DNA of 64,000 bases from assembly GCA_963700495.1 (NCBI GenBank), contig CAVOXT010000002.1, forward strand, positions 72,075-136,074, read 5' to 3'. The stretch comes from an uncultured Actinomycetes bacterium (GTDB taxonomy: Bacteria; Actinomycetota; Thermoleophilia; Gaiellales; Gaiellaceae). Position 1 is the first letter of the stretch. Each line of letters begins with the position of its first letter. A program made the position numbers and the translations under genes. The notes below the pieces were generated by a model. The model had not been told where the DNA came from and ran no database searches. It was given only the letters and a program-made list of their open reading frames with translations. Below are positions 1-64,000 of the stretch, in pieces.

Positions 1-495
1 CTCGACGAGCTCGGCGTGCGCTGGGTGAACGACGGCGCGGTTGTCCTGCATCGCGGCAACGGCGGGCGGCCGACCGCCCGCGTCGATTCGGTCGACGAGG
101 ACGACGTCGAGGAAGCCGGCGACCAGATCGAGCGCGCATTCGAGGCGCGTGCCCAGCTCGGCGAGCTCCGGCGTCTGGACGAGCTGCTCGAGGCGCGTCT
201 CTCGGTGGCCGCCCCGCTCCAGCTGGAGCACGAGCTCGAGCCGCGACGCGGACGTGCAGCCGCCGTCGACGCCTACGTCTCGCTCGCCGAGGGGACGAAC
301 TCGACCGTCGAGACGACGGCGCACGCACTCGAGGTCGTCGACGCGCTCGACGGCAAGGTGCCGCTCCACGCCGTCGTCCGGGCCGCCGCTCGCCGCCTCG
401 GGCTGTCCGAGACCGAGACGTCGAGGCTCAGGCGCGAGGCCTTGCGGCTCAGCCGAGAGCTGCTCGAGCTGGGAGCGCTTCAGCTTCATCGCTGA
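1..495 (+). CDS. hypothetical protein, 3' part (ORF runs off the left edge)
   Basis: The frame is open from base 1 (LDELGVRWVNDG...) to the stop at 493-495. The translation is acidic and Leu-rich, not the Arg/Pro-rich pattern of off-frame ORFs. No motif recognised. Confidence 0.45.
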   Translation, partial: LDELGVRWVNDGAVVLHRGNGGRPTARVDSVDEDDVEEAGDQIERAFEARAQLGELRRLDELLEARLSVAAPLQLEHELEPRRGRAAAVDAYVSLAEGTNSTVETTAHALEVVDALDGKVPLHAVVRAAARRLGLSETETSRLRREALRLSRELLELGALQLHR

Positions 496-742
496 GGCGC
501 AGGTCCGGCACCGGCGAGGCCAGCAGTGCGGCGAAGGCCGCGGCTAGCTCGCGGGCGGAGTACGGCTTCGGGACGAAGCCGGTCAGGTGGTCGGTGAGCT
601 CCCCGGCGGCGTGCTCGCTGTAGCGGCCAGCACTCCCTGACTCGCGCGGCGGCGCTCCCCCGAAAGGGGTTAGCCGAGCGTCGAGCCTCGGCTTCGAGCC
701 GGCCGTCCGGCACGCCGAGATCCGGCGCAGGCTGCGCGAGAC
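449..742 (-). pseudogene. remnant of a CheY-type receiver domain (C-terminal half only, one frame break)
   Basis: Two adjacent minus-strand frames carry receiver-like segments. 'PDLGVPDGRLEAEARRSANP' lies in the frame of ORF 486..812, and 'DHLTGFVPKPYSARELAAAFAALL' lies in the tail of ORF 449..2227. There is no N-terminal half and no start codon. Confidence 0.3.
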
Positions 743-744
743 GC

Positions 745-3700
745 TCAGCGGCGTGTCGCGTCCGGCTTGAGCTGCGTCGTCGCGTCCACCTCGTCGAAGA
801 AGGCGAGCGCACGCTCGAGCTCGCCCTCTGCCACGCCCGCCCGTGCGGCGAAGAGCCGCGCGTATGCCTCGTCCGGACGCGACCCGATCTTGGCGAGGAT
901 CTCGGCGGCCTCGAGGAACTCGCTCCGCGCGAACGCGGAGGCCGCGTGGAGCCAGGGCGTCGTGCCGTTCACGGGCGCGAGATCGGCGCCGTGTCCAAGC
1001 GTGACCAGCCCCACGGCGAGGTCGAATGCCTCGAACGAGGGCACCGGGCTGTCCGCGCTCGTCGTCCAGATGCTGAGCAGCTCGTCCGCCGAGAGCAGCG
1101 CCTCGGCGGACTCGCCCGCCACGGCGAACGCGCGGGCCCGGAACGCGAGCGACTGGTTGAGGAACCAGGGATCGTTCGCCTTCCGCGCGATCGCGAGCCC
1201 CCGCTCGGCGTCGTCGACTGCGCCGGCGACGTCGTCTCGCGCGAGGCGGATGAGGCCGCGCACGCGCAGGCACGTCGTCTCCATGTAGTGGGGTGAGCCC
1301 GCCTGCGTGGCCGCGATGAACGCCTCGGCCAGGCGAATTGCCTCTGTCCAGCGGCCGCGCCAGTACGACTCGATCACGCACGCAGCGCTCAGCCACCGCT
1401 CCTCGAACGCGTCGCCGAACCGTTCCGCCGCCCGGCGTCCCTCGGCGAAGAGCTCGAACGCCCGCGGAAGCTCGCCCTGGATCGCGAGCGTCGCGGCGAG
1501 AAAGCGGTAGCCGCGAACGCTCTCCGGCGACTTGATCGCGTCGGCGATCGCGAGGCTGCGCTCGAAGTCCTCGAGTCCACCCTGGTCTCCTCTCGCGAGC
1601 CGCGCGGCGCCGATGTTGTTGAGCGACCGCGCACGGAGATCGTCGAGCCCGAGCAGCTCGGCCATCGCGAGCGCCTCCCGCCCGACCACGATCGCCTCTT
1701 CGGGCTTCTGCGTGCGGACGAGGAAGCGCGACCAGTTCGAGAGCACGAACACCTTCGCGCGCGTCGGTGGTTCGTCGCGGACGAGCGCTGCGGCACGCTC
1801 GAGGTGCTCCTGCGCCGACGCGTGCATCCCCTGGTTGACGAGCAGGTCGGCGGCCATCACGTCGGCGGCCGCCGCGCGCTCGCGGTCGCCGACGAGCAGG
1901 AGCGCCTCCCGGGCCTCTTCCAGCTCCTCCGCGCCGGCGTGCTCCGCATGGAAGCGCGCCTCTCCGACCCGGAGCAGCAGCTCTCCGCGCTTCGGGTCGT
2001 CGGGCGGCATCAGATCCAGCGCGGCGCGGTAGAAGCGGGCTGCAGTCGCGTGCGCGTTGAGGGTGGCGGCGTGCGTGCCGGCGTCGACCGCGGCCCGGCG
2101 CGCCTTGTCCGCGAGACCCGAGACGTCCTGTCCGGCCGCCCGGCCGAGCTCCAGCGCACGCAGGTAGTGGTGGGCGAGGAGCTCCGCTCGATCGTCTGCG
2201 CGCTCGGGAGGAAGCGACTCGATCCACTCCGCCGTGAGCCGGTGGTTCTGCGCCCGCCGCGCCCGAGCGAGCTGCGCGTACGCGACCTCCTGGACGAGCA
2301 CGTGCCGGAACGTGTACTGGAGCTCGTTCGCGATCGAGGACGTGCGCTCTCGCCGGACGAACTCCTTCCGTTCGAGCATCCGCAGCCGGTCCTCGACGAG
2401 CGATCCCGGCTGCGAGCCGATCGCAGCGAGCGACCCGACCCAGAAGACCTGGCCGACGAGCGCCGCGTCCTGAATCACGGCCTTCTCCTCGGGCGGAAGC
2501 CCGTCGAGTCGGGCGGCGATGATTCCCTGCACGGATTCGGGCAGCGGCAGCTCGCGGCTGCGGGCCAGATCGCCCGAGCCGTTCCGGTGCAGGAGGCCGC
2601 GGTCGTTCAGCATCCGCACGTACTCACCGGCGTAGAGCGGGTTTCCGCCGGAGTGCTCGAGCACGATGCGCTGGACCTCGGAAGGCAGGACGTCGCGGTC
2701 GAGGAGCGCGACGAGCAGCTCCTCCGTCTCCTTCTCTCCGAGCGGCGCCAGCGAGATCGAGATCGCGCTTCGCTTGCCACCGCCCCACCCGGGCCGGCGC
2801 TCGAGCAACTCGGGCCGCGCAGTGGCGAGCACGAGCAGCGGCACGTCCGCCGCCCAGTCGAGGAGGTAGTCGAGGAAGTCGAGCAGCCCGTCGTCGGCCC
2901 AGTGCAGGTCTTCGAGCACGAGCGCGAGCGGCCGTCGTTCCGCGAGCGCCTCGAAGAACCGGCGCCAGGCCGCGAACGCCTCGGCCCGGCGGTCCCCGCG
3001 GAGAACGTCCCCGGACGCGAGCCCGACGAGCGGACGCAGGTGCTCCGTCACCCAGCGCGCCTCGTCCGGGTCGGCGATCACCTCGTCCGCCGCGTCCTCG
3101 AGCTTTCGAACCGCGTTCCCGGCCGAGTCGCTCTCTGCGATGCCGACGTGCGCCTTGACCATCTCGGCGAGGGCGAGCAGGCTGAGCCCGTCGCCGTACG
3201 GAAGCGAACGACCTTCGAGCCGTTCGACCGGCTCGGCGCCGGCCGCGGCGAAGAGCTCGAAGACGAGCCGGCTCTTGCCGATCCCTGGAACGCCGACGAT
3301 CGTCACCAGCTGCGAAGCGCGGTCCCGGCGGACGCGCGCGAGCGCCTGAACGAGCACGTCGAGCTCCTCGGCGCGGCCGACCAGGGGTGCGTCGAGGCCT
3401 TCGTCGCCGCGACCCTCCCGAAGCGCGAGCGCAGGCCAGGCGGGCACGGGGAGAGCCTTCCCCTTTGCGATCACCGACTGGCACTCGCCGTACTCGACCG
3501 CGTGCCGGGTCGCGCGATAGGTCGCCTGGCCGACGAGGATCCCGCCCGCCGGAGCCGCCGACTGGAGCCTGGCGCCCGTGTTCATCACGTCGCCCGCCGC
3601 CATGCTCTCGCCTGAGTGCGGGCTCGCTCCGAGCGAGACGAGCGCCTCGCCGGTGTGGACGCCGATCCTCACCTCGAGCCCGAGCGTCGGGTCCGCGGCG

Positions 3701-4146
3701 TTCAGCTCCTCGATCGCGTCGTGGATCGCGAACGCCGCCCTGACCGCGCGCTCCGGATCGTCCTCGTGCGCGACCGGCGCACCGAAGAGCGCGACCACCG
3801 CGTCGCCGATGAACTTCTCCACAGTGCCCCCGACGCGCGCGAGCTCGTCGCGCAGGCGCGCGTGGTAGGGCGCGAGCCGGGCGCGCACGTCCTCCGGGTC
3901 GAGGCGGTCCGCGGCAGCCGTCGAACCGACGAGATCGGCGTAGAGCACGGTGACGACCTTCCGCTCCTCGCCCGGCGCCGGCGCCTGTGGCGCCGCGTCC
4001 AGACGGGTTCCGCACGAGGAGCAGAACGAGGCCCCCGGCTCGGTCAGCTTCCCGCACGTCGGACAGACACGCTCGAGCGAGGCGCCGCAGCTCGCGCAGA
4101 ACCGGTTGCCCGGAAGCGCTTCGACTCCACACGAGGGACACGTCAT
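745..4146 (-). CDS. zinc-ribbon / class III adenylate-guanylate cyclase / P-loop STAND NTPase / TPR-like repeat protein
   Basis: ORF 745..4224, with the start placed at Met27 (MTCPSCG). It has two CxxC..CxxC ribbons (CPSCG..CASCG, CPTCG..CSSCG) and the cyclase motifs 'VTVLYADLVGST' and 'KFIGDAVVALFGAP'. A Walker A motif ('VGVPGIGKS') is followed by a long helical-repeat C-terminus. The 1133 codons are uninterrupted. Confidence 0.9.
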   Translation of the reverse strand: MTCPSCGVEALPGNRFCASCGASLERVCPTCGKLTEPGASFCSSCGTRLDAAPQAPAPGEERKVVTVLYADLVGSTAAADRLDPEDVRARLAPYHARLRDELARVGGTVEKFIGDAVVALFGAPVAHEDDPERAVRAAFAIHDAIEELNAADPTLGLEVRIGVHTGEALVSLGASPHSGESMAAGDVMNTGARLQSAAPAGGILVGQATYRATRHAVEYGECQSVIAKGKALPVPAWPALALREGRGDEGLDAPLVGRAEELDVLVQALARVRRDRASQLVTIVGVPGIGKSRLVFELFAAAGAEPVERLEGRSLPYGDGLSLLALAEMVKAHVGIAESDSAGNAVRKLEDAADEVIADPDEARWVTEHLRPLVGLASGDVLRGDRRAEAFAAWRRFFEALAERRPLALVLEDLHWADDGLLDFLDYLLDWAADVPLLVLATARPELLERRPGWGGGKRSAISISLAPLGEKETEELLVALLDRDVLPSEVQRIVLEHSGGNPLYAGEYVRMLNDRGLLHRNGSGDLARSRELPLPESVQGIIAARLDGLPPEEKAVIQDAALVGQVFWVGSLAAIGSQPGSLVEDRLRMLERKEFVRRERTSSIANELQYTFRHVLVQEVAYAQLARARRAQNHRLTAEWIESLPPERADDRAELLAHHYLRALELGRAAGQDVSGLADKARRAAVDAGTHAATLNAHATAARFYRAALDLMPPDDPKRGELLLRVGEARFHAEHAGAEELEEAREALLLVGDRERAAAADVMAADLLVNQGMHASAQEHLERAAALVRDEPPTRAKVFVLSNWSRFLVRTQKPEEAIVVGREALAMAELLGLDDLRARSLNNIGAARLARGDQGGLEDFERSLAIADAIKSPESVRGYRFLAATLAIQGELPRAFELFAEGRRAAERFGDAFEERWLSAACVIESYWRGRWTEAIRLAEAFIAATQAGSPHYMETTCLRVRGLIRLARDDVAGAVDDAERGLAIARKANDPWFLNQSLAFRARAFAVAGESAEALLSADELLSIWTTSADSPVPSFEAFDLAVGLVTLGHGADLAPVNGTTPWLHAASAFARSEFLEAAEILAKIGSRPDEAYARLFAARAGVAEGELERALAFFDEVDATTQLKPDATRR

Positions 4147-4195
4147 CGCTGTCACAATGCTAGGGCAGCGAGTTCGACTCTCCGAGCTTGCGACC

Positions 4196-5059
4196 ATGTT
4201 CATGGACCTGACTGCCGACAACACGGCGATCGTGTTGGACTCGACGGCCGATCTCCCGGACGCGGCGGAGCGCCATCCGAACTGGCGCGTCGTGCCGCTC
4301 TACGTCAGATTCGGCGACGAGCTCTTCCGCGACTACGTCGACCTCGAGCCGGTCGAGTTCTACCGGCGGCTGCGCGCGTCCTCCGAACAGCCGCGGAGCT
4401 CCCAGCCCTCGCCGGGCGACTTCACGAGAGCGGTCTCGGAGCTCGACGGATACGAACGCGTGCTCATGCTGACGATCTCCGCCGGGCTCTCCGGCACCTA
4501 CGAGAGCGCGCGCGTCGCCGCGGAGGCCGACCCGCGCGCCCGAGCGATCGACACGGGCTTCGTCTCGGGTGCGATCGTCCTGCTCGCCGAGGCGGTTCAG
4601 CGAAGGCTCGAGCGCGGGACGAACGACGAGGAGCTCGCCGACCTGTTCGACCGCTTTCGGCGCGGCGCCCGTTTCTTCGTGACGCTCGACACGCTCGAGT
4701 ACCTCGTGCGCGGCGGGCGTGCCGGACGCGCGGCCGGGTTCGTGGGAGGACTGATGTCGGTCAAGCCCGTGCTCGAGGTCTCGGACGGCGAGATCGTCCC
4801 GGCCCGCCGGGTTCGCGGCCGGACGCGGGCGATCGACGAACTCGAGCGGCTCTTCGTCGACGCGACCGAAGACGAGCCGTCCGTACACGTGGGACTCGTG
4901 CATGCGGATGCCGAGCGCGAGCTGGGAGAACTCGAGGCCCGAGTGCGCCGCTCGCGCCCGAATGCATCGGTCGACTTCAGAGGGATGTTCGGCCCGGTGC
5001 TCGGCACGAACGCCGGGCCTGGTGCGCTCGCGCTCTGCTGGTACCGCGACGACGACTAG
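4196..5059 (+). CDS. DegV family fatty-acid-binding protein
   Basis: This is the real part of ORF 3950..5059, starting at the ATG at 4196 (MFMDLTADNTAIVLDSTADLP). DegV hallmarks are 'SSQPSPGDF', 'LTISAGLSGTY' and 'FVTLDTLEYLVRGGR'. Confidence 0.9.
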   Translation: MFMDLTADNTAIVLDSTADLPDAAERHPNWRVVPLYVRFGDELFRDYVDLEPVEFYRRLRASSEQPRSSQPSPGDFTRAVSELDGYERVLMLTISAGLSGTYESARVAAEADPRARAIDTGFVSGAIVLLAEAVQRRLERGTNDEELADLFDRFRRGARFFVTLDTLEYLVRGGRAGRAAGFVGGLMSVKPVLEVSDGEIVPARRVRGRTRAIDELERLFVDATEDEPSVHVGLVHADAERELGELEARVRRSRPNASVDFRGMFGPVLGTNAGPGALALCWYRDDD

Positions 5060-6358
5060 ACGGAGACGGTCTCGCGAACGTCCGCGTACCAGTCCTCGCG
5101 AGTGAGCGGCAGGCCACTCACGCCTCGGTCCGGCTTGGCGAAGAGCGCCTGGTACACGTTCAGCCGGCCTGTCTGCATCCCGTAGGCCGACCCGGCCATG
5201 TACATGCGCCAGATCCGATAGGTCTGCTCGTCGGTGGCGCGGATCGCGTCGTCCCGGTGCTCGTCGATGCGCGAGACCCAGTGCCGAAGCGTGAGCTCGT
5301 AGTGCTCGCGAAGGCTCTCGACGTCACGGACCTCGAAGCCGGACTGCTCGGCCGCGCGGAGAGCGGTCGAGATCGGCAGAACGCCGCCGTCCGGGAAACA
5401 CGTAGCGCTCCATGAACGACGGGCCTCGCCTCGCGGTCTGCTCGAACTGGTAGCTCCGAGCGACGCCCTGGTTGAGAAAGACGCCGCCGGGCTTCAGCAG
5501 CGCGCGCGCCCTTGCGAAGAAGTCGGGAAGCAGCTCCTCGCCGACGGACTCGAACATGCAGATGGAGACGACCTTGTCGAACGACTCCGGGGCATCGAGG
5601 CTGCGGTAGTCGCGCACCTCGATCCGGCAGCGATCCTCGAGCCCGGCTGCCCGGATGCGCTCGGTCGCAAGCTCGGCCTGCGGCTCGGAGAGCGTGATCC
5701 CGACTGCGTCCACGCCGTAGTGCCCGGCCGCGTGGATCATGAGGCCGCCCCAGCCGCAGCCGATGTCGATCAGCCGCTCGCCCTCGCGCAGCCGGAGCTT
5801 GCGGCACACGAGGTCGAGCTTGCGCAGCTGTGCGGTGTCGAGGTCATCGTCCGGAGAGCCGAAGTACGCGCACGTGTAGACCATCCGCTCGTCGAGGTAG
5901 GAGGCGAAGAACTCGTTCGACGTGTCGTAGTGATAGGTGACGGCCTGCCTGTCGCGTCCGATCGAGAACCGCCTGCCGCGCAACTCCGCGGCGCCGCGAC
6001 CGACGCGCGGTCTCCGCTCGGACGGCAGCGACAGCAGCCGGCGGGCGAGCCCGAGCCGGTCGAAGAGGCCCCAGCGCCGCTCGACGAGGAGAGCGTCGGC
6101 GAGTCCGAACACGCCGTGGATGTCGCCTTCGATGTCGACGTCCCCGAAGACGTAGGCCTCTGCCATGTTGAGCTGCGTCGGCGGCCAGAGCAGCGCGCGA
6201 AGCGACCCCGGATGCGCGAGCACGAGCGTGAACCGCTCGGGCTCGCCGCGAGACGGCTCGACTCTGCGCCCGTCCCAGAGTCGGACGGCGAAGTCGCGCC
6301 GCAGATCGCCGATCAGGTCGTGCAGGATCGCGAGCGTCGTCTCGCCGTGGTCAGCCAT
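5056..6358 (-). pseudogene. cfa: cyclopropane-fatty-acyl-phospholipid synthase paralogue 1 (one frame break near 5397-5402)
   Basis: ORF 5324..6358 carries 'YHYDTSNEFF' and the SAM motif 'IDIGCGWGG'. After 'FMERYVFP' the homologous C-terminus (DGGVLPISTALRAAEQSGFEVRDVESLREHYELTLRHW...LPLTREDWY) continues in another frame to the TAG at 5056-5058. An extra base in the run gtgTTTCCCgg explains the shift. Confidence 0.85.
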
Positions 6359-7646
6359 ACCAATCGTCGCGCGTGAGAGGAAGCCCGGACGATCCCTGCG
6401 GGCCGGGCTTGACGAGCAGCGACTGCCAGAGGTTCAGGCGACCGACGCGCTGGCCGTACGTGAAGCCCGCCATCCCGAGCCGCCACACCCGGTAGGTGAT
6501 CGAGTCGGCGACCTCGACCGCGCGGTCTTCGTTCGCCTCGAGCCGCTTCCGCCAGTGCGCGACGGTCAGCGCGTAGTGCTCGCGCAGGCTCTCGACGTCG
6601 CGAACCTCGAAGCCCGCCGCCTCGGCCGCCTGCAGGGTGGTCGAGATCGGCAGCAGCTCGCAGTCCGGGAAGATGTAGGCCATCGTGAACGAGCCCCCAC
6701 GCCGCGCACGGACGGTCGCGGGCTCGCCGATCCCGTGATTGAGGAACGCGCCGCCCGGCTTCAGGACCTCGAGCACGTGGTCGAAGTACTCGGGGAGCGA
6801 GCCCGCAGTCAGGTGCTCGAACATGCCGATGCTCGAGACCTTGTCGAACGGGCCCGAGACCTCGCGGAAGTCCCGCACCTCGACGCGGCAGCGACCTTCG
6901 AGGCCCGCCGCGCGGATGCGCTCGTTCGCGAGCTCGGCCTGCGGCTCGGACAGCGTCACGCCGAGCGCTTCCACGCCGTAGTGCTCGGCCGCGTGCATGA
7001 CGAGCCCGCCCCAGCCGCAGCCGATGTCGAAGAGCCGTTCGCCCTCGCGCAGCCGCAGCTTGCGGCAGATGTAGTCGAGCTTCTGCTCCTGCGCCGTGTC
7101 GAGGTCGTCGTCCGGCGTGCGGAAGTACGCGCACGTGTAGACCATCCGCCGGTCGAGGAAGAGCCCGTAGAACTCGGGGTCGAGGTCGTAGTGGTAGTGG
7201 ACGGCCTGCGCCAGCCGCTCGGCGGAGTCGCGCCGCCCGCGCAGCCGGGCCGGACCGCGGCCCGCGCGGACGCCGCCGTTCGACGGCAGCTCCAGCGCCC
7301 GCTTCCCGAGCCGAAGCTGCTCGCGGCGCCCCCACTCCCGCTCGATCAGCAGCCAGTCGGCGAGCGGCAGGACCGCCTCGAGGTCGCCCTCGACGTCGAC
7401 GTCGCCGTGCAGGTACGCCTCTGCGAGCGAGAGCTGAAGCTTGCTCGGCGAGGCGAGCATCGCCCGCAGCGCACCCGCGTGCTCGAGGACGATCGTGAAC
7501 CGTGCGTCGACCCCGGGGTCGGGGCCCCACTCCGTCCCGTCCCAGAGCCGGACGGCGAAGTCTCGGGGCTCGTAGCCGCCGAAGAGCTCATCCAGGAGCG
7601 CGAGCGTCCGCTCGGCGGCCTCGGAGCGCTCGTGGACGGAGGTTAT
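6351..7646 (-). CDS. cfa: cyclopropane-fatty-acyl-phospholipid synthase paralogue 2
   Basis: ORF 6351..7460 carries 'HYHYDLDPEFY' and 'FDIGCGWGG'. Homology to the paralogue-1 N-terminus (DFAVRLWDG...FTIVLEHAGALRA) continues in frame upstream to 7652, with no ATG/GTG/TTG. An ATA at 7644-7646 sits 10 nt after a GGGAAGGG Shine-Dalgarno-like run, exactly where a start is expected. The first canonical ATG is at 7460. Confidence 0.8.
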   Translation of the reverse strand: MTSVHERSEAAERTLALLDELFGGYEPRDFAVRLWDGTEWGPDPGVDARFTIVLEHAGALRAMLASPSKLQLSLAEAYLHGDVDVEGDLEAVLPLADWLLIEREWGRREQLRLGKRALELPSNGGVRAGRGPARLRGRRDSAERLAQAVHYHYDLDPEFYGLFLDRRMVYTCAYFRTPDDDLDTAQEQKLDYICRKLRLREGERLFDIGCGWGGLVMHAAEHYGVEALGVTLSEPQAELANERIRAAGLEGRCRVEVRDFREVSGPFDKVSSIGMFEHLTAGSLPEYFDHVLEVLKPGGAFLNHGIGEPATVRARRGGSFTMAYIFPDCELLPISTTLQAAEAAGFEVRDVESLREHYALTVAHWRKRLEANEDRAVEVADSITYRVWRLGMAGFTYGQRVGRLNLWQSLLVKPGPQGSSGLPLTRDDWYG

Positions 7647-7652
7647 GCCGGT

Positions 7653-8550
7653 CTAACCCTTCCCTGACGACGCCGGCGTTCGACTGCTGACTGGTTGCGG
7701 AACCTTCACGTTCCAGGCGAGCCCGAGCTTCTGCGAGCAGCCGAATGACGAGCGCGGTCAGGTCGGGTTGGCGAAGGCTCATCCCGTGGTACGCCATGCT
7801 CGGGAACGCGTGGTGGTTGTTGTGCCACCCTTCGCCCAGGCCGATCGTGCCCATCAGCCAGTTATTACGGCTTTCGTCCCCGGTGTCAAACGGCTGCTTG
7901 CCGAACACGTGGCAAACGGAGTTGACCGCGAAGGTCAGGTGGTTGCCGACCGCGATCCGGACGAGCCCGCCCCAGAGCAGACCGCGCCAGCCGGCGATGG
8001 CGTACGGGATCGCGAGCCCGAGCAGGACCCAGACCATGTTCGTCCGGTCGATGAAGACGACGAGCGGATCGTTGAGGAGCCGCTTGCAGTAGCGCTCGCG
8101 CTCGGCCGGCGTCGGCTTGAGGATCCAGCCCACGTGCGCGTGGAAGAAGCCTTCGACGGGTGAGTGCGGGTCGCCCTCGCGGTCGGATGCGGCGTGATGC
8201 TTGAGGTGCCAGGCGGTCCAGTTGATCACCTTCCCCTGGACCGCCATCGCGCCGAGGGCGAGGAAGGTGCCCCTGACGATCGGGCCGGTCTCGAAGCTGC
8301 GATGCGTCACCAGCCGGTGGTAGCCGATCGTCGTGCCGAGACCGGTGATCACGTACATGCCGACGAGAAGCGCCACGTCCGTCCAGTCGACGAGGCTGTT
8401 CCAGAGGATCCACATCGCGTACCCCGTTGCTGCCAGGGGGAGCACGAGCCCGATGACGAGCACCATGCGGTAGACGGAACGCGGGATCCGGTGCTCGAAG
8501 ACCTTGAGCACGACCGCAGAGGCGACGACGGCGAGGATCAGCCACTTCAT
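7653..8550 (-). pseudogene. acyl-CoA (stearoyl-type, DesA3-like) fatty-acid desaturase (one frame break near 7733)
   Basis: ORF 7588..8550 has the histidine boxes 'HRLVTH', 'HLKHHAASD' and 'HNNHHAF'. After 'VIRLL' the listed frame gives AEARARLERE. Dropping one base gives the family-typical end 'EKLGLAWNVKVP...' and a stop at 7653-7655. Confidence 0.85.
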
Positions 8551-8750
8551 CGGGCGCGGATCCTAACCGTCGTGTCGTTCCCGGCCAACCGAACCCGGCC
8601 CCTCATCTCGGGGAAGACGCCGGCCCAGCCCATCTCGAACTCCGGCAGGGTGAGGCTGACGGCCGACACCTTCGATCTCTGCGTTCCCGTCGCGGACAAC
8701 GCGAAACTCAAGCACGTCGCCGCGCGGCGGCCAAACACACGGACGGCCGG

Positions 8751-10959
8751 CTAGAGGCCGACGATGTCGTCGGGGCGGACGGGGACGCGCGCGAGCTCGC
8801 GTCCCGTCGCGTCGCGGAGCGCCGAGACGATCGCGGCGGTCGAGACGACCGTCGGCGGCTCGCCGACGCCCTTGACCCCGTAGGGCGCGCTCGGCTCGGG
8901 GACCTCGACGAGCACCGACTCGACCGGCGGCATGTCGAGCGTCGTCGGGATCAGGTAGTCGGTGAAGCTCGCGTTCGTGATCAGCCCGTCGCGCGTCTGG
9001 ATCTCCTCCATGAGCGCGAGCCCGAGGCCCTGCGCCGTGCCGCCCTCGATCTGACCCTCGACGGCGTGCGGGTTGATCGCCTTGCCGACGTCCTGCGCCG
9101 TGCCGATCCAGACGACGCGCGTCAGCCCGAGCTCGACGTCGACCTCTGCGACGACACGCATCGCCGCGCAGGCGAACGCGACGTGCGAGCGCTCGCCCGT
9201 GGTCTGGCCCGTCTCGGGATCGAGCGGGCTCGTGCGCGGGTGGCGATAGATCCGCTCGACGTCGACCTCGCCGCCCGGTCCGCTCCCGCTCCTCGAGCGC
9301 AGCGCGGCAGGCGAGCTGCACCGCGCCCGCGGCCATCCACGTCATGCGCGAGGCCGAGGCCGATCCCGCCGAGCCGACGGACGCCGTCGTGTGCGGCGCG
9401 AGCACGACGTCGTCGGTGCCGAGCTCGGTGCGCGCGACCTGGAGGATCACGTTCGTGACGCCCTGGCCGACCTCGGCCGCGGCGCAGTGCACCTCCGCGC
9501 CCCCGTCCGCGCGCAGCCGCACGCGCGCAGCGCAGTAGTCGTCGAAGCCCTCCGAGTAGCAGATGTTCTTGAAGCCGACCGCGAAGCCGACGCCGCGCCG
9601 GACGCCCTCGCCGCGGGTCGTGTTCCCGGCGCCGCCGGGGAGCCGGATCGGGTCGCGCGGGAGCTCCTCGGGCTCGGGTACCGGAAGCTCCGCCGCACGC
9701 CGGATCACCTCGGCGACGGGGAGCGACCCGTCGATCCGCTGGCCGGTCGGCAGGACGTCGCCGGGCGCGAGCGCGTTCCGGAGGCGGAGCTCGACCGGGT
9801 CGATCTCGAGCGCGACGGCGAGCTTGTCCATCTGCGCCTCGGCCGCGAAGCACGTCTGCACGGCGCCGAAGCCGCGCATCGCGCCGCAGGGCGGGTTGTT
9901 CGTGTAGACGCAGGTCGACTCGAGCAGAGCGTTCGGGACCGCGTACGGCCCGCACGCGAACGACGCCGCGTTCGATGTCACGGCGGTCGAGCTCGACGCG
10001 TACGCGCCGCCGTCGAGGAGGATCCGCATGCGGACGCAGACGAGGCGCCCGTCGCGGTTCGCCCGGTGCTCGGCCCAGATCCGCGCCGGGTGACGGTGCA
10101 CGTGCCCGACGAACGACTCCTCGCGCGAGTAGACCATCTTCACCGGCCGGCTCGTGTGCAGCGCGAGCAGCGCGCTGTGGATCTGCATCGAGAGGTCCTC
10201 GCGGCCGCCGAACGCGCCGCCGACGCCGGCGAGGTGGATCCGCACCTGCTCGGGCTCGAGGTCGAGGCACGGCGCGACCTGGTCGCGGTCGACGTGCAGC
10301 CACTGCGTCGCGACGTAGATGTCGACACCGCCCTCGCCGTCCGGCACCGCCAGTCCCGACTCCGGGCCGAGGAAGGCCTGGTCCTGGATCCCGAGCTCGT
10401 ACTCGCCGGAGACCGAGACGTCGCCGGCGGCGTCGGGGTCGCCGTGGCGGATCACGAGCCAGCGGACGACGTTCGGGCGCGGATCGTCGCGGTAGCCGTG
10501 CCCGTCCGTCCGCGCTGGTCGTGGATCGGCTCCTGCTCCAGCGCGCGCTCCGGGTCGACGACCGGCTCGAGCGGCTCGTACTCGACGCGGATCCGCTCGG
10601 CCGCGCGGCGCGCCTGCTCGGGATGCTCGGCTGCGACGAGCGCGACCGGCTCGCCGAAGTAGCGGACGCGGTCGAACGCGAGCACCGGCTGGTCCGGGAA
10701 CTCGAGCCCGTAGCGCTTCTGTCCCGGGACGTCCTCGTGCGTGAGCACCGCGTGGACGCCGGGCGAAGTCGAGCGCCTCGCCGAGGTCGATCTCGACGAT
10801 CCTCGCGTGCGCGTGCGGGCTGCGCAGTGTGTGCCCCCAGAGCATCCCGGCGGCGAAGAGGTCGCTCGAGTAGGCGAACTCGCCCGTCGTCTTCGGGATC
10901 CCGTCGACGCGCTGGACGATCTCGCCGACGCGGCCGAGCTTCAGAGCGCTGGCTCTCAT
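8751..10959 (-). pseudogene. xanthine dehydrogenase / aldehyde oxidase family molybdopterin-binding subunit (at least 3 frame breaks)
   Basis: The gene is split over three listed ORFs. The N-terminus and core lie in 8563..11541 (MRASALKLG..IPKTTGEFAYSSD; GGAFGGRED; CGAMRGFG). The middle lies in 10452..10748 (LTHEDVPGQKRYG). The C-terminus lies in 8751..9161 (GQIEGGTAQGLG..YGVKGVGE). Breaks fall near 10760, 10490 and 9285. The start ATG overlaps the stop of the small subunit (ATGA). Confidence 0.85.
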
Positions 10960-11408
10960 TGCGCGGCCAGCCGGACCGCGTCGAAGATCTTCGCGTAGCC
11001 GGTGCAGCGGCAGAGGTTGCCCGAGAGCGCCTCGCGGATCTCGTCGTCGTTCGGGTTCGCGTTGTGCGCGAGCAGGTCGGCGGTCGCGACGACGAGGCCG
11101 GGCGTGCAGAACCCGCACTGCACGGCGCCGGCCTCGACGAACGCCTCCTGCACGCGGTGCAGCTCGCCGTTCTCCGCGAGGCCTTCGACCGTGACGACGT
11201 CGTGCCCGTCGGCCTGCGCGGCGAGCACGAGACACGCGCAGACGAGCGTGCCGTCGAGGAGCACGGAGCACGAGCCGCACTCGCCCTGCTCGCACGCGTT
11301 CTTCGAACCCGGGAGCCCGAGCCGCTCGCGCAGCGCGAAGAGCAGGCTCTCGCCCTCCCAGACGTCGGCCTCGCGCGGCTCGCCGTTGACGGTGAGCTCG
11401 ATCTTCAT
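10956..11408 (-). CDS. (2Fe-2S)-binding small subunit of xanthine dehydrogenase family enzyme
   Basis: ORF 10956..11429, with the start taken at MKIELTVNG. The cluster motifs 'CEQGECGSCSV' and 'CGFCTPG..CRCTGY' are present. Confidence 0.9.
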   Translation of the reverse strand: MKIELTVNGEPREADVWEGESLLFALRERLGLPGSKNACEQGECGSCSVLLDGTLVCACLVLAAQADGHDVVTVEGLAENGELHRVQEAFVEAGAVQCGFCTPGLVVATADLLAHNANPNDDEIREALSGNLCRCTGYAKIFDAVRLAAQ

Positions 11409-12197
11409 GCGAGACACCGTCGAGCGCACGCTTCGTCAGGACGCGCAGCGCGTGCCGGCGGTACGCGGCCGTCCCGCGGACGTCGTCGATCGGGCTCGCG
11501 GCCTCGGCGACGCGATCCGGAAACGACTCGACCTCGTCCACGCCCTGCGCGCACGAGCGTCGGCACCGGGACCCGCGGAGCCGAAGGCGGCGCGGAGCTC
11601 GTCGCGCTCGACGCGCAGCGCGAGCGACACGACCGCGATCACCATCGCGTTGCGCGGCCCGACCTTCATGAACGTCTCGCCGGCCGGACGCGACGGGCGA
11701 GCACCACGGCGACGATCAGCTCGTCGTCCGCGAGGACGTTCCGCTTCGGCCCGACGACGAAGTCCTGCGAGCGCGACGCGTGCGCTCGCCGCGCACGCTC
11801 GCGAGCTCGACGTCCGTCTCCGCGACGAGCAGCGGCGGCAGCGCGTCCCCGGCCGGCGACGCGGTGCCGAGGTTGCCGCCGATCGTGCCGCGGTTCCGGA
11901 TCTGCGGCGAGCCGACCGTGCGCGACGCTTCGGCGAGGGCCGGCAGCAGGCTCGGCGAGCGGCTCCTCCATCGCCTCGGCGTACGTCAGCCCGGCGCCGA
12001 GCCGGAGCGTCCCGTTCTCGCGCGACCAGCCGCGCAGCTCGGGCACTTCGTTCAGGTTCAGCAGGGTCGGCGGGCGCAGCCGGTCGAAGTTGAGCCCGAC
12101 CATCACGTCCGTGCCGCCCGGGATCGGAACGGCGTCCGGGCGCTCCGCCTTCAGCCGCAGCGCCTCCGTCGAGCGACTGCGGACTGAGGACGTCCAC
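11405..12197 (-). pseudogene. FAD-binding (CoxM/XdhB-like) medium subunit (about 5-6 frame breaks)
   Basis: Recognisable pieces are scattered over three frames: 'DVLSPQSLD', then 'EALRLKAERPDAVPIPGGTDVMVGLNFDRLRPP', 'GSPQIRNRGTIGGNLGTASPAGD', 'DFVVGPKRNVLADDELIVAVVL', 'FMKVGPRNAMVIAVVSLAL' and 'IDDVRGTAAYRRHALRVLTKRAL'. Confidence 0.75.
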
Positions 12198-12226
12198 GGC
12201 GTCTAAGGGTAGTACGTTAGGCGCGT

Positions 12227-13925
12227 ATGCCCGACCTGGCGCGCCGCCTAGCCGTCGCCCGCGGGGACGAGCCTGCCGACCTCGTCGTGCGCGGCGGCCG
12301 CGTGCTCTCCGTGTTCACGCGCGAGTGGCTCGAGGTCGACGTCGCCGTCGTCGACGGGTTCGTCGCCGGCCTCGGCGACTACGAAGGGCGCGAGACGCTC
12401 GACGCATCGGGCCGCTACGTCGTGCCCGGCTTCATCGACGCGCACATGCACCTCGAGTCGTCGAAGCTGCTGGTGGACGAGTTCGCGCGCCTCGTGCTCC
12501 CGCTCGGCACGACGGCCGTCGTCGCCGACCCGCACGAGATCGCGAACGTGCTCGGCACCGACGGCGTGCACTGGCTGCTCGACGCGTGCGACGACCTGCC
12601 GCTCGACGTGTTCTTCATGGCGTCGTCGTGCGTCCCCGCGTCGCAGCTTCGAGTCGCCGCGGCGCGAGCTGACGCACGGGCGACCTCGAAGGGCCTGCTC
12701 CGGCGGCGGCGCGTGCTCGGGCTCGCCGAGATGATGAACTTCCCCGGCGTCATCGCCGGCGACGAGCGCGAGCTCGAGAAGCTCGCGGCTCGACGGCGCG
12801 TCGCACGTCGACGGCCACGCGCCGGGCGTCCTCGGAAAGCGGCTCAACGCCTACGCGGCCGCCGGCATCCGCTCCGACCACGAGGCGTACACGGCGGAGG
12901 AAGGGCGGCGAGCGGCTCCGCGCGGGGATGTGGCTCCTGATCCGCGAGGCGTCCGACGGCGCGGAACCTCGAAGCGCTGCTGCCGCTCGTCCGTGAGTTC
13001 GGGCCGGCTCGGATCGCGTTCTGCACCGACGACCGCGAGCCCGAGCACATCGTCGACGAGGGCCACGTGAACTCGATGGTGCGCGCGAGCGTCGCGCAGG
13101 GGATCGCCCCCGAGGACGCGCTCGTGATGGCCTCGCACAACGCGGCCACATGGCACGGGCTCACGCAGCTGGGAGCGATCGCGCCCGGGTATCAGGCCGA
13201 TCTGCTCGTGCTGCCCGACCTCGAGCGGTTCGAGCCGGAGCGCGTCCTCAAGCGCGGGCGACCCGTCGGCGAGTTCGCGAGCCCGCAGGTCCCGGAGTGG
13301 GTCAAGCACACGGTCCGCGTCGCGCCGATGACTCCTGCCCGACTTCGACCTCCGCTCCACAGGAGGCCCGGTCCGCGTGATCGGCGTCGTCCCCGATCAG
13401 ATCGTGACCGACTCGCTCGTCGAGGAGCCGACCATGCGCGACGGCAGCATCGCGACGGACCCCGAGCGCGACCTCGCGAAGATCGCGGTCGTCGAGCGCC
13501 ACCTCGGGACGGGACGCATCGGGCTCGGCCTCGTCCGCGGCTTCGGGCTCCGCCAGGGCGCGCTCGCGTCGACGATCGCGCACGACGCGCACAACATCGT
13601 CGTCGTCGGGGCGAGCGACCGCGATCTGCACCGCGCGGTCGAGCGGCTCGTCGAGCTCGGCGGCGGCATCGTCGTCGTGTCCGAGGGGAGCGTGCGCGCG
13701 GAGCTGCCGCTTCCCGTCGCAGGCCTGCTGTCCGACCTGCGGCTCGACGAGGTCGTCAGGGCGAGCCGGGCGTGCGTCGAGGCTGCGCGCGCGCTCGGGT
13801 GCACGCTTCCTTCGCCCTTCCAGTCGCTCGCGTTTCTCGCGCTGTCGGTCATCCCGAGCCTGAAGATCACCGACCGGGGCCTCGTCGACGTCGACCGCTT
13901 CGAGCTGGTGCCGCTCGAGGTGTGA
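12227..13925 (+). pseudogene. ade: adenine deaminase (at least 6 frame breaks)
   Basis: The N-terminus lies in ORF 12227..12940 ([33 protein letters not shown]). The middle lies at the start of 13067..15019 (APGYQADLLVL). The C-terminus lies in 13377..13925 (IAHDAHNIVVVG, GGGIVVV). Around 12640-12700 three breaks occur within about 60 nt and the frame is then restored. Confidence 0.85.
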
Positions 13926-15257
13926 GCACGCTCTTCGCCAACGCGCACGTCGTCACGATGGACGACAACGGGACCGAGCACGCAGGCGGCTGGCTGCTCG
14001 TCGAGGACGGGTTCGTCCGCGAGGTCGGCGGCGGTCCGGAGCCGGACGCGACGAGCGCGTCGACCTCGGCGGCGCCGTCGTCACGCCGGGCCTCGTCAAC
14101 ACGCACCACCACCTGTACCAGACGCTCACGCGCGCGCGGGCCCAGCAGGCCGACCTGTTCACGCTGGCTGCGCGAGCTCTATCCGGTCTGGGCGCGCGTC
14201 GACGCCGAGGCCGAGTACGCCGCCGCTCGCACCGGGCTCGCCGAGCTCGCGCTGTCCGGTTGCACGACGGTGTTCGACCACCACTACGTCTTCCCGCGCG
14301 GGCGGCAGGGGCTCGTCGAGGCCGAGGTGCAGGCGGCCCGTGAGCTCGGCGTCCGGATCGTCGCGTCGCGCGGCTCGATGGATCTCGGCGAGTCCGACGG
14401 CGGGCTGCCGCCGGACGAGCTGGTCGAGGACCTGGACGCTGTGCTCGCGGACACCGAGCGGCTCGCGGGGGAGCTCCACGAGGCCGGCCCGGGCGCGCGC
14501 GTCCAGCTCGCGGTCGCGCCGTGCTCGCCGTTCTCGGTCACCGGCCGGCTGATGGAGGAGTCCGCCGCGCTCGCGCGCCGGCTCGGCCTGCCGCTCCACA
14601 CGCACCTCGCGGAGACGGTCGAGGAGGACGACTACTGCCGCGAGCTCTACGGCTGCTCGCCCGTCGAGTACCTGGAGCGGCTCGGCTGGCTCGCCGGCGA
14701 CGTCTGGTGCGCGCACTGCGTGCACATCGGCGACGCCGACGTCGCGCCGCTTCGGGGAGACGGGCACCGGCGTCGCGCACTGCCCGACCTCGAACCTGCG
14801 TCTCGGCGCCGGTGTCGCACCCGTCCGCGAGCTCGTCGACGCGGGCGTCCGCGTCGGGCTCGGCGTCGACGGATCCGCGTCGAACGAGCGGAGCGACCTG
14901 TTCCTCGAGGTGAAGCAGGCGCTGCTCGTCGCGCGCGGGCGGGGCGGGCCGGATGCGCTCACGGTGCGCGACGCGCTCGCGCTCGGCACGCGCGGCGGCG
15001 CCGCCGTCCTCGGCCGTGACGACATCGGCTCGCTCGAGCCGGGGAAGTGCGCCGACTTCGCCGTCTGGAACGTCGACGGGCTCGAGCTCGGCGGCGCCGA
15101 GGACCTCGTCGCCGGGCTCGTGCTCTCCGCGCCGCACCGGGTCGACCGTCTGATCGTCGGCGGCGACGAGGTCGTGCGCGACGGCCGGCTCGTGCGGGCC
15201 GACGAGGACGAGATCGCTCGCGAGCACCGGCTGCAGGCGAGAAGATTCGCCGCATGA
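13922..15257 (+). pseudogene. amidohydrolase, 8-oxoguanine/guanine-deaminase-like (3 frame breaks)
   Basis: The GTG at 13922 overlaps the ade stop (GTGA). 'VSTLFANAHVVTMDD' and 'HTHLAETVEE' lie in the frame of ORF 13067..15019. The metal motif 'GLVNTHHHLYQT' is readable only in a shifted frame between about 14045 and 14160. The tail 'HCPTSNLRLG..GVDGSASN..' runs into ORF 14910..15257. Confidence 0.75.
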
Positions 15258-15541
15258 CTCTCTCGACGCACGTCCTCGACACGGAGCGCGGACGGCCGGC
15301 GGCGGGCGTCCGCGTCGAGCTGTACCGGGGCGACGACCGGCTCGCGGATCAGACGACCGACGAGGACGGCCGCATCGCCGACCTCGCCCCGGGGCTCGAC
15401 CCGGGCGTCTACCGGCTCGTCTTCCACCCGGGGTCGCCGTTCTTCCGCCGCGTCGAGCTCGAGGTCGAGCTCGGCGACGGCCACAACCACGTCCCGCTCC
15501 TCGTCTCCTCCTACGCGTGCGTGACCTACCGCGGCAGCTGA
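15254..15541 (+). CDS. uraH: hydroxyisourate hydrolase (transthyretin-like)
   Basis: The ATG at 15254 lies inside ORF 15047..15541 and overlaps the upstream stop (ATGA). The protein begins 'MTLSTHVLDTERGRPAAGV' and ends with the C-terminal 'YRGS' signature. Confidence 0.9.
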   Translation: MTLSTHVLDTERGRPAAGVRVELYRGDDRLADQTTDEDGRIADLAPGLDPGVYRLVFHPGSPFFRRVELEVELGDGHNHVPLLVSSYACVTYRGS

Positions 15542-15543
15542 CC

Positions 15544-15954
15544 GTGGACGAGCTCGCGGAGCTGTTCGAGGGCCGCACCCGTTTCGTCGAGCGCCTCGCG
15601 CAGCTCGAAGACCCACTCGACGCGGCCTCGGGCCTGATCGACCGGGTTCCCGAGGACGAGGTGGTCGAGGCGCTTGCAGCGCACCCTCCGATCGGCGGCA
15701 AGGGCCTCTCCGAACGCTCGGCGCACGAGCAGGGCACGGACGACGACGCCGCCGTCGAGACCGAGCTCGCGTACCTGAACCAGGTCTACGAGGAGAAGTT
15801 CGGCTTCCGCTTCGTCGTCTTCGTCAACCGGCGCCCGAGGCGCGAGATCCTCGAGGTCCTGCGCGAGCGGCTGGCGCGAACGCGTGAGGAGGAGCTCGAC
15901 ACGGCGATGCACGAGCTCGTCGCGATCGCGCGCGACCGCTGGACGAACCCGTGA
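15544..15954 (+). CDS. uraD: OHCU (2-oxo-4-hydroxy-4-carboxy-5-ureidoimidazoline) decarboxylase
   Basis: Frame of ORF 15517..15954, with the start taken at the in-frame GTG 3 nt after the uraH stop. Motifs are 'AAHPPIG', 'LNQVYEEKFGFRFVVFV' and 'REEEL'. Confidence 0.85.
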   Translation: MDELAELFEGRTRFVERLAQLEDPLDAASGLIDRVPEDEVVEALAAHPPIGGKGLSERSAHEQGTDDDAAVETELAYLNQVYEEKFGFRFVVFVNRRPRREILEVLRERLARTREEELDTAMHELVAIARDRWTNP

Positions 15955-15978
15955 CTGTCGCTCGCCTTCGGCCCCTCC

Positions 15979-16003
15979 GTGGGGGAAACCAGGTTTCCCC
16001 CAC
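15979..16003 (+). terminator. perfect palindrome GTGGGGGAAACC-A-GGTTTCCCCCAC followed by a T-rich tract
   Basis: A 12-nt inverted repeat lies 25 nt after the uraD stop. 'ttcttcttgtctt' follows within 10 nt. Confidence 0.45.
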
Positions 16004-16023
16004 GAGCCCCTTCTTCTTGTCTT

Positions 16024-16048
16024 GTGGGGGAACCTCCCGGTCCCCCAC
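16024..16048 (+). promoter_or_regulatory. second hairpin with the same arms (GTGGGGGA-9 nt-TCCCCCAC) upstream of puuD
   Basis: An 8-bp stem reuses the arm sequence of the first hairpin and lies 35 nt upstream of the puuD ATG. Its function is unknown. Confidence 0.3.
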
Positions 16049-16082
16049 CCCCTCCACCCGCTCACGGGCTAAGAACTGGCCC

Positions 16083-17289
16083 ATGAGCGTTCTCCTCGAC
16101 GCCTACGTCGTCGACTGGCTCGACCTGCTCATTCGCTGGCTCCACGTCGTTGCTGCGATCGTCTGGATCGGCACGTCGTTCTACTTCGTCGCGCTCGACA
16201 GCCATCTGCTCCCACCGCGGGACCGGCGCGACGGCGACGAGGGCATCGGCGGCGAGTCGTGGGAGATCCACGGCGGCGGCTTCTACCGCGTGCAGAAGTA
16301 CCGCGTCGCGCCGGAGACGCTGCCCGAGCCCTTGCACTGGTACAAGTGGGAGGCGTACACGACCTGGCTGAGCGGCTTCGCGTTGCTCGTCGTCCTGTAC
16401 TACGTCGACGCCGACACGTACCTCGTCGACCCCGCGGTCGCGGATCTCAGCACGCAGTCGGCGGTCGCACTCAGCCTCGCCCTGCTCGTGCTCTCGTGGT
16501 TCGTCTACGACGGACTCTGCCGGCTGCTCGGCAACCGCGAGCTGCTGCTCGCCGGCGCGCTCGTCGCCTTCGTGACGGTTTCGGCCTACGTGGTGAGCGA
16601 GCTGTTCAGCGCCCGCGCTCTGCCGATTCAGCTCGGGGCGATGATCGGGACGATGATGGTCGGCAACGTCCTGTTCGTGATCATCCCGGGCCACTGGGAG
16701 CTGATCCGCGCGAAGCAGGCCGGGCGCGAGCCGGACCCGGTGCACGGGATCAAGGGCAAGCAGCGCTCGGTGCACAACAACTACCTGACGCTGCCCGTCG
16801 TCCTGGCGATGCTCGGGCCGCACTTTCCGTTTGCATTTGCAGGTGACAACGGGTGGCTCGTCCTCGTCGCGCTGATGCTGGTCGGCGCGTGGGTACGCCA
16901 CTTCTTCAACCTGCGGCATCAGGGTCGAACGGTCTGGGCGATCCCGGTCACCGCGGCGCTCGCGGTCATCGCGATCGCCGTCGCGATCCGCCCGGACGAC
17001 ACCGCGACCGCGGACACCGGTGCCGCGGTGCCGTTCGCAGCGGTCGCGACGATCGTCGAGCAGCGATGCGCGACGTGCCACTCGGCGAGCGCCGACGAAC
17101 GAGTCGTTCTCGACGGCGCCGCTGGGGATCATGTTCGACACGCCGGAGCAGATCCGCGCGCGTGCGGACGCGATCGACGAGCAGGCGGTGCGAACGAAGG
17201 CGATGCCGCTCGGGAACGTGACGGGGATGACGGACTTGGAGCGCGAGCTACTCGGCCGCTGGATCGCGCAGGGCGCGCGCGTTCCTTAG
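16083..17289 (+). pseudogene. puuD: membrane urate hydroxylase (cytochrome-c type, PuuD) (one frame break near 17095)
   Basis: The ATG at 16083 (MSVLLDAYVVDW) lies inside ORF 15951..17363. The protein is polytopic and carries the heme-c motif 'CATCHS'. The family C-terminus 'PLGIMFDTPEQI..MPLGNVTGMTDLERELLGRW' continues in ORF 17020..17289. Confidence 0.85.
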
Positions 17290-17359
17290 CTTCCGGACCG
17301 ACCGAGAAATACCCAATCTTCACGACAAGACCAATATCGTATTGTGATAACCTATCCTC
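17290..17359 (+). promoter_or_regulatory. AT-rich intergenic region upstream of vapB (probable TA promoter/operator)
   Basis: This is the lowest-G+C stretch I see in the window (..aaatacccaatcttcacgacaagaccaatatcgtattgtgataacctatcctc). No convincing -35/-10 spacing could be fixed. Confidence 0.25.
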
Positions 17360-17595
17360 ATGAAGCAACACCGAATCACGCAGGGTGGCCAGTTTCACTA
17401 CCAGCTGCTGTGCGGAGGCGATGGGGCACTTCGACTGTCGGTATCGAGGATCTCGGCGATTCCGTCGTGGTCAGGCCGCTGCCCGACGATCCGATCGCGG
17501 CCGCCCGCGGTGCGCTGCAAGGACGCATCGGCTCGATCGCCGAACTTCGCGCCAAGGCGCGAAAGGATGAGGGAAGCGCCGAAGGCCGGCGTTGA
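17360..17595 (+). CDS. vapB: AbrB/SpoVT-fold antitoxin (VapB-like)
   Basis: The ATG at 17360 gives 'MKQHRITQGGQ', then the frame of ORF 17344..17595 gives 'VSLPAAVRRRWG..VVVRPLPDD'. Together these form the canonical looped-hinge motif, but only if one base is missing near 17393. Alternatively the gene starts at the GTG at 17344 with no break. The stop overlaps the vapC start (TTGA). Confidence 0.7.
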
Positions 17596-18026
17596 TTCTC
17601 CTCGACGCCTACGCCCTTGTCGCGCTCGTAGCGGAAGAGCCGGCAGCCGACGAAGTCGAGAACCTGCTGCGGACAGGAGACACTGGAATGGTGGTCGCAA
17701 ATCTCGCCGAGGCGGTTGACATCTCTCAGCGCGTTCATGGTCTCGGCGCGGACGATGTCCGAGCGGCGCTGGAGCCTCTACTCCTGGCAGACGTTGTCTC
17801 GGTAGTCATCTCAGGAGAGCCCGACGCGTGGCTCGCAGCTGAGCTTCGCGCACGGCACTACGACAGAAAGACGCGCTCGCTTTCCATGGCAGATTGCTTC
17901 CTGCTCGCTCACGCGCTCACGGCGAGTGCTCGGATCGCAACGGCTGACCCCCCGCTTGCCGGGGCTGCACGATCCGAGAGCATCGGGGTGGTTGCCCTTC
18001 CCGACTCGGCCGGCAATCGGCCGTAG
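17592..18026 (+). CDS. vapC: PIN-domain ribonuclease toxin (VapC-like)
   Basis: The ORF begins 'MILLDAYALVAL' (N-terminal acidic PIN residue) and later carries 'SMADCFLLAHAL'. It is 144 aa and has a 4-nt overlap with the antitoxin. Confidence 0.85.
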   Translation: MILLDAYALVALVAEEPAADEVENLLRTGDTGMVVANLAEAVDISQRVHGLGADDVRAALEPLLLADVVSVVISGEPDAWLAAELRARHYDRKTRSLSMADCFLLAHALTASARIATADPPLAGAARSESIGVVALPDSAGNRP

Positions 18027-18044
18027 TCCCTTAGAGTCGCTCTC

Positions 18045-18455
18045 GTGATCGAGATCGCCGCCGGTGGGTTTCGCTTCGTCGCTCGCTTCGAGGAGGAGGC
18101 CGCGCCGCAGAGTGTCGCGGCGTTCCGTCGGCTGCTTCCGCTCGAGTCGAAGATCATCCACTGCCGCTGGAGCGGCGAGTCGAACTGGATCCCCTTCGGC
18201 GAGCTCGAGCTCGGGATCGGGCCCGAGAACGCGACCTGCTACCCCGCGCCCGGCCAGCTGTTGCTCTACCCCGGCGGTCTGAGCGAGACCGAGCTTCTGT
18301 TCCCGTATGGTCACTGCGCGTTCGCGAGCAAAGCAGGCCCGCTGGCCGGGAACCACTTCGCGACCGTGATCGAGGGTCTCGAGCACCTCCCCGAGCTCGG
18401 CCGGCGCACCCTCTGGCAGGGCGCTCAGGAGATCACGTTCGAGGAGCGCGCCTAG
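18045..18455 (+). CDS. DUF3830 (cyclophilin-like) family protein
   Basis: 136 aa. 'FVARFEEEAAPQSVAAFRRLLP..HCRWSGES' resembles DUF3830 as I recall it. It lies in a ureide-pathway context. Confidence 0.65.
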   Translation: MIEIAAGGFRFVARFEEEAAPQSVAAFRRLLPLESKIIHCRWSGESNWIPFGELELGIGPENATCYPAPGQLLLYPGGLSETELLFPYGHCAFASKAGPLAGNHFATVIEGLEHLPELGRRTLWQGAQEITFEERA

Positions 18456-19510
18456 GACGCCAGGCGCCGCAGCGTCGCCGCCAGCACCTCGACGGCGAGC
18501 GCGATGTCCTCGTCGCTCGTCAGTTCCTCGGGCGAGTGGCTTACTCCGCCGTTCTGGCTGCGCACGAAGAGCATCCCCGTCTCGACTCCCGCCGCCGCGA
18601 GCACGCCGGCGTCGTGGCCCGCACCCGAGGGCAGCTCGACGGCAGGAAGCTCGAGGCGCTCGATCTCCTCGCGGAGGACCGCTCTGATCGGCTCGTCGAG
18701 CACCACCGGCGCCAGGTCGTGGCCGGGCTCGAGCCCCAGCTCTGCGAGGAGTCTCGTGAGCCGAGCCTCGTCGGGCGCCCGCGCGTCGACGACGAGCCGA
18801 ACTCGTCCCGGCACGACGTTCGCCGCGCCGGGCTCGACCTCGAGCCGGCCGACCGTCGCGACCGCGCCGTCGATCCGCCCTGCAACCTCGCGGACGCGGA
18901 GCACGTACTCGGCCGCCTTCACGAGCGCGTCGTCGCGCGCGTCCATGGGCGTCGTGCCCGCGTGCCCCGCCTTGCCCTCGAAGACGACCTCCCGCCGCGT
19001 CGACCCGACGATGCCGGTGACGACGCCGAGCGGTGCTCCGGCGCGCTCGAGCACGGGTCCCTGCTCGACGTGGAGCTCGACGTAGCTGCCCGGCAACCGT
19101 CCGCCGGCCGCGAGCGCGAGGCTCCCGAAGCAGCCGCGCTCCTCGTCCCTGAACGCGACGACGCCGAGCGTGCGCACACTCGCTCCGACGGCCGCGACCG
19201 CTTCGATCCCCGCCACGACACCGAGAGCGCCGTCGTACCTCCCGCCCTCGGGGACGCTGTCGAGATGCGAGCCCGTCCAGACCTCGGGCAGCTCCGGTCG
19301 GGCGCCTTGCAGCCGGCCGACGACGTTCCCGAACCCGTCGCACTCGACGACGAGGCCTGCCTCCTCCATCCACCGAGCGCCGAGCTCGCAGGCCTCGCGC
19401 TCGGCGTCGCTGCCGGCGAGCCGGTTCGCGCCGCGGCCGCCGCCGAGCGCGTAGAGCAGGTCGAGCCGTTCGAGCACGGTGCTCGTCACAACGCGACGAT
19501 CATGCCCCAC
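18452..19510 (-). CDS. allC: allantoate amidohydrolase / N-carbamoyl-amino-acid hydrolase (M20 family)
   Basis: Motifs are 'TGSHLDSVPEGGRYDGALG', 'ELHVEQGPVLE', 'GKAGHAGTTPMDARDDAL' and 'SGAGHDA'. At 352 aa it is somewhat shorter than typical family members. Confidence 0.8.
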   Translation of the reverse strand: MGHDRRVVTSTVLERLDLLYALGGGRGANRLAGSDAEREACELGARWMEEAGLVVECDGFGNVVGRLQGARPELPEVWTGSHLDSVPEGGRYDGALGVVAGIEAVAAVGASVRTLGVVAFRDEERGCFGSLALAAGGRLPGSYVELHVEQGPVLERAGAPLGVVTGIVGSTRREVVFEGKAGHAGTTPMDARDDALVKAAEYVLRVREVAGRIDGAVATVGRLEVEPGAANVVPGRVRLVVDARAPDEARLTRLLAELGLEPGHDLAPVVLDEPIRAVLREEIERLELPAVELPSGAGHDAGVLAAAGVETGMLFVRSQNGGVSHSPEELTSDEDIALAVEVLAATLRRLAS

Positions 19511-19656
19511 CGTCGAGCGTTCAGCGCTCGTTTAGGCGGGACACCGGGAAGGCTTTAGCGACACTGCGCACGGTGGTCCGTGCTGCGCCACAGCAAGCGG
19601 AGCACGAGCCGTCGCCGCGCTCACGGCCCTGTGCGGCGGCGGCTCTCCGTCGTGCG

Positions 19657-20109
19657 TTACGCCTCGAGATCGAGTCGCTCGGCGTTGATCTCGATCACGT
19701 TCCGATCCGGATCGAGGATGTAGATCTGGGGGTAACCGGTCGTCGGGCGCGGGCTCACCTTCATCTTCATCAGGTCGGTCTCGTCCGCGTCCTCCCGGTA
19801 GCCCTTGGAGGTCAGAAACTCCAGCGCCTCCCGGAAGCTCGAGACCCGCACCCCGAGGTGGATGTCGCCCGGGTCGGGGCCCTTCCCTTCACGGAACGTC
19901 GCGTCGTGCTCGCCGATGAGGTGGAGCTCCCCTGCGCCGAGCTGGAACCACGTCCCCGCGAAGTCGAACGGCGGCCGCTCGATCGTTCGCAGCCCGAGGA
20001 TCTCGTTGTAGAAGCGTGTCGCGCGCTCGACGTCGGTGACCGGAAGGCTGACGTGGTGGATCACCTCGGGGTTCAGGCCGGCGCGCGTCTTGTCGTGCTG
20101 CTCGCTCAA
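19657..20109 (-). CDS. VOC (glyoxalase/bleomycin-resistance/dioxygenase) family protein
   Basis: ORF 19657..20169, with the start taken at the in-frame TTG (MSEQHDK). Motifs are 'IHHVSLPVTDVERATRFY' and 'HLGVRV..YILDPDRNVIE'. Confidence 0.75.
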   Translation of the reverse strand: MSEQHDKTRAGLNPEVIHHVSLPVTDVERATRFYNEILGLRTIERPPFDFAGTWFQLGAGELHLIGEHDATFREGKGPDPGDIHLGVRVSSFREALEFLTSKGYREDADETDLMKMKVSPRPTTGYPQIYILDPDRNVIEINAERLDLEA

Positions 20110-20189
20110 CGTTCCGAACGCTAGCCGACGTCGAGGTAGGCTCGAACCGTGGAGATCGAGCGCGAGCACGACGAAGACGTCTGACCGGC

Positions 20190-21035
20190 GTGAGCGGCCT
20201 CTCGATTCTCGGGGCCGGCGCGCGCTGGACTCGGCGGCTCGGTCTCGGCGCAGCTCTGCGAAGCGTGCGCGACTGTCTCGACCGGATCTTCGTGCGCCTG
20301 CAACGTCCGCCGCTCAAGGCCCGCGTCGACGGGCTGATGCTTCACGGCTATCTGCGGCACCGCAGCTTTCTCGCTCACGTCGCGTCCGGGACGTACGAGA
20401 CGACCTTCCGGCGGCTGTTCGAGGATGCCCTTGCGCCCGGGACGACGGTGGTCGACGGCGGTGCGCATCTCGGCCTCTACTCGTCGCTTGCCTGCCGTCG
20501 CGTCGGATCCGCGGGTAGGGTGATCGCGTTCGAGCCCGACCCGTACAACGCCGCCGCGCTCGAATTCAATGTCCGTCGCGCGGGCTGCGCGAACGTCACG
20601 ATCGTCCGCAAGGCACTCGCCGACACCCCGGGCCGCGCGGTGTTCCAGCAGAGCCTCGGCACGATCTCGAGCTCGTTCGAAGCGCGCAGCGGTCGCGGGC
20701 CGTTTCGTGAGATCGAGGCAACGGTCGCATCGGTCGACGAGGAGCTCGGCGACTCGGAGCTAAGCGCGCTCGTGATCAAGCTCGACGTCGAGGGAGCGGA
20801 GACGCGCGCGCTCGCCGGGATGGCGAAGACGATCGCGCGTGCCGAATCCGTCGTCCTGTTCGTGGAGGTCAACCCCACCGCTCTCGCAGCCAACGGCACC
20901 GACGCGGGCGCACTGCTGGCCCAGCTCGATCTGCTCGGCCTGAAGCCGTCTCTCATCGACGAGGACGGCGACTCGCTCGCGCCCGTGAGCGAGACGGGGT
21001 CGCTGCGCGGAAATCTCTACTGCGTCCGCGCCTGA
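20190..21035 (+). CDS. FkbM family SAM-dependent methyltransferase
   Basis: Motifs are 'VVDGGAHLGLYS', 'AFEPDPYN' and 'IKLDVEGAE'. Confidence 0.8.
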   Translation: MSGLSILGAGARWTRRLGLGAALRSVRDCLDRIFVRLQRPPLKARVDGLMLHGYLRHRSFLAHVASGTYETTFRRLFEDALAPGTTVVDGGAHLGLYSSLACRRVGSAGRVIAFEPDPYNAAALEFNVRRAGCANVTIVRKALADTPGRAVFQQSLGTISSSFEARSGRGPFREIEATVASVDEELGDSELSALVIKLDVEGAETRALAGMAKTIARAESVVLFVEVNPTALAANGTDAGALLAQLDLLGLKPSLIDEDGDSLAPVSETGSLRGNLYCVRA

Positions 21036-21865
21036 GCCAAAAGCTGCGCGACGACAGCCGAGACGGTGTTGGAGGCAATCGCGAACCCGACCCCTTCGCT
21101 GCCGCCGGACTGGCTCGTGATCTGGGCGTTGACGCCGATCACCTCGCCCTCGTCGTTCAGCAACGGGCCGCCCGAGTTGCCCTTGTTGATGGCGGCGTCG
21201 GTCTGGATCGCGCCCGTGATCGTGGATCCGTTCGGTGAGTCGATCTCACGGCCGAGCGCGCTGACGATGCCGCTCGTCACGGTGTTCTCCAGCCCATAAG
21301 GAGAGCCGATTGCGATCACGCCGTCGCCGACCTCGAGGTCGTCCGAGTTACCCAGCGTGAGCGGGTGGAGATCCCCGGCCGGCACATCGACCTGGAGCAC
21401 CGCGAGGTCGCTCGAAGCGTCGGTGCCGACGACCTTCGCGTCGTGGGTCGAGCCGTCCGAGAGCGTGACGCTCACAGAGGTCGCTCCCTCGACGACGTGC
21501 TCGTTCGTGACGATGTGGCCCTCGGTGTCGTAGACGAAGCCGGTGCCCTCGCCCTCCTGCTGCTGCGTCTCGCCGAACGGGCCGGCCTGGACTTCCGCCG
21601 TCACGTTCACCTGGACGACGCCCGGAGACGCGGATGCGGCGATGTCGCCGATCGTGAGCTCCGAGCTCGTGTCGGCAACCGACACGTTGCTCGATGAGAT
21701 TGTGGTCGTGACCGTCGCCGGATCGGAGGCGGCCTCGTAGAGCAGCGCGCCACCGGCGCCGCCGACAGCTGCGGCCGCGATCACGACCGTCAGCGCGGCG
21801 AATCGTGCTCGGATCCGAGGGCCGGGGACGGGCGCGGTGTCGGCGTTCCAGTTCATCGACCCCAT
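21017..21865 (-). CDS. S1C trypsin-like serine protease (HtrA-like catalytic domain, no PDZ), membrane anchored
   Basis: An N-terminal hydrophobic anchor is followed by 'IVTNEHVV' (His), 'DLAVLQV' (Asp) and 'GNSGGPLL' (Ser). Confidence 0.85.
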   Translation of the reverse strand: MGSMNWNADTAPVPGPRIRARFAALTVVIAAAAVGGAGGALLYEAASDPATVTTTISSSNVSVADTSSELTIGDIAASASPGVVQVNVTAEVQAGPFGETQQQEGEGTGFVYDTEGHIVTNEHVVEGATSVSVTLSDGSTHDAKVVGTDASSDLAVLQVDVPAGDLHPLTLGNSDDLEVGDGVIAIGSPYGLENTVTSGIVSALGREIDSPNGSTITGAIQTDAAINKGNSGGPLLNDEGEVIGVNAQITSQSGGSEGVGFAIASNTVSAVVAQLLAQARTQ

Positions 21866-21994
21866 GAGACCACCCAGCTCTGTGCAACAGCTGACGCCTT
21901 CCTCAGGATCTGCTGTGAGCCGTCGCCGGCGTTCCTAACCAGAGTTTTACGCGGATCACAGCCGCTTCTCAGCACGCCGCGGCTACCCTGCGGC

Positions 21995-23050
21995 GTGGCC
22001 TTTCTCCACCGACGCATCAGCCGACGCGGCCGTCTGCTCGCCCTGGCAACCGCGGCGGTCGCGCTCCTCCTCTTCGTCTCACCTGCAGCTCCGAGCTCTC
22101 GAGTTGGGAGCACAGGCCTCGTCGCGTTCAAGGACGCGATCGTCACCAAGCCTTCGACCGTCGCGCTGCAGTCGGCGGCTTCCGTCTGGGGCGGCACCTA
22201 CACGACGAGCAGCGGCGAGCAGGTGCGCGTCTTCTCCTCGAACGCCTATCCCCTTGACGAGACCCGCAACCAGCTCTGGGCCGAGTTCCTCTCGAAGCTC
22301 GTGCACGGCAGCGAGCTCTCGACGGTCACGCTCGAGCTCGACACTCCGTTCGAGGTTCAGCGGTTCTGCGGACGGGGTGCCGTCGCGTGTTACGACCCGA
22401 GCGACAAGACGATCTACGCCTCCACCGAGCGAGTCGCCGCGGACGTCTCTGCGGAAGGCGTGATTGCACACGAGTACGGCCACCATGTCGCCGCCTCGCG
22501 GTCGAACGCGCCCTGGGATGCACTCGACTGGGGAACGAAGCGCTGGGCCTCCTACGCCAACATCTGCGCAGGCACCGAGGCCGGTCAGCTCTTCCCGGGC
22601 GACGAACGGGCCTCGTACCAGCTCAACCCGGGCGAGGCGTTCGCCGAGGTGTACCGCGTTCTGAACGAGCGCAAGCTCGGCCTCGCCGAGAGCGCATGGA
22701 CGATCGTCGACGACCGCTTCCGCCCCGACGCAACGGCGCTCTCGCTCGTCGAGCAGGACGTCCTCTCACCGTGGGTCGCAGCGTCCTCGCTCTCTTCGAC
22801 CGGACAAGTGGCACGACGTGCGACCAAGTCCGTGGCGGTGAAGACGACGCTCGACGGCCGCCTGACCGCGACGCTCAAGAGCTCGACGCGTGTCCGGGCC
22901 GAACTGCTCGTCGGCGGCAACGTGGTCTCGACGAAGTCGGGCAAGAGCGTGACGTTCGCGACGACGGTCTGCGGATCGCGCAAGGCGACCGTTCGCGTGC
23001 GGGCCGCGGCCGCTGCGGCGAAGTACACGCTGGCCGTCGCGCGTCCTTAA
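21995..23050 (+). CDS. secreted hypothetical protein with HExxH motif (possible zinc metallopeptidase)
   Basis: The N-terminus is signal-peptide-like (RRGRLLALATAAVALLLFVSPAAP). There is a single 'IAHEYGHH' motif and a protein-like composition over 351 aa. Confidence 0.6.
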   Translation: MAFLHRRISRRGRLLALATAAVALLLFVSPAAPSSRVGSTGLVAFKDAIVTKPSTVALQSAASVWGGTYTTSSGEQVRVFSSNAYPLDETRNQLWAEFLSKLVHGSELSTVTLELDTPFEVQRFCGRGAVACYDPSDKTIYASTERVAADVSAEGVIAHEYGHHVAASRSNAPWDALDWGTKRWASYANICAGTEAGQLFPGDERASYQLNPGEAFAEVYRVLNERKLGLAESAWTIVDDRFRPDATALSLVEQDVLSPWVAASSLSSTGQVARRATKSVAVKTTLDGRLTATLKSSTRVRAELLVGGNVVSTKSGKSVTFATTVCGSRKATVRVRAAAAAAKYTLAVARP

Positions 23051-23074
23051 CGTCTACTCGAAGGAGGTGCGAGA

Positions 23075-23662
23075 TCACCGCCGCACTTCCTCGTTCCAGA
23101 CGCGCACGACCGGAGTCTCCCGCTCGTAGCCGACGACGCTGATCGTCGCGGGTTCGAGCGCGAACAGGCGGCCCCCCGACGGATCGAGGCCGAGCCAGCG
23201 CGCGGTGAGCACGCGCAGCAGGTGCCCGTGCGCGAAGACGGCGGCGTCGCCGTCGAGCGACCGAAGCTCCGCGATCACCCGGCCTGCTCTCGCCCCGACC
23301 TCGCCGGCCGTCTCGCCACCGGGAACACCGTCGCGCCAGAGCGTCCAGCCGGGACGTTCCTCCCTGATCTCGACCGTCTTCTTCCCTTCGTAGGCGCCGT
23401 AGTCCCACTCCATCAGGTCGTCGCGGGGCTCGGCGACGTCGCCGAAACCGGCCAGCCGGGCGGTTTCGGTCGCCCGCGCGAGCGGGCTCGTCAGGACGCG
23501 CGCGAACCGCCACCGACGGAGCTCCTCACCGAGCGCTTCGGCCGCGGCGCGTCCTTCGTCGTTCAGGGAGACGTCGGTGCGGCCGGTGTGCCTGCCGTCG
23601 CGGCTCCAATCCGTTTCGCCGTGCCGGACGAGGACGATCTCCGGGGGGCGAAGGTCCGACAC
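23075..23662 (-). CDS. histidine phosphatase (phosphoglycerate-mutase-like) family protein
   Basis: Carries the 'LVRHGETDWS' RHG motif and 'FAHGHLLR'. Confidence 0.85.
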   Translation of the reverse strand: MSDLRPPEIVLVRHGETDWSRDGRHTGRTDVSLNDEGRAAAEALGEELRRWRFARVLTSPLARATETARLAGFGDVAEPRDDLMEWDYGAYEGKKTVEIREERPGWTLWRDGVPGGETAGEVGARAGRVIAELRSLDGDAAVFAHGHLLRVLTARWLGLDPSGGRLFALEPATISVVGYERETPVVRVWNEEVRR

Positions 23663-23758
23663 GCCACGTGATTATCCGAGGGTGTTGCGAAGAGATCAAA
23701 GGTAGACTCGCCCGAGATTCCCCTCCCATCGCCGTCAGGAGAGGACGTTCGGTCGCGT

Positions 23759-24139
23759 ATGAGCGCATCGGTCGAGGGTCGCACCCGGACAACCGAAGCT
23801 GTACGAATCCGCGACATCACCCGCGAGGTCGCCGAGGCGGTCCGACGGAGCGGCGTCCGCGACGGCATCTGTTGCGTCTTCTCGCCCCTCACGACCTGCG
23901 CCGTTCGCGTGAACGAGTTCGAAGCGGGGTTCGTCGAGGACTTCGCGACGTTGCTGTCGCGCCTCGTGGCCAACGGCCGGGCACGCGGCGTGTCGATGCT
24001 GCTCGGGCCGGCCGGGGAGTCCATTCCCGTCTCGGACAGCAAGCTCTGTCTGGGAACGTGGCAACGCGTGCTCTTCGTCCAGCTCGACGGGGAGCACGAG
24101 CGCGAGCAGGGTTGGCAGGTCCAGGTAATCGGCTCGTAA
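23759..24139 (+). CDS. YjbQ/UPF0047 family protein (secondary thiamine-phosphate synthase-like)
   Basis: 'LCLGTWQRVLFVQLDG' resembles the YjbQ C-terminal motif. The stop lies 1 nt before the next start. Confidence 0.65.
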   Translation: MSASVEGRTRTTEAVRIRDITREVAEAVRRSGVRDGICCVFSPLTTCAVRVNEFEAGFVEDFATLLSRLVANGRARGVSMLLGPAGESIPVSDSKLCLGTWQRVLFVQLDGEHEREQGWQVQVIGS

Positions 24140-24140
24140 C

Positions 24141-25628
24141 GTGATCCGGATCCGCGTCGAGCCGCGCGTAGACGCAGACGTGATCGTCGTCGGTGCCGGC
24201 CCGGCCGGAGCTGCGACAGCGGTGCACCTGGCGCGCGGCGGGATCGACGTCCTGCTCGTCGACCGCAGTCGCTTCCCCCGCGACAAGATCTGCGGCGACT
24301 TCGTCGGCCCGGTGGCGCTCGCCGAGCTCGAGTCGCTGGGCGTCGACCGCCTTGGGAACTTCAGTGAGACGAACATCGTCAGGCGCGCGGGGGTCCACCT
24401 CGACGGGCGACAAATCGTCGAGCGGCCGTTTCCGGCGGGCCACGGCTTCGCGCCGTACGGGCGGGTGATCCCGCGCCTGGACTTCGACGCCTGGGTCGTC
24501 GAAGCCGCGGACCGGGCCGGTGTCCGGATCGTCGAGGACTTCCACGTGGCGGAGCTCGGTCACACGCAGGACGGTGCCGTGGCCTTGCAGGAGGCGCAGA
24601 ACGGCCGGACGCTGCACGCGCGGATCGTGATCGGCGCAGACGGCAGCAACTCGACCGTGGCGCGGGCGCTTCGCGGCGGCTCGCCCCCGCGCGCCGATCG
24701 AATCATCGCCGTGCGCGCGTACTACACGGGGGTCGGCGGCCCGGACGACCGTGCCGACCTGTACTTCTCGTCGGACAGCTTCCCGGGCTACTACTGGCTC
24801 TTCCCGACGGGTGCGTCGGCGGCGAACGTCGGGGTCGGGATGGTCCTCGAGACGGTGCCTCCGACGCGCGACCACCTCCGGGACCTGCTCGCCCGCCTGG
24901 TCGAGCGGGACGAGTCGCTGCGCGGGCGGCTCGGCGGTGCCACCCTCGAGGGGAAGGTCGTCGGGTGGCCGCTGACGACGTACAACCCCGGTCTCCCGCT
25001 CGTCGGCGACGGGCTCGTGCTCGTCGGCGACGCGGGCGGCCTGATCAACTCCCTCAACGGCGAGGGCATCCAGTACGCGCTCCTGAGCGCGCGCTGGGCT
25101 GCCGAGACCGTTGCGGAGGCACTTACCGCCGGGGACGTCTCGCACGACGCACTCGTGCCGTACGCCGAACGCGTCGACCGTGAGCTCCGCTACGACCTCG
25201 GCCTCTCCCGGCTCGTCGTCCAGCTGATCTCGTACCGGGCGCTCAATCCCGTCTGGCTGCTCGCGCTCCAGGTGATCGCCGCACGATCGCGCGGCAATCC
25301 CGCGTACGCGGAGACGACAGGCGGCGTGCTCGCGGGTGTCGTTCCCGCTCAGGCGGTCCTGACCCCGAGCATCGTCGCGCAGACGGTCGGACAGGCCGCG
25401 TGGACTGCCGGCGCGCAGCCGGCGCGCGCGGTTCTGCGCCGGCCGATGACCGCGGCTGAGATCGGCGTCGACGTGGCGCGAACGGCGTTCGATCTTGCGT
25501 ACGACGTCGCGCGGGAACGCCGCGGCGTCGTCCGTTGGGCTTCGTCTTCGGCTGTGACGGCTGCGGCGCTCGCGGGGCGTGCGTCGCGCGACGCGGTTCG
25601 CCTACCCGGTCGTCGCGCGAGGACCTGA
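24141..25628 (+). CDS. geranylgeranyl-reductase-family FAD oxidoreductase, paralogue 1
   Basis: Motifs are 'DVIVVGAGPAGAATA', 'FPRDKICGDFV', 'VIGADGSNS' and 'LVGDAGGLINSLNGEGI'. The protein has about 100 extra C-terminal residues. Confidence 0.85.
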   Translation: MIRIRVEPRVDADVIVVGAGPAGAATAVHLARGGIDVLLVDRSRFPRDKICGDFVGPVALAELESLGVDRLGNFSETNIVRRAGVHLDGRQIVERPFPAGHGFAPYGRVIPRLDFDAWVVEAADRAGVRIVEDFHVAELGHTQDGAVALQEAQNGRTLHARIVIGADGSNSTVARALRGGSPPRADRIIAVRAYYTGVGGPDDRADLYFSSDSFPGYYWLFPTGASAANVGVGMVLETVPPTRDHLRDLLARLVERDESLRGRLGGATLEGKVVGWPLTTYNPGLPLVGDGLVLVGDAGGLINSLNGEGIQYALLSARWAAETVAEALTAGDVSHDALVPYAERVDRELRYDLGLSRLVVQLISYRALNPVWLLALQVIAARSRGNPAYAETTGGVLAGVVPAQAVLTPSIVAQTVGQAAWTAGAQPARAVLRRPMTAAEIGVDVARTAFDLAYDVARERRGVVRWASSSAVTAAALAGRASRDAVRLPGRRART

Positions 25629-25633
25629 AGCCG

Positions 25634-26677
25634 TCAGAGGTCGCGCTCGACCATGTAGTCGACGATCTGCTCGATGAACCTGCGGTCGTCTCCGGGCGGC
25701 GCGTCCGCGTAGGCGACCTCGAACTCCTCCAGCGCGCCCGCGGCCAACTCGCGCGCGCACTCCCGCGCGTACTCGACGCACTCGTACTTCGCCATCATCC
25801 TGTACACCCACCGGACGTCACGGAGGGCACGCTCCGTGCGAGAGGCCGAGAGAAACCGCTCCATCCGTTCGTGCTCGGTCTCGGTGGCCGCGTTGAGGAC
25901 GTGGATCAACATCAGCGTTCGCTTGCCCTCCCAGACGTCGCCGCCGATCTCCTTTCCGTACAGCTCCCGGTCACCGATGAGGTTGAGCAGGTCGTCCTGA
26001 ATCTGAAACGCAGCGCCCATGAAGTACCCGAAACGGTTGAACCGGTCGAGGTCGATGCTGATGTCCCCGGTCCCGATGAGCGCGCCGATACGGCACGGAT
26101 GGATGCACGTGTACCAGCAAGTCTTCTTCAGGATCATCCGCAGGTAGTCGTCATCGGTGAGGCGGCAGTCGTTGTCCCGAACCCACCCGAGCTCCATCGC
26201 CTGACCTTCGACGGACTGCAGCACCATGTGCTGGATCTCCTCGAAGACCCGCCAAGTCATCGTCGGACCGAGCACCGACAGGTTCTCCATCAGCGGCTGA
26301 ATGCTCAGGACGTTCATCGCGTCGCCGACGTTGACGGCGATCCCGAGGCCGTGCTCGGCGTGCAACGTCGGCCGCCCGCGCCGGTACTCGCTGCCGTCCT
26401 CGACGTCGTCGTGGACGAGGAACGCGTTGTGGAAGAACTCGATCGTCACTGCCGACCGGAGCACACTTTCGATGCTGCCGCCGAACGCGCGACAGGTGCC
26501 GATGCAGAGCCCCGGACGGAGACCCTTCCCCGGCCGGGTCGGATACGACGGGACGAGGTCGTAGAGATACCTGCGGGGCTCGCGCACAGGAACGCTGCCG
26601 AGCAGCGCCCGGCGGGTCAGGTCGTGGTAGTCGCGGAGCCGTTCCTCCACGAACTCACGGGCCGCTGCTTCCTGCAT
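25634..26677 (-). CDS. trans-polyprenyl (GGPP-type) diphosphate synthase
   Basis: The first Asp-rich motif is 'FLVHDDVED' and the second is 'FQIQDDLLN'. 'GKGLRP' is also present. Confidence 0.9.
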   Translation of the reverse strand: MQEAAAREFVEERLRDYHDLTRRALLGSVPVREPRRYLYDLVPSYPTRPGKGLRPGLCIGTCRAFGGSIESVLRSAVTIEFFHNAFLVHDDVEDGSEYRRGRPTLHAEHGLGIAVNVGDAMNVLSIQPLMENLSVLGPTMTWRVFEEIQHMVLQSVEGQAMELGWVRDNDCRLTDDDYLRMILKKTCWYTCIHPCRIGALIGTGDISIDLDRFNRFGYFMGAAFQIQDDLLNLIGDRELYGKEIGGDVWEGKRTLMLIHVLNAATETEHERMERFLSASRTERALRDVRWVYRMMAKYECVEYARECARELAAGALEEFEVAYADAPPGDDRRFIEQIVDYMVERDL

Positions 26678-26692
26678 CGCTCGCGACCGGCG

Positions 26693-27457
26693 CTAGTCGT
26701 CGACGCTGACGACCAGAACTGCGCGCACGCGTTCGAGCTTTGAAGCGAGCACGAGGCCCGAGTAGACGCCCGGCGCCGTCCCTTTCGGCACCTCGACGCT
26801 GATCGTCACGCTCTCACGATCGTGCGCCGGAATCGTGAGGCTGGCGGGCTCGAAGGTGACGTGGCTCGCGGCGATCTTCTCCCCGCCGGCGTTCACGAGG
26901 TCGGTCGCCTGGAACGTGAACTCGGCCGTCGGCGTGTCGCCGTCGTTCTCGAGCGAGAACGGCACGGTCGCGGAGCCCCCGGCCGGAACGTCACCGGGCA
27001 GCTTGATCGTCGGCGCGTCCGACGGTGACCCGACGGCCGCCGGCGATCCGTCGCCGACCGAGATGCGCTGTACGAGCCCGCCGAGCGATCGGGTCGGGAC
27101 GTTCAGAAGGTCGAGCACGATGTCGACGACCTCGTGCGCGTCCCTGCGGAAGCGCGCCATCACTTCGTCGGGGTTGGTCGAGCGCATCTCGGCGACGTCC
27201 ACGAGCCGCGCCTCGATCTGCTTCGCTGCCCCGATCCCCGCGGCGAGCTCCTCCTCGAGGATCGTCGAGGCCTGCGAGACGATCCGCGATGCGCTGCGTG
27301 CGAGGCCCTTCACCACTCCGGCGTCCACCGAGACACGCGTACCGGCCTCCGGCGCAGCCGGCGGCGGGGGCGGTGGCTTGGGCGGCTTGCGCTTGGGCGG
27401 CCCGGGAGGCGCCGCCTCGGGCTCCGGCGATTCGCCGGCGCTCCTAGCCCGGGCCAT
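26693..27457 (-). CDS. hypothetical protein (Pro-rich N-terminus, Ig/CARDB-like C-terminal beta domain)
   Basis: 254 aa. It carries 'PKRKPPKPPPPPPAAPE' and then a beta-rich tail, 'ATVPFSLENDGDTPTAEFTF..TISVEVPKGTAPGVYSG'. It overlaps the upstream gene by 14 nt. Confidence 0.55.
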   Translation of the reverse strand: MARARSAGESPEPEAAPPGPPKRKPPKPPPPPPAAPEAGTRVSVDAGVVKGLARSASRIVSQASTILEEELAAGIGAAKQIEARLVDVAEMRSTNPDEVMARFRRDAHEVVDIVLDLLNVPTRSLGGLVQRISVGDGSPAAVGSPSDAPTIKLPGDVPAGGSATVPFSLENDGDTPTAEFTFQATDLVNAGGEKIAASHVTFEPASLTIPAHDRESVTISVEVPKGTAPGVYSGLVLASKLERVRAVLVVSVDD

Positions 27458-27773
27458 GCGTCGGCGTCGGCGTCTTGTCGTCGCGGCAGTTGAAGAGGCG
27501 TGTCAGACCCTTGATCGTGATCGCGGCGACGGGGCGGTCGAACACGTCGATCGCGATCGTGTACGCGCTCTCGGCGCAGATCGGCTCACACACCTGGATG
27601 CAGACGGGGATGACCCCGCGCGCAGCCAGGTTCATGTCCATCTCGACCTGGAACGGCTGCTCGTCCGAGCGGACGACCACGTGGGCGGGCGCATCCTTCT
27701 CGAAGCGATGGTCGAGGAGCGCCTGATCCTTCGGCCATTCGACGATTCTCACGAGCTGCTCATCTGGCGGCAT
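27444..27773 (-). CDS. hypothetical protein
   Basis: Frame of ORF 27444..27812. The start is taken at the ATG at 27773, which is preceded by a strong GGAAGGAGG Shine-Dalgarno sequence. No motif recognised. Confidence 0.6.
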   Translation of the reverse strand: MPPDEQLVRIVEWPKDQALLDHRFEKDAPAHVVVRSDEQPFQVEMDMNLAARGVIPVCIQVCEPICAESAYTIAIDVFDRPVAAITIKGLTRLFNCRDDKTPTPTHGPG

Positions 27774-27838
27774 GGCCCCTCCTTCCGCTCGGGCGCAAGC
27801 TAGAGATACCACACGATCGGCCTGCGGGCTAGTTCACA

Positions 27839-28402
27839 TCACCCCGGAGCTCCGTACAGCTTCACCGTCCGATAGAGCTTCACGCGCTGTCGGCCGGAAA
27901 CGAGGTCGGACACGAGCCGATCGAGGCCTTGACAGGCGTCGTCGAGCTGTTCTACGACCATCGTGGCGGCATCCGTTCCGAAGCCGGCGTGATAGCGCTT
28001 GAGCTCGAGGATCGAGATCCGGTCGAGGAGGTTTCCCGGCGTGATCAGGGCAGCCGGCTGCGTCTCGCTGCTGCCGTCGCGGTCACCCAGCTCCCGGATG
28101 AGGCGCTCGTCGAGCGCGTCGATACAGGCAACACGTCGGCGATTCGAGTCGTCGATGTCCCGCTTCAGCGCGGCCAGGCGGTTGGAGTTGTCGTAGCGCA
28201 CGCGGCACTCGTCCTCCAGATGCCACTGGAAACAGTTGATCAGGCACAGCTGGACCACTGAGCCCATCCAGTCGTTTTCTATCGCCGGAAAAGCCGCGGC
28301 TGCGGCGTCCCACTCGAGCGGCGGCTCACGTCTGTGCCACCTGTCGATGAGCGCCTCACACGCTGCGGCGAGTTCGCGACCCGGCGGGATCGACACGACC
28401 AA
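27839..28402 (-). CDS. DUF4254 family protein
   Basis: 'LCLINCFQWHLEDECR' matches the DUF4254 core (N-x-x-LWH-x-ED) as I recall it. 187 aa. Confidence 0.6.
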   Translation of the reverse strand: MVVSIPPGRELAAACEALIDRWHRREPPLEWDAAAAAFPAIENDWMGSVVQLCLINCFQWHLEDECRVRYDNSNRLAALKRDIDDSNRRRVACIDALDERLIRELGDRDGSSETQPAALITPGNLLDRISILELKRYHAGFGTDAATMVVEQLDDACQGLDRLVSDLVSGRQRVKLYRTVKLYGAPG

Positions 28403-28470
28403 GTCGCCGCAGTCTACGCGGTGACCGGCATCGGTTATCGTGCATCCGAGATTCCGAACGGAGGCGTGAG

Positions 28471-28857
28471 TTGATCAACCGCCCTACTGCTCTGGATCCT
28501 GGCGAGCTTCTCTCCCGGTTCAGGGCGTCCTACCGCAACTACTACAAGCTCTGGACGGCGACGTCCGTTCCGGACGGCACGGTCCTGGAGACGCCGGCAG
28601 CGCACCCGCTCGGCGAGGACGATCTGCCCGACGGCGCCCGCCGCCTGCTCGCGGCGTACCGCGAGGAGCATCCCAAGGAGCAGTTCGTCTTCCTCAAGTA
28701 CATGCGGATCGTCGACGGGGAGCCGGAGCTCGTAGTCGAGGACGAGTCCGACCTCCCGCCCGAGGAGGAGCTCCTCACGTTGAGCCAGACGGTCACGCTC
28801 AACACCAACCACCACGTTCGGGTGATCACCGACATCTTCGTCGCCCGGCGCGCCTGA
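28471..28857 (+). CDS. hypothetical protein
   Basis: 128 aa with protein-like composition and a TTG start. The stop overlaps the next ATG (TGATG). Confidence 0.5.
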   Translation: MINRPTALDPGELLSRFRASYRNYYKLWTATSVPDGTVLETPAAHPLGEDDLPDGARRLLAAYREEHPKEQFVFLKYMRIVDGEPELVVEDESDLPPEEELLTLSQTVTLNTNHHVRVITDIFVARRA

Positions 28858-29996
28858 TGGCCAACGACCCGTACGCCTTGAAGGGCGTGACGCCTCGGGT
28901 CGAAGTGACGGACGGCAACCGGGACCGGCCGCTGGTGCTGCTGCTGCACGGCGCGAAAGGAACGATCCTGGACATGGTGGACCCCGCCGCCGGGCCGGAC
29001 AACAACTACGACCACCTCGCCCCCCTCAGGCCGGAAGTCGCGATCGGACAGAGCGTGTATCCGGGGATAGGCATCTGGTCGTGCTGCGAGCTCGATGACA
29101 AGAAGGACGTTCGCAGCTGGCGCGACGTGCTCAGAGAGAACGACTTCGCGACGGCCGCGTACAGCCAGGTGGATCCCGACGGGCTCCTCGCTGCGCCGAT
29201 CGAGCAGCTTGTCGGCGTCGTGCAGACGCTGAAGCTGCCGCAGGACGGGCTCACCATCCCGGATGGCAAGGACTTGCCGGGCGCGTACAAGCCGTACGGG
29301 CGCATCGTGCTGCTCGCACACAGCCGTGGCGGCCTCCTGTCGCGGGCGTTCCTCAAGTCGTTCCCCGCCGAAGCGACGTCGATCACGACCCTCATCACCC
29401 TGCACTCCCCACACACCGGGAGCAGCCTGGGCAACCTCGCGGTCGACGTCACCGGCGCCATCGAGGACCTGCGCTCGGTGCTCGGCAACGTGGTCATCGA
29501 TGCGCTGGGTTGGCTTCGTGACATGGCCAACGCCCCGGTGTACACCGAGCTTGGTGTCGGCAGTCCGTTCCTGACCGACCTCGCCACGGACGAACTCCCG
29601 CTGAAGGGGATCGAGTACTTCACTTTCGGTGGCGTCAGCGTTCGCCTGACGCGCATCAAACAGTGGGTGTACACACTCGAGAGCGCTCTGCCGAAGTGGC
29701 GCTGGCCTCCGTACGACCACGCCCGGGTCGAGACCGAGGTGCCGGGCGCGTCGCCGGTCGCCAACTCTCTCCCGGACGTGATCGAGGAGCTCACCGAGGG
29801 CCGCGGTGACCTGCTCACGGCCGACAGCCGGACGCGCCTGCGGTTCGCCGACGACACGGTCGCAACCCACCAGACGAACCCGATCAACCATGCCGAGGCG
29901 CTGTGGGACCCGATCCTCCAGCAGCAGGTGCTGCGGATCCTCGGCGTCGAGATTCCAGGAGGTGACCGGCCGGGTGTCCCACCCTTCTGGGGATAA
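28857..29996 (+). CDS. alpha/beta hydrolase (lipase / PGAP1-like)
   Basis: 'LLLHGAKG', the nucleophile elbow 'LLAHSRGG' and 'LHSPHTGS' are present. Confidence 0.75.
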   Translation: MANDPYALKGVTPRVEVTDGNRDRPLVLLLHGAKGTILDMVDPAAGPDNNYDHLAPLRPEVAIGQSVYPGIGIWSCCELDDKKDVRSWRDVLRENDFATAAYSQVDPDGLLAAPIEQLVGVVQTLKLPQDGLTIPDGKDLPGAYKPYGRIVLLAHSRGGLLSRAFLKSFPAEATSITTLITLHSPHTGSSLGNLAVDVTGAIEDLRSVLGNVVIDALGWLRDMANAPVYTELGVGSPFLTDLATDELPLKGIEYFTFGGVSVRLTRIKQWVYTLESALPKWRWPPYDHARVETEVPGASPVANSLPDVIEELTEGRGDLLTADSRTRLRFADDTVATHQTNPINHAEALWDPILQQQVLRILGVEIPGGDRPGVPPFWG

Positions 29997-30336
29997 GAGC
30001 GACGAGCAGGCCATCCGGGAGCGAGCCGTAGCGGCCGGCCGCGCGGCCGAGCGCGTCGTCGCGCTCGCGCTCGATCGACTCGAGGGCCTGTCGCTCTGGG
30101 CGCTCGAGCAGGCGGCCGACGCCCAGCCGGAGAGCGATCGGCTGCGCACGGCCGAGCAGCGCCTGAGCCGGGCGCGGTCGTTCGCGGCCCCCCTCCCCCG
30201 GGTCGCAGGGCGGCTGGTCGCCGGCTCGACCTACTTCGGCGGCCGGTTGGCCCCGGAGGTGGTCCGCTCCGCCAAGGAGATCCTGGGCGAGACGTCGGAG
30301 TTCCTGAACTCCGACCGCGACCCGCAGGACGACTGA
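29997..30336 (+). CDS. helical hypothetical ORF without a canonical start (may be a C-terminal extension of the hydrolase via a frame break)
   Basis: This is the tail of ORF 29806..30336 (SDEQAIRERAVAAGRAAERVVALALDRLEGLSLW..). It looks protein-like, but it has no ATG/GTG/TTG until its last third. Confidence 0.3.
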
Positions 30337-30405
30337 TCCAGGCGGGGTCGCCTACGTCCCACTCGACCGAGCAGTTCCCTCCGGCCGCCCTGGCCGGGGA
30401 CATCG

Positions 30406-31379
30406 ATGCCTTCCTGGCCCAGATCGGGCGCGAGCTCGAGCCGCACTTCCAGCGCGCGATCGACCGCATTCCCGAGATCGAGTCGCTCAAGGAGGGTGTC
30501 GTCTTCCAGGTGCTGAGCGGCGGCAAGCGCGTCAGGGCCGCGCTGTGCGCAGCCGTGTGCGAGGTCTTCTCCGGCAGCTACCGCCAGGCGCTCGGTTTCG
30601 CAGCCGCGCTGGAGCACCTCCAGAACTTCACGCTCGTGCACGACGACATCGCCGACGGTGACGTGGAGCGGCGCGGCCGGGAGTCGGCCTGGAAGCGCTT
30701 CGGGCTCGCACACGGAATCAACATCGGCGACGTCTTCATACCGCTCAGCGGGCTGGCGATTCTCGAGACCGACCTGGACGTCCAGACGAAGATGCGTCTG
30801 TTCCGGGTTCTCGCCGACAACGGCCTGGAGGTCGTCGAGGGGCAGAGCCTCGACATCAACCTGCGGGCGAACGACGCCCCGAGCGAGGCGGCGTACGTGG
30901 CCTGCACCGCCAAGAAGACCGGCGCCTTCTTCGCGATGGCGATCGTCGGCGGCGGAGTCATCGGCGGCGCGACAGAGCACCAGCTCGAGGACCTCGGGGT
31001 GTTCGCGCACGACGCCGGCGTGGCGTTCCAGATCAAGGACGACCTGCTCGACGTGATCGGAGGGAAGGGCCGCACGCTGGGATCCGACGTCATGGAAGGC
31101 AAGCGGACGGTGATGGTCGCCTACGCGCTCGAGCGGGCATCGGAGTCAGACGGACAGCGGCTCGTGGAGATCCTCAACCGGCATCGCGACCGCACCACCG
31201 CCTCGGACGTCGCCTGGGTCCACCGGCTATTCGACCGGACGGGCGCGCGGGCGCGCGCCGAGGCGACCGCCGAGCGGCGCATGTCTGAGGCGATCGACCG
31301 CCTGCACAGCCTGCCCCAGACGTCGGCGAAGTACCGCTTCCTTCGACTCTGCCGGTACCTCACGCGACGGGAGCACTGA
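30406..31379 (+). CDS. trans-polyprenyl diphosphate synthase, second copy
   Basis: ORF 30510..31379 carries 'LVHDDIADGD', 'FQIKDDLLD' and 'GGKRVRAAL'. The family N-terminus (AFLAQIGRELEPHFQRAIDRIPEIESLKEGVVFQ) continues upstream in frame with no start codon. The ATG at 30406 is one base out of frame; 'atg gcc ttc' may have become 'atgccttc'. Confidence 0.8.
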
Positions 31380-31381
31380 GC

Positions 31382-31401
31382 CCGAGCCGCCGAAGGCTCG
31401 G
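31382..31401 (+). terminator. stem-loop CCGAGCC-gccgaa-GGCTCGG directly after the polyprenyl synthase stop
   Basis: A perfect 7-bp stem starts 3 nt after the TGA, with no U-tract. It is followed by a 150-nt non-coding gap. Confidence 0.4.
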
Positions 31402-31531
31402 AGACTTGTAACACGGAGCCCGCGTAGGAGAGACTAGGAACAAGCCTCTCCGACGCCACAGGGGGACGCTAATCGCCGCAGACGGTCTTGAGGATGCGAG
31501 GCTGGAACAGGCCATCGCGTATCTGTCCAGC

Positions 31532-32197
31532 TTGCTCGGAGACGAGGGCTCTTCGGCTGCCCAACTCGCGCCCTGGCAGGAACCGCCCGTGCGGGTCCCG
31601 ATGCTCAGCGGCCGAGTCAGCGCCACCGACCGGCTGAGCTGGTGGTTCCGGCCGACGGCGGACGGCCGCGATCCGTGGGACAGCTTCTTCGAGCAGTCGG
31701 CGACCTCGTTCGTCGAGGAGGCCGCGTCGCCGCCGGCTGGTCCGGCCGCGCCTGCGGAGCCGCCGGGCCGGCGTGCCGCCCTGCGGCTTCTCCTTGCCGA
31801 GCCCGACGAGGAGATGATGGATTCGGACGCCGAAGCCGTGGTCACGTGCCTCTACGACTTCGTGCACGCAGTGGGGCGAGGCGACGTCGTAACCGCGGTC
31901 GAGGAGTGCGTCGCGCCCGAGTACCACGCGATGGAAGACGACGTCGAGGTCGATCGCGACGCGCTGGCTGCGCAGCTCCACGCTCAGCTCGACCGGTTGC
32001 GGGGCTGGGAGATCGACGTCTCGCTCGTCGAGATACCCGAGCCGATCCTGCATCCGGACGGCATCCTCGTCTACACGGAGTTCCAGATCGAGGCCACCAA
32101 GGACGGAGCTCGACAGACTGTCCTCCACCGCCGGTTGGCGGTGTTCCGCCAGGGGCGCGATCGACGCTGGCGGATCGCCGCACTGAGCCCCGTCTGA
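31532..32197 (+). CDS. hypothetical protein (C-terminal NTF2/SnoaL-like fold suspected)
   Basis: 221 aa. The second half (VVTCLYDFVHAVGRGDVVTAVEECVAPEYHAMEDD..RRWRIAAL) has an NTF2-like pattern. The start is uncertain (TTG at 31532 or ATG at 31601). Confidence 0.5.
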   Translation: MLGDEGSSAAQLAPWQEPPVRVPMLSGRVSATDRLSWWFRPTADGRDPWDSFFEQSATSFVEEAASPPAGPAAPAEPPGRRAALRLLLAEPDEEMMDSDAEAVVTCLYDFVHAVGRGDVVTAVEECVAPEYHAMEDDVEVDRDALAAQLHAQLDRLRGWEIDVSLVEIPEPILHPDGILVYTEFQIEATKDGARQTVLHRRLAVFRQGRDRRWRIAALSPV

Positions 32198-32203
32198 GGC
32201 GGC

Positions 32204-33892
32204 GTGAAGGCGTTCTCGCACCCTCCCCAGGTGCCCGCCCAGCCCGAGGCGGTACTGCCGGCCGTGATGCTGTCGCGCTACCTCTTCTTTCTCACGCAGC
32301 GGCCGATCAGCCGAAGCAACACGCACTACGTCCGGCAGCGCATCCACGGCATGCAGTCGCTCGGCCGGCTGTTGGAGGAAGCCGACCACGAGCTCATGTC
32401 GGCGAGCCTTCGCCTCCTGCAGACGCTCGATCCCGGCAACCTGCACGAGACTTCCGAGCGCCTCCAGCTGACCCTCTTCCCCTTCGCACGAGCGGACATC
32501 CCGGCCACGTACATCAGCGCCGACGCGCCGCCGCCTCCCGAGTTCCTTCGTTCGTGCGAGCGCATCCTCCTGGTGCTGGGACCGGCGATCGGGATCGGGG
32601 ACGAGATCGTCACGTTCCCACTCCCCCAGTGGATCAAGCGGGCGAATCCGGCTGCTCACCTGACGACCCTCACCGCATACGAGGGCCTCTGGGACGGAGT
32701 GGCCGCCGTCGACCGTGTCGCCACCTACCGCGACTTCGCCGCCGTCGTCGGTGCGATGCGAGGCGACGACGACATCGGCAAGGCCGACCTCGTGCTCCTC
32801 GTCGACTTCGAGAACCCGGAGCTCTATCGGGCGGTCACCGCGGAGAAGGAGATCGCGAAGTACGCAGAGCTGTCGCTCGGCGCCCGCGTCCTCGCAGCGG
32901 TCGACAACGTCGAGGGCTGGACGTACCACCAGACGCTGCCTGTTGCCTACTTCAGGAACGTCTACGACGGCTTCGACGAGTTGGCCCGCTGCCTCGGCGT
33001 CACTCCGGACCCGGCCGATCGGCTCGACCCGAGCTCCAGCAGCGGCGACGGGAGCGGTGAGCTGCGCGTGTTCGTGTCACCGTTCTCGTCGAAGTACGAC
33101 CCGTCGCCGCGTTACTGGAGCACGCTCTTGTCGACGCTGATCCCGGACGGCGCAGGACGGGCGGTGCAGTTCGTCCTCGACCCCGGGCCGAACTCGACCA
33201 CGCATCGGTTCGCGACCGAGGTCGCCCGCGCAGCGGCGGCCCGCGGCAGGCAGGCCGCGGTCTCGTATGCCGTTGCGGGCGCCGACGGAGGGCGGCTTCC
33301 CCTGTCAGGCGTCTTCGAGGAGCTGAAGCGCGCGGACGTCGTGGTGTGCGCGGATTCGTTCGCGGCGCACGCGGCCCCGCGCATGGCGTGCACGACGCTC
33401 GTGGTCGCGAGCCCCGGTCTCGAGAACTGGAGGGTCCCGAGCGACCGCAGCTACTACTTCGACGCCGAGACGCCGATCGGCGAGCTCGTAGCCGGCATGC
33501 GCCAGATCCTCGAGCTGCACGGCATCGGGCAGACGGTCACGGCTCGACCGTCGGTCGGTGACGCCGAGGAACGTCTCGCCCACGCCGACGCCGAGCTCGA
33601 ACGCGCCGTGGCGGCGAACGCGAGCCTCGTGGAACTCTGCGCAGCGTACGAGCGGTTCCGCGCAGCGAGGGACGAGGTGGTCAACCGGCTCGAGGCCTGG
33701 CCTCCGTCCGCCGCAACGCTCACCGGCGACTACGCGTACGAGATTCCCGCACGGGACCTGAACGGGGACCACACCTTCCCCGCGGGGCTCGAGCCGGATA
33801 CGCGGATCTTCGTGAAGAACCACTGGCTGACGTGGCGGAACACGAATCTCCGCAAGTACCTGGACTCCCGCCTGGAGGAGACCCGCGCATGA
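32204..33892 (+). CDS. glycosyltransferase family 9 (heptosyltransferase)-like protein with long extensions
   Basis: 'RILLVLGPAIGIGDEIVTFPL' and 'ADVVVCADSFAAHAA' resemble the two GT9 core motifs. 562 aa. Confidence 0.6.
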   Translation: MKAFSHPPQVPAQPEAVLPAVMLSRYLFFLTQRPISRSNTHYVRQRIHGMQSLGRLLEEADHELMSASLRLLQTLDPGNLHETSERLQLTLFPFARADIPATYISADAPPPPEFLRSCERILLVLGPAIGIGDEIVTFPLPQWIKRANPAAHLTTLTAYEGLWDGVAAVDRVATYRDFAAVVGAMRGDDDIGKADLVLLVDFENPELYRAVTAEKEIAKYAELSLGARVLAAVDNVEGWTYHQTLPVAYFRNVYDGFDELARCLGVTPDPADRLDPSSSSGDGSGELRVFVSPFSSKYDPSPRYWSTLLSTLIPDGAGRAVQFVLDPGPNSTTHRFATEVARAAAARGRQAAVSYAVAGADGGRLPLSGVFEELKRADVVVCADSFAAHAAPRMACTTLVVASPGLENWRVPSDRSYYFDAETPIGELVAGMRQILELHGIGQTVTARPSVGDAEERLAHADAELERAVAANASLVELCAAYERFRAARDEVVNRLEAWPPSAATLTGDYAYEIPARDLNGDHTFPAGLEPDTRIFVKNHWLTWRNTNLRKYLDSRLEETRA

Positions 33893-34950
33893 TCGCCGCC
33901 GCAGATGTCTCGGTGGAGAGCGCCCGCGCGGTGTTCGCACGTCGGCTCGCGCGAGGACTCGACAGCGTCAGCAGGGGCCAGCACCCGAGCGGCGAGATGC
34001 TGTCGTTCCGCCGCGACCGGGAGGGCAACTACACGTACATCCGAAGCCCGTTCCTGTCGACGTTCGTGCACGACGCGCTCGCCTGCTTCGATCCGACCTC
34101 GCCCGGCTGGCTCGACGGCAGTCTCGAGCTGCTTCCCGAGCGCTCACAGGCGCGTTTCGTGCGGACCGTCGTGGAGCTGCGGCAGCGGATTCGCAGCTTC
34201 CTGATCTGGCAGCAGGAGGCGACCGGCTACTGGCGGTTCTTCGGACGGGGGAGCGGCATCGACCCGGACGTGAACTCGACCGCGTGCGCCTCGGTGGCGT
34301 TGCTCGAAGGGCACGGCGTCCGGAGCCTGACGCGGTGGGAGCTCCAGCAGTCGCTGATCCTCTCGTTCCGCTCGGCGGACGGCCCGTTCTTCACGTTCCT
34401 GAAGCCGCGGCAAGGCGGATACGGGTGGCTGAGCGACGAGGGCGTTCCGGTCGTCGGCTTCGACCGCGTGGTCAACGCGGAGGTGCTTCGCTACCTCGCC
34501 CGAGTGGGCCGTGGCGCGACGCCCGAGGCGAGCAGCCTCGCCGACTGGCTGCTCGGCGAGACAACCGGGACGGACGCCCTGACCGGCTCGCCGCTCTACC
34601 CCAATCCGGTCTCCTTCGTGTACGTCCTCGGCAGGGCTCTCGAAGAGTCAGACGTGCCCGCCCTGAACGAGGCACTGCTGCGGCTGGTGCTACGGCTGCA
34701 GCAGGCCGACGGCGGCTTCGGCGGCCCGCTGAGCACTGCGATGGGCGCGACGACGATGCTCACCCTCGGCCACCGCGGCTCCGAGCTGGACTCGGCCCGG
34801 CTGGCGGTGCTGCGGGCGCGTGGCTCCGGCGACTCGTGGACGTACGAAGACTTCGTCGTCCACGGCTTCGGCGCTCCGGCGTGGACGACGGCGCTCTCGA
34901 TGGCATTCCTTGCTCGCCACCACTGCGCGACAGGCGAGGCTCCGGCATGA
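33889..34950 (+). CDS. prenyltransferase/terpene-cyclase-like alpha/alpha-toroid protein
   Basis: The ATG at 33889 overlaps the upstream stop (ATGA). QW-like repeats are present: 'WQQEATGYWRFFG', 'RSADGPFF' and 'LQQADGGFGG'. Confidence 0.6.
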   Translation: MIAAADVSVESARAVFARRLARGLDSVSRGQHPSGEMLSFRRDREGNYTYIRSPFLSTFVHDALACFDPTSPGWLDGSLELLPERSQARFVRTVVELRQRIRSFLIWQQEATGYWRFFGRGSGIDPDVNSTACASVALLEGHGVRSLTRWELQQSLILSFRSADGPFFTFLKPRQGGYGWLSDEGVPVVGFDRVVNAEVLRYLARVGRGATPEASSLADWLLGETTGTDALTGSPLYPNPVSFVYVLGRALEESDVPALNEALLRLVLRLQQADGGFGGPLSTAMGATTMLTLGHRGSELDSARLAVLRARGSGDSWTYEDFVVHGFGAPAWTTALSMAFLARHHCATGEAPA

Positions 34951-36031
34951 CGACGACGCGCACCGACCTGCTCGGGACAATCGACGCACTCCACGAGGCG
35001 TGCGCGGGAAACGCAAGCGCTTCAAAGCCGACCGCGGCGAGCAGATCGACGGCTACCGCAGCTTGATCAGCGCAGGGATCGACGACGCGCTCGCGCAGCT
35101 GCAGGTCGAGATGTCGGAGCTCTCTGCGGGAAACGAGGTCGTCCAGCAGGTCGCCGAGCAGATGTCGGCATACGTCGCGTGGATGCAGTGGTCGCTCTGG
35201 GATCTCCCGGTTCTGGCGGTGGCGCTCGACCCGGATCCCGACGAGTTTCGCGACGCCGTCACCGCGTGCGGCCTTGCCTACATCGCGATCCGCGCGTTCG
35301 ACGACGTGATCGACCAGCACTTCACCTACAAGGGGCGGCGGGACACGCTGCTCGGCACGGTCAGCGCCACCTACGCAGACACGCAGCAGGCCAGAGGACT
35401 CAGCACGCTCGCCGGGTTGCTGCTGTGCTTCGAGGGTCTCGGCCGGCTCGCATCGCGAGGCGACCGCCGCCGCGACGCTCACAGGCGTGCTCGGCTCGCT
35501 CCGGCGGGCCGTGATCGGGGCGATGATGGAGTACACCCCCGCGCGGCAGTGGTCCGACGAGGACTACGTGCGGATGGTGCGGCTGAAGAACGTCGACTAC
35601 TGGCGGGCGCTGTACTCCGCCGTCGACCCGGAGCGCGCCTCCCCGCTCTACCCGTTCCTGGAGCGCTACTACGAGGTCGCCCAGTACCTGAACGACGTCG
35701 AGGACTACGACGACGACGTCCGGCGCGGACAGCCCAACCTGCTCGCGCTGCACGGCAACGGCAACGGCAACTGCAGGCCGGTCGACGATCCGCGGCCGTG
35801 GGCCGTGACCGACCAGATCGAGGCGATGCTCGCCGACCGGGTGCTCGATCTGGGGACGGTGGCCGCGGGCCTCGACGCCACCGAGCGGGCCGTCGCCGAG
35901 TCGAAGCTGGCCGACCTGCTCGACGCCGCGCGGGGCGCGGGGCTCTTCGCGGACGGCGCGCGGCGACAACGGACGCCGGAGGCCGTCGACGCCCTCGAGC
36001 TCTACCCGTTCTCCGAGCTCGACGGACGTGA
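34947..36031 (+). pseudogene. class-I terpenoid-synthase-fold protein (at least 3 frame breaks)
   Basis: The start overlaps the upstream stop (ATGA). Pieces lie in three listed ORFs: 34284..35066 (tail: MTTTRTDLLGTIDALHEA), 34820..36031 (AIRAFDDVIDQHF) and 35487..36560 (YYEVAQYLNDVEDYDDDVRRGQPN). The end is inferred from a GTGA overlap at 36028-36031. Confidence 0.5.
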
Positions 36032-36875
36032 TCGAGCAGGGCGGGCGGCAGGTCGATCGTCGACGTGCCCTGCGGTGCGTGCGGAAGCGGCGACCGGCGC
36101 GATCTCTTCCGCAAGCAGGGATTCCGCTTCCATCGCTGCCGCTCGTGCAGCGCACGTGTACGTCAGTCCTCGCATCTCCGACGACCTCCACGACAGGGTC
36201 CGTCGCCGTCCGACGACGGCGGGCCTCCCGACAAGTACCTCGAGGTGCAGCGCATCTACGCCGAGCACATCTGCGACCTGCTCCGGCAGCGGACACCCGG
36301 CGCGCGGCTGCTGGACATCGGCTTCGGGCGCGGCTACGTGCTGCAGATGGCCCAGGTGTACGGGTTCGAGGCCTACGGCCTCGACAGCTCTCCCGCAAGG
36401 GTCGAGCCGATGCTGCCGCTGTTCGGGCACCGCGTCGCGCACGCCGTCGTCGGGCGAGACCCGTTTCCGTGGGACTCGTTCGACGTCGTCGTCTTCAGCC
36501 ACGTGCTCGAGCATCTCCCGAACCCCGGCGGTGCGCTCGTCGACATCGCCTCGATCATGAATCCGGGCGGCTGGCTCTACGTCGCCGTACCCGACGTCGA
36601 CTCGATGGACTTCAAGATCTTCGGCAAGCACTGGGACGTCATCAGCCCGCTCGTCCACCTCCAGTACTTCACGGAGGAGTCGCTGACGCGCGTCCTCGAG
36701 TCCAGCGGCTTCCAGGACGTCCAGCGCATCCGGCATCCCCACCTGCGCGACGAGGTCTCGCCGCGGTGGATGCGGCTGATGCGCCAGCTCGGCGGAAGCG
36801 AGTTGAGCGAGCTGACGATGCTCGCCAAGGTGCCCGACGACCCGGCGTTCTTTCCGGTCGAGGACGGCGGGCTGA
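36028..36875 (+). pseudogene. class I SAM-dependent methyltransferase with N-terminal zinc ribbon (about 3-4 frame breaks)
   Basis: The main body lies in ORF 36065..36991 (CGACGS..RCRSC, 'LLDIGFGRGY', 'VVVFSHVLEHLPNP'). The segment 'HVYVSPRISDDLHD' is readable only in another frame between about 36150 and 36200. Confidence 0.7.
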
Positions 36876-36876
36876 C

Positions 36877-37943
36877 GTGCGGGTCCTCGTGCTCACGGCC
36901 GACTACGCGCCGGGCGCCTGGTCCGGGATCGGGACCGCGGTGGCCGTGCAGGCTGCGGCGGTCGCCCGGCGGGGTTTGGACGTCGACGTGATGGTCCCGG
37001 AGGACCGCATCGCGCGAGGTGCGGCGCAGACCGCGCGGCTGCGAGTGCGTCCGTTGAACCGCTCACGCTTTCCGTGCAGGCCGGACGACTTCGACGTCGT
37101 CCACCTCCACTCGCTCGGGTTCACCGAGCTGGCGCTGCAGATCCGGAGCAGGTTCGGCATCCCGCTCGTCTACACCGCGCACGCGTCGCTCCGCGACGAG
37201 CTTCCCAGGCAGACCCTCCGGGTGGACGCGGGTGCAGGACCTCGTGATCGCTCGGAGCGACCACGTCGTGTTCCCGAGCGCGGCCGAGCGGGCTGCGGCG
37301 ACGCACCGTACGCCCGGCCTGGCGAAGCGGAGCAGCGTGCACCCGAACGGCGTCCCTCCCGCCGTCGTGCACTGCGACGCCTCCGCAAGAACCGGGCCGA
37401 TCGTGTTCGCCGGACGGTTTGCGGAGACGAAGGGCCTGGCGCTGCTGAGCGAGATCGTCGACTCGCTCGACGGCCACCCGGCGATCCGCTTCGTGCTCGC
37501 CGGTGGGCACGCGGAGCCTGCAGGCCGCCGCATGGTCGCCGATCTCGTCGCCCGCCATCCCGAACGGTGCCGGACCGTCGGTTGGCTCGCGCCGGCCGCG
37601 CTGCAGCGGCTGTTCGCGAGGGCGAGCATGGTGCTGGTGCCGAGCCGGTACGAGCCGTTCGGACTGGTGGCGCTCGAGGCGATGCGGGCGGGGGCGCCCG
37701 TCCTCGCCGCTGCGACCGGAGGGCTCCGCGAGGTCGTCGGCCCGGGATCGGGCGGCCTCCTCGTCCGCTCCCGACGCCCCGAAGACTGGTGCGCGGCCAT
37801 CCTCGAGCTCTGGAGATCACCGGGGCTGCGGACCTCGCTGGCACGACGCGGCCCAAGCTACGTCGCAGAGCGCTACGACCCGGACACCCTGGCGGGTGCG
37901 CTGGTCGACGAGGTGTACCGGCCGCTCGCCGCGGGAGGTGTGA
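36877..37943 (+). pseudogene. GT4-family (GT-B) glycosyltransferase (frame break near 37205)
   Basis: The N-terminal half lies in ORF 36028..38493 (VRVLVLTADYAPGAWSGIG..VHLHS). The C-terminal half lies in ORF 37232..38050 (FAGRFAETKG, 'PSRYEPFGLVALEAMRAGAPV'). Confidence 0.75.
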
Positions 37944-38721
37944 GCGTGACGCCTTCGCGACCAGGTCGTTGCGATCACGGGGGCGTTCACGCGGCATCGG
38001 CAAGGCGATCGCGCTCCGACTTGCGCGCGAAGAGCCGCGGCACGTCGTGATCGGCTACGTGTCGAACAACAACGCGGCACGGGCAACGGTCGACGAGCTG
38101 TCGGAGCTCGGCGTCCCGGCGACGACCGTCCGCGTGGACGTCGCGCAGGAGCAGATGCTGCGCGAGATGTTCGACCGCATCCGCAACGAACTCGGCCGAT
38201 TCGACGTGTTCGTCAGCAACGCGGCGCGGACGACGTTCCGCCCCGCGATGGAGCTCAACGTCACGCAACTGGCAGAAGATCATGGACATCAACGCCCGCG
38301 CGTTCCTGCTCGGGTCGCAGCTGGCGGCCGAGCTCATGCGCGAGGGAGGCGGCGGCCGGATCATCGCGATCAGCAGCCTCGGATCACGCTTCGCCGTGCC
38401 CGACTACTCGGGTCTCGGCGCCGCCAAGGCGGTCATCGAGACGCTCGCGCAGGTACCTCGCGGTCGAGCTGGCGCCGTGGGGCATCAACGTGAACGTCGT
38501 CTGCGGCGGCTTCGTCGACACGCCAGCATGCGCCTCGCCGCCGACTATCGCGAGCTCACCGAGCATCTCGTCGCGAAGACGCCTGCCGGCCGGCTCGCGA
38601 CAGCCCGACGACCTCGCCGGGATCGTGGCGTTTCTCTGCTCACCCGACTCGGACTGGATCCGGGGCCAGACGCTGGTCGCCGACGGCGGCTACTCCGTCG
38701 GCCCTCTCACGCCGGACATGA
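37940..38721 (+). pseudogene. SDR-family oxidoreductase (enoyl/ketoacyl reductase-like; at least 4 frame breaks)
   Basis: Pieces are 'VVAITGAFT' + 'GIGKAIALRLA', 'VFVSNAA', 'IIAISSLGS..YSGLGAAKAV' and 'GINVNVVCGGFVDT..LVADGGYS', spread over three frames. Confidence 0.65.
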
Positions 38722-39481
38722 CGATGACGCTCTCGAGATTCGACGGTCGCGTCGGCGCTGGTCACCGGCGGCTCGCGTGGGATCGGCCGCGCGATCGCCG
38801 TCCAGCTCGCACGCGAGGGCGCCGGCGTGGTCGTCGACTACGTGCGCGCCGAGGAGCGAGGCCGAAGCGGTCGTCGAGGAGATCACCTCGTCGGGCGGAG
38901 ACGCCCACGCTGTTCCAGGCGGACGTCGCGACGAGGCCGAGGTGAAGGAGCTCGTGCGCTTCGCGGTCCGACGCTCGGCGGCATCGACGTGCTCGTCGCC
39001 AACGCAGGAACGGTGCAGGATCAGCTCGTGGGGATGATGACGCGTGAAACAGTGGGACACCGTGCTCGACGTCAACCTGCGCGGAGCGTTTCTCTGCATT
39101 CGCGAGGTCCTGCCGTTCCTGATGCGACAAGAAGTCGAGCTCGGTCGTGTGCCTCTCGTCTGTCGCCGCCGTACAAGGCGGGACGGGGCCACGCCAACTA
39201 CGTCGCCGCAAAGGGCGGGCTGAACTCGATGGTGAAGTCGCTGGCCGTGGAGCTGGCGCCGAAGGGCGTCCGGGTGAACGCCGTCTCGCCCGGTGTTATC
39301 GCCACGCACATGTCGGAACGGGTGCCGACGGCTGGCGGGCGACGAGATCCTGGACGGAATACCGCTGCAACGCTACGGCGAGCCGGACGACGTCGCGCAG
39401 GCCGTGTGCTTCCTCGCCTCCGACGACGCGAGCTACGTCACCGGAGAGATTCTTCAAGTCACGGGAGGGTTCGGACTATGA
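38718..39481 (+). pseudogene. fabG: 3-oxoacyl-ACP reductase (about 9 frame breaks in 760 nt)
   Basis: Pieces are 'MTMTLSRFDGRV', 'ALVTGGSRGIGRAIA', 'IDVLVANAG', 'SSVAAVQGGTG', '[17 protein letters not shown]' and '[17 protein letters not shown]'. They alternate between all three frames. Confidence 0.75.
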
Positions 39482-40060
39482 ACAGCACGTCGCAGGCCGA
39501 CGTGGGCCGCCTCGGACGAGGTCGCCCTGAAGGTCCGAACGCTGACCGCAGAGAACCTCGAGCTCGACCTGGAGGACGTGCAGATGGAGTCGTCGTTCTT
39601 CGAGCTCGGTGCCGAGTCGCTCGACCTGCTCGACGTTGCCTTTGCGCTCGAGAGCGAGTACCGGATCTCGTTCCCCCGCACCGACATCCTCGAGCGGGCG
39701 ACCGAGCACTTCGGCGAGGAGGCGCTGGTCAAGGACGGACTCGTCACCGACCTGGGGCTGCAACTCCTGCGCGAGGGAATGCCCGAGTTGGACCCGGACC
39801 TGATCAAGCCCGGGCTGCGCGACACGGATGTCGCCCAGAAGATCACCGTCGGAAGCTTCGCGCGGATCACACAGCGACTGATCGACGCGAAAGCCGACTT
39901 CTCTCGGACTGCCCCGAGTGCGGGAGCCGCCTCGTCGAGTCGGAGATCATGCCCGAGTTCGAGTGCCCCGGCTGCGGCAAGATCGTTCCCGTTCCGAGCG
40001 GCGACGAGTGCTCTGCAGGATCTCATCGACCTGCACCAGCAGACCGTGGGGGCTCAGTGA
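39478..40060 (+). pseudogene. acyl-carrier-protein-like protein with internal insertion and C-terminal zinc ribbon (3 frame breaks)
   Basis: The ATG overlaps the fabG stop (ATGA). 'FFELGAESLDLLDVAFALESEY' (the Ser attachment motif) lies in ORF 39578..40060. 'CPECGSRLVESEIMPEFECPGCGKIVPVPSGDE' lies in the frame of ORF 38827..40506. The end 'ALQDLIDLHQQTVGAQ' returns to the first frame. Confidence 0.6.
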
Positions 40061-40506
40061 GGTTCCTGCTCGTCGACTCGATCTTGGAGCTCGAGACCGG
40101 TGCACGCGCCGTCGGGGTCAAGAACATCTCGATGAGCGAGGACTTCCTGGCCGACCACTTTCCCGACCGGCCGATCATGCCGGGCATGCTCATCCTCGAG
40201 TCGCTCGTCCAGCTCGCGGACTGGGTCGTTCGCGATGCGAGCAACTTCGACAAGATCGGCGTGGCCGCGGGTTTCGACCGGATCAAGTTCCGCCGCGTCG
40301 CGCGCCCCGGCGACCAGCTCCGGCTGGAGGTCGGCTTGAGCTCGTCGGATGACGGAACGCACGAGTTCCGAGGCAAGGCGTACAGCGGTGACGAGCTTGC
40401 CGCCTCGGCGAACATCACCATGATCGAGGCTCCGCTCGAGGACTATCTCGACGCCGATGCGGCGCGTGCTTCCCTTGCGATCCTGCGGCGGGACGGCGTC
40501 CCGTGA
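40057..40506 (+). CDS. FabZ/FabA-like hotdog 3-hydroxyacyl-ACP dehydratase
   Basis: The GTG at 40057 overlaps the upstream stop (GTGA). 'EDFLADHFPDRPIMPGMLILESLVQ' carries the catalytic His motif. Confidence 0.8.
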   Translation: MRFLLVDSILELETGARAVGVKNISMSEDFLADHFPDRPIMPGMLILESLVQLADWVVRDASNFDKIGVAAGFDRIKFRRVARPGDQLRLEVGLSSSDDGTHEFRGKAYSGDELAASANITMIEAPLEDYLDADAARASLAILRRDGVP

Positions 40507-41805
40507 GCACGGCCCCCCGCCGTGTCGTCATCACCGGCATGGGCGCTCTCACCTCGCTCGGTACCGACGTGGAGTCGAGTTGGGAGGCAGTGCTGGCGGG
40601 CCGGTCGGGCGTGCGCCAGATCAAGCAGTTCGAGAGCGACGAGTTCCCGGTGAACATCGGCGAGCGAGGTCGACGTCGACGAGCTGGAGGTCGACGGGTT
40701 CGACGAGTCGCTGCGGCCGTTCGTCACGCGCTCGGTGAAGCTGGGCGCGTGGGCCATGACCGAGGCGTGGGAGCAGGCGGGGCTCGAAGGGGGCAGCTAC
40801 GACCCCTGGCGGACGGGGCTCATCGTCGGCGCCTCCAACTTCCCCGTCATCGAGGAGTCCGAGTACAGCTGGCCGACCGAGGCACTCAACGTCGAGCGCT
40901 ACAAGGACCAGTACCTGGCCATCTGCGAGGACATGCCCCAGCTGCTGGCCCAGCGCGAGATCGGGATGGTCTCCGCCCTGCTTGCCGCCCCGTACCCGAT
41001 CAAAGGGCCGTGCATGACGGTGCAGTCCGCCTGCGCGTCGGCGACCCAGGCGATCGGCGAGGCCCTCCAGATGATCCGGCACGGCCAGGCGGACCTGATG
41101 GTGGCCGGAGGCGCGGACAGCATGCTCTCGGCCGTCTGCGTGACCGGCTTCACGCTGTTGACGGTCGCTTCGACCTATCGCGGCGACCCGGGCAAGGCCT
41201 GCCGGCCGTTCGACCGCAAGCGTGACGGCCTCGTCCTGGGCGAAGGTGCGGGGATCGTCATCCTCGAGAGCCTGGAAGCCGCACAGGACCGCGGCGCACC
41301 GATCCTCGCCGAGGTCGTCGGCTACGGCTCGTCGGCGGACGGGTACCGCTTCACGGACAGCCATCCGGAAGCGCGCGGCGCAGTGCAGTGCATGCGCGCG
41401 GCGCTCGCCGACGCCGACCTCCAGCCGGAAGACATCGACTACATCAACGCTCACGGGACCGGCACGCCGCAGAACGACCGCACCGAGACGTTCGCGATCA
41501 AGCAGGTGTTCCGGGACCACGCCTACGCGATTCCCGTGAGCTCCACGAAGTCCCAGCTCGGACATCTGCTGTGCGCCTCGGGCGGAGTCGAGCTCGTGAT
41601 CACGGTCGAGGCTCTGCGAAAGGGAATCGTCCCCCCGACGATCAACCTCGAGAACCCCGACCCGGACTGCGATCTCGACTACGTGCCGCACACGCCTCGC
41701 GAAGCGGACCTCGAGCTCGGGCTCTCGAACTCGTTCGGGTTTGGCGGCCAGAACGGCACGCTCATCGTCCGCCGCTCGGACGCCGCCACGGGAGCGGCCG
41801 GGTAA
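40503..41805 (+). pseudogene. beta-ketoacyl-ACP synthase (FabF/KS-alpha type; one frame break near 40665)
   Basis: 'RVVITGMGALTSLG' lies in ORF 40503..41225. The rest lies in ORF 40735..41805: the active-site Cys 'TVQSACASATQAIG', 'INAHGTGTPQND' and 'KSQLGHLLCASG'. Confidence 0.9.
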
Positions 41806-42269
41806 TGCGCTTCCTGCTCTTCGATCGCATCACCGAGGCCGAGCGCGGAAAGCGGATCCAGGGCGTCAAGCTGGTGAGCCTCACGGACGGCGCGCTCGCC
41901 GACCACTACCCGCGCCGAGCGGTGCTGCCGCCGACGTTGGTCGTCGAGGCCATGGCGCAGCTCGGTGGAATGCTCCACGTCCTCAACCACGACTTCTCGG
42001 TCGAGATGCTGTTGGTGCTCGTCGACCGCGTGAAGCTGGCTCGCCCGGTGCTTCACGGCGAGACGATCACGATCGAGGTCTGGTCGGAGTACGACCACCC
42101 GTACGGCGCGACCATGAACGGCGAGGCACGAGTCGACGGAGACGTGGTTGCGACCGCCGGCCGCATCGTCTACGCGCACGAGATCATCACCGACCCGAAG
42201 CGGATCCAGAAGGCACGGGATCGCTTCGCCTACCAGGGCGGCTCGCCCGCCGAGGTGTGGGTCGCGTGA
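41805..42269 (+). CDS. second hotdog-fold dehydratase-like protein
   Basis: The ATG at 41805 (TAATG overlap) lies inside ORF 41388..42269. The sequence 'MRFLLFDRITE..ALADHYPRRAVLPPTLVVEAMAQ' parallels the first dehydratase. Confidence 0.7.
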   Translation: MRFLLFDRITEAERGKRIQGVKLVSLTDGALADHYPRRAVLPPTLVVEAMAQLGGMLHVLNHDFSVEMLLVLVDRVKLARPVLHGETITIEVWSEYDHPYGATMNGEARVDGDVVATAGRIVYAHEIITDPKRIQKARDRFAYQGGSPAEVWVA

Positions 42270-43543
42270 GCGTCGCGGTCGTGACGGGAGTGGGTGTCGT
42301 GTCGCCGCTGGCGACGAGCGCGGCCGAGCATTTCGATGCCTGGATCGAGGGACGGTCCGCCGTCGCGGAGTCCGCCGAGCCCGAGTTCGAGAAGTACGCG
42401 CCCCAGCTCGAGGCCCGGGTCACCGGCTTCGACCGGAAAGAGGCGATCTCCAGCCGCATGCTCAGGAAGCTGCTGGCGCCGAGCGCGGGCTTCGCGGTCG
42501 GCGCCGCCGGAGAGGCGATCGCCGACGCCGGGCTCTCCGGCGAGCCCGAGGTGCTCGCGGACTGCGGGCTCTACATCGGATCGCTCTCGCTGGAGATCGA
42601 CCCCGACGTCTTCATCGCACCGCTGCGGGCGTCGCTCACGAGGGAGGGCGAGTTCGACCTGTCGCTGTTCGCCCAGCGGGGGATGAAGCTGCTCGATCCG
42701 CTGTTCCTCGTCCGCGCGCTGCCGAACGCCGGCCTCTGCGGAGTGTCTCTCGAGCATCAGGTGCTCGGACCGAACACGAACCTCACGAACGGCCCGACCT
42801 CGGGACTCGCGGCCGTCGCGCTGGCGGTGGCAGCGGTCGAGCGCGGCGAGATCCGCTGCGCGATCGCCGGCGGCTACGACTCGCTGCTCGTGATGGACGC
42901 CCTCGCCGAGCATCTGATCGCCGGACGCCTGGCCCGGAACGGCGGTGCGCCCGAACGGGCATGCCGCCCCTTCGACCGCACCCGCGAGGGATACGCGCTC
43001 GGGGAAGGCGCCGCCTTCGTCGTCGTGGAGTCGGTCGAACACGCCCGGGAGCGCGGGGCGAACTCCTACGGCCGAATCCTCGGCTACTCGAGCACCACCG
43101 ACCCGGGTCTCCTCGGCCCTTCGAGCCCCTTGGACGGCACTGCGCTCGAGCAGGCTGCCCGCCTGGCCCTCGAACGCGCGGGGACGGCCCCCGCGGAGCT
43201 CGGCGCCATCTTCGGCGACGGTCTTGCAACCGAGCTGGACGACATCCGGGAGAGCGACGCCGTCGGCCGCGTGCTCGACGGGGCCAAGGTGCCCTTCACC
43301 GCGCCGACGAGCGCGATCGGCTACACCGGCGCCGCCAGCGGGGTGTTCTCGCTGCTCCATGCCCTGGTCGCGGTCCGCCGAGGAGTGGCCCCGCCGCTCG
43401 CGAACTGCGACGAGCTCGACCCTCGCTGCCCGGTCCACCACCACTCCACTCCTGCGCCGCTCTCTCCGGAGACGGTCCTCGTGTGGAACAGCGAGCGCGG
43501 CGTCAAGAACGTCGCGATGGTCGCCGGCCCCGACGCCCCCTGA
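42266..43543 (+). CDS. KS-like partner lacking the catalytic triad (chain-length-factor-like)
   Basis: The GTG at 42266 (GTGA overlap) lies inside ORF 41741..43543. It has a thiolase fold, but 'NLTNGPTSGLAA' replaces the A-C-A-S-G Cys site and 'FGDGLATELDD' replaces 'HGTGT'. Confidence 0.8.
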   Translation: MSVAVVTGVGVVSPLATSAAEHFDAWIEGRSAVAESAEPEFEKYAPQLEARVTGFDRKEAISSRMLRKLLAPSAGFAVGAAGEAIADAGLSGEPEVLADCGLYIGSLSLEIDPDVFIAPLRASLTREGEFDLSLFAQRGMKLLDPLFLVRALPNAGLCGVSLEHQVLGPNTNLTNGPTSGLAAVALAVAAVERGEIRCAIAGGYDSLLVMDALAEHLIAGRLARNGGAPERACRPFDRTREGYALGEGAAFVVVESVEHARERGANSYGRILGYSSTTDPGLLGPSSPLDGTALEQAARLALERAGTAPAELGAIFGDGLATELDDIRESDAVGRVLDGAKVPFTAPTSAIGYTGAASGVFSLLHALVAVRRGVAPPLANCDELDPRCPVHHHSTPAPLSPETVLVWNSERGVKNVAMVAGPDAP

Positions 43544-43553
43544 GAGCCGGAAG

Positions 43554-44393
43554 GTGTACGTCCTCGCCGCTCTGCTCATCCCGGTCGCGGTGGCAACCGC
43601 GCTCCTCACGAGGCTGTTCCTGCGCCAGGACCGCCTGATCTTCCGGCCCGGACCGGTGCTCGACCGCAGCCCGGCGAGCATCGGGATCCCCCACGAAGAG
43701 CTGCGGCTGGCGGCCGACGACGGAACGAGCGTGACCGCCTGGTGGGTCGCCGGAGCCGCGGAGGCACCGGTCGTCCTCTACTTCCACGGCAGCGAGGGCA
43801 ACCTCACCCACGAGCTGCCGGTCGTGCACTTCCTCAACTCGCTCGGTGTCAACGCGCTGCTCGTCGAGTACGTCGGCTACGGCTCGGACGAGTTGCGGCC
43901 GAACGAAGCCGGCTGCTACCGGACCGCCGACGCGGCCTGGAGGTACCTGACGCAGGATCGGGGTTTCGCCGAGGACCAGGTGATCCTGTTCGGGCACTCG
44001 CTCGGGGCCGCCGTGGCGGCACGCAGCGCCGCAGGGCGTGGCTGCGCAGGGCTCGTTCTTCAGAGCGGCTTCACCTCGGTGAAGGATCTCGCTGCGCGCG
44101 CCTACCCGTACCTGCCGGTCCGGCCGTTCCTGCGGACCCGCATGGACGTGCTCGAGCCGGTCCGGCGCAGCCGGTGCGCGGTGCTCGTCATCCACTCGCG
44201 AGACGACGAGCACATTCCCTACGAGCAGGGCCGGCGCCTGTTCGACGAAGCCCGCGCGACGAAGAAGCTCGTCACGCTCCGGGGGTCGCACTTCGGCCTG
44301 ACCTGGCACCGCTCACCCGAGATCAGGGCCGCGTGGCGCGAGCTGCTCGCACGGGACTTCAGCACCTGGGCGGCGCAGGCAGAGAGCAGCTGA
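43554..44393 (+). CDS. alpha/beta hydrolase (ABHD/BEM46-like) with N-terminal TM helix
   Basis: The GTG at 43554 follows a GGAAGG Shine-Dalgarno sequence. Motifs are 'VVLYFHGSEGN', 'LFGHSLGAAVA' and 'VIHSRDDEHIP'. Confidence 0.8.
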   Translation: MYVLAALLIPVAVATALLTRLFLRQDRLIFRPGPVLDRSPASIGIPHEELRLAADDGTSVTAWWVAGAAEAPVVLYFHGSEGNLTHELPVVHFLNSLGVNALLVEYVGYGSDELRPNEAGCYRTADAAWRYLTQDRGFAEDQVILFGHSLGAAVAARSAAGRGCAGLVLQSGFTSVKDLAARAYPYLPVRPFLRTRMDVLEPVRRSRCAVLVIHSRDDEHIPYEQGRRLFDEARATKKLVTLRGSHFGLTWHRSPEIRAAWRELLARDFSTWAAQAESS

Positions 44394-45016
44394 TGCGGGA
44401 CGAGGTCCGCCGGATCGCGCTCGGGACCAAGGGCTTCCTCACCGAGCCCGAGGGATTGCGCCTGTACGAGCTGGCACGCAGCAGCTCGGGCGACGGACCG
44501 TGTCTCGAGATCGGCTCCTACTGCGGCAAGTCGGGACTGTTCCTCGGGGAAGGGTGCCGGGAGACCGGCCGGCATCCGCTGTTCACCGTTGACCACCACC
44601 GCGGCTCCGAGGAGCACCAGCCGGGAGAGGCGTACCACGACGCCGAGCTCTACGACGACGGCGAGCAGGCGATGACGACGCTGCCTGAGCTGGTCCGGAA
44701 CATCCGGACGGCCGGGTTGGAGAGCTGGGTTATCCCGCTCGTCGCCGAGTCGGAGATCCTCGGCCGGTATTGGCCCGAGCACAGTCTCAGCCTCCTGTTC
44801 CTCGACGGCGGGCATTCGGAGTCGGACGCCTTCGGCGACTACCGGACCTGGCACCGCTGTCTCCGGCCGGGCGGGTACCTGTGCATCCACGACGTCTTCC
44901 CCGACGCGACCGACGGCGGTCAGGCTCCGTACGGCGTCCTCTGCGAGGCGAGGTCGGACGACTCCTGGCAGTACGAGGGGATGGTCGAGACCCTCGCCGT
45001 CCTGAAGCGGCTGTGA
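44393..45016 (+). CDS. class I SAM-dependent (O-)methyltransferase
   Basis: The ATG at 44393 (TGATG overlap) lies inside ORF 43742..45016. Motifs are 'CLEIGSYCGKS', 'LLFLDGGHS' and 'LRPGGYLCIHDV'. Confidence 0.75.
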   Translation: MRDEVRRIALGTKGFLTEPEGLRLYELARSSSGDGPCLEIGSYCGKSGLFLGEGCRETGRHPLFTVDHHRGSEEHQPGEAYHDAELYDDGEQAMTTLPELVRNIRTAGLESWVIPLVAESEILGRYWPEHSLSLLFLDGGHSESDAFGDYRTWHRCLRPGGYLCIHDVFPDATDGGQAPYGVLCEARSDDSWQYEGMVETLAVLKRL

Positions 45017-46065
45017 GCACTGCGATCCGCTCCTCGCGCCACCTTGGAAAGTTCCCGCGTGCTCGAACGGACACGTGGGTGATGGTCGGCCAGGACGGCG
45101 GCCAGTCGATCGACCTCGGCGATCAGGCCCTCGTCGTCTTCTCCGACACGCTGCTGCTGCCGACCGACGCTTCCGACCAGGTGTCCGACCGGCACAAGAC
45201 CGCGCCCCCCTATGCGGACGACGTCGCGGAGCGCGGCGTGTTCCTGGCGAACTGCGCCGCGCTCGTCGACGGGGCCGATCTGCGTGAGGGCCTCCGCCGC
45301 CTCAGGTTCTTCACGGACGACGACGAGTTCCCCGTCGAGATCCTCGCGCCGACCGAGGACGAGACAGCGGCCGGCCTGCGCTTCTGGCCGGCTCACGGCG
45401 TGGCGTCCGGCGGCGGGGTCTACCTCTACTACCTCGGCATCGAGACGCTCACGCCGCGCGACGTGTGGGACTTCCGCAACGTCGGCGTGGGACTGGCCCG
45501 ACTCGACCCGGAAACGGGCCGCTGCGAACGGATCCGTGTCGACGGCGACTGGTGCCTGTGGCGGCCGCGGTCCGACGACTTTCACTTCGGCGTACAGGCG
45601 GTCCGGCACGACGGTCAGGCGTACGTCTTCGGGAGCACGCGCCACGGGCTGGACGTCTCGGCGCTGCTCGGCCGTGTGCCGCTCGAGGAGATCGCCGACC
45701 CGGGTGCGTACGAGTTCTACGACCCGGGACGCGACGCGTGGCTCGCCGACTCCGGTCTGGCCGGAAGTCTCGGCCCGTGCGGCAGTGACTTCTCAGTCTC
45801 GTTCAACGCGTACCTCGGCCGGTGGCTGATGGTGTACGTCGACGCGTTCAGCAAGCAGCTCGCGCTCAGGCTCGCCGATCGGATCGAGGGGCCCTACTCC
45901 GAGCCGGAGATCGTCGGGCGGTTGCCTCATGCACCCGCGAGCGACCTGGTCTATCTCGGGTTCGAGCATCCGAAGTTCGCGCGCGACGACGGCCGCCGCG
46001 TTCTGGTCTCCTACTGCGAGCCCCGCTTCGAGATGTGCTCGCTCCTCGAGGTCTCGTTCCAATGA
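45013..46065 (+). CDS. DUF4185-like protein (beta-propeller glycoside-hydrolase-like)
   Basis: The GTG at 45013 overlaps the upstream stop (GTGA). 'GQSIDLGDQALVVFSDTLL', 'FWPAHGV' and 'VYLYYLG' resemble DUF4185 as I recall it. Confidence 0.5.
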   Translation: MSTAIRSSRHLGKFPRARTDTWVMVGQDGGQSIDLGDQALVVFSDTLLLPTDASDQVSDRHKTAPPYADDVAERGVFLANCAALVDGADLREGLRRLRFFTDDDEFPVEILAPTEDETAAGLRFWPAHGVASGGGVYLYYLGIETLTPRDVWDFRNVGVGLARLDPETGRCERIRVDGDWCLWRPRSDDFHFGVQAVRHDGQAYVFGSTRHGLDVSALLGRVPLEEIADPGAYEFYDPGRDAWLADSGLAGSLGPCGSDFSVSFNAYLGRWLMVYVDAFSKQLALRLADRIEGPYSEPEIVGRLPHAPASDLVYLGFEHPKFARDDGRRVLVSYCEPRFEMCSLLEVSFQ

Positions 46066-48548
46066 GTGACGAGACGCTGCAGGGTCTCGCGCAGCGCCTG
46101 CCGGCCTTCGGCGACCGGCGCGCGCTCGGGCTGCGCGGCTCGTACGGCAGTCGTTGGTGGACCTATCGTCGGGTGCACGCCGAGGCCTTTCGCTTCGCCG
46201 GCCTCCTCGAGGACCGCGGGGTTCAGGCAGGCGACCGCGTCGCGATCTGGGGCGCCAACGGGCCGGAGTGGGCCGCCGCTGCATTCGGCGCGATGCTCAG
46301 AGGCGCGGTCGTCGTTCCGATCGACGAAGGCACCTCGGCGTCGCATGCCTCGCAGCTCGTCGAGCTCGCCGGACCGCGGCTCGTCTTGCACGACCCGAAC
46401 GTCGACGTCGGCGCGCTCGGCGTTCCGGGTCTGTCCCTCTTCACCGCCGCCGAGCACGCCGGCGAACGCAACGTCGTCGTGCCGGTCGGGCCGGAGGACC
46501 CGGCGTTCCTCCTCTTCACCTCGGGGTCGACGCGCGAGCCGCGCGGCGTGGTGCTGACGCACCGAAACCTCGTCAGCCAGGCCGCCGCTTTCCGACGTTG
46601 GCGATGGCTGACGCGGATGCACGCCTATCGCTTGCTGGCGCTCTCGCCCCTCAGCCACGTGCAGGGCCTCGTGATGGGACTGGTGGTGCCGGCCTCGCTC
46701 GGGCTGAGCGTCCTGTATTCCGAGTCCGTCGAGCCGGCGCACGTGATCCGGACGATCCGTCAGAACCGGATCAACATCCTGCTCGCCGTCCCAAGGGTGC
46801 AGGGAATGCTGGCCGACGCACTGCGCGCGTCCCCGTACGGCGACGGCCGCCGGACCCTCGGCGAGCGAGCGTCGGAGATCCGCGCGTTCGTGCTGCGGCG
46901 CCACGTGCTGTTCCTTGCGACGCGTCGACAGCTCGGCTACTCGTTCGGCGTCCTGCTCGTCGGTGGTGCGACGCTCGCGCCGGACGACGAGCGCTTCTGG
47001 TACGAGTGCGGCTACGTGCTGGCTCAGGGGTACGGCCTCACGGAGACGAGCGCACTCGTTTCGGTCCACGTGAACGGTCCCTTCGGGGCGCGCCTCGGGT
47101 CGGTCGGACGAGCGCTCCCGCACCAGGACGTCCGGATCGGCGCCGACGGCGAAGTCCTCGTGCGCGGTCCGAATGTGACGGGCGGTGACGGCTACCTGCA
47201 CACCGGCGACCTGGGCCGCCTCGATGCGCGCGGACGACTGTGGCTGCGGGGCAGGAAGGACGACGTGATCGTCACCGGCGAGGGCCTCAACGTCCACGCC
47301 GACGACGTCGAAGCGAGCCTCCGTGCCGTCGCGGGTGTCCGCGACGCGGTCGTCGCCGATCTCGACGACGGCGGTCAGGTTCACGCCGTGCTGTTGCTCG
47401 ACGACGGCAGCGCGCCCGGCGAGGTCGTGGCGTCGGCCAATGCGACGCTCGAGCCGTATCAGCGCGTGCACAGCTGGAGCGTCTGGCACGAAGGCGACTT
47501 CCCGCGCACGAGCCTGCTCAAGGTGCGCCGCGCCGAGGTGATCGGCGCAGCCCGCGCCGGCAACGGCGGCACGGCGAGGCCGGACGCCGCCCCCGACCTC
47601 GGGACGATTCGCGCCGAGGGCGACCGCCGCCGCCGGTTGCAGCTGCTGGCCCGCTACCTCACGGATCCCGACAGTGGGAGCGACCCCGACGCGCAGATCG
47701 AGGACTTCGGGCTGAGCTCGCTCGACGCGGTCGAGCTGCTTGCGATGATCGAGGTGATCGAAGCGAGGCCGATGCCGCAGCTCTCGATCACACCGGCAAC
47801 AACCGTCGCCGAGCTCCGCCGTTCGGTCTCGGGTCCGTCCCCAAAGCGCGTGCTGCCGACGCGCCAGCCTAGGTGGTCCGCCGCGTTGCCCGGGCGGTTG
47901 ATGCGACTCGCGACCCGGCCGCTGCTCGTCGGGAGCTGGGCACACCTCGCGGCGGGAGTCTCGGTCGTGCACGACCGCCCCCCGCGCGGGCAGTGCGTCC
48001 TCGCCGTCGCCCCGCACCGTCACTGGCTCGACGCGTTCGCGGTGCAAGCCGCCCTGCCCGCAGGGACGCGCACCATCACGGTCACGAACCGCGACTTCGC
48101 CGAGCACTTCGCACCGACCGACGACGTGCCGCGCCGCGCGCGGTTTGCGGTCGGCTTCGCGTACCACCTTCTCTGGCCGATGGTCTTCCAGTTCGCGATC
48201 GTGCCGAACTACGGAAGCACGCGAGAGGGGCTCCAGGAGCTCGGCACAGCGATCGACCGCGGGCTCAGTCCGATCTCGTTCCCGAAGGGACTCGCGCCAC
48301 CGGGACAGCCCAACCCGCGTCACGAGCCCGGGATCGCCGAGCTCGCGACGCAGACCCAGCTGCCGGTGGTTCCCGTCTGGATCGACGGCAACGACGAGCT
48401 CGGCGTGCTGCCCCGCCGCAGAAGGCCCCGGGTGACGGTCCGGTTCGGCGAGCTCATACCCGTCGGTCCGCAGACCGAGCCGAACGAGGTGGTCGAGCGC
48501 GTCGAGGCCGCCTACGAGCTGCTTGCACGTGCGGGGGGCATGCGATGA
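46062..48548 (+). CDS. tri-domain fusion: acyl-AMP/CoA ligase - phosphopantetheine carrier - PlsC-type acyltransferase
   Basis: The ATG at 46062 overlaps the upstream stop (ATGA). Adenylation motifs are 'LLFTSGSTREPRGV', 'QGYGLTETS', 'YLHTGDLG' and 'GRKDDVIV'. The carrier motif is 'DFGLSSLDAVEL', and the acyltransferase H-x4-D motif is 'APHRHWLDAF'. The 828 codons are uninterrupted. Confidence 0.85.
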   Translation: MSDETLQGLAQRLPAFGDRRALGLRGSYGSRWWTYRRVHAEAFRFAGLLEDRGVQAGDRVAIWGANGPEWAAAAFGAMLRGAVVVPIDEGTSASHASQLVELAGPRLVLHDPNVDVGALGVPGLSLFTAAEHAGERNVVVPVGPEDPAFLLFTSGSTREPRGVVLTHRNLVSQAAAFRRWRWLTRMHAYRLLALSPLSHVQGLVMGLVVPASLGLSVLYSESVEPAHVIRTIRQNRINILLAVPRVQGMLADALRASPYGDGRRTLGERASEIRAFVLRRHVLFLATRRQLGYSFGVLLVGGATLAPDDERFWYECGYVLAQGYGLTETSALVSVHVNGPFGARLGSVGRALPHQDVRIGADGEVLVRGPNVTGGDGYLHTGDLGRLDARGRLWLRGRKDDVIVTGEGLNVHADDVEASLRAVAGVRDAVVADLDDGGQVHAVLLLDDGSAPGEVVASANATLEPYQRVHSWSVWHEGDFPRTSLLKVRRAEVIGAARAGNGGTARPDAAPDLGTIRAEGDRRRRLQLLARYLTDPDSGSDPDAQIEDFGLSSLDAVELLAMIEVIEARPMPQLSITPATTVAELRRSVSGPSPKRVLPTRQPRWSAALPGRLMRLATRPLLVGSWAHLAAGVSVVHDRPPRGQCVLAVAPHRHWLDAFAVQAALPAGTRTITVTNRDFAEHFAPTDDVPRRARFAVGFAYHLLWPMVFQFAIVPNYGSTREGLQELGTAIDRGLSPISFPKGLAPPGQPNPRHEPGIAELATQTQLPVVPVWIDGNDELGVLPRRRRPRVTVRFGELIPVGPQTEPNEVVERVEAAYELLARAGGMR

Positions 48549-49816
48549 GGGTCACCATCCTCACGGCCGGGTCGCGCGGCGACATCCAACCGTACGTGGC
48601 GCTCGGCGCCGGCCTGCGCCACGCCGGCTTCACCGTGCGGCTGGCGACCCACGTCGGCTTCCGGGATCTCGTCGAGTCGCAGGGCCTGGAGTTCGCCAAG
48701 GTCGCGCATCCCTCGGACGTGCTGACCACGGACCCGCGTTGGGAGGCGCTTCAGAACGCCGGCGACACCGCCGGACGGTTCGTGCGCCGCTCCGCGCGGG
48801 TCGTGCGGATGATTCAGCCGCTGCTCACGGGAATGCTCGACGACTACTGGGCGGCGTGCCAGGGAGCAGACGCGGTCATGAGCTCCGTCGCCGGAATCGG
48901 CGGGCCTCAGCAGGCCGCCGCTCTCCACGTTCCACACTGCTGGGCGCTCGTCCAGCCGATGAGTCCGACCGCCGAGTACCCGCACTTCATGGCCCCCGCC
49001 CCGCGCCGCCTGCCGCGACGGCTCAACTTCCGCACCCACGTCATCGCCGAGCGGGTTCACTGGCGTCTGTTCCGCGCCGCCGTCAACCGTTGGCTGGCCG
49101 CCAACCTCGGCGCGGGTTCGGTTCCCAAGCCCGCGCCGGGCGGCCTCTTCGGATCCGGTGCCGGCTCGATCGTGTACGGGATCAGCCCCTCGGTGGTTCC
49201 GCGGCCGAGCGACTGGCCGCCGAACATCGCGCAGTTCGGTCACTGGTTCCTCGACTCGGCGCCCGACGCGACCCTTCCGGCCGAGCTCGAAGACTTCCTC
49301 GATGCGGGCGCTCCGCCCGTCCTCGTCCATGCGGACCGGATCGGCGTGACCCCGCGCGAGGACTTCGTCGCGATGGCTGTCCGCGTGCTTCAGCGCCTCC
49401 GTTTGCGCGGACTCGTCTCCGGACCGGAGGCGGGAGCGCTGCCCGACTCGGCTCTGTACATCCCACCGGTTCCTTTCGACCGGCTCTTCCCGCTGGTTGC
49501 CGGCGTCGTGCACCACGGCGGCGTCGGGACGACCGCGACGTCGTTGCGAGCGGGGATCCCGAGCTTCGGTGTGCCCGGGTTCTTCGACCAGCAGTTCTGG
49601 ACCTCACGCGTTGCGGCGCTCGGCGCGGGACCTCGCCCCGTGGCGGCGCGACGAATGACGGAAGCGCGGTTCGAAGCGGCGATCGCGCAGCTCGTCGGCG
49701 ACGCCTCGATCCGAACGCGGGCCGCCGAGCTGGGACGCCGGATCAGGTGCGAGCGCGGAGTCGACGAGGCCGTCGTCCACCTGCGGGCCGTCCTCGCTGG
49801 AGCGAGCGATGCCTAG
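48545..49816 (+). CDS. GT1-family (MGT/UGT/sterol-glucosyltransferase-like) glycosyltransferase
   Basis: The ATG at 48545 overlaps the upstream stop (ATGA). The sequence begins 'MRVTILTAGSRGDIQPYVALG' and later carries 'VVHHGGVGTTATSLRAGIPSFGVPGFFDQQFW'. Confidence 0.8.
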   Translation: MRVTILTAGSRGDIQPYVALGAGLRHAGFTVRLATHVGFRDLVESQGLEFAKVAHPSDVLTTDPRWEALQNAGDTAGRFVRRSARVVRMIQPLLTGMLDDYWAACQGADAVMSSVAGIGGPQQAAALHVPHCWALVQPMSPTAEYPHFMAPAPRRLPRRLNFRTHVIAERVHWRLFRAAVNRWLAANLGAGSVPKPAPGGLFGSGAGSIVYGISPSVVPRPSDWPPNIAQFGHWFLDSAPDATLPAELEDFLDAGAPPVLVHADRIGVTPREDFVAMAVRVLQRLRLRGLVSGPEAGALPDSALYIPPVPFDRLFPLVAGVVHHGGVGTTATSLRAGIPSFGVPGFFDQQFWTSRVAALGAGPRPVAARRMTEARFEAAIAQLVGDASIRTRAAELGRRIRCERGVDEAVVHLRAVLAGASDA

Positions 49817-50159
49817 CGTCTACGGGCTGCACCGCGTGCGCCTCCGCCCCGGCGTCGACCCGGAGGAGTTCGAGCGGTTCACGCTCGCGGAGTTCCTGCC
49901 GGCGCTTCAGGCGCTGCACGCTCCGGGTGTGCAGTTCGCGCTCCTGAAAGCAGAGCGCGGCGCGGACGCGGGCGAGTATCAGTTCATGATGGTCTTCGAC
50001 AGCGTCGAGACCCGCGATCGGTACTTCCCGGAGGAAGTTCGCGCGTCGGACGAGCTGATCGAGCTGATCCAGCCGCTCGCACCGCTCGCCGAGGTCTGGG
50101 AGGGGCTGTCGGCCCGCGAGAAGACGGACTGGCTGAGGCTCGGGGACGGCCCGTCGTGA
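49809..50159 (+). CDS. hypothetical small protein (alpha+beta barrel-like?)
   Basis: 116 aa with protein-like composition. It has an 8-nt overlap upstream and a GTGA overlap downstream. Confidence 0.5.
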   Translation: MPSVYGLHRVRLRPGVDPEEFERFTLAEFLPALQALHAPGVQFALLKAERGADAGEYQFMMVFDSVETRDRYFPEEVRASDELIELIQPLAPLAEVWEGLSAREKTDWLRLGDGPS

Positions 50160-52045
50160 GGCAGCTGCCGAACGTCACGGCGTTGCCGCCGCTGCTGCGG
50201 CGTTCCCGGTCCAACACCAACGGGCTGCTCGAGCTGCTGCGGTATTCGAGCTCCCCGCTGCGGAATCGTGTTCGGGCGCGCTTCCCACGAGTCGAGGCGG
50301 AACGGATTCTGGGGATCGCCAGCACCGGGCACGGCGCCAGCCTGACCTACCTCGATGCCTCCGGCGTCGTCCGAAGCTCACAGCTCGAGCGCTGGACCGG
50401 AACGAAACACATGATGCTGTTCTCGCGCGATGAGGACGAGGCTCTCCGCGAGCCGAGCTCGAAGATCGACAAGACGATCAACCACCTCTTCACCCACGGC
50501 TACGGGCGTTTCCCGGACAGCCGGGTCTTCGAAGACACGATCGACTCGTGGCGCGAGTGGTTGCTGCGCGGGCTGGACGTCGACGTCGGCAGCATCGACC
50601 TCGTCGTGACGAGCGACGGACACTTCGCGACCGGGTGGGCTCGCCTCGGCCCCCACCTCCGGCGCTGGTTCCCCAACGCAACCATCGTCAGGGCGATCGA
50701 GCATCACGAGATCCACCAGCGCCAGGCCTTCTGGGCCAGCGGCCTCGACGAGGCAGCGGTGCTCACGCTCGACAGCGCAGGCGAGGCGCTCCCGCGGCGC
50801 CGCTGGCGAAAGCTCGCCGGAACGCTCTCCGTGATGAACCAGGCCGGCGAGTCGCACATCGTCCGCGAATGGCTGTCCCCGCAGATGAGCTCCGGCGCGA
50901 TCTTCGACGCCGCCACCCACCACGTCGGCTTCCGGCAGGGCGAGGAGGGCAAGACGATGGGCCTCTCGGCGTACGGGTCCGGCGAGCTGTTCGAGTCGCT
51001 GCGACCTCAACTCAGCCTGCACGCGGACGGAGGCTTCTCCTTCCTCGCCCTGACCGACTTCGAGGCCGCGCTCGCGCGCTACACGCCCAAGCGGGAGCAG
51101 GGCGAGGAGATCACCGCCCGGCACATGGAGGTGGCGTTCGCCGGGCAAGCGATCGTGGAGCTGATCGTCAGCAACGCCTGGCGCGCGGCACTCGAGTCGA
51201 CGGGCCGCCGCGACCTGGCATACGCCGGCGGGGTGGCGTTGAACAGCGTGGCCAACGGCAGGGCATGGCGCGAGGTGGGCCCGAGAAGCGTCTACATCCC
51301 GCCGAACGCAGGCGACGCGGGTCAGAGCCTCGGCTGCGCACTGTTCGGCGCGTACGAGCTCGCAGGCTGGGAGCCGCCGGACGAAGAGCTGGCCGAGTAT
51401 CTCGGCCCCACCTACGGCGAAGACGCGATCGCGAGCGCCGTGGCGTCGAACGACCATCCAACGACCCGCCCCGCCGCATTGGAGGAAGTGGTTGCGGCGT
51501 GTGTCGCCAACGGGCACATCGTCGCCCGGTTCGACGGCGGCGCGGAGTTCGGGCCGCGGGCGCTCGGGAACCGGAGCATCCTGGCCGATCCTCGCCGTCC
51601 CGGCATGAAGGACTACCTCAACCTCCGGGTCAAGCACCGCGAGTCGTTCCGGCCCTTCGCGCCGGCCGTGCTCGACGACCACGCCGGCGAATGGTTCGAG
51701 CTCGACGTGCCGAGCGCCTACATGCTGCGGGTGGTGCCGATCAGGCCCGACAAACTGGGGCAGATACCAGCAGTGGCGCACGTCGACGGGACCGCGAGGG
51801 TCCAGACGCTGTCCGAGCCGCAGAACCCCGAATTCTGGCGCACGATCTCGGCCTTTCGCGACAGAACCGGCGTGCCGCTCGTGCTCAACACCTCCTTCAA
51901 CCTGGCCGGGAGGCCGATCGTGGAGACACCGGCGGACGCGGTCGAGTGCTTCGCCGGTTCAGAGATCGACGTGCTCGCCGTCGGGCCGTTCGTCATCTCG
52001 AAGAAGCCGCTGGAGGAGTACCTCGCAACCGACTCCGGAGCTTGA
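50156..52045 (+). CDS. NodU/CmcH-family carbamoyltransferase
   Basis: Motifs are 'ILGIASTGHGAS', 'GGVALNSVANG', 'PNAGDAGQSLG', 'GPRALGNRSILADP', 'KHRESFRPFAP' and 'HVDGTARVQT'. Confidence 0.85.
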   Translation: MRQLPNVTALPPLLRRSRSNTNGLLELLRYSSSPLRNRVRARFPRVEAERILGIASTGHGASLTYLDASGVVRSSQLERWTGTKHMMLFSRDEDEALREPSSKIDKTINHLFTHGYGRFPDSRVFEDTIDSWREWLLRGLDVDVGSIDLVVTSDGHFATGWARLGPHLRRWFPNATIVRAIEHHEIHQRQAFWASGLDEAAVLTLDSAGEALPRRRWRKLAGTLSVMNQAGESHIVREWLSPQMSSGAIFDAATHHVGFRQGEEGKTMGLSAYGSGELFESLRPQLSLHADGGFSFLALTDFEAALARYTPKREQGEEITARHMEVAFAGQAIVELIVSNAWRAALESTGRRDLAYAGGVALNSVANGRAWREVGPRSVYIPPNAGDAGQSLGCALFGAYELAGWEPPDEELAEYLGPTYGEDAIASAVASNDHPTTRPAALEEVVAACVANGHIVARFDGGAEFGPRALGNRSILADPRRPGMKDYLNLRVKHRESFRPFAPAVLDDHAGEWFELDVPSAYMLRVVPIRPDKLGQIPAVAHVDGTARVQTLSEPQNPEFWRTISAFRDRTGVPLVLNTSFNLAGRPIVETPADAVECFAGSEIDVLAVGPFVISKKPLEEYLATDSGA

Positions 52046-52052
52046 GGCAGCG

Positions 52053-53475
52053 ATGAGGGTCCTCTTCATCACCTACTGCTTCGGGGATCCAGCGGGCCAG
52101 GCGCTGATCGGGGTCTACAAGCGCGGGCTTCGCGTCGCTCTCGAGCTCCACGACCGCGGCCACGACGTGCTCTTCGACTGCACCGGACGCGGCAGCTACC
52201 GCGACGACCTGACCGAGTTCGCGGAGGACCGGATCCACTTCGTCGACCTGGGCCTCTACGACGGCGAGAACGACGGCTCGGAGCGGAGCCGGCAGAACTC
52301 CCTGCAGGCGATGTCGCGTTGCCGGCCCGACCTCGTCGTCGTCGGCGAAGCACCACTTGCCGGGACGCTCCTGGAGGCAACTCTGTGCGCGGTCGAGCTC
52401 GGCATACCGGTCGCGCTCCTCGACAACGCCTACAACGCGCGAGCGGTCCGGCGTTTCCTCAGGGACCACGGCGGGATGGTGGATGCCGTCGTTCTCACCG
52501 GCCCGAGCTGCGCGCACACGGGGGCGCCGCCCGCACACCTTCGGCAGGTACCGCCTTTCGTGACGAGCGCGCGGTCGGAGGCAGCGCTGCTGGTCGAGGA
52601 ACGCCTGGGGCTTCGCGCAGAGCGACTCGTCTGCATCCTGGCCTATGACGGCAAGGTCGAGCGACTCGGTTTCTCGCTCATCGAGAGCCTCGACGCGCCT
52701 GAGGCGGCGTACGTCTTCATGTCGAGAGATCCCGAGGAGTGTGAGCGGCGTGCGGCGGCGCTTCCCGAAGATCTGAGGGCGCGAGTCCGGGTGCTCGAGC
52801 TGCTCCCGGATCCGCTCCTGTTCGGACTGATCGAGCTGTCCAGCCTCGCGGTCGTCAAGTACGGGTTCATGCAGGTCACCGAATGCATGTCGCTCCGCAC
52901 ACCGGTGATCTGCGCGTACCACGAGGGCCCAACGTGGCTCGATCTGCTTCCTGGAGCGTGCCGGTCGTTCGTGCACGCGGCGGAGCACGAAGACGCAGAC
53001 CCGGCAACGGTCGCCGCGGCCGGGAGGTTTCTCGAGGTCGGCGAGCGGGCGATGGCCTCCATCCACGACGGCGAGTTCGATGCGAGCGTTCGGGCGGCCG
53101 ACTTCCTGGAGGCCGTACCGGCAGAGCCAGCGCCGAGAAGCGTCGACCGAAGCCGTCCGAAAGTTCCCCGAGAAGCAGGTGCGCGCCGCCGTCCGCGCAG
53201 CAACGGGGCGCCGGTCGGTCAGCGTCCTGCTCATGCGCGCGATGCGGCTACGTTCGCTCCCGGGCGAGGAGGTGCATTCGCTCGTCTGCCGCTACACGAT
53301 CGACGGCGCCGAGCGCTTCCTGCGGCTCTGGGGGCACCGCTACGCCTCGGGCCGGGCGGTCAAGCGCGGACGGAGGGAGGCCGCTCGCTCCGGGAGACGG
53401 GTGCTCTTCGCGTCGCCGCGCGAGCGCGTGCTGATCGAATCGGATCTTGGTCAATCGATGCTTCCGCCGCTGTAG
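52053..53475 (+). pseudogene. GT-B-like protein with novel C-terminal domain, tandem copy A (frame break near 53125)
   Basis: This is the first 358 codons of ORF 52053..54908 plus ORF 53080..53475. By comparison with copy B, the C-terminus (SVSVLLMRAMRLRSLPGEEVHSLVCRY..RFLRLWGHRYASGRA) is in the other frame and ends at the TAG at 53473-53475. Confidence 0.7.
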
Positions 53476-53477
53476 GG

Positions 53478-54908
53478 ATGAGGGTCCTCTTCATCACCTA
53501 CTGCTTCGGGGAGGTCTCGGGGCAGGCTCTCATCGGGGTCTACAAGCGCGGGCTGCGCATCGCTCTCGAGCTCCACGACCGAGGCCACGAGGTGCTCTTC
53601 GACTGCACCGGACGCGGCACCTACCACGATGACCTGACCGAGCTCGCGGACCAGCGGCTGCAGTTCGTCGACCTCAACCTCGACGCCGTCGACGAGGAAG
53701 GCCTGGAGCGGAGCCGCGAGAGGGCCCTGCAGGCGATGTCCCGCTGCCGGCCCGATCTCGTCGTGGTGGGCGAGGCGCCGATGCTCGGCACGCTGCTCGA
53801 GGCCACCCTGTGCGCCGTCGAGCTCGGCATACCGGTCGCGCTGCTCGACAACGCCTACAGCGCGCACGCGGTGCCGTACTTCCTTCGGAACCACGGCGGG
53901 ATGATGGACGGCGTTGTCCTGACAGGCCCGAGCTGCACGCATGCGGAGACGGCGCCCGCACACGTCCGCCAGGTTCCGCCGTTCGTGACGACCGCCTCGT
54001 CGGAGGCAGCCCAGCTGGTCGAGCACCTCGGGCTCCGACAGGAGCGCTTGGTCTGCGTCCTGGCGTATGACTCGAAGGTCGAGGGGCTCGGCTTCTCGCT
54101 CGTCGAGCGCCTGCGCGCACCCGACATCGATGTTCTCTTCTTGTCCCGATCCCCAGAGGAGAGCGAGCGGACGGCAGCCCGTCTGCCGGCGGAGCTCCGC
54201 GCCCGCGTCCGGGTGCTCGGCTTGCTTCCGGATCCGCTTCTCTTCGGACTGATCGAGCTGTCCAGGCTCGCGGTCGTCAAGTGCGGGTTCATGCAGGTCA
54301 CCGAGTGCATGGCGCTCAGGACCCCGGTGATCTGCGCATACCACGACACCGCGACGTGGCTCCGGTGGGTGCCCCGCGCCTATCTGCCGTTCGTCCACAT
54401 TGCGGAGCACGACGAGGCGGACCGAGCGACACTTGCCGCCGCCGCGCGTCTCTTCGACGTCCCCGAGCAGGCGATGAGCTCGATCCATGACGGGTCGTTC
54501 GACGCGACAGCCAGCGCGGCCGACTTCCTCGAAGGCCTGTCCGCGGAGCAGCGTCCGGAGACATGGACCGAGACCGTCGACGTCTTCCCCGAGACACAGG
54601 TGCGAGAGGCACTGCGCACGGCTGTGGGAGGACAGGAGGTCAGCCTGCTGCTGCTGCGCGCGATGCGCCTGCGCGCCCTCCCGCGCGAGGAGGTGCATTC
54701 GCTCGTCTGCCGGTGCAGGGTCGACGGCGGCGAGCACTTCCTTCGCCTGTGGGGTCACCGCTACGCCTCGGGACGCGCGGCGAAGCGGGCGCAGCGGGAG
54801 GCCGTTCGCTCAGGGCGACAGGTGCTCTTCGCGTCGCCGCGCCGGCGCGTGCTGATCGAACCGGACCTCGGTCAGGAGCTGCTGCCGCCGTTGCTCGGCG
54901 CCCACTGA
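53478..54908 (+). CDS. GT-B-like protein with novel C-terminal domain, tandem copy B
   Basis: This is the internal Met476 of ORF 52053..54908. The sequence 'MRVLFITYCFGEVSGQALIGVYKRGL..' is colinear with copy A along its full length. Confidence 0.75.
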   Translation: MRVLFITYCFGEVSGQALIGVYKRGLRIALELHDRGHEVLFDCTGRGTYHDDLTELADQRLQFVDLNLDAVDEEGLERSRERALQAMSRCRPDLVVVGEAPMLGTLLEATLCAVELGIPVALLDNAYSAHAVPYFLRNHGGMMDGVVLTGPSCTHAETAPAHVRQVPPFVTTASSEAAQLVEHLGLRQERLVCVLAYDSKVEGLGFSLVERLRAPDIDVLFLSRSPEESERTAARLPAELRARVRVLGLLPDPLLFGLIELSRLAVVKCGFMQVTECMALRTPVICAYHDTATWLRWVPRAYLPFVHIAEHDEADRATLAAAARLFDVPEQAMSSIHDGSFDATASAADFLEGLSAEQRPETWTETVDVFPETQVREALRTAVGGQEVSLLLLRAMRLRALPREEVHSLVCRCRVDGGEHFLRLWGHRYASGRAAKRAQREAVRSGRQVLFASPRRRVLIEPDLGQELLPPLLGAH

Positions 54909-56377
54909 TCGCGCAGCGCGTGACTGAGAGCCTGCGCGGCAAACTCGAACGCCGCAGGGGCAAGCGCGGCCGACCAGCCGACCACCGCGCCCGGATTCCG
55001 AATCGTCGCGCGGGCTGCGGCACGCGGAGTGCCGCCTCCCGCACCGCGGCCGCCGAGCGCCAGGACGGCCGTTCCGGCGGCCGATCGCACGGTCTGCTCG
55101 ATCGCCGCCGTGATCATGCGCCGAGACGCAGCGTCACGCGCCGGAAGCACACCGACGAGGATGCCGCCGGCGGTGTCGGCGAAGACAGGATCGCGCCGCG
55201 CGCGGGCGGCGAGCGTCCGGAGCGTCCCCAGCCAGATCCCGTTCAACGACCGGTTCTTGATCAGCGCCACGATCATCTGCGCGAGCGCCATGTCGTAGCG
55301 CACGTGCTCGCGCACCTGTCGGGCGTACGGGGTCAGCCCTTCCTGCGAGCAGTCGCCGCTTCTGATCGCCGTGCCCACTGCGTTCGCCGCCCACTGCCCC
55401 GACAGCAACGCGTACTGAATCCCCTCGCCGTTCAGCGGGTTGATCAGGCCGGCGGCGTCACCGACCAGCACCATCCGGTCGCCGACGAGCGGCTGCCGCG
55501 GGTCGAAGGTCGCGAGAGGCCAGCCCACGATCTTGCCTTCGAGACGCGCACCGTCGAGCCGCTCGCCGAGAGCACGATCGCGGCGGACGAGCTCGAGCAG
55601 TAGCTCGCGCAGGTGTTGCGTCGTTCGGGGCACCGTCTGAAGCGCCATGCCGACTCCCACGTTCGCTTCGCCGTCGCCGTTCGGGAAGACCCAGGTGTAG
55701 CCGGGGAACGACTGTTCGGAGAAGTACAGATCCGCGCGGTCCGCTCGGCCGTTGACGCCCGTGTAGTAGCCGCGCACGGCGATGATCCGACGGTCCCTCC
55801 GCGAGTCTCCGCCCCGAAGGATGCGGGCCATCTGCGAGTTCGAGCCGTCCGCGCCTACGACGACTCGGGCCCGCAGCGAGCGCTTCGCCTGCCCCGCCTG
55901 CACGACGACCTGCACCCCGTCGAGGTCGCGGCGGACCTCCGCGATCTTGCAACCGTCGAGCAGCGCAGCCCCGGACTCGATCGCGGTCTCGACAAGCCAC
56001 TGGTCGAGGACGGTACGAGGGATCACGCGACCGAGTGCGGGCATGCCTTCGACCGGCGGGAGCGAGCGAACGATCAGCTCTTCCCCGTCCAGGAAGAGTG
56101 CGGCTTCGCGCACGCAGTTGGTGCGCAGGTACTCCTTTCGCCCGCCGAAGCCGAGCCGTTGCAGCTCGAGCAGGGCGACCGGGCCGACGAAGTCTCCGCA
56201 CACCTTGTCGCGCGGGAAACGCTTGTGGTCGAGCAGGACCACGCTGAATCCCGCGCGGCACAGGTGGGCCGCTGTGGCGGCACCCGCCGGCCCGGCGCCG
56301 ACGACAACGACGTCGGCGTCGTGGGCCTGGGCGGGTCGGTGTGCGACTACCGGCGGTCGGTCAGCGCTTGCGGACAA
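54872..56377 (-). CDS. geranylgeranyl-reductase-family FAD oxidoreductase, paralogue 2
   Basis: 'DVVVVGAGPAGAATA', 'FPRDKVCGDFV', 'VVGADGSNS' and 'LVGDAAGLINPLNGEGI' are colinear with the 24141..25628 gene, but on the opposite strand. Confidence 0.85.
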   Translation of the reverse strand: MSASADRPPVVAHRPAQAHDADVVVVGAGPAGAATAAHLCRAGFSVVLLDHKRFPRDKVCGDFVGPVALLELQRLGFGGRKEYLRTNCVREAALFLDGEELIVRSLPPVEGMPALGRVIPRTVLDQWLVETAIESGAALLDGCKIAEVRRDLDGVQVVVQAGQAKRSLRARVVVGADGSNSQMARILRGGDSRRDRRIIAVRGYYTGVNGRADRADLYFSEQSFPGYTWVFPNGDGEANVGVGMALQTVPRTTQHLRELLLELVRRDRALGERLDGARLEGKIVGWPLATFDPRQPLVGDRMVLVGDAAGLINPLNGEGIQYALLSGQWAANAVGTAIRSGDCSQEGLTPYARQVREHVRYDMALAQMIVALIKNRSLNGIWLGTLRTLAARARRDPVFADTAGGILVGVLPARDAASRRMITAAIEQTVRSAAGTAVLALGGRGAGGGTPRAAARATIRNPGAVVGWSAALAPAAFEFAAQALSHALRDQWAPSNGGSSS

Positions 56378-56756
56378 GTCCGAGCTGCGTGGCGGCTCCG
56401 AGCTCGTCAGTCAGTCCGAAGGTCTCGACTACGCGACCTTTCTCGAACCGAAGAATGGTGATCCCACTGACGTCCAGCGCCTTGCCGGTGCCCTTGACGC
56501 TGCCGAACAGTGCGTGCTTTGCGGCTCCCTTGTGGGTGCCGGTCGCCGACCACCGAACGACGACCTTTTCGCCTTCCGCGATCATGTCTTCGAGCTCGAT
56601 CTTGAGGTCAGGCAACGCCCGCGTAGCAGCCTTGGCACTCGCAGCGCCTCCTTCCTTCAGGTTGGTCCCGAGCACCTTCTGGGCGGCGGCAAGGTCGCCG
56701 GTGGCGAGCTTGTCGAAGACACGCTTGGTCAGCGCGCGATTCTCTTTTGCCGGCAT
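56361..56756 (-). CDS. SnoaL-like ester/polyketide cyclase family protein
   Basis: ORF 56361..56801, with the start taken at MPAKENRAL. Motifs are 'PDLKIELEDMIAEGEKVVVRWSATGTHKG' and 'ILRFEKGRVVETF'. Confidence 0.7.
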   Translation of the reverse strand: MPAKENRALTKRVFDKLATGDLAAAQKVLGTNLKEGGAASAKAATRALPDLKIELEDMIAEGEKVVVRWSATGTHKGAAKHALFGSVKGTGKALDVSGITILRFEKGRVVETFGLTDELGAATQLGLVRKR

Positions 56757-56853
56757 TTCGAACTCCCCTCTGACGGACTTGGCGCGAAGTCGCTTCACCA
56801 CGTCGTCGGCAAGGGCGAGCAGTGGCTGGCCGCTGGACTTCGTACTGCCGACT

Positions 56854-57624
56854 TTAGCGCAGTGAACTCGCCGTGTCAGTTCGAAATTCCAGCGCGTGCG
56901 TCACCAGCCGCCAGTCGTCACCTTCGACCGCGAGGGCGGCGGCGAAGCCGTCGTCCGCTGCCGGCTCGACGAGCTTCCACCGTTGCGGCTCGTCGGCACC
57001 TCTCGCCGACCTGAGCAACGCGGGAGGAGCCCCCGGCTCGAGCGACACGTCAAAGGAGTCCAGCCGCATCGCAAGGCCGGTTCCACACGCTTTGATGTAC
57101 GCCTCCTTGCGCGTCCAGCACCGGTAGAAAGCCGCCACCCGGTCGTGTGCAGGCAGAGCCTTCAGCGACGCTGCCTCGGCCGGTGAGAAGAAGTGGTCGG
57201 CGATCCCGACGACGTCGCGGTCGCGTCGAACGTCTTCGAGATCGACCCCAAGCTCGCGGTCGACGCTGACCGCGATCAGCGCCCTGTCCCCGGAGTGGGC
57301 GAGATTGAAGCGCATCCCGCCGTTGCGGGCGAGATACGGCTTTCCATATCGGGCACGGGCGAACTGGACATCCTCCGGAGCAACTCCCAGATAGCCGCCC
57401 AGGAGATGCCGGAGCACGCCATGGGCGACGGAGTAGCGAACGCGGTGCCGCTCGAAGACGAAGCGCCCCGCGCGGGCGCACTCGTCCGGGTCGAGGCTGC
57501 TCCCGAGCGCCCGAAGCGCGTCCTCGGGCGGTTCGAGCCGCGTGCGCCACACGTGCACCTCGCCTCGGCGGATGACGAGATCGTCCGCGCGAACGGGAAA
57601 TACGACTGTCGACCGGGCCGCCAA
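56854..57624 (-). CDS. Sfp-type 4'-phosphopantetheinyl transferase
   Basis: Motifs are 'FNLAHSGD', 'LGVDLE' and 'CWTRKEAYIKA'. Confidence 0.85.
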   Translation of the reverse strand: MAARSTVVFPVRADDLVIRRGEVHVWRTRLEPPEDALRALGSSLDPDECARAGRFVFERHRVRYSVAHGVLRHLLGGYLGVAPEDVQFARARYGKPYLARNGGMRFNLAHSGDRALIAVSVDRELGVDLEDVRRDRDVVGIADHFFSPAEAASLKALPAHDRVAAFYRCWTRKEAYIKACGTGLAMRLDSFDVSLEPGAPPALLRSARGADEPQRWKLVEPAADDGFAAALAVEGDDWRLVTHALEFRTDTASSLR

Positions 57625-57631
57625 GGCCGTC

Positions 57632-58098
57632 CTAACCGGCAGCGTCCACTTCCACGCCCTCGCACGCCAGCACGAGCTCCTCGATCACGACCTCGTTCCC
57701 CTTCGCGTTCAGGGTCGGGCCGGTGTACTTGACCGGCCAGGCGGCGTGAACCAGCCAGCGCCGGACGGGGCTTCGCTCGGCGTCGTTGAGCACGATCGTC
57801 ACGTTCCGCCGGACGAGGTTCCACCGCGGATCTCGTCGAACCAGCGATAGAGGTCGAGGTCGGACGAGACGCCGCGCCGGAGCGTCACGTTCCCATACCG
57901 GACTCGCCCCGGAAGCTTGCGCGACCCCGAGCCCGCGTCGGTCCCCTCGCGATACTCGATCACGTCGATGCTCGCATCGGGCACGTGGACCTCCGCGAAC
58001 GCGGCGCTGCCGATTCCGTCGATCTCGACTGAGAAGTTGAAGTTCGGGTACGGGGCTCGGTCACGTAGGGCGGCACGCGGAGACGTTAGAACGCGCAC
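57632..58098 (-). pseudogene. phage T4 gp19-type tail-tube family protein (one frame break near 57815)
   Basis: ORF 57799..58152 carries 'PNFNFSVEIDGIGSAAFAEV..IEYREG..RKLPGRVRYGNVTLRRG..LYRWF'. After 'IRGG' the family C-terminus (NLVRRNVTIVLNDAERSPVRRWLVHAAWPVKYTGPTLNAKGNEVVIEELVLACEG) continues in another frame to the TAG at 57632-57634. The start is taken at the in-frame GTG at 58098. Confidence 0.7.
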
Positions 58099-58139
58099 AG
58101 CCGCCGCGCAAATGGCGCGCTGCGCTCTAATACCGACTG

Positions 58140-58508
58140 ATGACGGAACCACTCGCGCAGATGAAGTGCGTCGCGTGTCGCCGCGACGCGCCGACCGTGT
58201 CGGATGCCGAGATCGCCGAGCTCCTGCCGGAGATCCCGGACTGGGAGCTCCTCGAGCTCGACGGCATCAAACGCCTCCAGCGGGTCTTCTCGTTCGACGA
58301 CTTCGCGCAGGCGCTGGCGTTCACGGACGCTGTCGGCCGGCTCGCGGAAGAGGAGGGGCATCATCCCGCGCTGCTGACCGAGTGGGGCCGGACGACGGTC
58401 ACCTGGTGGACGCACAAGATCAAGGGGCTGCACCGGAACGACTTCATCATGGCCGCGAAGACCGACCGGCTCCCCGGGCCGAGGAAAGAGGTCGCAGAGC
58501 CCGCGTAA
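58140..58508 (+). CDS. phhB: 4a-hydroxytetrahydrobiopterin (pterin-4a-carbinolamine) dehydratase
   Basis: Motifs are '[29 protein letters not shown]' and '[19 protein letters not shown]'. Confidence 0.85.
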
Positions 58509-58571
58509 GGAATCTCCCGCGGCGCGGTTGTGGAGACAGGAATCGCATCCACGACCGAAGGGAGATTCACC

Positions 58572-59153
58572 ATGAAACTCCGGATCCCGTTCCCCACGAC
58601 CATCGTCTTCATCGTCGTCCTCGTGCTCGCACTCGCCGGCACGGCGACGGGAGCGGCGCTCATCACGGGCGCTCAGATCCAGAACAACACGGTCAGCAGC
58701 CTCGACCTCAAGAACAACTCCGCGGCAAGCGTCGACGTGGCGAACAATTCGCTAACGACGCTCGACGTCAAGGACGGCTCGCTGCAGTCGGTCGACTTCG
58801 CACCGGGCCAGCTCACCTCCGGGCCGGCCGGTCCGGCCGGGCCCGCCGGGCCCGCAGGCCCCCAGGGGCCCGCAGGACCCCAGGGCGTTGCCGGGCTCTC
58901 GGCGGTCCAGATCGTGAGCAGCTCCACCCCGAGCAACTCCGTCAACTCCAAGGTTGCGAACGTGTCCTGCCCGGCAGGCAAGCAGCTCGTCGGCGGCGGC
59001 GCGCACATCTGGGACGCCGGTGGGAGCGTCGCTCTCGACGAGAGCTACCCGACCAGCGCGTCGAGCTGGCGGGCAACCGCGTACGAGATCAACGCGACCG
59101 CAGTCAACTGGCACGTCGAGGCCTTCGCGATCTGCGCGATCGTGGCCCCGTAG
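58572..59153 (+). CDS. membrane-anchored collagen-like repeat protein
   Basis: The ATG at 58572 follows a GGGAG Shine-Dalgarno sequence, inside ORF 58530..59153. An N-terminal TM/signal anchor is followed by four NN-x3-S-x-D decapeptides, GPAGPAGPAGPAGPQGPAGPQG, and a Cys-containing globular tail. Confidence 0.75.
   Translation: MKLRIPFPTTIVFIVVLVLALAGTATGAALITGAQIQNNTVSSLDLKNNSAASVDVANNSLTTLDVKDGSLQSVDFAPGQLTSGPAGPAGPAGPAGPQGPAGPQGVAGLSAVQIVSSSTPSNSVNSKVANVSCPAGKQLVGGGAHIWDAGGSVALDESYPTSASSWRATAYEINATAVNWHVEAFAICAIVAP
58821..58886 (+). repeat. coding G-X-Y (collagen triple-helix) triplet repeat, 7 units
   Basis: (GPA)4-GPQ-GPA-GPQ is encoded by an imperfect 9-nt periodic DNA repeat. Confidence 0.8.
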
Positions 59154-59179
59154 CAAACCAAATCCTCCTCCGGACGACC

Positions 59180-59208
59180 CCGAGCGCGGCGAATCCCGCC
59201 GCGCTCGG
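59180..59208 (+). terminator. 12-bp perfect stem-loop CCGAGCGCGGCG-aatcc-CGCCGCGCTCGG
   Basis: It lies 27 nt after the collagen-like gene stop. There is no U-tract, which is common in high-G+C genomes. Confidence 0.5.
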
Positions 59209-59244
59209 ACCCGTGTGGGCGGCTGGCTGCTCACGCCATGCGCC

Positions 59245-61179
59245 ATGATCAGCAGCGTGAGCTCGATCGTGCCTCGCGCGGCGTTTCTCATCGTGCTCGC
59301 GGCGGTCGTGCTCGCACTCGTGCCGGCGGCCGGTGCAAGCCTCGCCGACGAGACCGAGCTCGCGGAGCGGTATGCACCCGTCGTGCGACTCGTCCAGCAG
59401 CCCGAGGAGTGCGGCCCGGGCGAGCCCTACCAGCCGATGGACGTCGAGCTCCTCTTCGACGAGCCGACCGTGGCGCTCCGAGGGCCGTGGAATCCCACCG
59501 ACCTCGTGAAGATCGGCCCGGACGCAGGCGACCTCGCCGGTCTCTACGAGTACCACCTCGATTTCCCGGGGGACGCCCTGAATCCCGGGTGCGACTACGA
59601 GCGCTGGGCGCGCAGGCTCACCACAGGCCACAACCCGGCCGTCTACGCCCACGTGGCCACCGACCCCGGCTACCCCGGCAAGCTCGCGCTGCAGTACTGG
59701 ATCTTCTATCCGTACAACGACTGGAACAACCTGCACGAGGGCGACTGGGAGAACATCCAGCTGATCTTCGACGCGGGGAGCGCTGCCGAAGCGCTCACGG
59801 GCGAGCCGGTCTCCGTCGGCTACAGCCAGCACGAGGGGGCCGAGGGCGCTTCCTGGGGCGACGACAACCTCACGATCGCCGACGGCACACACCCGGTCGT
59901 CTATCCGGCCGCCGGGTCGCACGCGAACTTCTTCGACGACTCGCTCTACGTCGGGAGCTCCGCGCAACAGGGTGTCGGCTGCGACGACACGCGCGGCCCA
60001 CACGTCGAGTACCGCCCGACCGTTCTCACGATCCCGAGCGACCCGGGACAGGCGAGAACAGACTTTCCGTGGATCGCCTTCGAAGGGCGCTGGGGCGAGC
60101 TCCAAGAGGCGTTCTTCAACGGCCCGACGGGCCCGAACCTCAAGAAGTCGTGGACCGAGCCGATCGCCGTATCCGAAGACTGGAGAGACCGGAGCTACGC
60201 GGTTCCCGTCGGCGGTGTTCTCGGCACGGGAGCCACCGACTTCTTCTGCTCTGCGGTCGGGACGGGCTCCATGGGTCTCGTCAGGTTGCTCCGAAGCCCC
60301 CTCATCACGCTCGGTGCGCTCGCGGTGCTCCTCGGCATCCTCCTGTTCGCCTTCTCGCGCACGACCTGGCGGCCGGTTGCGCCGCTCCGGCTCGCGCGGC
60401 GCAGGAGCTGGGGACAGGTTCTCAGCTCGTCAGGACGCATGTACGTCCACCGGATTCGCCTCTTCCTCGGCATCGGACTGCTGCTGTTCCCGGTCGTCGT
60501 CGTGACGACGCTGCTACAGAGTCTCGTAATCGGCGGAGCACGTCTTCTCGGTGTCGAGCCCGAGGGCGAGGCCGGAGGTGCGCTCGTGCTGGTTGTCGTC
60601 GGAGTCGGCACGACGCTGACCGTGTTCGGGCTGGCACTCGTGCAGGCGGCGACGGCCTGTGCGCTCGTCGAGATCGACGAGGGTCGAACGATCGGGCCTG
60701 TCGAGGCGTACCGGCTGGCACTCAGGAGAGCGCGTCCCTTGCTCGGAGCGGTCGCGATCGCAGTCGCAATCTGGTTCGTGCTCTCGAGCACCATCGTCCT
60801 CCTCCCCGTTGCGATCTGGCTCGCGGTTCGCTTCGCGCTCCTTGCCCAGGTCACGGAGCTCGAGGACACGTCGGCTGTCGGTGCGCTGAGGCGGAGCTCG
60901 CGGCTCGTGCGACGGCACTGGCTCAAGATCGCGTCCCTCGTGGGAGTCGGCGCCGCGGTGGTGATAGCAGCCGGACCCTTCCTCGGCGCGCTCCTGATCC
61001 TGCTCACGAGCTTCCCGCTCGCGTTCCTCAACCTCGTCGCGGGGGTCGTGTACGTGCTCGCAATGCCGTTCGTCGCGTTGGCGACGTGCTACCTGTACTT
61101 CGACACGCGAACGCGGCTCGAGCTCGACGCGACGGATGAGTCGGACGAGCTTCCCGCCGAGATTCAGCTCTCGACGTAG
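59245..61179 (+). CDS. Vps62-like (DUF946-type) extracytoplasmic domain fused to a polytopic membrane domain
   Basis: The ATG at 59245 lies inside ORF 58954..61179. A signal anchor is followed by 'YAPVVRLVQQPEEC', 'LQYWIFYPYNDWNNLHEGDWENIQLIF' and then about 7 hydrophobic helices. Confidence 0.7.
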   Translation: MISSVSSIVPRAAFLIVLAAVVLALVPAAGASLADETELAERYAPVVRLVQQPEECGPGEPYQPMDVELLFDEPTVALRGPWNPTDLVKIGPDAGDLAGLYEYHLDFPGDALNPGCDYERWARRLTTGHNPAVYAHVATDPGYPGKLALQYWIFYPYNDWNNLHEGDWENIQLIFDAGSAAEALTGEPVSVGYSQHEGAEGASWGDDNLTIADGTHPVVYPAAGSHANFFDDSLYVGSSAQQGVGCDDTRGPHVEYRPTVLTIPSDPGQARTDFPWIAFEGRWGELQEAFFNGPTGPNLKKSWTEPIAVSEDWRDRSYAVPVGGVLGTGATDFFCSAVGTGSMGLVRLLRSPLITLGALAVLLGILLFAFSRTTWRPVAPLRLARRRSWGQVLSSSGRMYVHRIRLFLGIGLLLFPVVVVTTLLQSLVIGGARLLGVEPEGEAGGALVLVVVGVGTTLTVFGLALVQAATACALVEIDEGRTIGPVEAYRLALRRARPLLGAVAIAVAIWFVLSSTIVLLPVAIWLAVRFALLAQVTELEDTSAVGALRRSSRLVRRHWLKIASLVGVGAAVVIAAGPFLGALLILLTSFPLAFLNLVAGVVYVLAMPFVALATCYLYFDTRTRLELDATDESDELPAEIQLST

Positions 61180-61190
61180 CGAGCATGCCG

Positions 61191-62336
61191 CTAGTCCGGG
61201 ACGGGATCGAGCAGGTCGATCTTCAGCGAGTGCTCCGAGTCGCCGGGGAAGCGAACCTCGTAGCCGCGCCCGCTCCTGCGCTCCTTTTCGACGAACCCCT
61301 TCAGCCGCTTCCCCAGTTCGTTGGTGCCGTCGCCGTACGTCAGGTGGAGGACGAAGTCGTCGTCATCCCGGGCGTCCGAGATCATCTGCATCGTGGCCAT
61401 TTCGGGGTTGTCGTCCGTACCGTCCGCAGAGACGACGTAGTGGTCGGCGACGATCTGCCGAAAGAAATCGGTCTCCACGTTCCGGTCGCTGCCGTGGTGC
61501 GGGAGCTTGAGGATGTCGACGTGAAGCGGCGGGTGATCGAGCAGTCCGGCGCTGCGTAGCCCGGCGAGGATGTCGTCGCCGCGACCGTCACCGGTGAGGA
61601 GCATCCGTTTCTCCTCGACCTTCGCGAGGACGACGATGCTGGACAGGTTGTACACCGACCGGTCGAGGTAGCCCGCGATCGTCGCGTTTGACGGCGCTCG
61701 GTCGCGGACGTCGCGTTCCCAGCGCTTCTGGAGATCCGCGAGGCGATCCGGGTCCGGGCCGATGACCGTCAGCTCGAGCCCGTCGCCCCAGTCGACCGTG
61801 CGCGGCGCGACGACCGTGCCGTCGAAGGGCCGATTCACGTCGAGCGCAAGCGCCGTCGCCGTGTCGCGCAGCCGGCGTCCCTGCGCGATGCTCGCGACGA
61901 CGAGCTGCGCCGGCTTGCTGAGGCCGGCTGAGCCTGTCGGCGAGCCGGTTGCGAGTGCGGACACCGCCGCCGGGACGCTCGCCGGGCCACCGCCGCCCAC
62001 GATGTCCTCGAAGCTGTTGTGCCAGAGGGCGAGGACCTCGAAGCTCCCGTCGCTTCCGTCCTCCTGTTCCTGCGCGAGCTGCTCGACGAGATCGAGCACG
62101 CCCCTGACATGGTCGTCGTCGATGTGGCTGACGACGACCAGCTGGAGCTGCAGCGCACGGTCTGGGTCGCGGCTAGCGCGGAGCTCGTCGAGCCTCGGCC
62201 GGAGGGTCCGTTTGTAGACGCCGCTCGGCCCTCCGTCGATCACCGCGACCAGCGGACCGTCGGTGGGGCCGTAGTGGAGGATCAGGCTGTCGCCCTGGTC
62301 TGCCTGGAGCGCCTCCAGCGTGAAGATCAAGCTCAC
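61191..62336 (-). CDS. ComEC/Rec2-type metallo-beta-lactamase-fold hydrolase (standalone)
   Basis: The GTG at 62336 overlaps the subtilase stop (GTGA), inside ORF 61191..63458. Motifs are 'GDSLILHYG', 'VVVSHIDDDHVRG' (the H-x-D-x-DH variant), 'MLLTGDG' and 'LKLPHHGSDRN'. There is no signal peptide. Confidence 0.8.
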   Translation of the reverse strand: MSLIFTLEALQADQGDSLILHYGPTDGPLVAVIDGGPSGVYKRTLRPRLDELRASRDPDRALQLQLVVVSHIDDDHVRGVLDLVEQLAQEQEDGSDGSFEVLALWHNSFEDIVGGGGPASVPAAVSALATGSPTGSAGLSKPAQLVVASIAQGRRLRDTATALALDVNRPFDGTVVAPRTVDWGDGLELTVIGPDPDRLADLQKRWERDVRDRAPSNATIAGYLDRSVYNLSSIVVLAKVEEKRMLLTGDGRGDDILAGLRSAGLLDHPPLHVDILKLPHHGSDRNVETDFFRQIVADHYVVSADGTDDNPEMATMQMISDARDDDDFVLHLTYGDGTNELGKRLKGFVEKERRSGRGYEVRFPGDSEHSLKIDLLDPVPD

Positions 62337-63970
62337 ACCGCCTGCAGCGCGCGCAGGACGTCGAGCATGCCGTTGCCCTGGAAGTACCGTTCGCGACCGA
62401 GGTCGGTCGCGTTCTCGCAGAGCACCCGCTTGATGCGCTCGGGCTGCCCGATGAACTCGTGGTAGCGGGCCATCAGCAACGCCGCCGCGGCGCTGACGTG
62501 TGGTGCCGCCATGCTCGTGCCGTCCATGGTGCTGACCCTCCGACCCGGGATCGGCGAGGTGATCTTCTCGCCCGGCGCGACGAGATCCGGCTTCAGCCGC
62601 CCGTCGCCCGTCGGCCCGCGGCTCGAGAAGTACGAGACGCCGTAGGAGTGCGGCTCGAAGCGGTGCGTCGCGCCCACGGTGATTACGCCCTGGGCGTTGC
62701 CGGGGTCGGTGATGCTGATGCTCCGGTACCCCTCGCTCGACTCGCCCTGCATCGTCTGGAAGCGCGCATATCCGTCGTTGCCGGCCGCGGCGACCACCAC
62801 AGTCCCGGCTCCAACCAGCCGCTCGCATTCCTCGCACACCGGTGTTCGGCCGCACGCGTAGTTCGCAACGTCGTGACGAATCGAAAGGCTGGCGTTGACG
62901 CCGTGGACAAGGACTCGATCCTTGTTCGCGTTCAGGTAGCGGACGAACTGCAGCGCTGCGATCAGCGAGAACTCGTCCCCGTTGCCGTCCGCGTCCAGCA
63001 CCCGCAGGTCGTACAACTCGAGCCCGGCGGCGACGCCGAGGAGGTTTGCTTCGTTCGGCATGCCCTCGTCGCTGACCCGCCAGTCGGCGGTCAGGATTCC
63101 CGCCACGTGGGTGCCGTGCTCGTGCGCGGGCGGCACGTACGTCGTCGGCTCGTGTGGAACGCTCAGGAGCGGTTCGAGTGCGAGCCAGTCGATCGCCCGG
63201 CCGGCCTTCAGGGCGCGACGGAAGTCGCTGACACGCGCGCGGTCGTCGCGGCTCAACTGATGCTCGCTCAGATCGGCGTCCGGGTTCAGGAGCCGCCGCA
63301 GGCGAGTGAAGTCGTAGGTCGCGACGATCCGTGTCCGGTTTCGGGCCGGTGACCCCCGGCGCGCGGCCTCGAACGGCTCCGGGTACGGGTCGCCCTTCTC
63401 GTCGCGCTTGCGAAAGGCGGGATGGGTTGCGTCGATGCCGCTGTCGACCACACCCCACCGAAGCGAGCTGCAGCTCAGGTCGAACAGGCGCACCGCCGCA
63501 TCGGCCTTGACCGCGAGGATCGAGCGCGAGATGGCCGGACTGGCGGGACGGTTCCTGTCGACCCGCCAGAGCAGATCCGTGGGCAGCGGCTCGGTCAGGT
63601 CGCCCTCCGCGACCAGGTCGAGCACAGCCTCGACGAGCTGCTCGTTCGACGGCTCGGCCTTCGCGCGTTTGCGCCGGCGCTCAAGCTCGATTCTCCCGAC
63701 GATCCGGATCAGCCAGAGCAGGTCGGGCGACACATCGCCTCCGAAGCCGGAGGGGCCGGTGTCCGACAGCTGCTCGGCGATCCGCTTCTTCACCGCCGGG
63801 TCGCGGAGCTTCTCGACGTGGCTCAGGTCGGCCTTCGTGCGCCAGACGTGTTCGCGCCACCAGTGCGTGAGCGGGAGCGCGACCTTCACCAGCTCTTCGA
63901 ACTCGAGCTCCGCGACGACGTACGACTCGTTGTAGGCGACTCGTACCTCGGCTGGGTGGTCCTGCCTCAT
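62333..63970 (-). CDS. S8 (subtilisin) family serine peptidase, cytoplasmic type with ~175-aa N-terminal extension
   Basis: The catalytic triad is 'VVDSGIDATHP' (Asp), 'HGTHVAGIL' (His) and 'GTSMAAPHVS' (Ser). There is no signal peptide. The ATG directly abuts the TAG of the upstream gene. Confidence 0.9.
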   Translation of the reverse strand: MRQDHPAEVRVAYNESYVVAELEFEELVKVALPLTHWWREHVWRTKADLSHVEKLRDPAVKKRIAEQLSDTGPSGFGGDVSPDLLWLIRIVGRIELERRRKRAKAEPSNEQLVEAVLDLVAEGDLTEPLPTDLLWRVDRNRPASPAISRSILAVKADAAVRLFDLSCSSLRWGVVDSGIDATHPAFRKRDEKGDPYPEPFEAARRGSPARNRTRIVATYDFTRLRRLLNPDADLSEHQLSRDDRARVSDFRRALKAGRAIDWLALEPLLSVPHEPTTYVPPAHEHGTHVAGILTADWRVSDEGMPNEANLLGVAAGLELYDLRVLDADGNGDEFSLIAALQFVRYLNANKDRVLVHGVNASLSIRHDVANYACGRTPVCEECERLVGAGTVVVAAAGNDGYARFQTMQGESSEGYRSISITDPGNAQGVITVGATHRFEPHSYGVSYFSSRGPTGDGRLKPDLVAPGEKITSPIPGRRVSTMDGTSMAAPHVSAAAALLMARYHEFIGQPERIKRVLCENATDLGRERYFQGNGMLDVLRALQAV

Positions 63971-64000
63971 CTACGTCTCCACCGAGCCGCTGGCGCAGGA
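63971..64000 (-). CDS. 3' end of an upstream co-oriented gene (runs off the right edge)
   Basis: The minus-strand reading '..SCASGSVET' ends at the TAG at 63971-63973, immediately followed by the subtilase ATG. Only 9 codons are visible. Confidence 0.3.
   Translation of the reverse strand, partial: SCASGSVET

Follow-up and report, generated by a model that had tools for sequence, protein, structure and literature searches.

A ligase-carrier-acyltransferase protein encoded in a predicted polyene glycolipid gene cluster of an uncultured Actinomycetes bacterium

The gene at the centre of this locus joins an adenylating ligase, a carrier and a PlsC-type acyltransferase in a single polypeptide, which raises the question of which acid is activated, where it is delivered and whether all three domains take part. 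The gene was analysed within a window of 64,000 nucleotides (the whole stretch of DNA under study), together with its relatives and their loci. The coordinates of the features are collected in Table 1.

The first-pass annotation of the window had described an uninterrupted 828-codon gene with three domains in the order ligase, carrier, acyltransferase; translation bears this out, and every motif that was quoted for it (TSGSTREPRGV, YGLTETS, TGDLG, GRKDD, FGLSSLDAVEL and HRHWLD) is located in the product of 828 amino acids (aa). The gene has 4-nt overlaps on both sides: its ATG overlaps the stop codon of the upstream DUF4185 gene (ATGA) and its stop codon runs into the start of the GT1 gene that follows. 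The GC content by codon position (0.76/0.51/0.88) and the existence of full-length homologues with up to 96% identity identify this as the real coding frame. An antisense ORF of 770 aa over the same gene (0.87/0.52/0.76) was rejected as a high-GC artefact, as the codon-position GC favours the sense frame.

Table 1. Features of the tri-domain gene and of the cluster around it (window coordinates).
Feature	Position	Strand	Evidence
Upstream part: polyprenyl synthase, DUF4440-like, unknowns of 562 and 353 aa, Methyltransf_23 fusion, GT4	30510..37990	+	
Reducing type II PKS block, no enoyl reductase: KR, KR, ACP, ApeI-like DH, KS, FabA-like DH, CLF	37990..43543	+	
Alpha/beta hydrolase (possible thioesterase), Methyltransf_24 methyltransferase	43554..45016	+	
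DUF4185/DUF5005 beta-propeller gene	45013..46065	+	No predicted membrane segment
Tri-domain gene	46062..48548	+	828 codons and a stop; translational coupling to the genes on either side; full-length homologues
ANL-type adenylation domain, residues 1 to ~495	46062..47546	+	PF00501; PDB profile/fold matches; K487 invariant
~40-residue insertion, residues 255-296, between VPRV and LVGGA	46824..46949	+	Gap in BLASTP alignment with Aas; AlphaFold model helices
Carrier (phosphopantetheine-binding) domain, residues ~512-592	47595..47837	+	PF00550 sub-threshold; Ser553 invariant; helix position
LPLAT/PlsC-type acyltransferase domain, residues ~600-828	47859..48545	+	PF01553 sub-threshold; clade-A profile against 5KYM; motif census
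Block I HRHWLD, residues 652-657	48015-48032	+	Motif in translation
Modified block III FPKG	48279-48290	+	Motif in translation
Block IV LPVVPV (LPVVPVWIDG)	48360-48377	+	Motif in translation
GT1 (EryCIII-like), 116-aa protein, carbamoyltransferase, two tandem unknown paralogues	48545..54908	+	
FAD-dependent oxidoreductase (geranylgeranyl-reductase-like), SnoaL-like protein, Sfp-type PPTase	54872..57624	-	
Sfp-type PPTase	56854-57624	-	ACPS + AASDHPPT_N

By its sequence, the identity of the adenylation domain is unambiguous. The Pfam AMP-binding match (PF00501) begins at residue 15 and is strong (E=4e-63, 213.8 bits against a cut-off of 29.9), and the motifs of the ANL superfamily are present: A3 (153-163), A5 (YGLTETS, 324-330), A7 (TGDLG, 381-385), A8 (397-401) and the A10 lysine, K487, which lies within PRTSLLKV and is found in all 118 aligned full-length relatives. 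The domain matches acyl-CoA and aryl-CoA ligases in the PDB (profile E=8e-63, fold E=4e-31), and the 60 best matches listed include FadD13, FadD5, FadD8, FadD10, MenE, MatB and 4CL, with none named as a FAAL. A5 and A7 are separated by only ~50 residues, in the interval where, going by FAAL28, the FAAL-specific insertion in the N-terminal domain is expected. A FAAL in the strict sense was rejected on both counts, as we read this interval as too short to accommodate the insertion; by appearance the ligase is of the acyl-CoA-synthetase type. The insertion at residues 255-296 is at a different site from that of FAALs and is absent from E. coli Aas; in the predicted model it forms helices at 266-272 and 276-291.

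The other two domains are less conspicuous in Pfam: the domain search proposed in the first-pass annotation gave AMP-binding above its cut-off, with both PP-binding and Acyltransferase below theirs. The PP-binding score (PF00550) is 20.1 bits, just under the cut-off of 20.8. Nevertheless, the segment is very probably a true carrier, since Ser553 (codon 47718-47720, within FGLSSLDAVEL at 549-559) is invariant in 118/118 aligned full-length relatives, PF00550 is matched at E<=0.01 by 18 of 45 cluster-associated relatives, an Sfp-type PPTase is encoded in the cluster, and the AlphaFold2 model (pLDDT 85, pTM 0.86) places Ser553 at the N-terminus of a helix (553-567) inside a helical, carrier-like segment. 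The domains are joined in the model by linkers of ~17 and ~13 residues with lower pLDDT; these linkers, the domain order and the pTM would fit a hand-over of the acyl group in cis.

The acyltransferase match (PF01553) reaches 15.3 bits against a cut-off of 23, and 18 of the 45 cluster-associated relatives match this family. A profile of the C-terminal 233 residues, built from the window's clade only (clade A), matches PlsC of T. maritima (5KYM, E=9e-6) across blocks III-IV, the only solved structure that it matches. The H-x4-D motif is conserved in clades A, B and D, and both His652 and Asp657 are invariant in the 17-sequence alignment of clade A. These 17 sequences share 40-70% identity, and 25 acyltransferase positions (H-x4-D and 23 others) are invariant among them, which implies purifying selection on the domain in this clade. 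Failed domain searches had been named beforehand as grounds for doubting the carrier and acyltransferase: the Pfam scores do fall short, whereas the invariant Ser553, the H-x4-D motif, the AlphaFold model and the 5KYM match speak for both segments.

Block I and the proline motif of block IV are kept in the acyltransferase, while block III reads FPKGLAP in place of the canonical FPEG(T)R, with Glu replaced by Lys and no Arg. The Glu and Arg of FPEGTR are tied to binding of the phosphorylated acceptor by established work on GPAT/AGPAT motifs. This replacement favours an acceptor other than glycerol-3-phosphate or lysophosphatidate, probably one of the sugar type. FPEGxR is lost in all cluster-linked clades, and FPEGxRT is kept only in a distant stand-alone clade. 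In sister clades B and C of the same cluster, block III or the histidine as well has been lost with ligase and carrier intact, so the conserved role of the protein may not need the acyltransferase domain.

The tri-domain gene lies in a conserved cluster of ~27 kb. Its PKS block is of the aryl-polyene type (KS and a Cys-less CLF, ApeI-like dehydratases, KR and ACP, no enoyl reductase), the active-site Cys of the CLF being replaced by Thr in the window, and ApeI-like PF22818 matches were found in L001, L002, L085-L087, L171 and L173. The discrete ACP of the block is ~193 aa in length with a zinc-ribbon-like tail; given such an ACP, hydrolysing a polyene and then re-activating it would look wasteful. 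The KR1, KR2, KS, Methyltransf_23 fusion and GT4 genes are frameshifted in the window, and the pathway may be broken here unless the frameshifts are sequencing errors. The tandem unknown paralogues read through as one 951-aa ORF in the window, and their N-terminus is read as GT-B-like. The DUF4185 gene is directly upstream of the tri-domain gene in 10 of 14 related contexts. Of the cluster proteins put through a crude hydropathy scan, none was a multi-pass membrane protein. The product of the cluster is predicted to be a polyene glycolipid, in agreement with the lipid-type island and the dedicated Sfp-type PPTase of the first-pass annotation.

More than 100 full-length relatives of the tri-domain protein exist, and 118 were aligned. 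Among the best 150 acyltransferase-domain relatives, every full-length match carries the domain at the C-terminus of a 738-939-aa protein, and none exceeds 939 aa. Relatives with at least 36% identity sit in the same conserved cluster in 14 contexts (L001, L002, L005, L006, L008, L085-L089, L091, L097, L171 and L172), as does the 96% identical relative in L173. Cluster synteny is conserved in MAGs labelled Chloroflexota, Firmicutes, Thermoanaerobaculia and Bryobacterales, with a locus GC content of 56-75%; relatives also occur in high-GC contigs. The distant canonical clade with FPEGxRT (~33% identity) stands alone in Acidobacteriota genomes, which suits lysophospholipid acylation as the ancestral role. 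In L005 and L088 the tri-domain gene is kept next to DUF4185 with no type II PKS within 10 kb, which argues that it belongs to a putative lipid-assembly module; the type I PKS of L088 comes with a ligase-ACP loader of its own. Published work already mentions ElbD-like proteins without the reductase domain as well as fusions of ligase and LPLAT, and in a survey from 2021 FAAL-like proteins fused to lysophospholipid acyltransferases are noted but not characterised. The survey of the architecture suggested at the outset therefore shows it to be common and already in print, with neither the architecture nor the window's clade characterised biochemically. The layout is not rare; the cluster setting is what differs here.

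We lean, with modest confidence, towards a self-contained acid-capture and acceptor-installing enzyme of the ElbD-like ligase-carrier-LPLAT group. The three domains with their catalytic residues, the conserved cluster and the PPTase are observed, and from them we infer the reaction order, the acceptor type and the identity of the acid. The N-terminal ANL domain would adenylate a free long-chain carboxylic acid, which would then be thioesterified onto the phosphopantetheine arm of Ser553 on the protein's own carrier, primed by the cluster's own Sfp-type PPTase. The PlsC-fold domain, via His652 and Asp657, would move the acyl group to a hydroxyl group. FPEGxR has become FPKG, and translational coupling links the gene to those for DUF4185, a glycosyltransferase and a carbamoyltransferase; on these grounds the acceptor is most likely a non-phosphorylated sugar or glycerol scaffold of the polyene glycolipid predicted for the 27-kb cluster, not lysophosphatidate. 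For the activated acid, a polyenoic acid from the PKS, released by the alpha/beta hydrolase, is rated only slightly more probable than an ordinary fatty acid, and PKS starter loading takes the rest. Two claims of the first-pass annotation are qualified accordingly in scope: the cluster's polyene acid may be what is activated, but a PKS starter and an ordinary fatty acid fit about as well, and of the proposed transfer to a glycerol- or sugar-type acceptor the sugar type is favoured by FPKG, while the acyltransferase is only putatively active, block III or the catalytic histidine being lost in sister clades.

The tri-domain protein could instead be a starter-unit loader, its ligase and carrier loading a (fatty) acid as the primer of KS-CLF, like ApeH, EncN or FAAL-ACP didomains, with the acyltransferase vestigial or only off-loading the finished chain. 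A starter must be supplied from somewhere, as the CLF carries Thr, Val or Ala in place of Gln at the active-site position and the cluster contains no KSIII or other priming enzyme; the tri-domain protein is the sole adenylating enzyme of the cluster, its acyltransferase decays in clades B and C, unlike the strictly conserved ligase and carrier, and PKSs are commonly primed by FAAL-ACP didomains. However, L005 and L088 retain the gene with no type II PKS within 10 kb, the type I PKS of L088 being self-loaded, and in the window's clade the acyltransferase keeps H-x4-D and a large part of its other positions invariant. Moreover, the chain is on the discrete ACP after the first condensation, so that a loader-LPLAT fusion has no obvious logic, and the gene is in the tailoring half of the operon, away from the KS. 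We consider this role unlikely.

Alternatively, the C-terminal domain could serve for membrane docking or as a scaffold with no catalysis of its own, and the acyl-S-carrier would then be used by another enzyme, such as the alpha/beta hydrolase, DUF4185 or an ApeJ-type glycosyltransferase/acyltransferase. Clades B and C have lost blocks III and I step by step but retain the domain; this pattern, the Glu to Lys change in the window's clade, the sub-threshold PF01553 score and the lack of detectable acyltransferase activity for ElbD in the literature are consistent with such a module. It is nonetheless improbable for the window's clade, where His652, Asp657 and block IV are kept and the 25 invariant positions exceed the needs of a scaffold. 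Housekeeping re-acylation of lysophospholipids with scavenged fatty acids, as in Aas and presumably the stand-alone acidobacterial clade, would make the cluster position incidental and finds some precedent in Aas and in Acidobacteriota and other MAGs that have the architecture with no cluster around it, but it is very improbable in view of the 4-nt overlaps with both neighbours, the synteny kept across differently labelled MAGs over a wide GC range, and the confinement of FPEGxR to the stand-alone clade.

If the preferred mechanism of acid capture and transfer holds, one soluble protein would capture a lipid chain at the expense of ATP, tether it and transfer it by O-acylation, offering a compact tool for glycolipid engineering and a clear case of LPLAT acceptor specificity shifted from phosphorylated glycerolipids. 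In addition, the gene serves as a marker of a conserved cluster that is still unstudied. The closest analogues of its predicted product, the aryl-polyene lipids, give protection from oxidative stress, and by that analogy the product might be a pigment or an antioxidant lipid that is widespread in soil bacteria. A broader proposal, which we regard as doubtful, is that the cluster is the counterpart of aryl-polyene lipids outside Gram-negative phyla and makes undescribed carbamoylated, methylated polyene glycolipids, possibly isoprenoid-linked; the tri-domain protein would recapture the PKS polyenoic acid and esterify it onto a sugar, as an LPLAT that brings a ligase and a carrier with it and has switched from acylating phospholipids to acylating glycolipids.

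Several known systems resemble parts of this arrangement. FAAL-ACP loading didomains of PKS/NRPS pathways likewise combine, within a polyketide cluster, an adenylating domain and the carrier that belongs to it, but the ligase here is acyl-CoA-synthetase-like, with no FAAL-type insertion seen between YGLTETS and TGDLG. With PlsC (1-acyl-sn-glycerol-3-phosphate acyltransferase, 5KYM) the C-terminal domain shares H-x4-D, the block IV proline motif and helices N-terminal to the catalytic core; it differs in the altered FPEGTR motif and in its fusion behind ligase and carrier. Aryl-polyene lipid (APEL) clusters of Gram-negative bacteria have a similar reducing type II PKS (KS, Cys-less CLF, ApeI-like dehydratases, KR and ACP) alongside an adenylating enzyme, LPLAT, glycosyltransferase, methyltransferase and hydrolase. 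Their parts include the acid:ACP ligase ApeH, the ACPs ApeE/F, the GT/acyltransferase ApeJ and the LPLAT ApeD, whose role is to attach to a lipid a conjugated fatty acyl chain that a PKS of this kind has made. Compared by the described roles of ApeD and ApeH, one polypeptide here unites ligase, carrier and LPLAT; Pfam scans of the window and related loci found no RND, LolA-like or LolB-like export genes (ApeL, M, N) and no second KS (ApeR), aryl-starter supply is absent, and carbamoyltransferase, DUF4185, GT1/GT4 and polyprenyl synthase are extra. By their labels, the named MAGs with related loci are Chloroflexota, Firmicutes and Acidobacteriota, with none from Proteobacteria or Bacteroidetes.

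E. coli Aas also fuses an LPLAT and an ANL acyl-ACP synthetase and re-esterifies a free acid onto a lipid acceptor. As the first-pass annotation states, its order is opposite (N-terminal LPLAT) and it uses free ACP, having no built-in carrier; it also has a canonical FPEG and lacks the 40-residue insertion. In BLASTP the ligase parts are 24% identical (E=8e-20), with E=0.13 for acyltransferase blocks III-IV. The myxobacterial multidomain enzyme mentioned there corresponds to ElbD of the Myxococcus xanthus ether-lipid/plasmalogen pathway, in the order reductase-ligase-ACP-acyltransferase. Reductase-less or split ElbD-like versions are reported in other phyla. The ligase and ACP activities of ElbD were confirmed in vitro and acyltransferase activity could not be shown; it is undemonstrated in the literature for ElbD or any relative found, a gap that a tractable homologue would help close. 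Compared by published domain order with ElbD (Q1DC43), the tri-domain protein starts directly with the ligase, without an N-terminal FAR-type reductase, and its block III is FPKG, not FPEGxR. In place of elb neighbours (no elbB [HAD phosphatase], elbC or elbE [epimerase] in the window or 15 related loci) there is a type II PKS/glycosylation/carbamoylation cluster. Both proteins nevertheless have ligase, ACP and AGPAT-like acyltransferase in this order in one polypeptide, with a long-chain-acid ligase that loads, or in the protein here is predicted to load, its own carrier.

The fusion gene is a single open frame of 828 codons with no interruption, and both of its ends are coupled to its neighbours: its ATG shares bases with the stop codon of the upstream gene (ATGA), and its stop codon shares bases with the start of the next gene. 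The G+C content of the window is approximately 70%, so long open reading frames (ORFs) are expected by chance. The values at codon positions 1, 2 and 3 are 0.76, 0.51 and 0.88 in the frame of the fusion gene, a coding-type pattern, and 0.87, 0.52 and 0.76 in that of an ORF lying antisense to it (see table); because the latter pattern is unlike that of coding sequence, the antisense ORF is a high-GC artefact. The same explanation for the fusion gene is ruled out by its codon-position values and by homology, with identities of up to 96% among full-length homologues.

The first-pass annotation had described a fusion of an acyl-AMP ligase, a carrier and a PlsC-type acyltransferase, and every motif that it quoted is present in the order given. 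The Pfam search that it proposed bore this out directly for the adenylation domain (213.8 bits), while PP-binding (20.1 bits; cut-off 20.8) and acyltransferase PF01553 (15.3 bits; cut-off 23) stayed below threshold and drew their support from other evidence. A plain domain search consequently reports an adenylation domain only, as is the case in the annotations already computed for most close relatives. That all three domains are real is supported by conservation, by the Pfam matches of relatives, by a structural model and by a profile match to PlsC, and the carrier segment is very probably genuine. All 118 full-length relatives aligned have the carrier Ser553, part of G-x-S-S-L, and lysine K487 of ligase motif A10, and the alignment shows His652 and Asp657 of the H-x4-D motif conserved throughout the clade of this protein. 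PF00550 and PF01553 are each matched individually by 18 of the 45 cluster-associated relatives (E≤0.01), and all three Pfam domains are found in more distant relatives. AlphaFold2, given 38 sequences, produced a model (mean pLDDT 85, pTM 0.86) in which helix 553–567 begins at Ser553 inside a small helical segment, which is followed by an alpha/beta domain with a long helix (609–629) in front. A 233-residue C-terminal profile drawn from this clade alone gave one meaningful match among solved structures, Thermotoga maritima PlsC (5KYM, E=9e-6). When the whole model was compared with the PDB by Foldseek, each of the 50 listed matches aligned mainly to the adenylation domain, a few continuing into a fused carrier or NRPS domain, and the search gave no information on the C-terminal domain. 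The structures matched include acyl-CoA and aryl-CoA ligases as well as fusions of an adenylation and a carrier domain, EntE-EntB among them.

The ligase domain has its full set of motifs (A3, A5, A7, A8 and A10). It carries a helical insertion of approximately 40 residues (255–296) that Escherichia coli Aas lacks, and no insertion is seen between A5 and A7. The closest solved structures among the 60 best PDB matches listed are of acyl-CoA-synthetase type (FadD13, FadD5, feruloyl-CoA, MenE and MatB), and no structure named FAAL is among those 60. The PDB and NCBIfam neighbours are a mixture of fatty-acyl, aryl and dicarboxylate ligases, and relatives are annotated at source as "long-chain acyl-CoA synthetase"; the substrate is most likely a long-chain acid. 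NCBIfam holds no model specific to this protein, to DUF4185 or to the neighbours of no assigned family.

In the acyltransferase domain, block I (HRHWLD) and block IV (LPVVPV) are kept, and block III reads FPKG in place of FPEGxR. Established studies of GPAT and AGPAT motifs tie the block III Glu and Arg to a phosphorylated acceptor, and their loss points to a non-phosphorylated acceptor here. A motif census divides the relatives into four groups. Clade A, to which this protein belongs, has APH(R/H)HWLD in block I and FP(K/Q/R..)G in block III; clade B has HEHGxD and an FPEG-like or deleted block III; clade C has lost the block I His (DREH..) and all of block III; and clade D (approximately 33% identity) has the canonical NHxxxxD and FPEGxRT. 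Clade D occurs widely among MAGs of Acidobacteriota, and it has no biosynthetic neighbours in its two Pfam-annotated contexts or in a marker scan of its other genome loci. When the acyltransferase domain alone was searched against 1.84 billion cluster representatives, only 297 relatives were found at E≤1e-3, of which 28 also passed E≤1e-30. Among the best 150 of the 297, the domain is C-terminal in every full-length hit (738–939 aa), suggesting that this lineage appears solely as the third domain of the ligase-carrier-acyltransferase architecture; the shorter hits resemble pieces of genes, and no protein among the 150 has room for an additional reductase domain.

The gene sits within a run of genes sharing one direction, in which most junctions from the ketosynthase (KS) gene to the carbamoyltransferase gene abut or overlap by 1–4 nt. 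The run comprises, in order, polyprenyl synthase, unknown proteins, a Methyltransf_23 fusion and GT4; then the PKS genes (KR, KR, ACP, ApeI-like DH, KS, FabA-like DH and CLF); then alpha/beta hydrolase, Methyltransf_24, DUF4185 and the fusion gene; and finally GT1, a 116-aa protein, carbamoyltransferase and two unknown paralogues. An FAD oxidoreductase, SnoaL and an Sfp-type PPTase lie on the opposite strand at the end of the cluster. The PKS has no enoyl reductase, the active-site Cys of its CLF is replaced by Thr, Val or Ala rather than Gln, and its dehydratases match the ApeI-like family; these features predict that it makes a conjugated polyenoyl chain, as do aryl-polyene and ishigamide-type systems. 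The discrete ACP is unusually long (approximately 193–198 aa), with a FAS-type ACP followed by a C-terminal CxxC...CxxC stretch that weakly matches a zinc-ribbon model.

Coordinates of the fusion gene and of features discussed with it
Locus	Position	Strand	Feature	Remark
Window	30510–34950	+	Polyprenyl synthase and two proteins (562 and 353 aa)	The two proteins of no assigned family
Window	~39500–40060	+	Discrete PKS ACP	
Window	45013–46065	+	DUF4185/DUF5005 beta-propeller protein	No predicted membrane segment; translationally coupled to fusion gene
Window	46011–48323	-	770-aa ORF	Antisense to fusion gene
Window	46062–48548	+	Tri-domain fusion	
Window	52053–54908	+	Tandem paralogues read through as one 951-aa ORF	No Pfam or NCBIfam match
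Window	54872–56377	-	Geranylgeranyl-reductase-like FAD enzyme	Inside cluster
Window	57632–58098	-	T4 gp19-like tail-tube gene	Two overlapping ORFs; outside cluster
L173	3307–3885		Discrete PKS ACP	
L001	3991–4587		Discrete PKS ACP	
L088	18535–22529		Large type I PKS	Starts 6 kb downstream of tri-domain gene

With its order mostly kept, the cluster surrounds relatives of the fusion protein with 36–96% identity in 15 loci (L001, L002, L005, L006, L008, L085–L089, L091, L097 and L171–L173). At least five of these contexts (L005, L006, L008, L091 and L097) were added by ligase-motif scans of genome and metagenome contigs; the matches listed by these generic scans belong mostly to the distant acidobacterial clade or to unrelated ligases. 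The G+C content of the loci ranges from 56 to 75%, and some of the MAGs are labelled Chloroflexota, "Firmicutes", Thermoanaerobaculia or Bryobacterales. A type II PKS is present in 12/15 loci and is not found near the fusion gene in L005, L006 (a short contig) and L088. These three retain DUF4185, the fusion gene, the methyltransferase and unknown proteins; the carbamoyltransferase is retained in L005 and L088, and the short contig of L006 does not show it. Downstream in L088, a type I PKS has a DIP2-like ligase, ACP, KS and AT of its own, the ligase and ACP forming its loader. The glycolipid module may be able to combine with more than one kind of chain-making machinery.

Several neighbouring genes recur. 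DUF4185 is directly upstream of the fusion gene in 10 of 14 related contexts; its family includes mycobacterial endo-D-arabinanases, and the protein is perhaps a transglycosylase. The 951-aa ORF corresponds to separate 473- and 476-aa genes in L173 and to a single 468-aa copy in L001, and most cluster versions have at least one copy; its N-terminus (MRVLFITY..G..) looks like that of a GT-B glycosyltransferase. The 562- and 353-aa proteins recur beside the cluster in L005, L086, L088 and L089, and the polyprenyl synthase in L086, L097 and L171 (two copies in the last). With the geranylgeranyl-reductase-like FAD enzyme also encoded in the cluster, the cluster product may contain or use an isoprenoid.

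The fusion gene is intact in the window, and single-base differences affect its surroundings. Relative to L173, in which the DNA is 96% identical and every cluster gene is open, the window shows 37 gap openings, nearly all one base long, and 29 of them fall within 4.5 kb (36.2–40.7 kb); others are at 53124, 55673–55680 and 56775–56792. Methyltransf_23, GT4, KR1 (twice), KR2 and KS are frameshifted in the window and intact in L173. The L173 fusion gene has its own one-base indel near the 5' end (window position 46173) and is for this reason called at only 791 aa. The pattern looks more like assembly error than real decay. The split gp19-like gene is another frameshift, its 56-aa and 99-aa halves covering profile positions 85–134 and 1–77; it may be part of a contractile-injection or prophage remnant.

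The most economical reading is that the ancestral flow of the architecture is retained with a new acceptor. An acid would be converted to acyl-AMP, loaded onto the protein's own carrier and passed by the LPLAT domain to a hydroxyl acceptor, which would have shifted from a lysophospholipid (clade D, following the logic of Aas and ElbD) to a glycosyl or glycerol scaffold in the product of the cluster. The acid may be the polyene of the cluster: an alpha/beta hydrolase gene that could release the chain comes after CLF, and ApeD, the LPLAT of the aryl-polyene lipid pathway, installs a conjugated fatty acyl chain. It may also be an ordinary fatty acid, as the gene is kept in variants without a PKS. 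Alternatively, the ligase and carrier may load a starter unit for the PKS, since the cluster has no other priming function and clades B and C keep ligase and carrier while their acyltransferase degenerates, but PKS-less variants still hold the gene and the clade A acyltransferase is strongly conserved. Co-occurrence of the hydrolase with an intact acyltransferase, which would have favoured "hydrolyse then re-activate", was considered and rejected: the acyltransferase of L091 is intact in a locus without the hydrolase, and that of L172 is degenerate where the hydrolase is present. The observation of the first-pass annotation is confirmed and its interpretation, in which the cluster's acyl or polyene acid goes to a glycerol- or sugar-type acceptor, is supported in part.

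Literature searches found no publication on this cluster and only passing mentions of a ligase-ACP-LPLAT enzyme. Both comparisons drawn at first pass were sound. Aas has the reverse domain order and no carrier; it is 24% identical in the ligase part and matches marginally (E=0.13) over acyltransferase blocks III–IV. The myxobacterial enzyme is ElbD of Myxococcus xanthus ether-lipid synthesis (reductase-ligase-ACP-AGPAT), for which in vitro work confirmed the activities of ligase and ACP and detected no acyltransferase activity. "ElbD-like homologues" with the reductase absent or on a separate protein are reported from other phyla, and a 2021 survey of FAAL-like enzymes mentions lysophospholipid acyltransferase fusions without further study; they are absent from a 2025 review of FAALs. 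With these homologues and fusions in print, the architecture is known and common but uncharacterised. Relative to these systems, what is new here is that the acyltransferase has diverged and its acceptor motif is altered, and that the fusion has been recruited into a conserved cluster for a predicted polyene glycolipid; the cluster as a whole is of more interest than the fusion alone.

Follow-up and report, generated by a model that had tools for sequence, protein, structure and literature searches.

A subtilase gene paired with a gene for a ComEC-type MBL-fold protein in a Gaiellaceae genome: a probable protease-licensed DNase cassette

What would a bacterium do with a subtilase and a ComEC-type hydrolase that are encoded back to back, both without an export signal, and do any further genes belong with them? 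This is the question raised by the right-hand end of the 64,000-nucleotide stretch of DNA analysed here (the window), where the two genes lie on the minus strand and show the following features:

62333-63970, minus strand: S8 subtilase, an open reading frame of 545 aa in the ORF list, equivalent to residues 71-615 of the intact homologue P0122
63443-63445, 63107-63109, 62777-62779 and 62513-62515, minus strand: D176, H288, N398 and S486 of the subtilase, the set formed by the catalytic triad and the oxyanion residue
63110-63442, minus strand: conserved insert of about 110 aa between the catalytic Asp and His (TRIVATYDFT...GRAIDW...LEPLL), as given by a D-H spacing of 112 residues
61191-62336, minus strand: ComEC-type MBL-fold protein, a predicted pro-nuclease, of 381 aa from a GTG start or 379 aa from a TTG start
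62109-62129, minus strand: SHIDDDH (HxDxDH) metal-binding motif of the MBL, aa 70-76, with H71, D73, D75 and H76 invariant in alignments A2 and A5
61479-61505, minus strand: LPHHGSDRN motif of the MBL, aa 278-286, common to ComEC according to the HMM alignment to ComEC chains 9ic4 and 9vc6

The subtilase reading frame matches the Peptidase_S8 model of Pfam (2.7e-42, residues 173-534) and the PADLOC 'subtilase' model PDLC03014 (8.6e-40), and a fold search with the whole protein returned subtilisins only. Its triad is intact, and within the Asp-His insert residues R284, D290, F291, G327, D331 and W332 are invariant in the subtilase alignment (A4). The N-terminal region has no match in Pfam. Reading it as an I9-like propeptide is unsupported; namely, pro-subtilisins do top the fold search, with TM scores that fit an alignment of the catalytic domain only. 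The GTG start of the MBL gene overlaps the TGA of the subtilase gene, with 4 nt in common (GTGA), and both the relatives and the source annotation place the start two codons later, at the TTG. In the MBL alignments, D250 and HHGS (aa 280-283) are invariant as well. Neither protein has a signal peptide, a hydrophobic N-terminus or a TM segment (maximum KD(19) 1.08-1.20). In all these respects, i.e. the 545-aa subtilase with its triad and long insert, the overlap with a 381-aa protein carrying the two ComEC-like motifs, and the lack of signal peptides, the original prediction was accurate.

How many genes does the module comprise? The ATG of the 545-aa frame directly abuts a TAG, just as predicted, and this TAG had been taken for the end of a separate upstream gene cut by the window edge. 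It is this second part that fails. Namely, the TAG (63971-63973) and the abutting ATG lie in one reading frame, and relative to L009, the locus of the 97%-identical P0122, the window carries exactly one extra base, which gives rise both to the TAG and to a frameshift:

63973, minus strand: single extra nucleotide, T on the gene strand, from the pairwise DNA alignment with L009 and a multi-locus DNA alignment
63974-64000, minus strand: 5' part of the S8 gene in another frame, reading ...LRQRLGGD in the three-frame translation (LRQRLGGDEM in L009)

The LRQRLGGD read from the final 27 nt of the window corresponds to about residues 61-68 of the intact homologues, which have 613-633 aa, and its counterparts in loci L002 and L003 are LRDRLGGG and LRERLGGR. 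As the TAG is in frame with the ATG, and as a single base is inserted relative to L009, the supposed upstream gene is in fact the subtilase gene itself, at its 5' end. Look-ups of the exact S8 and MBL sequences of the window yielded no contig, and a scan of genome contigs with the single S8 protein returned one partial locus only, at the end of a contig; the window was extended indirectly, through P0122 and L009. Followed in this way, the intact gene encodes 615 aa and starts about 180 nt past the window edge. The N-terminal extension, originally put at about 175 aa, is indeed about 172 residues long in the window reading frame, but about 240 aa in the intact protein. What is more, all-against-all clustering of the flanking ORFs of about 85 loci gave no universal third gene (the upstream genes of L006 and L008, for instance, are unrelated to each other), and across loci the pair has no conserved partner of the ATPase, STAND or SMC kind. 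The module in the window therefore consists of two genes, and not of the three or more first proposed, and its protease gene extends beyond the window edge.

As for the MBL-fold protein, it matches the PADLOC models of defence-associated MBLs, namely LmuA (2e-46, aa 5-334, nearly full-length), Avs1a (2e-28), RTasMBL (1.5e-27) and PDC-M48B (1.9e-14). It also matches the Avs1a model of NCBIfam (6.8e-38), at 130 bits against an equivalog cut-off of 420, and is on this account a relative, not an orthologue of Avs1a. The closest solved fold is that of ComEC/Rec2, with which it has the HxDxDH and PHHGS motifs in common. In particular, the best PDB fold match of the AF2 model (pLDDT 91.7) is the MBL domain of ComEC, 9ic4 (266 aa; E 2.6e-13, TM 0.71 on the target), and a PDB profile search by sequence returned ComEC only, weakly. 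That said, the protein is no member of ComEC itself: its match to TIGR00361 reaches an E of only 0.0067, it is stand-alone and soluble, it lacks the ComEC channel and OB domains, and it has about 80 extra residues in two insertions, as well as a C-terminal extension. The distance from the HxDxDH motif to the SxVxL strand is about 160 residues, compared with about 78 in ComEC. The two insertions are:

61896-62000, minus strand: variable insertion 1 of the MBL, a candidate gating loop, aa about 113-147, with the lowest pLDDT blocks (76/70/59) and the highest column entropy
61671-61718, minus strand: variable insertion 2 of the MBL, a candidate second gating loop, aa about 207-222, from a pLDDT dip (81/84), the entropy profile and alignment A5

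They coincide with the weakest two segments of the AF2 model, and in the alignment they fall where the Lamassu/ABC3C-associated MBLs of loci L013 and L014 have theirs.

Such insertions have a precedent in two papers from 2025, in which MBL zymogens cut at two loop sites become DNases (Tuck et al., PMC12799240; Evans et al., PMC12642450). In both papers, subtilase-associated MBLs make up one of the three protease-MBL clades, the tested ones being the trypsin and caspase clades only (PMC12799240, PMC12642450), so that the pairing, which the original prediction did not know as a named system, is already on record. The subtilase clade is listed there phylogenetically, without a given name ('Clade 3' of Evans et al., PMC12642450; fig. 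S2 of Tuck et al., PMC12799240). The window pair belongs to this family. Namely, in Clade 3 as in the window, an S8 gene adjoins a gene for a ComEC-like MBL with loop insertions, and for Clade 3 and the window relatives alike this is a co-inherited pair found in many phyla, sometimes beside other defence genes. The two descriptions diverge in one respect: Evans et al. (PMC12642450) report 'distinct sensor associations' in Clade 3, whereas no separate sensor is conserved among the window relatives. In the tested relatives, cleavage occurs at I133/S134, I134 and I118 in the first loop and at I232/S233, I234 and I218 in the second (PMC12642450, PMC12799240). Judging from the alignments, the two insertions of the window protein stand at the positions where the trypsin-associated relatives are cleaved and where the clade-1 MBLs have their insertions, which makes them candidate gating loops. 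The 77-sequence alignment shows no strongly conserved cleavage motif in them. In insertion 1, position 139 is L, I or V in 51 of the 77 sequences and the next position is Ser in 25 of the 77, a weak preference which makes L139-S140, a weakly conserved aliphatic-Ser pair, a candidate cleavage site; in insertion 2, a variable aliphatic residue at position 220 precedes an invariant A221.

How general is the pairing? The related loci stem from metagenomes of soil, sediment and the sea, and those with 190 bp or more of upstream DNA have an S8 gene directly upstream of the MBL gene and on the same strand without exception (74/74). Five further annotated examples come from Actinomycetota, Acidobacteriota and alphaproteobacterial plasmids; Miltoncostaea, plasmids of Methylorubrum and Sinorhizobium, and Pyrinomonadaceae show this arrangement. 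Moreover, the identity matrices of the two proteins are correlated (Mantel r=0.815, with 0/999 permutations as high), i.e. the two genes are inherited together. The co-occurrence of the pair in other genomes, which the original prediction had left to be checked together with its PADLOC matches, is thus borne out, and its central idea of a conflict- or defence-type unit fares well: the MBL matches defence models, best of all LmuA, and the two genes are neighbours in all the related loci that were examined. A position in defence islands, also envisaged, is seen only in part. Some neighbourhoods do hold defence genes, such as TIR-WD40, TIR and SLATT in L009, L003 and L015 or, on pCMU01, a cyclase+E2+TIR set along with an integrase and IS21, and there are scattered matches to PycTIR, dCTPase, ThsA and NACHT among the neighbouring ORFs (a single 'nacht' match in 115 ORFs). 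Many others, however, are housekeeping in character, with for example an amino-acid permease, NadA or gyrase, which makes the placement in defence islands only partial. A search for homologues in phage genomes found none.

In our view, the locus is probably a self-contained two-gene cassette of a protease and a pro-nuclease, from the subtilase-associated branch ('Clade 3') of defence-associated MBL nucleases, which together would constitute a protease-licensed DNase. Extrapolating from the tested trypsin- and caspase-associated relatives, the MBL would be made as an inactive zymogen, with the insertions at aa about 113-147 and about 207-222 blocking its ComEC-like active site. A signal of infection or stress would be sensed, presumably by the N-terminal region of the subtilase (~240 aa) and/or by its 110-aa Asp-His insert; we place this step in the subtilase itself, as the loci have no separate sensor gene in common. 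The S8 protease, in the cytoplasm, would then cut both MBL loops, and the cut MBL would act as a metal-dependent, non-specific DNase, killing or arresting the cell in a form of abortive infection. In other words, protease and nuclease would not simply be delivered together, as originally proposed; for homologous pairs, experiments point to cleavage by the protease as the step that switches on the nuclease (PMC12799240, PMC12642450).

When compared with known systems, the pair falls outside AVAST type 1, Lamassu, IetAS, the mycosins and ComEC by their defining features. AVAST (Avs1a-Avs1b-Avs1c, Avs2, Avs4) and Hachiman (HamMAB) likewise have a homologous MBL effector with a protease encoded next door, and their cut sites (HamM I118/I218, EpiAvs1a I134/I234, VcMBL I133/I232) roughly correspond to the two insertions of the window MBL. 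They differ in that their protease is trypsin-like and not of the S8 family, in the gene order, which is reversed with respect to the window (where the protease is upstream), and in their STAND NTPase or HamB helicase, which is absent here; nor is an Ile-Ser cleavage motif conserved here. For AVAST type 1 in particular, the flanks of the pair lack a STAND gene in L009 and in the other loci alike, the protease is an S8 enzyme, and there is no match to Avs1b. The hydrolase-protease type of Lamassu, or ABC-three-component system (MBL + protease-LmuA, LmuC and LmuB), provides the best PADLOC match of the MBL, i.e. the LmuA model, and the MBL of the Providencia ABC3C/Lamassu locus L013 has all the core motifs and both insertion sites in common with the window protein. 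The identity to the Lamassu/ABC3C MBLs is, however, 26-28%, and their protease is of a different family. What is more, L013 combines its MBL with ABC3C and an AAA ATPase, whereas no SMC-like LmuB or LmuC was found near our pair, either in the loci inspected or in the top 25 of the PADLOC families by number of matches to neighbouring ORFs, nor did a conserved ATPase cluster turn up. Canu (CanABC) is similar in being a small stand-alone locus with a non-trypsin protease upstream of a gated MBL nuclease; its protease, however, is of the caspase/CHAT type with an Ig-like domain, it has a CanB partner and its cleavage sites are conserved Gly residues, compared with an S8 protease, an unrelated N-terminal region and no conserved CanB-like gene for the window pair. 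Finally, IetAS (the ATPase IetA and the subtilase IetS), with which the pair had originally been likened, does use a cytoplasmic S8 protease against phages. It has no MBL partner, the window pair has no IetA-like ATPase neighbour, and the IetS match (9e-9) covers the catalytic core only, with 19.5 bits for the NCBIfam IteS model against a cut-off of 900, so that this analogy has to be given up.

Is the copy in the window itself still functional? We would give somewhat less than an even chance to the reading that this cassette is decaying or disabled, the 1-nt insertion being real and the N-terminal 70 residues lost, or that it works only through a protease re-initiated at Met71. A single extra base relative to a 97%-identical orthologue accounts for both the TAG and the frameshift, and it sits outside any homopolymer and hence is not the kind of error that is typical of sequencing. 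The segment lost includes RRFTQDSPVLPDVW...DLLLTPH, the best conserved of all motifs outside the catalytic domain, and the source annotation likewise calls only 545 aa. As the insertion detaches the most conserved 70 residues of the N-terminus, the window copy of the subtilase may be inactive, unless the extra base is an error of the assembly, and a GGAG 6 nt ahead of the ATG makes a truncated product conceivable. That said, the 545 + 381 codons contain no other lesion, and pN/pS with respect to L009 is 0.16-0.17 for both genes, from which it follows that any inactivation would be very recent. Moreover, the window seemingly stems from a metagenome-type assembly, in which a single-base indel could be an error.

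Two other readings concern the family as a whole. We consider it unlikely that in this lineage the pair is part of a larger system with a divergent SLATT (DUF4231) membrane protein and a TIR-WD40 protein. A SLATT gene does lie upstream, in divergent orientation, in L002, L003, L009 and L015, with a TIR-WD40 gene nearby in the last three, and in L009 a 4-nt overlap of the two genes suggests an operon. However, this company is seen only in the closest clade, and neither gene stands next to the pair in L004 or in any more distant locus; both genes vary in position and orientation, they have the look of a neighbouring system in its own right, and the four SLATT loci are phylogenetically so close that they amount to roughly one observation. 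Quite unlikely, in our judgement, is a role outside immunity, be it DNA degradation in development or stress, nutrient scavenging, or the processing of a secreted or peptide product by an S8 enzyme of the mycosin, LanP or PatA type. Such a role would suit the many metabolic or housekeeping neighbourhoods, the lack of a known phage-encoded homologue or an obvious trigger, and weak matches of the S8 protein to mycosin and PatA models. The scores, however, fall far below the cut-offs (mycosin 79 against 279 bits, PatA 23 against 421), neither protein has an export signal or TM anchor, and no conserved precursor, transporter, T7SS or ESX genes lie nearby, which speaks against a mycosin or other secreted subtilase. 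In addition, the closest profile matches of the MBL are MBLs of defence systems, and conjugative plasmids carry the pair next to integrases, IS elements and defence genes.

If the protease-licensed DNase is indeed the right reading, it touches on a wider question. Proteolytic licensing of nucleases was recognised as a general principle of bacterial immunity as recently as 2025, for proteases of the trypsin and caspase types only. The subtilase branch, which is abundant among Actinomycetota and Acidobacteriota of soils as well as on plasmids of rhizobia, seemingly does without a separate sensor and could be a compact model for how a protease alone senses infection. Going one step further, we would tentatively suggest that this branch is a minimal two-gene immune system, in which the N-terminal region (the RRFTQDSPVLPDVW motif and a helical domain) and the 110-aa Asp-His insert might sense infection or autoinhibit the protease, and that in some loci the protease may license a second, membrane-directed effector. 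The result would be a death switch with one protease and several effectors, set apart by its mechanism from the oligomerising versions of the STAND, Hachiman and Lamassu kind. In about a fifth of the related loci, a gene for a patatin-like phospholipase is directly adjacent to the pair and co-oriented with it. One locus has a Tle1-like lipase.

The edge of the window carries two tightly packed open reading frames on the minus strand, between 61191 and 64000:

62333..63970, minus strand: S8 subtilase, 545 aa, with a Pfam Peptidase_S8 match over residues 173-534 (E 2.7e-42)
61191..62336, minus strand: ComEC-type MBL hydrolase, 381 aa from a GTG start overlapping the protease stop (GTGA)

The catalytic set of the subtilase is complete (D176, H288, N398 and S486), with an unusually long spacing of 112 residues between Asp and His, and the MBL protein holds the motifs SHIDDDH (aa 70-76) and LPHHGSDRN (aa 278-286). 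In its relatives and in the source annotation, the latter starts at a TTG two codons later, which gives 379 aa. By the Kyte-Doolittle 19-residue mean, which peaks at 1.08-1.20, both proteins lack a hydrophobic N-terminus and transmembrane segments. The pair of frames, the triad, the MBL motifs, the GTGA overlap and the missing signal peptides, as originally read from the sequence, were thus all borne out by ORF, Pfam, motif and hydropathy checks.

A separate upstream gene, which the original prediction had placed where a TAG abuts the ATG of the protease, turned out to be an artefact. Namely, the TAG and the ATG share one reading frame, and the TAG merely bounds the 545-aa ORF. The final 27 nt of the window, read in another frame, encode LRQRLGGD; the counterpart of this stretch in intact homologues (613-633 aa), some 65 residues from the N-terminus, is LRDRLGGG, LRERLGGR or LRQRLGGDEM. 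Over 52797-64000 the window is collinear, at 94-97% nucleotide identity, with a relative locus from another metagenome (L009; ENA ERZ25039502 contig_97906), whose intact pair spans 10001-12990 and whose uninterrupted subtilase gene encodes a 615-aa protein (P0122) that is 97% identical to the one in the window. Pairwise alignment gives exactly one surplus nucleotide in the window relative to L009, a T on the gene strand at 63973, and both the TAG and the frameshift are due to it. Given this alignment and the N-termini of the homologues, what lies at the edge is a split subtilase gene, starting approximately 180 nt past it. The annotated product lacks the first 70 residues of the intact protein and starts at its Met71; the detached part holds the motif RRFTQDSPVLPDVW...DLLLTPH, the most conserved outside the catalytic domain, in the region of which R20, T22, Q23, D24, P26, P29, V31, W32, L47 and P49 are invariant across 40 homologues. 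Apart from the frameshift, the two genes look healthy: no further stops or frameshifts were found in either of them in the window, and pN/pS relative to L009 is 0.16 for the subtilase and 0.17 for the MBL. The extra T stands outside any homopolymer; it may have arisen very recently by mutation or be an error of the assembly. The window copy is cut by the edge, and the frameshift may disable it; a GGAG stands 6 nt 5' of the resulting ATG, and translation could therefore still yield a protease shortened at its N-terminus.

L009 was taken as a proxy for the missing flank beyond the edge. No gene is called in the ~800 bp upstream of the L009 subtilase; past them come:

L009, opposite strand, past the 800-bp gap: PD40/beta-propeller protein; DUF4231/SLATT_3 protein; then 938-aa TIR-WD40 protein
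L009, opposite strand, further along: 63-aa ORF; second TIR protein

The DUF4231/SLATT_3 and TIR-WD40 genes, which overlap by 4 nt, look like a separate conflict system just past the window edge; the L009 flank contains no gene for an ATPase, STAND or SMC protein. Genes of the SLATT/TIR-WD40 kind are confined to the four closest, Gaiellaceae-like loci:

L009: 3597-9199
L003: 2-1071 and 5570-8263
L002: 7524-8102
L015: 1365-5743

By its sequence, the module is a genuine, well-conserved two-gene cassette of a protease and a predicted pro-nuclease. Relatives of the MBL number in the thousands (3405 scored at E<=1e-5), and all six relatives whose gene neighbourhoods were compared (50-97% identity) have an S8 gene directly upstream, encoding 615-633 aa. 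A scan of metagenome contigs gave 80 further loci, and a same-strand S8 homologue stands directly upstream of the MBL, mostly at a gap of 60 bp or less, in all 74 whose upstream sequence extends to about 190 bp or more; the remaining six, in which no S8 gene matched, have under 160 bp each. What is more, pairwise identities among the MBLs correlate strongly with those among the S8 catalytic domains (Mantel r=0.815; 0 of 999 permutations as high), and the two genes are therefore inherited together. Cultured organisms also carry the pair, often on large or conjugative plasmids. In Miltoncostaea oceani it is followed, after the MBL gene, by a Tle1-like lipase (L010 9136-10443; plasmid, T6SS Tle1-like), in Sinorhizobium medicae it adjoins a gene for a caspase-family protein, and on pCMU01 of Methylorubrum extorquens CM4 (L011) it consists of MCHL_RS28290 and RS27515 and lies beside cyclase, E2 and TIR genes, an integrase, ImmA/IrrE and IS21. 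On this last plasmid, which is conjugative, the adenylate/guanylate cyclase, E2-domain and TIR genes form a Pycsar/CBASS-like trio immediately upstream of the pair (2567-5813).

PADLOC models match the MBL over nearly its whole length, best of all 'LmuA' (PDLC03854, 2e-46, aa 5-334), followed by Avs1a (2e-28), RTasMBL (1.5e-27) and PDC-M48B. The NCBIfam Avs1a model matches at 6.8e-38 and 130 bits, far under its 420-bit equivalog cut-off, and ComEC/Rec2 at an E of only 0.0067. An AlphaFold2 model built with 45 homologues is confident (pLDDT 91.7, pTM 0.92) and weakest at residues ~111-140 and ~211-230; the nearest solved structure is the 266-aa ComEC MBL domain of Moorella glycerini (9ic4, E 2.6e-13, TM 0.71 on target), and the second-closest the pneumococcal phosphorylcholine esterase Pce. 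In the ComEC profile alignment, anchored at the HxDxDH motif and the SxVxL...PHHGS segment, the MBL is ~80 residues longer than ComEC between the anchors. These additional residues make up the two segments that vary most across the family, and they align with the variable loops of the MBLs of two Lamassu/ABC-three-component loci (L013 and L014).

Such insertions have a precedent. Namely, the MBL nucleases of Hachiman (HamM), AVAST (Avs1a) and Canu, a new caspase system (CanC), are 'gated' pro-nucleases, in which a ComEC-like active site is blocked by two disordered insertions; partner proteases cut HamM at I118 and I218 and Avs1a at I134 and I234, and the cut MBL degrades DNA indiscriminately, whereby infection is aborted (Tuck et al., Science 2025, PMC12799240). 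Cleavage of VcMBL was mapped independently at I133/S134 and I232/S233, the cut protein being a Zn-dependent dsDNA nuclease (Evans et al., bioRxiv 2025, PMC12642450). Both papers distinguish three clades of protease-associated MBLs, with trypsin-like, caspase/CHAT and S8 subtilisin-like partners, the last appearing in the fig. S2 legend of the former (PMC12799240) and as 'Clade 3' of the latter (PMC12642450). The pairing, originally not recognised as a named system, is therefore already on record, though unnamed and uncharacterised, and its sequence places our cassette in this clade. The members assayed in the two papers include no subtilase-associated MBL, and our literature search found no other papers on such MBLs. 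What remains of interest is that the subtilase clade stands outside those assayed, that no sensor can be identified in it, and that a phospholipase, perhaps a second effector, is sometimes recruited.

Several other memberships were considered and rejected. AVAST type 1 was rejected since there is no STAND gene and the protease is of another family, Lamassu since neither LmuB nor LmuC is among the 25 PADLOC families matched most often by neighbouring ORFs, and IetAS since IetA is absent and the IetS score is far under its cut-off. Mycosins and other secreted subtilases were set aside given a score under the cut-off and the lack of a signal peptide or anchor, and ComEC proper because the MBL is a stand-alone soluble domain with insertions. 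Judged by its homologues, its anatomy and its strictly conserved gene order, the cassette is most likely a protease-licensed DNase. The sequences show how the genes are built, that the catalytic residues are intact, where the insertions lie, to which families the proteins belong, that the two are co-inherited and that export signals are lacking, whereas MBL cleavage, DNase activity, an immune role and a trigger are inferred. In particular, the S8 protease would cut the MBL in insertion 1 (aa ~113-147) and insertion 2 (aa ~207-222), the two cuts would unmask the nuclease, and this would degrade DNA, whereby the infected cell would be killed or arrested. Position 139 is L, I or V in 51 of 77 non-redundant sequences, with Ser next in 25, and position 220 is a variable aliphatic residue preceding the invariant Ala221; 139/140 and 220/221 are tentative candidate cleavage sites.

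All-against-all clustering of flanking ORFs gave no universally conserved neighbour. Since no separate sensor gene is shared by the loci, the subtilase itself is the probable seat of sensing or autoinhibition, in its ~240-aa N-terminal region, which has no Pfam match, and in the conserved 110-aa insert between Asp and His. The AlphaFold2 model of P0122 (pLDDT 79.5) has an alpha/beta module at 1-112 and then helices at 122-191, and a whole-protein fold search returned subtilisins only. A partial association is that with a patatin-like phospholipase gene, directly adjacent in ~18 of 80 S8-MBL loci (9 upstream, 9 downstream) and co-oriented with the pair in all of them except L061:

Upstream: L026, L027, L039, L050, L056, L070, L080, L084, L088
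Downstream: L036, L059-L062, L066-L068, L079

The lipase of the Miltoncostaea plasmid occupies the same place as the patatin elsewhere, and either enzyme may be a second protease-licensed effector. A defence-model scan of 115 nearest-neighbour ORFs from 33 loci gave scattered matches (PycTIR/TIR effectors, E2, dCTPase, ThsA, NACHT, pVip and CARF), alongside ordinary housekeeping genes. With neighbours this heterogeneous, the proposed placement in defence islands is real in some genomes and not general.

On the window side, the genes shared with L009 are metabolic or unannotated. L009 has an additional 276-aa Lactamase_B gene directly 3' of the MBL gene (12995-13825), with a weak Apyc1-like Pfam flag, which the window lacks through a clean 810-bp indel at 61182/61184, between convergent genes. 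Three plus-strand genes, unrelated to the module, lie downstream of the MBL gene, the last convergent with it:

58140-58508, plus strand: pterin-4a-carbinolamine dehydratase
58530-59153, plus strand: small protein with a collagen-like (GPA)n repeat, hydrophobic in a segment at its N-terminus
59239-61179, plus strand: protein of 646 aa, hydrophobic in its C-terminal half and weakly matched by Vps62 and GPDPase_memb

A 117-aa ORF at 57799-58152 (minus strand), within a ~430-bp segment not alignable to L009, matches the phage T4 gp19 tail tube (Pfam 9.2e-22) over model positions 1-77 of 134 only, and a gp19-like gene likewise lies close to the S8-MBL pair of the close relative L002. Finally, within 52049-54908 (plus strand), segments 52049-53472 and 54223-54893 are 75-77% identical to parts of L009 that already align collinearly with window 52797-57639, which suggests tandem paralogous genes without Pfam domains.
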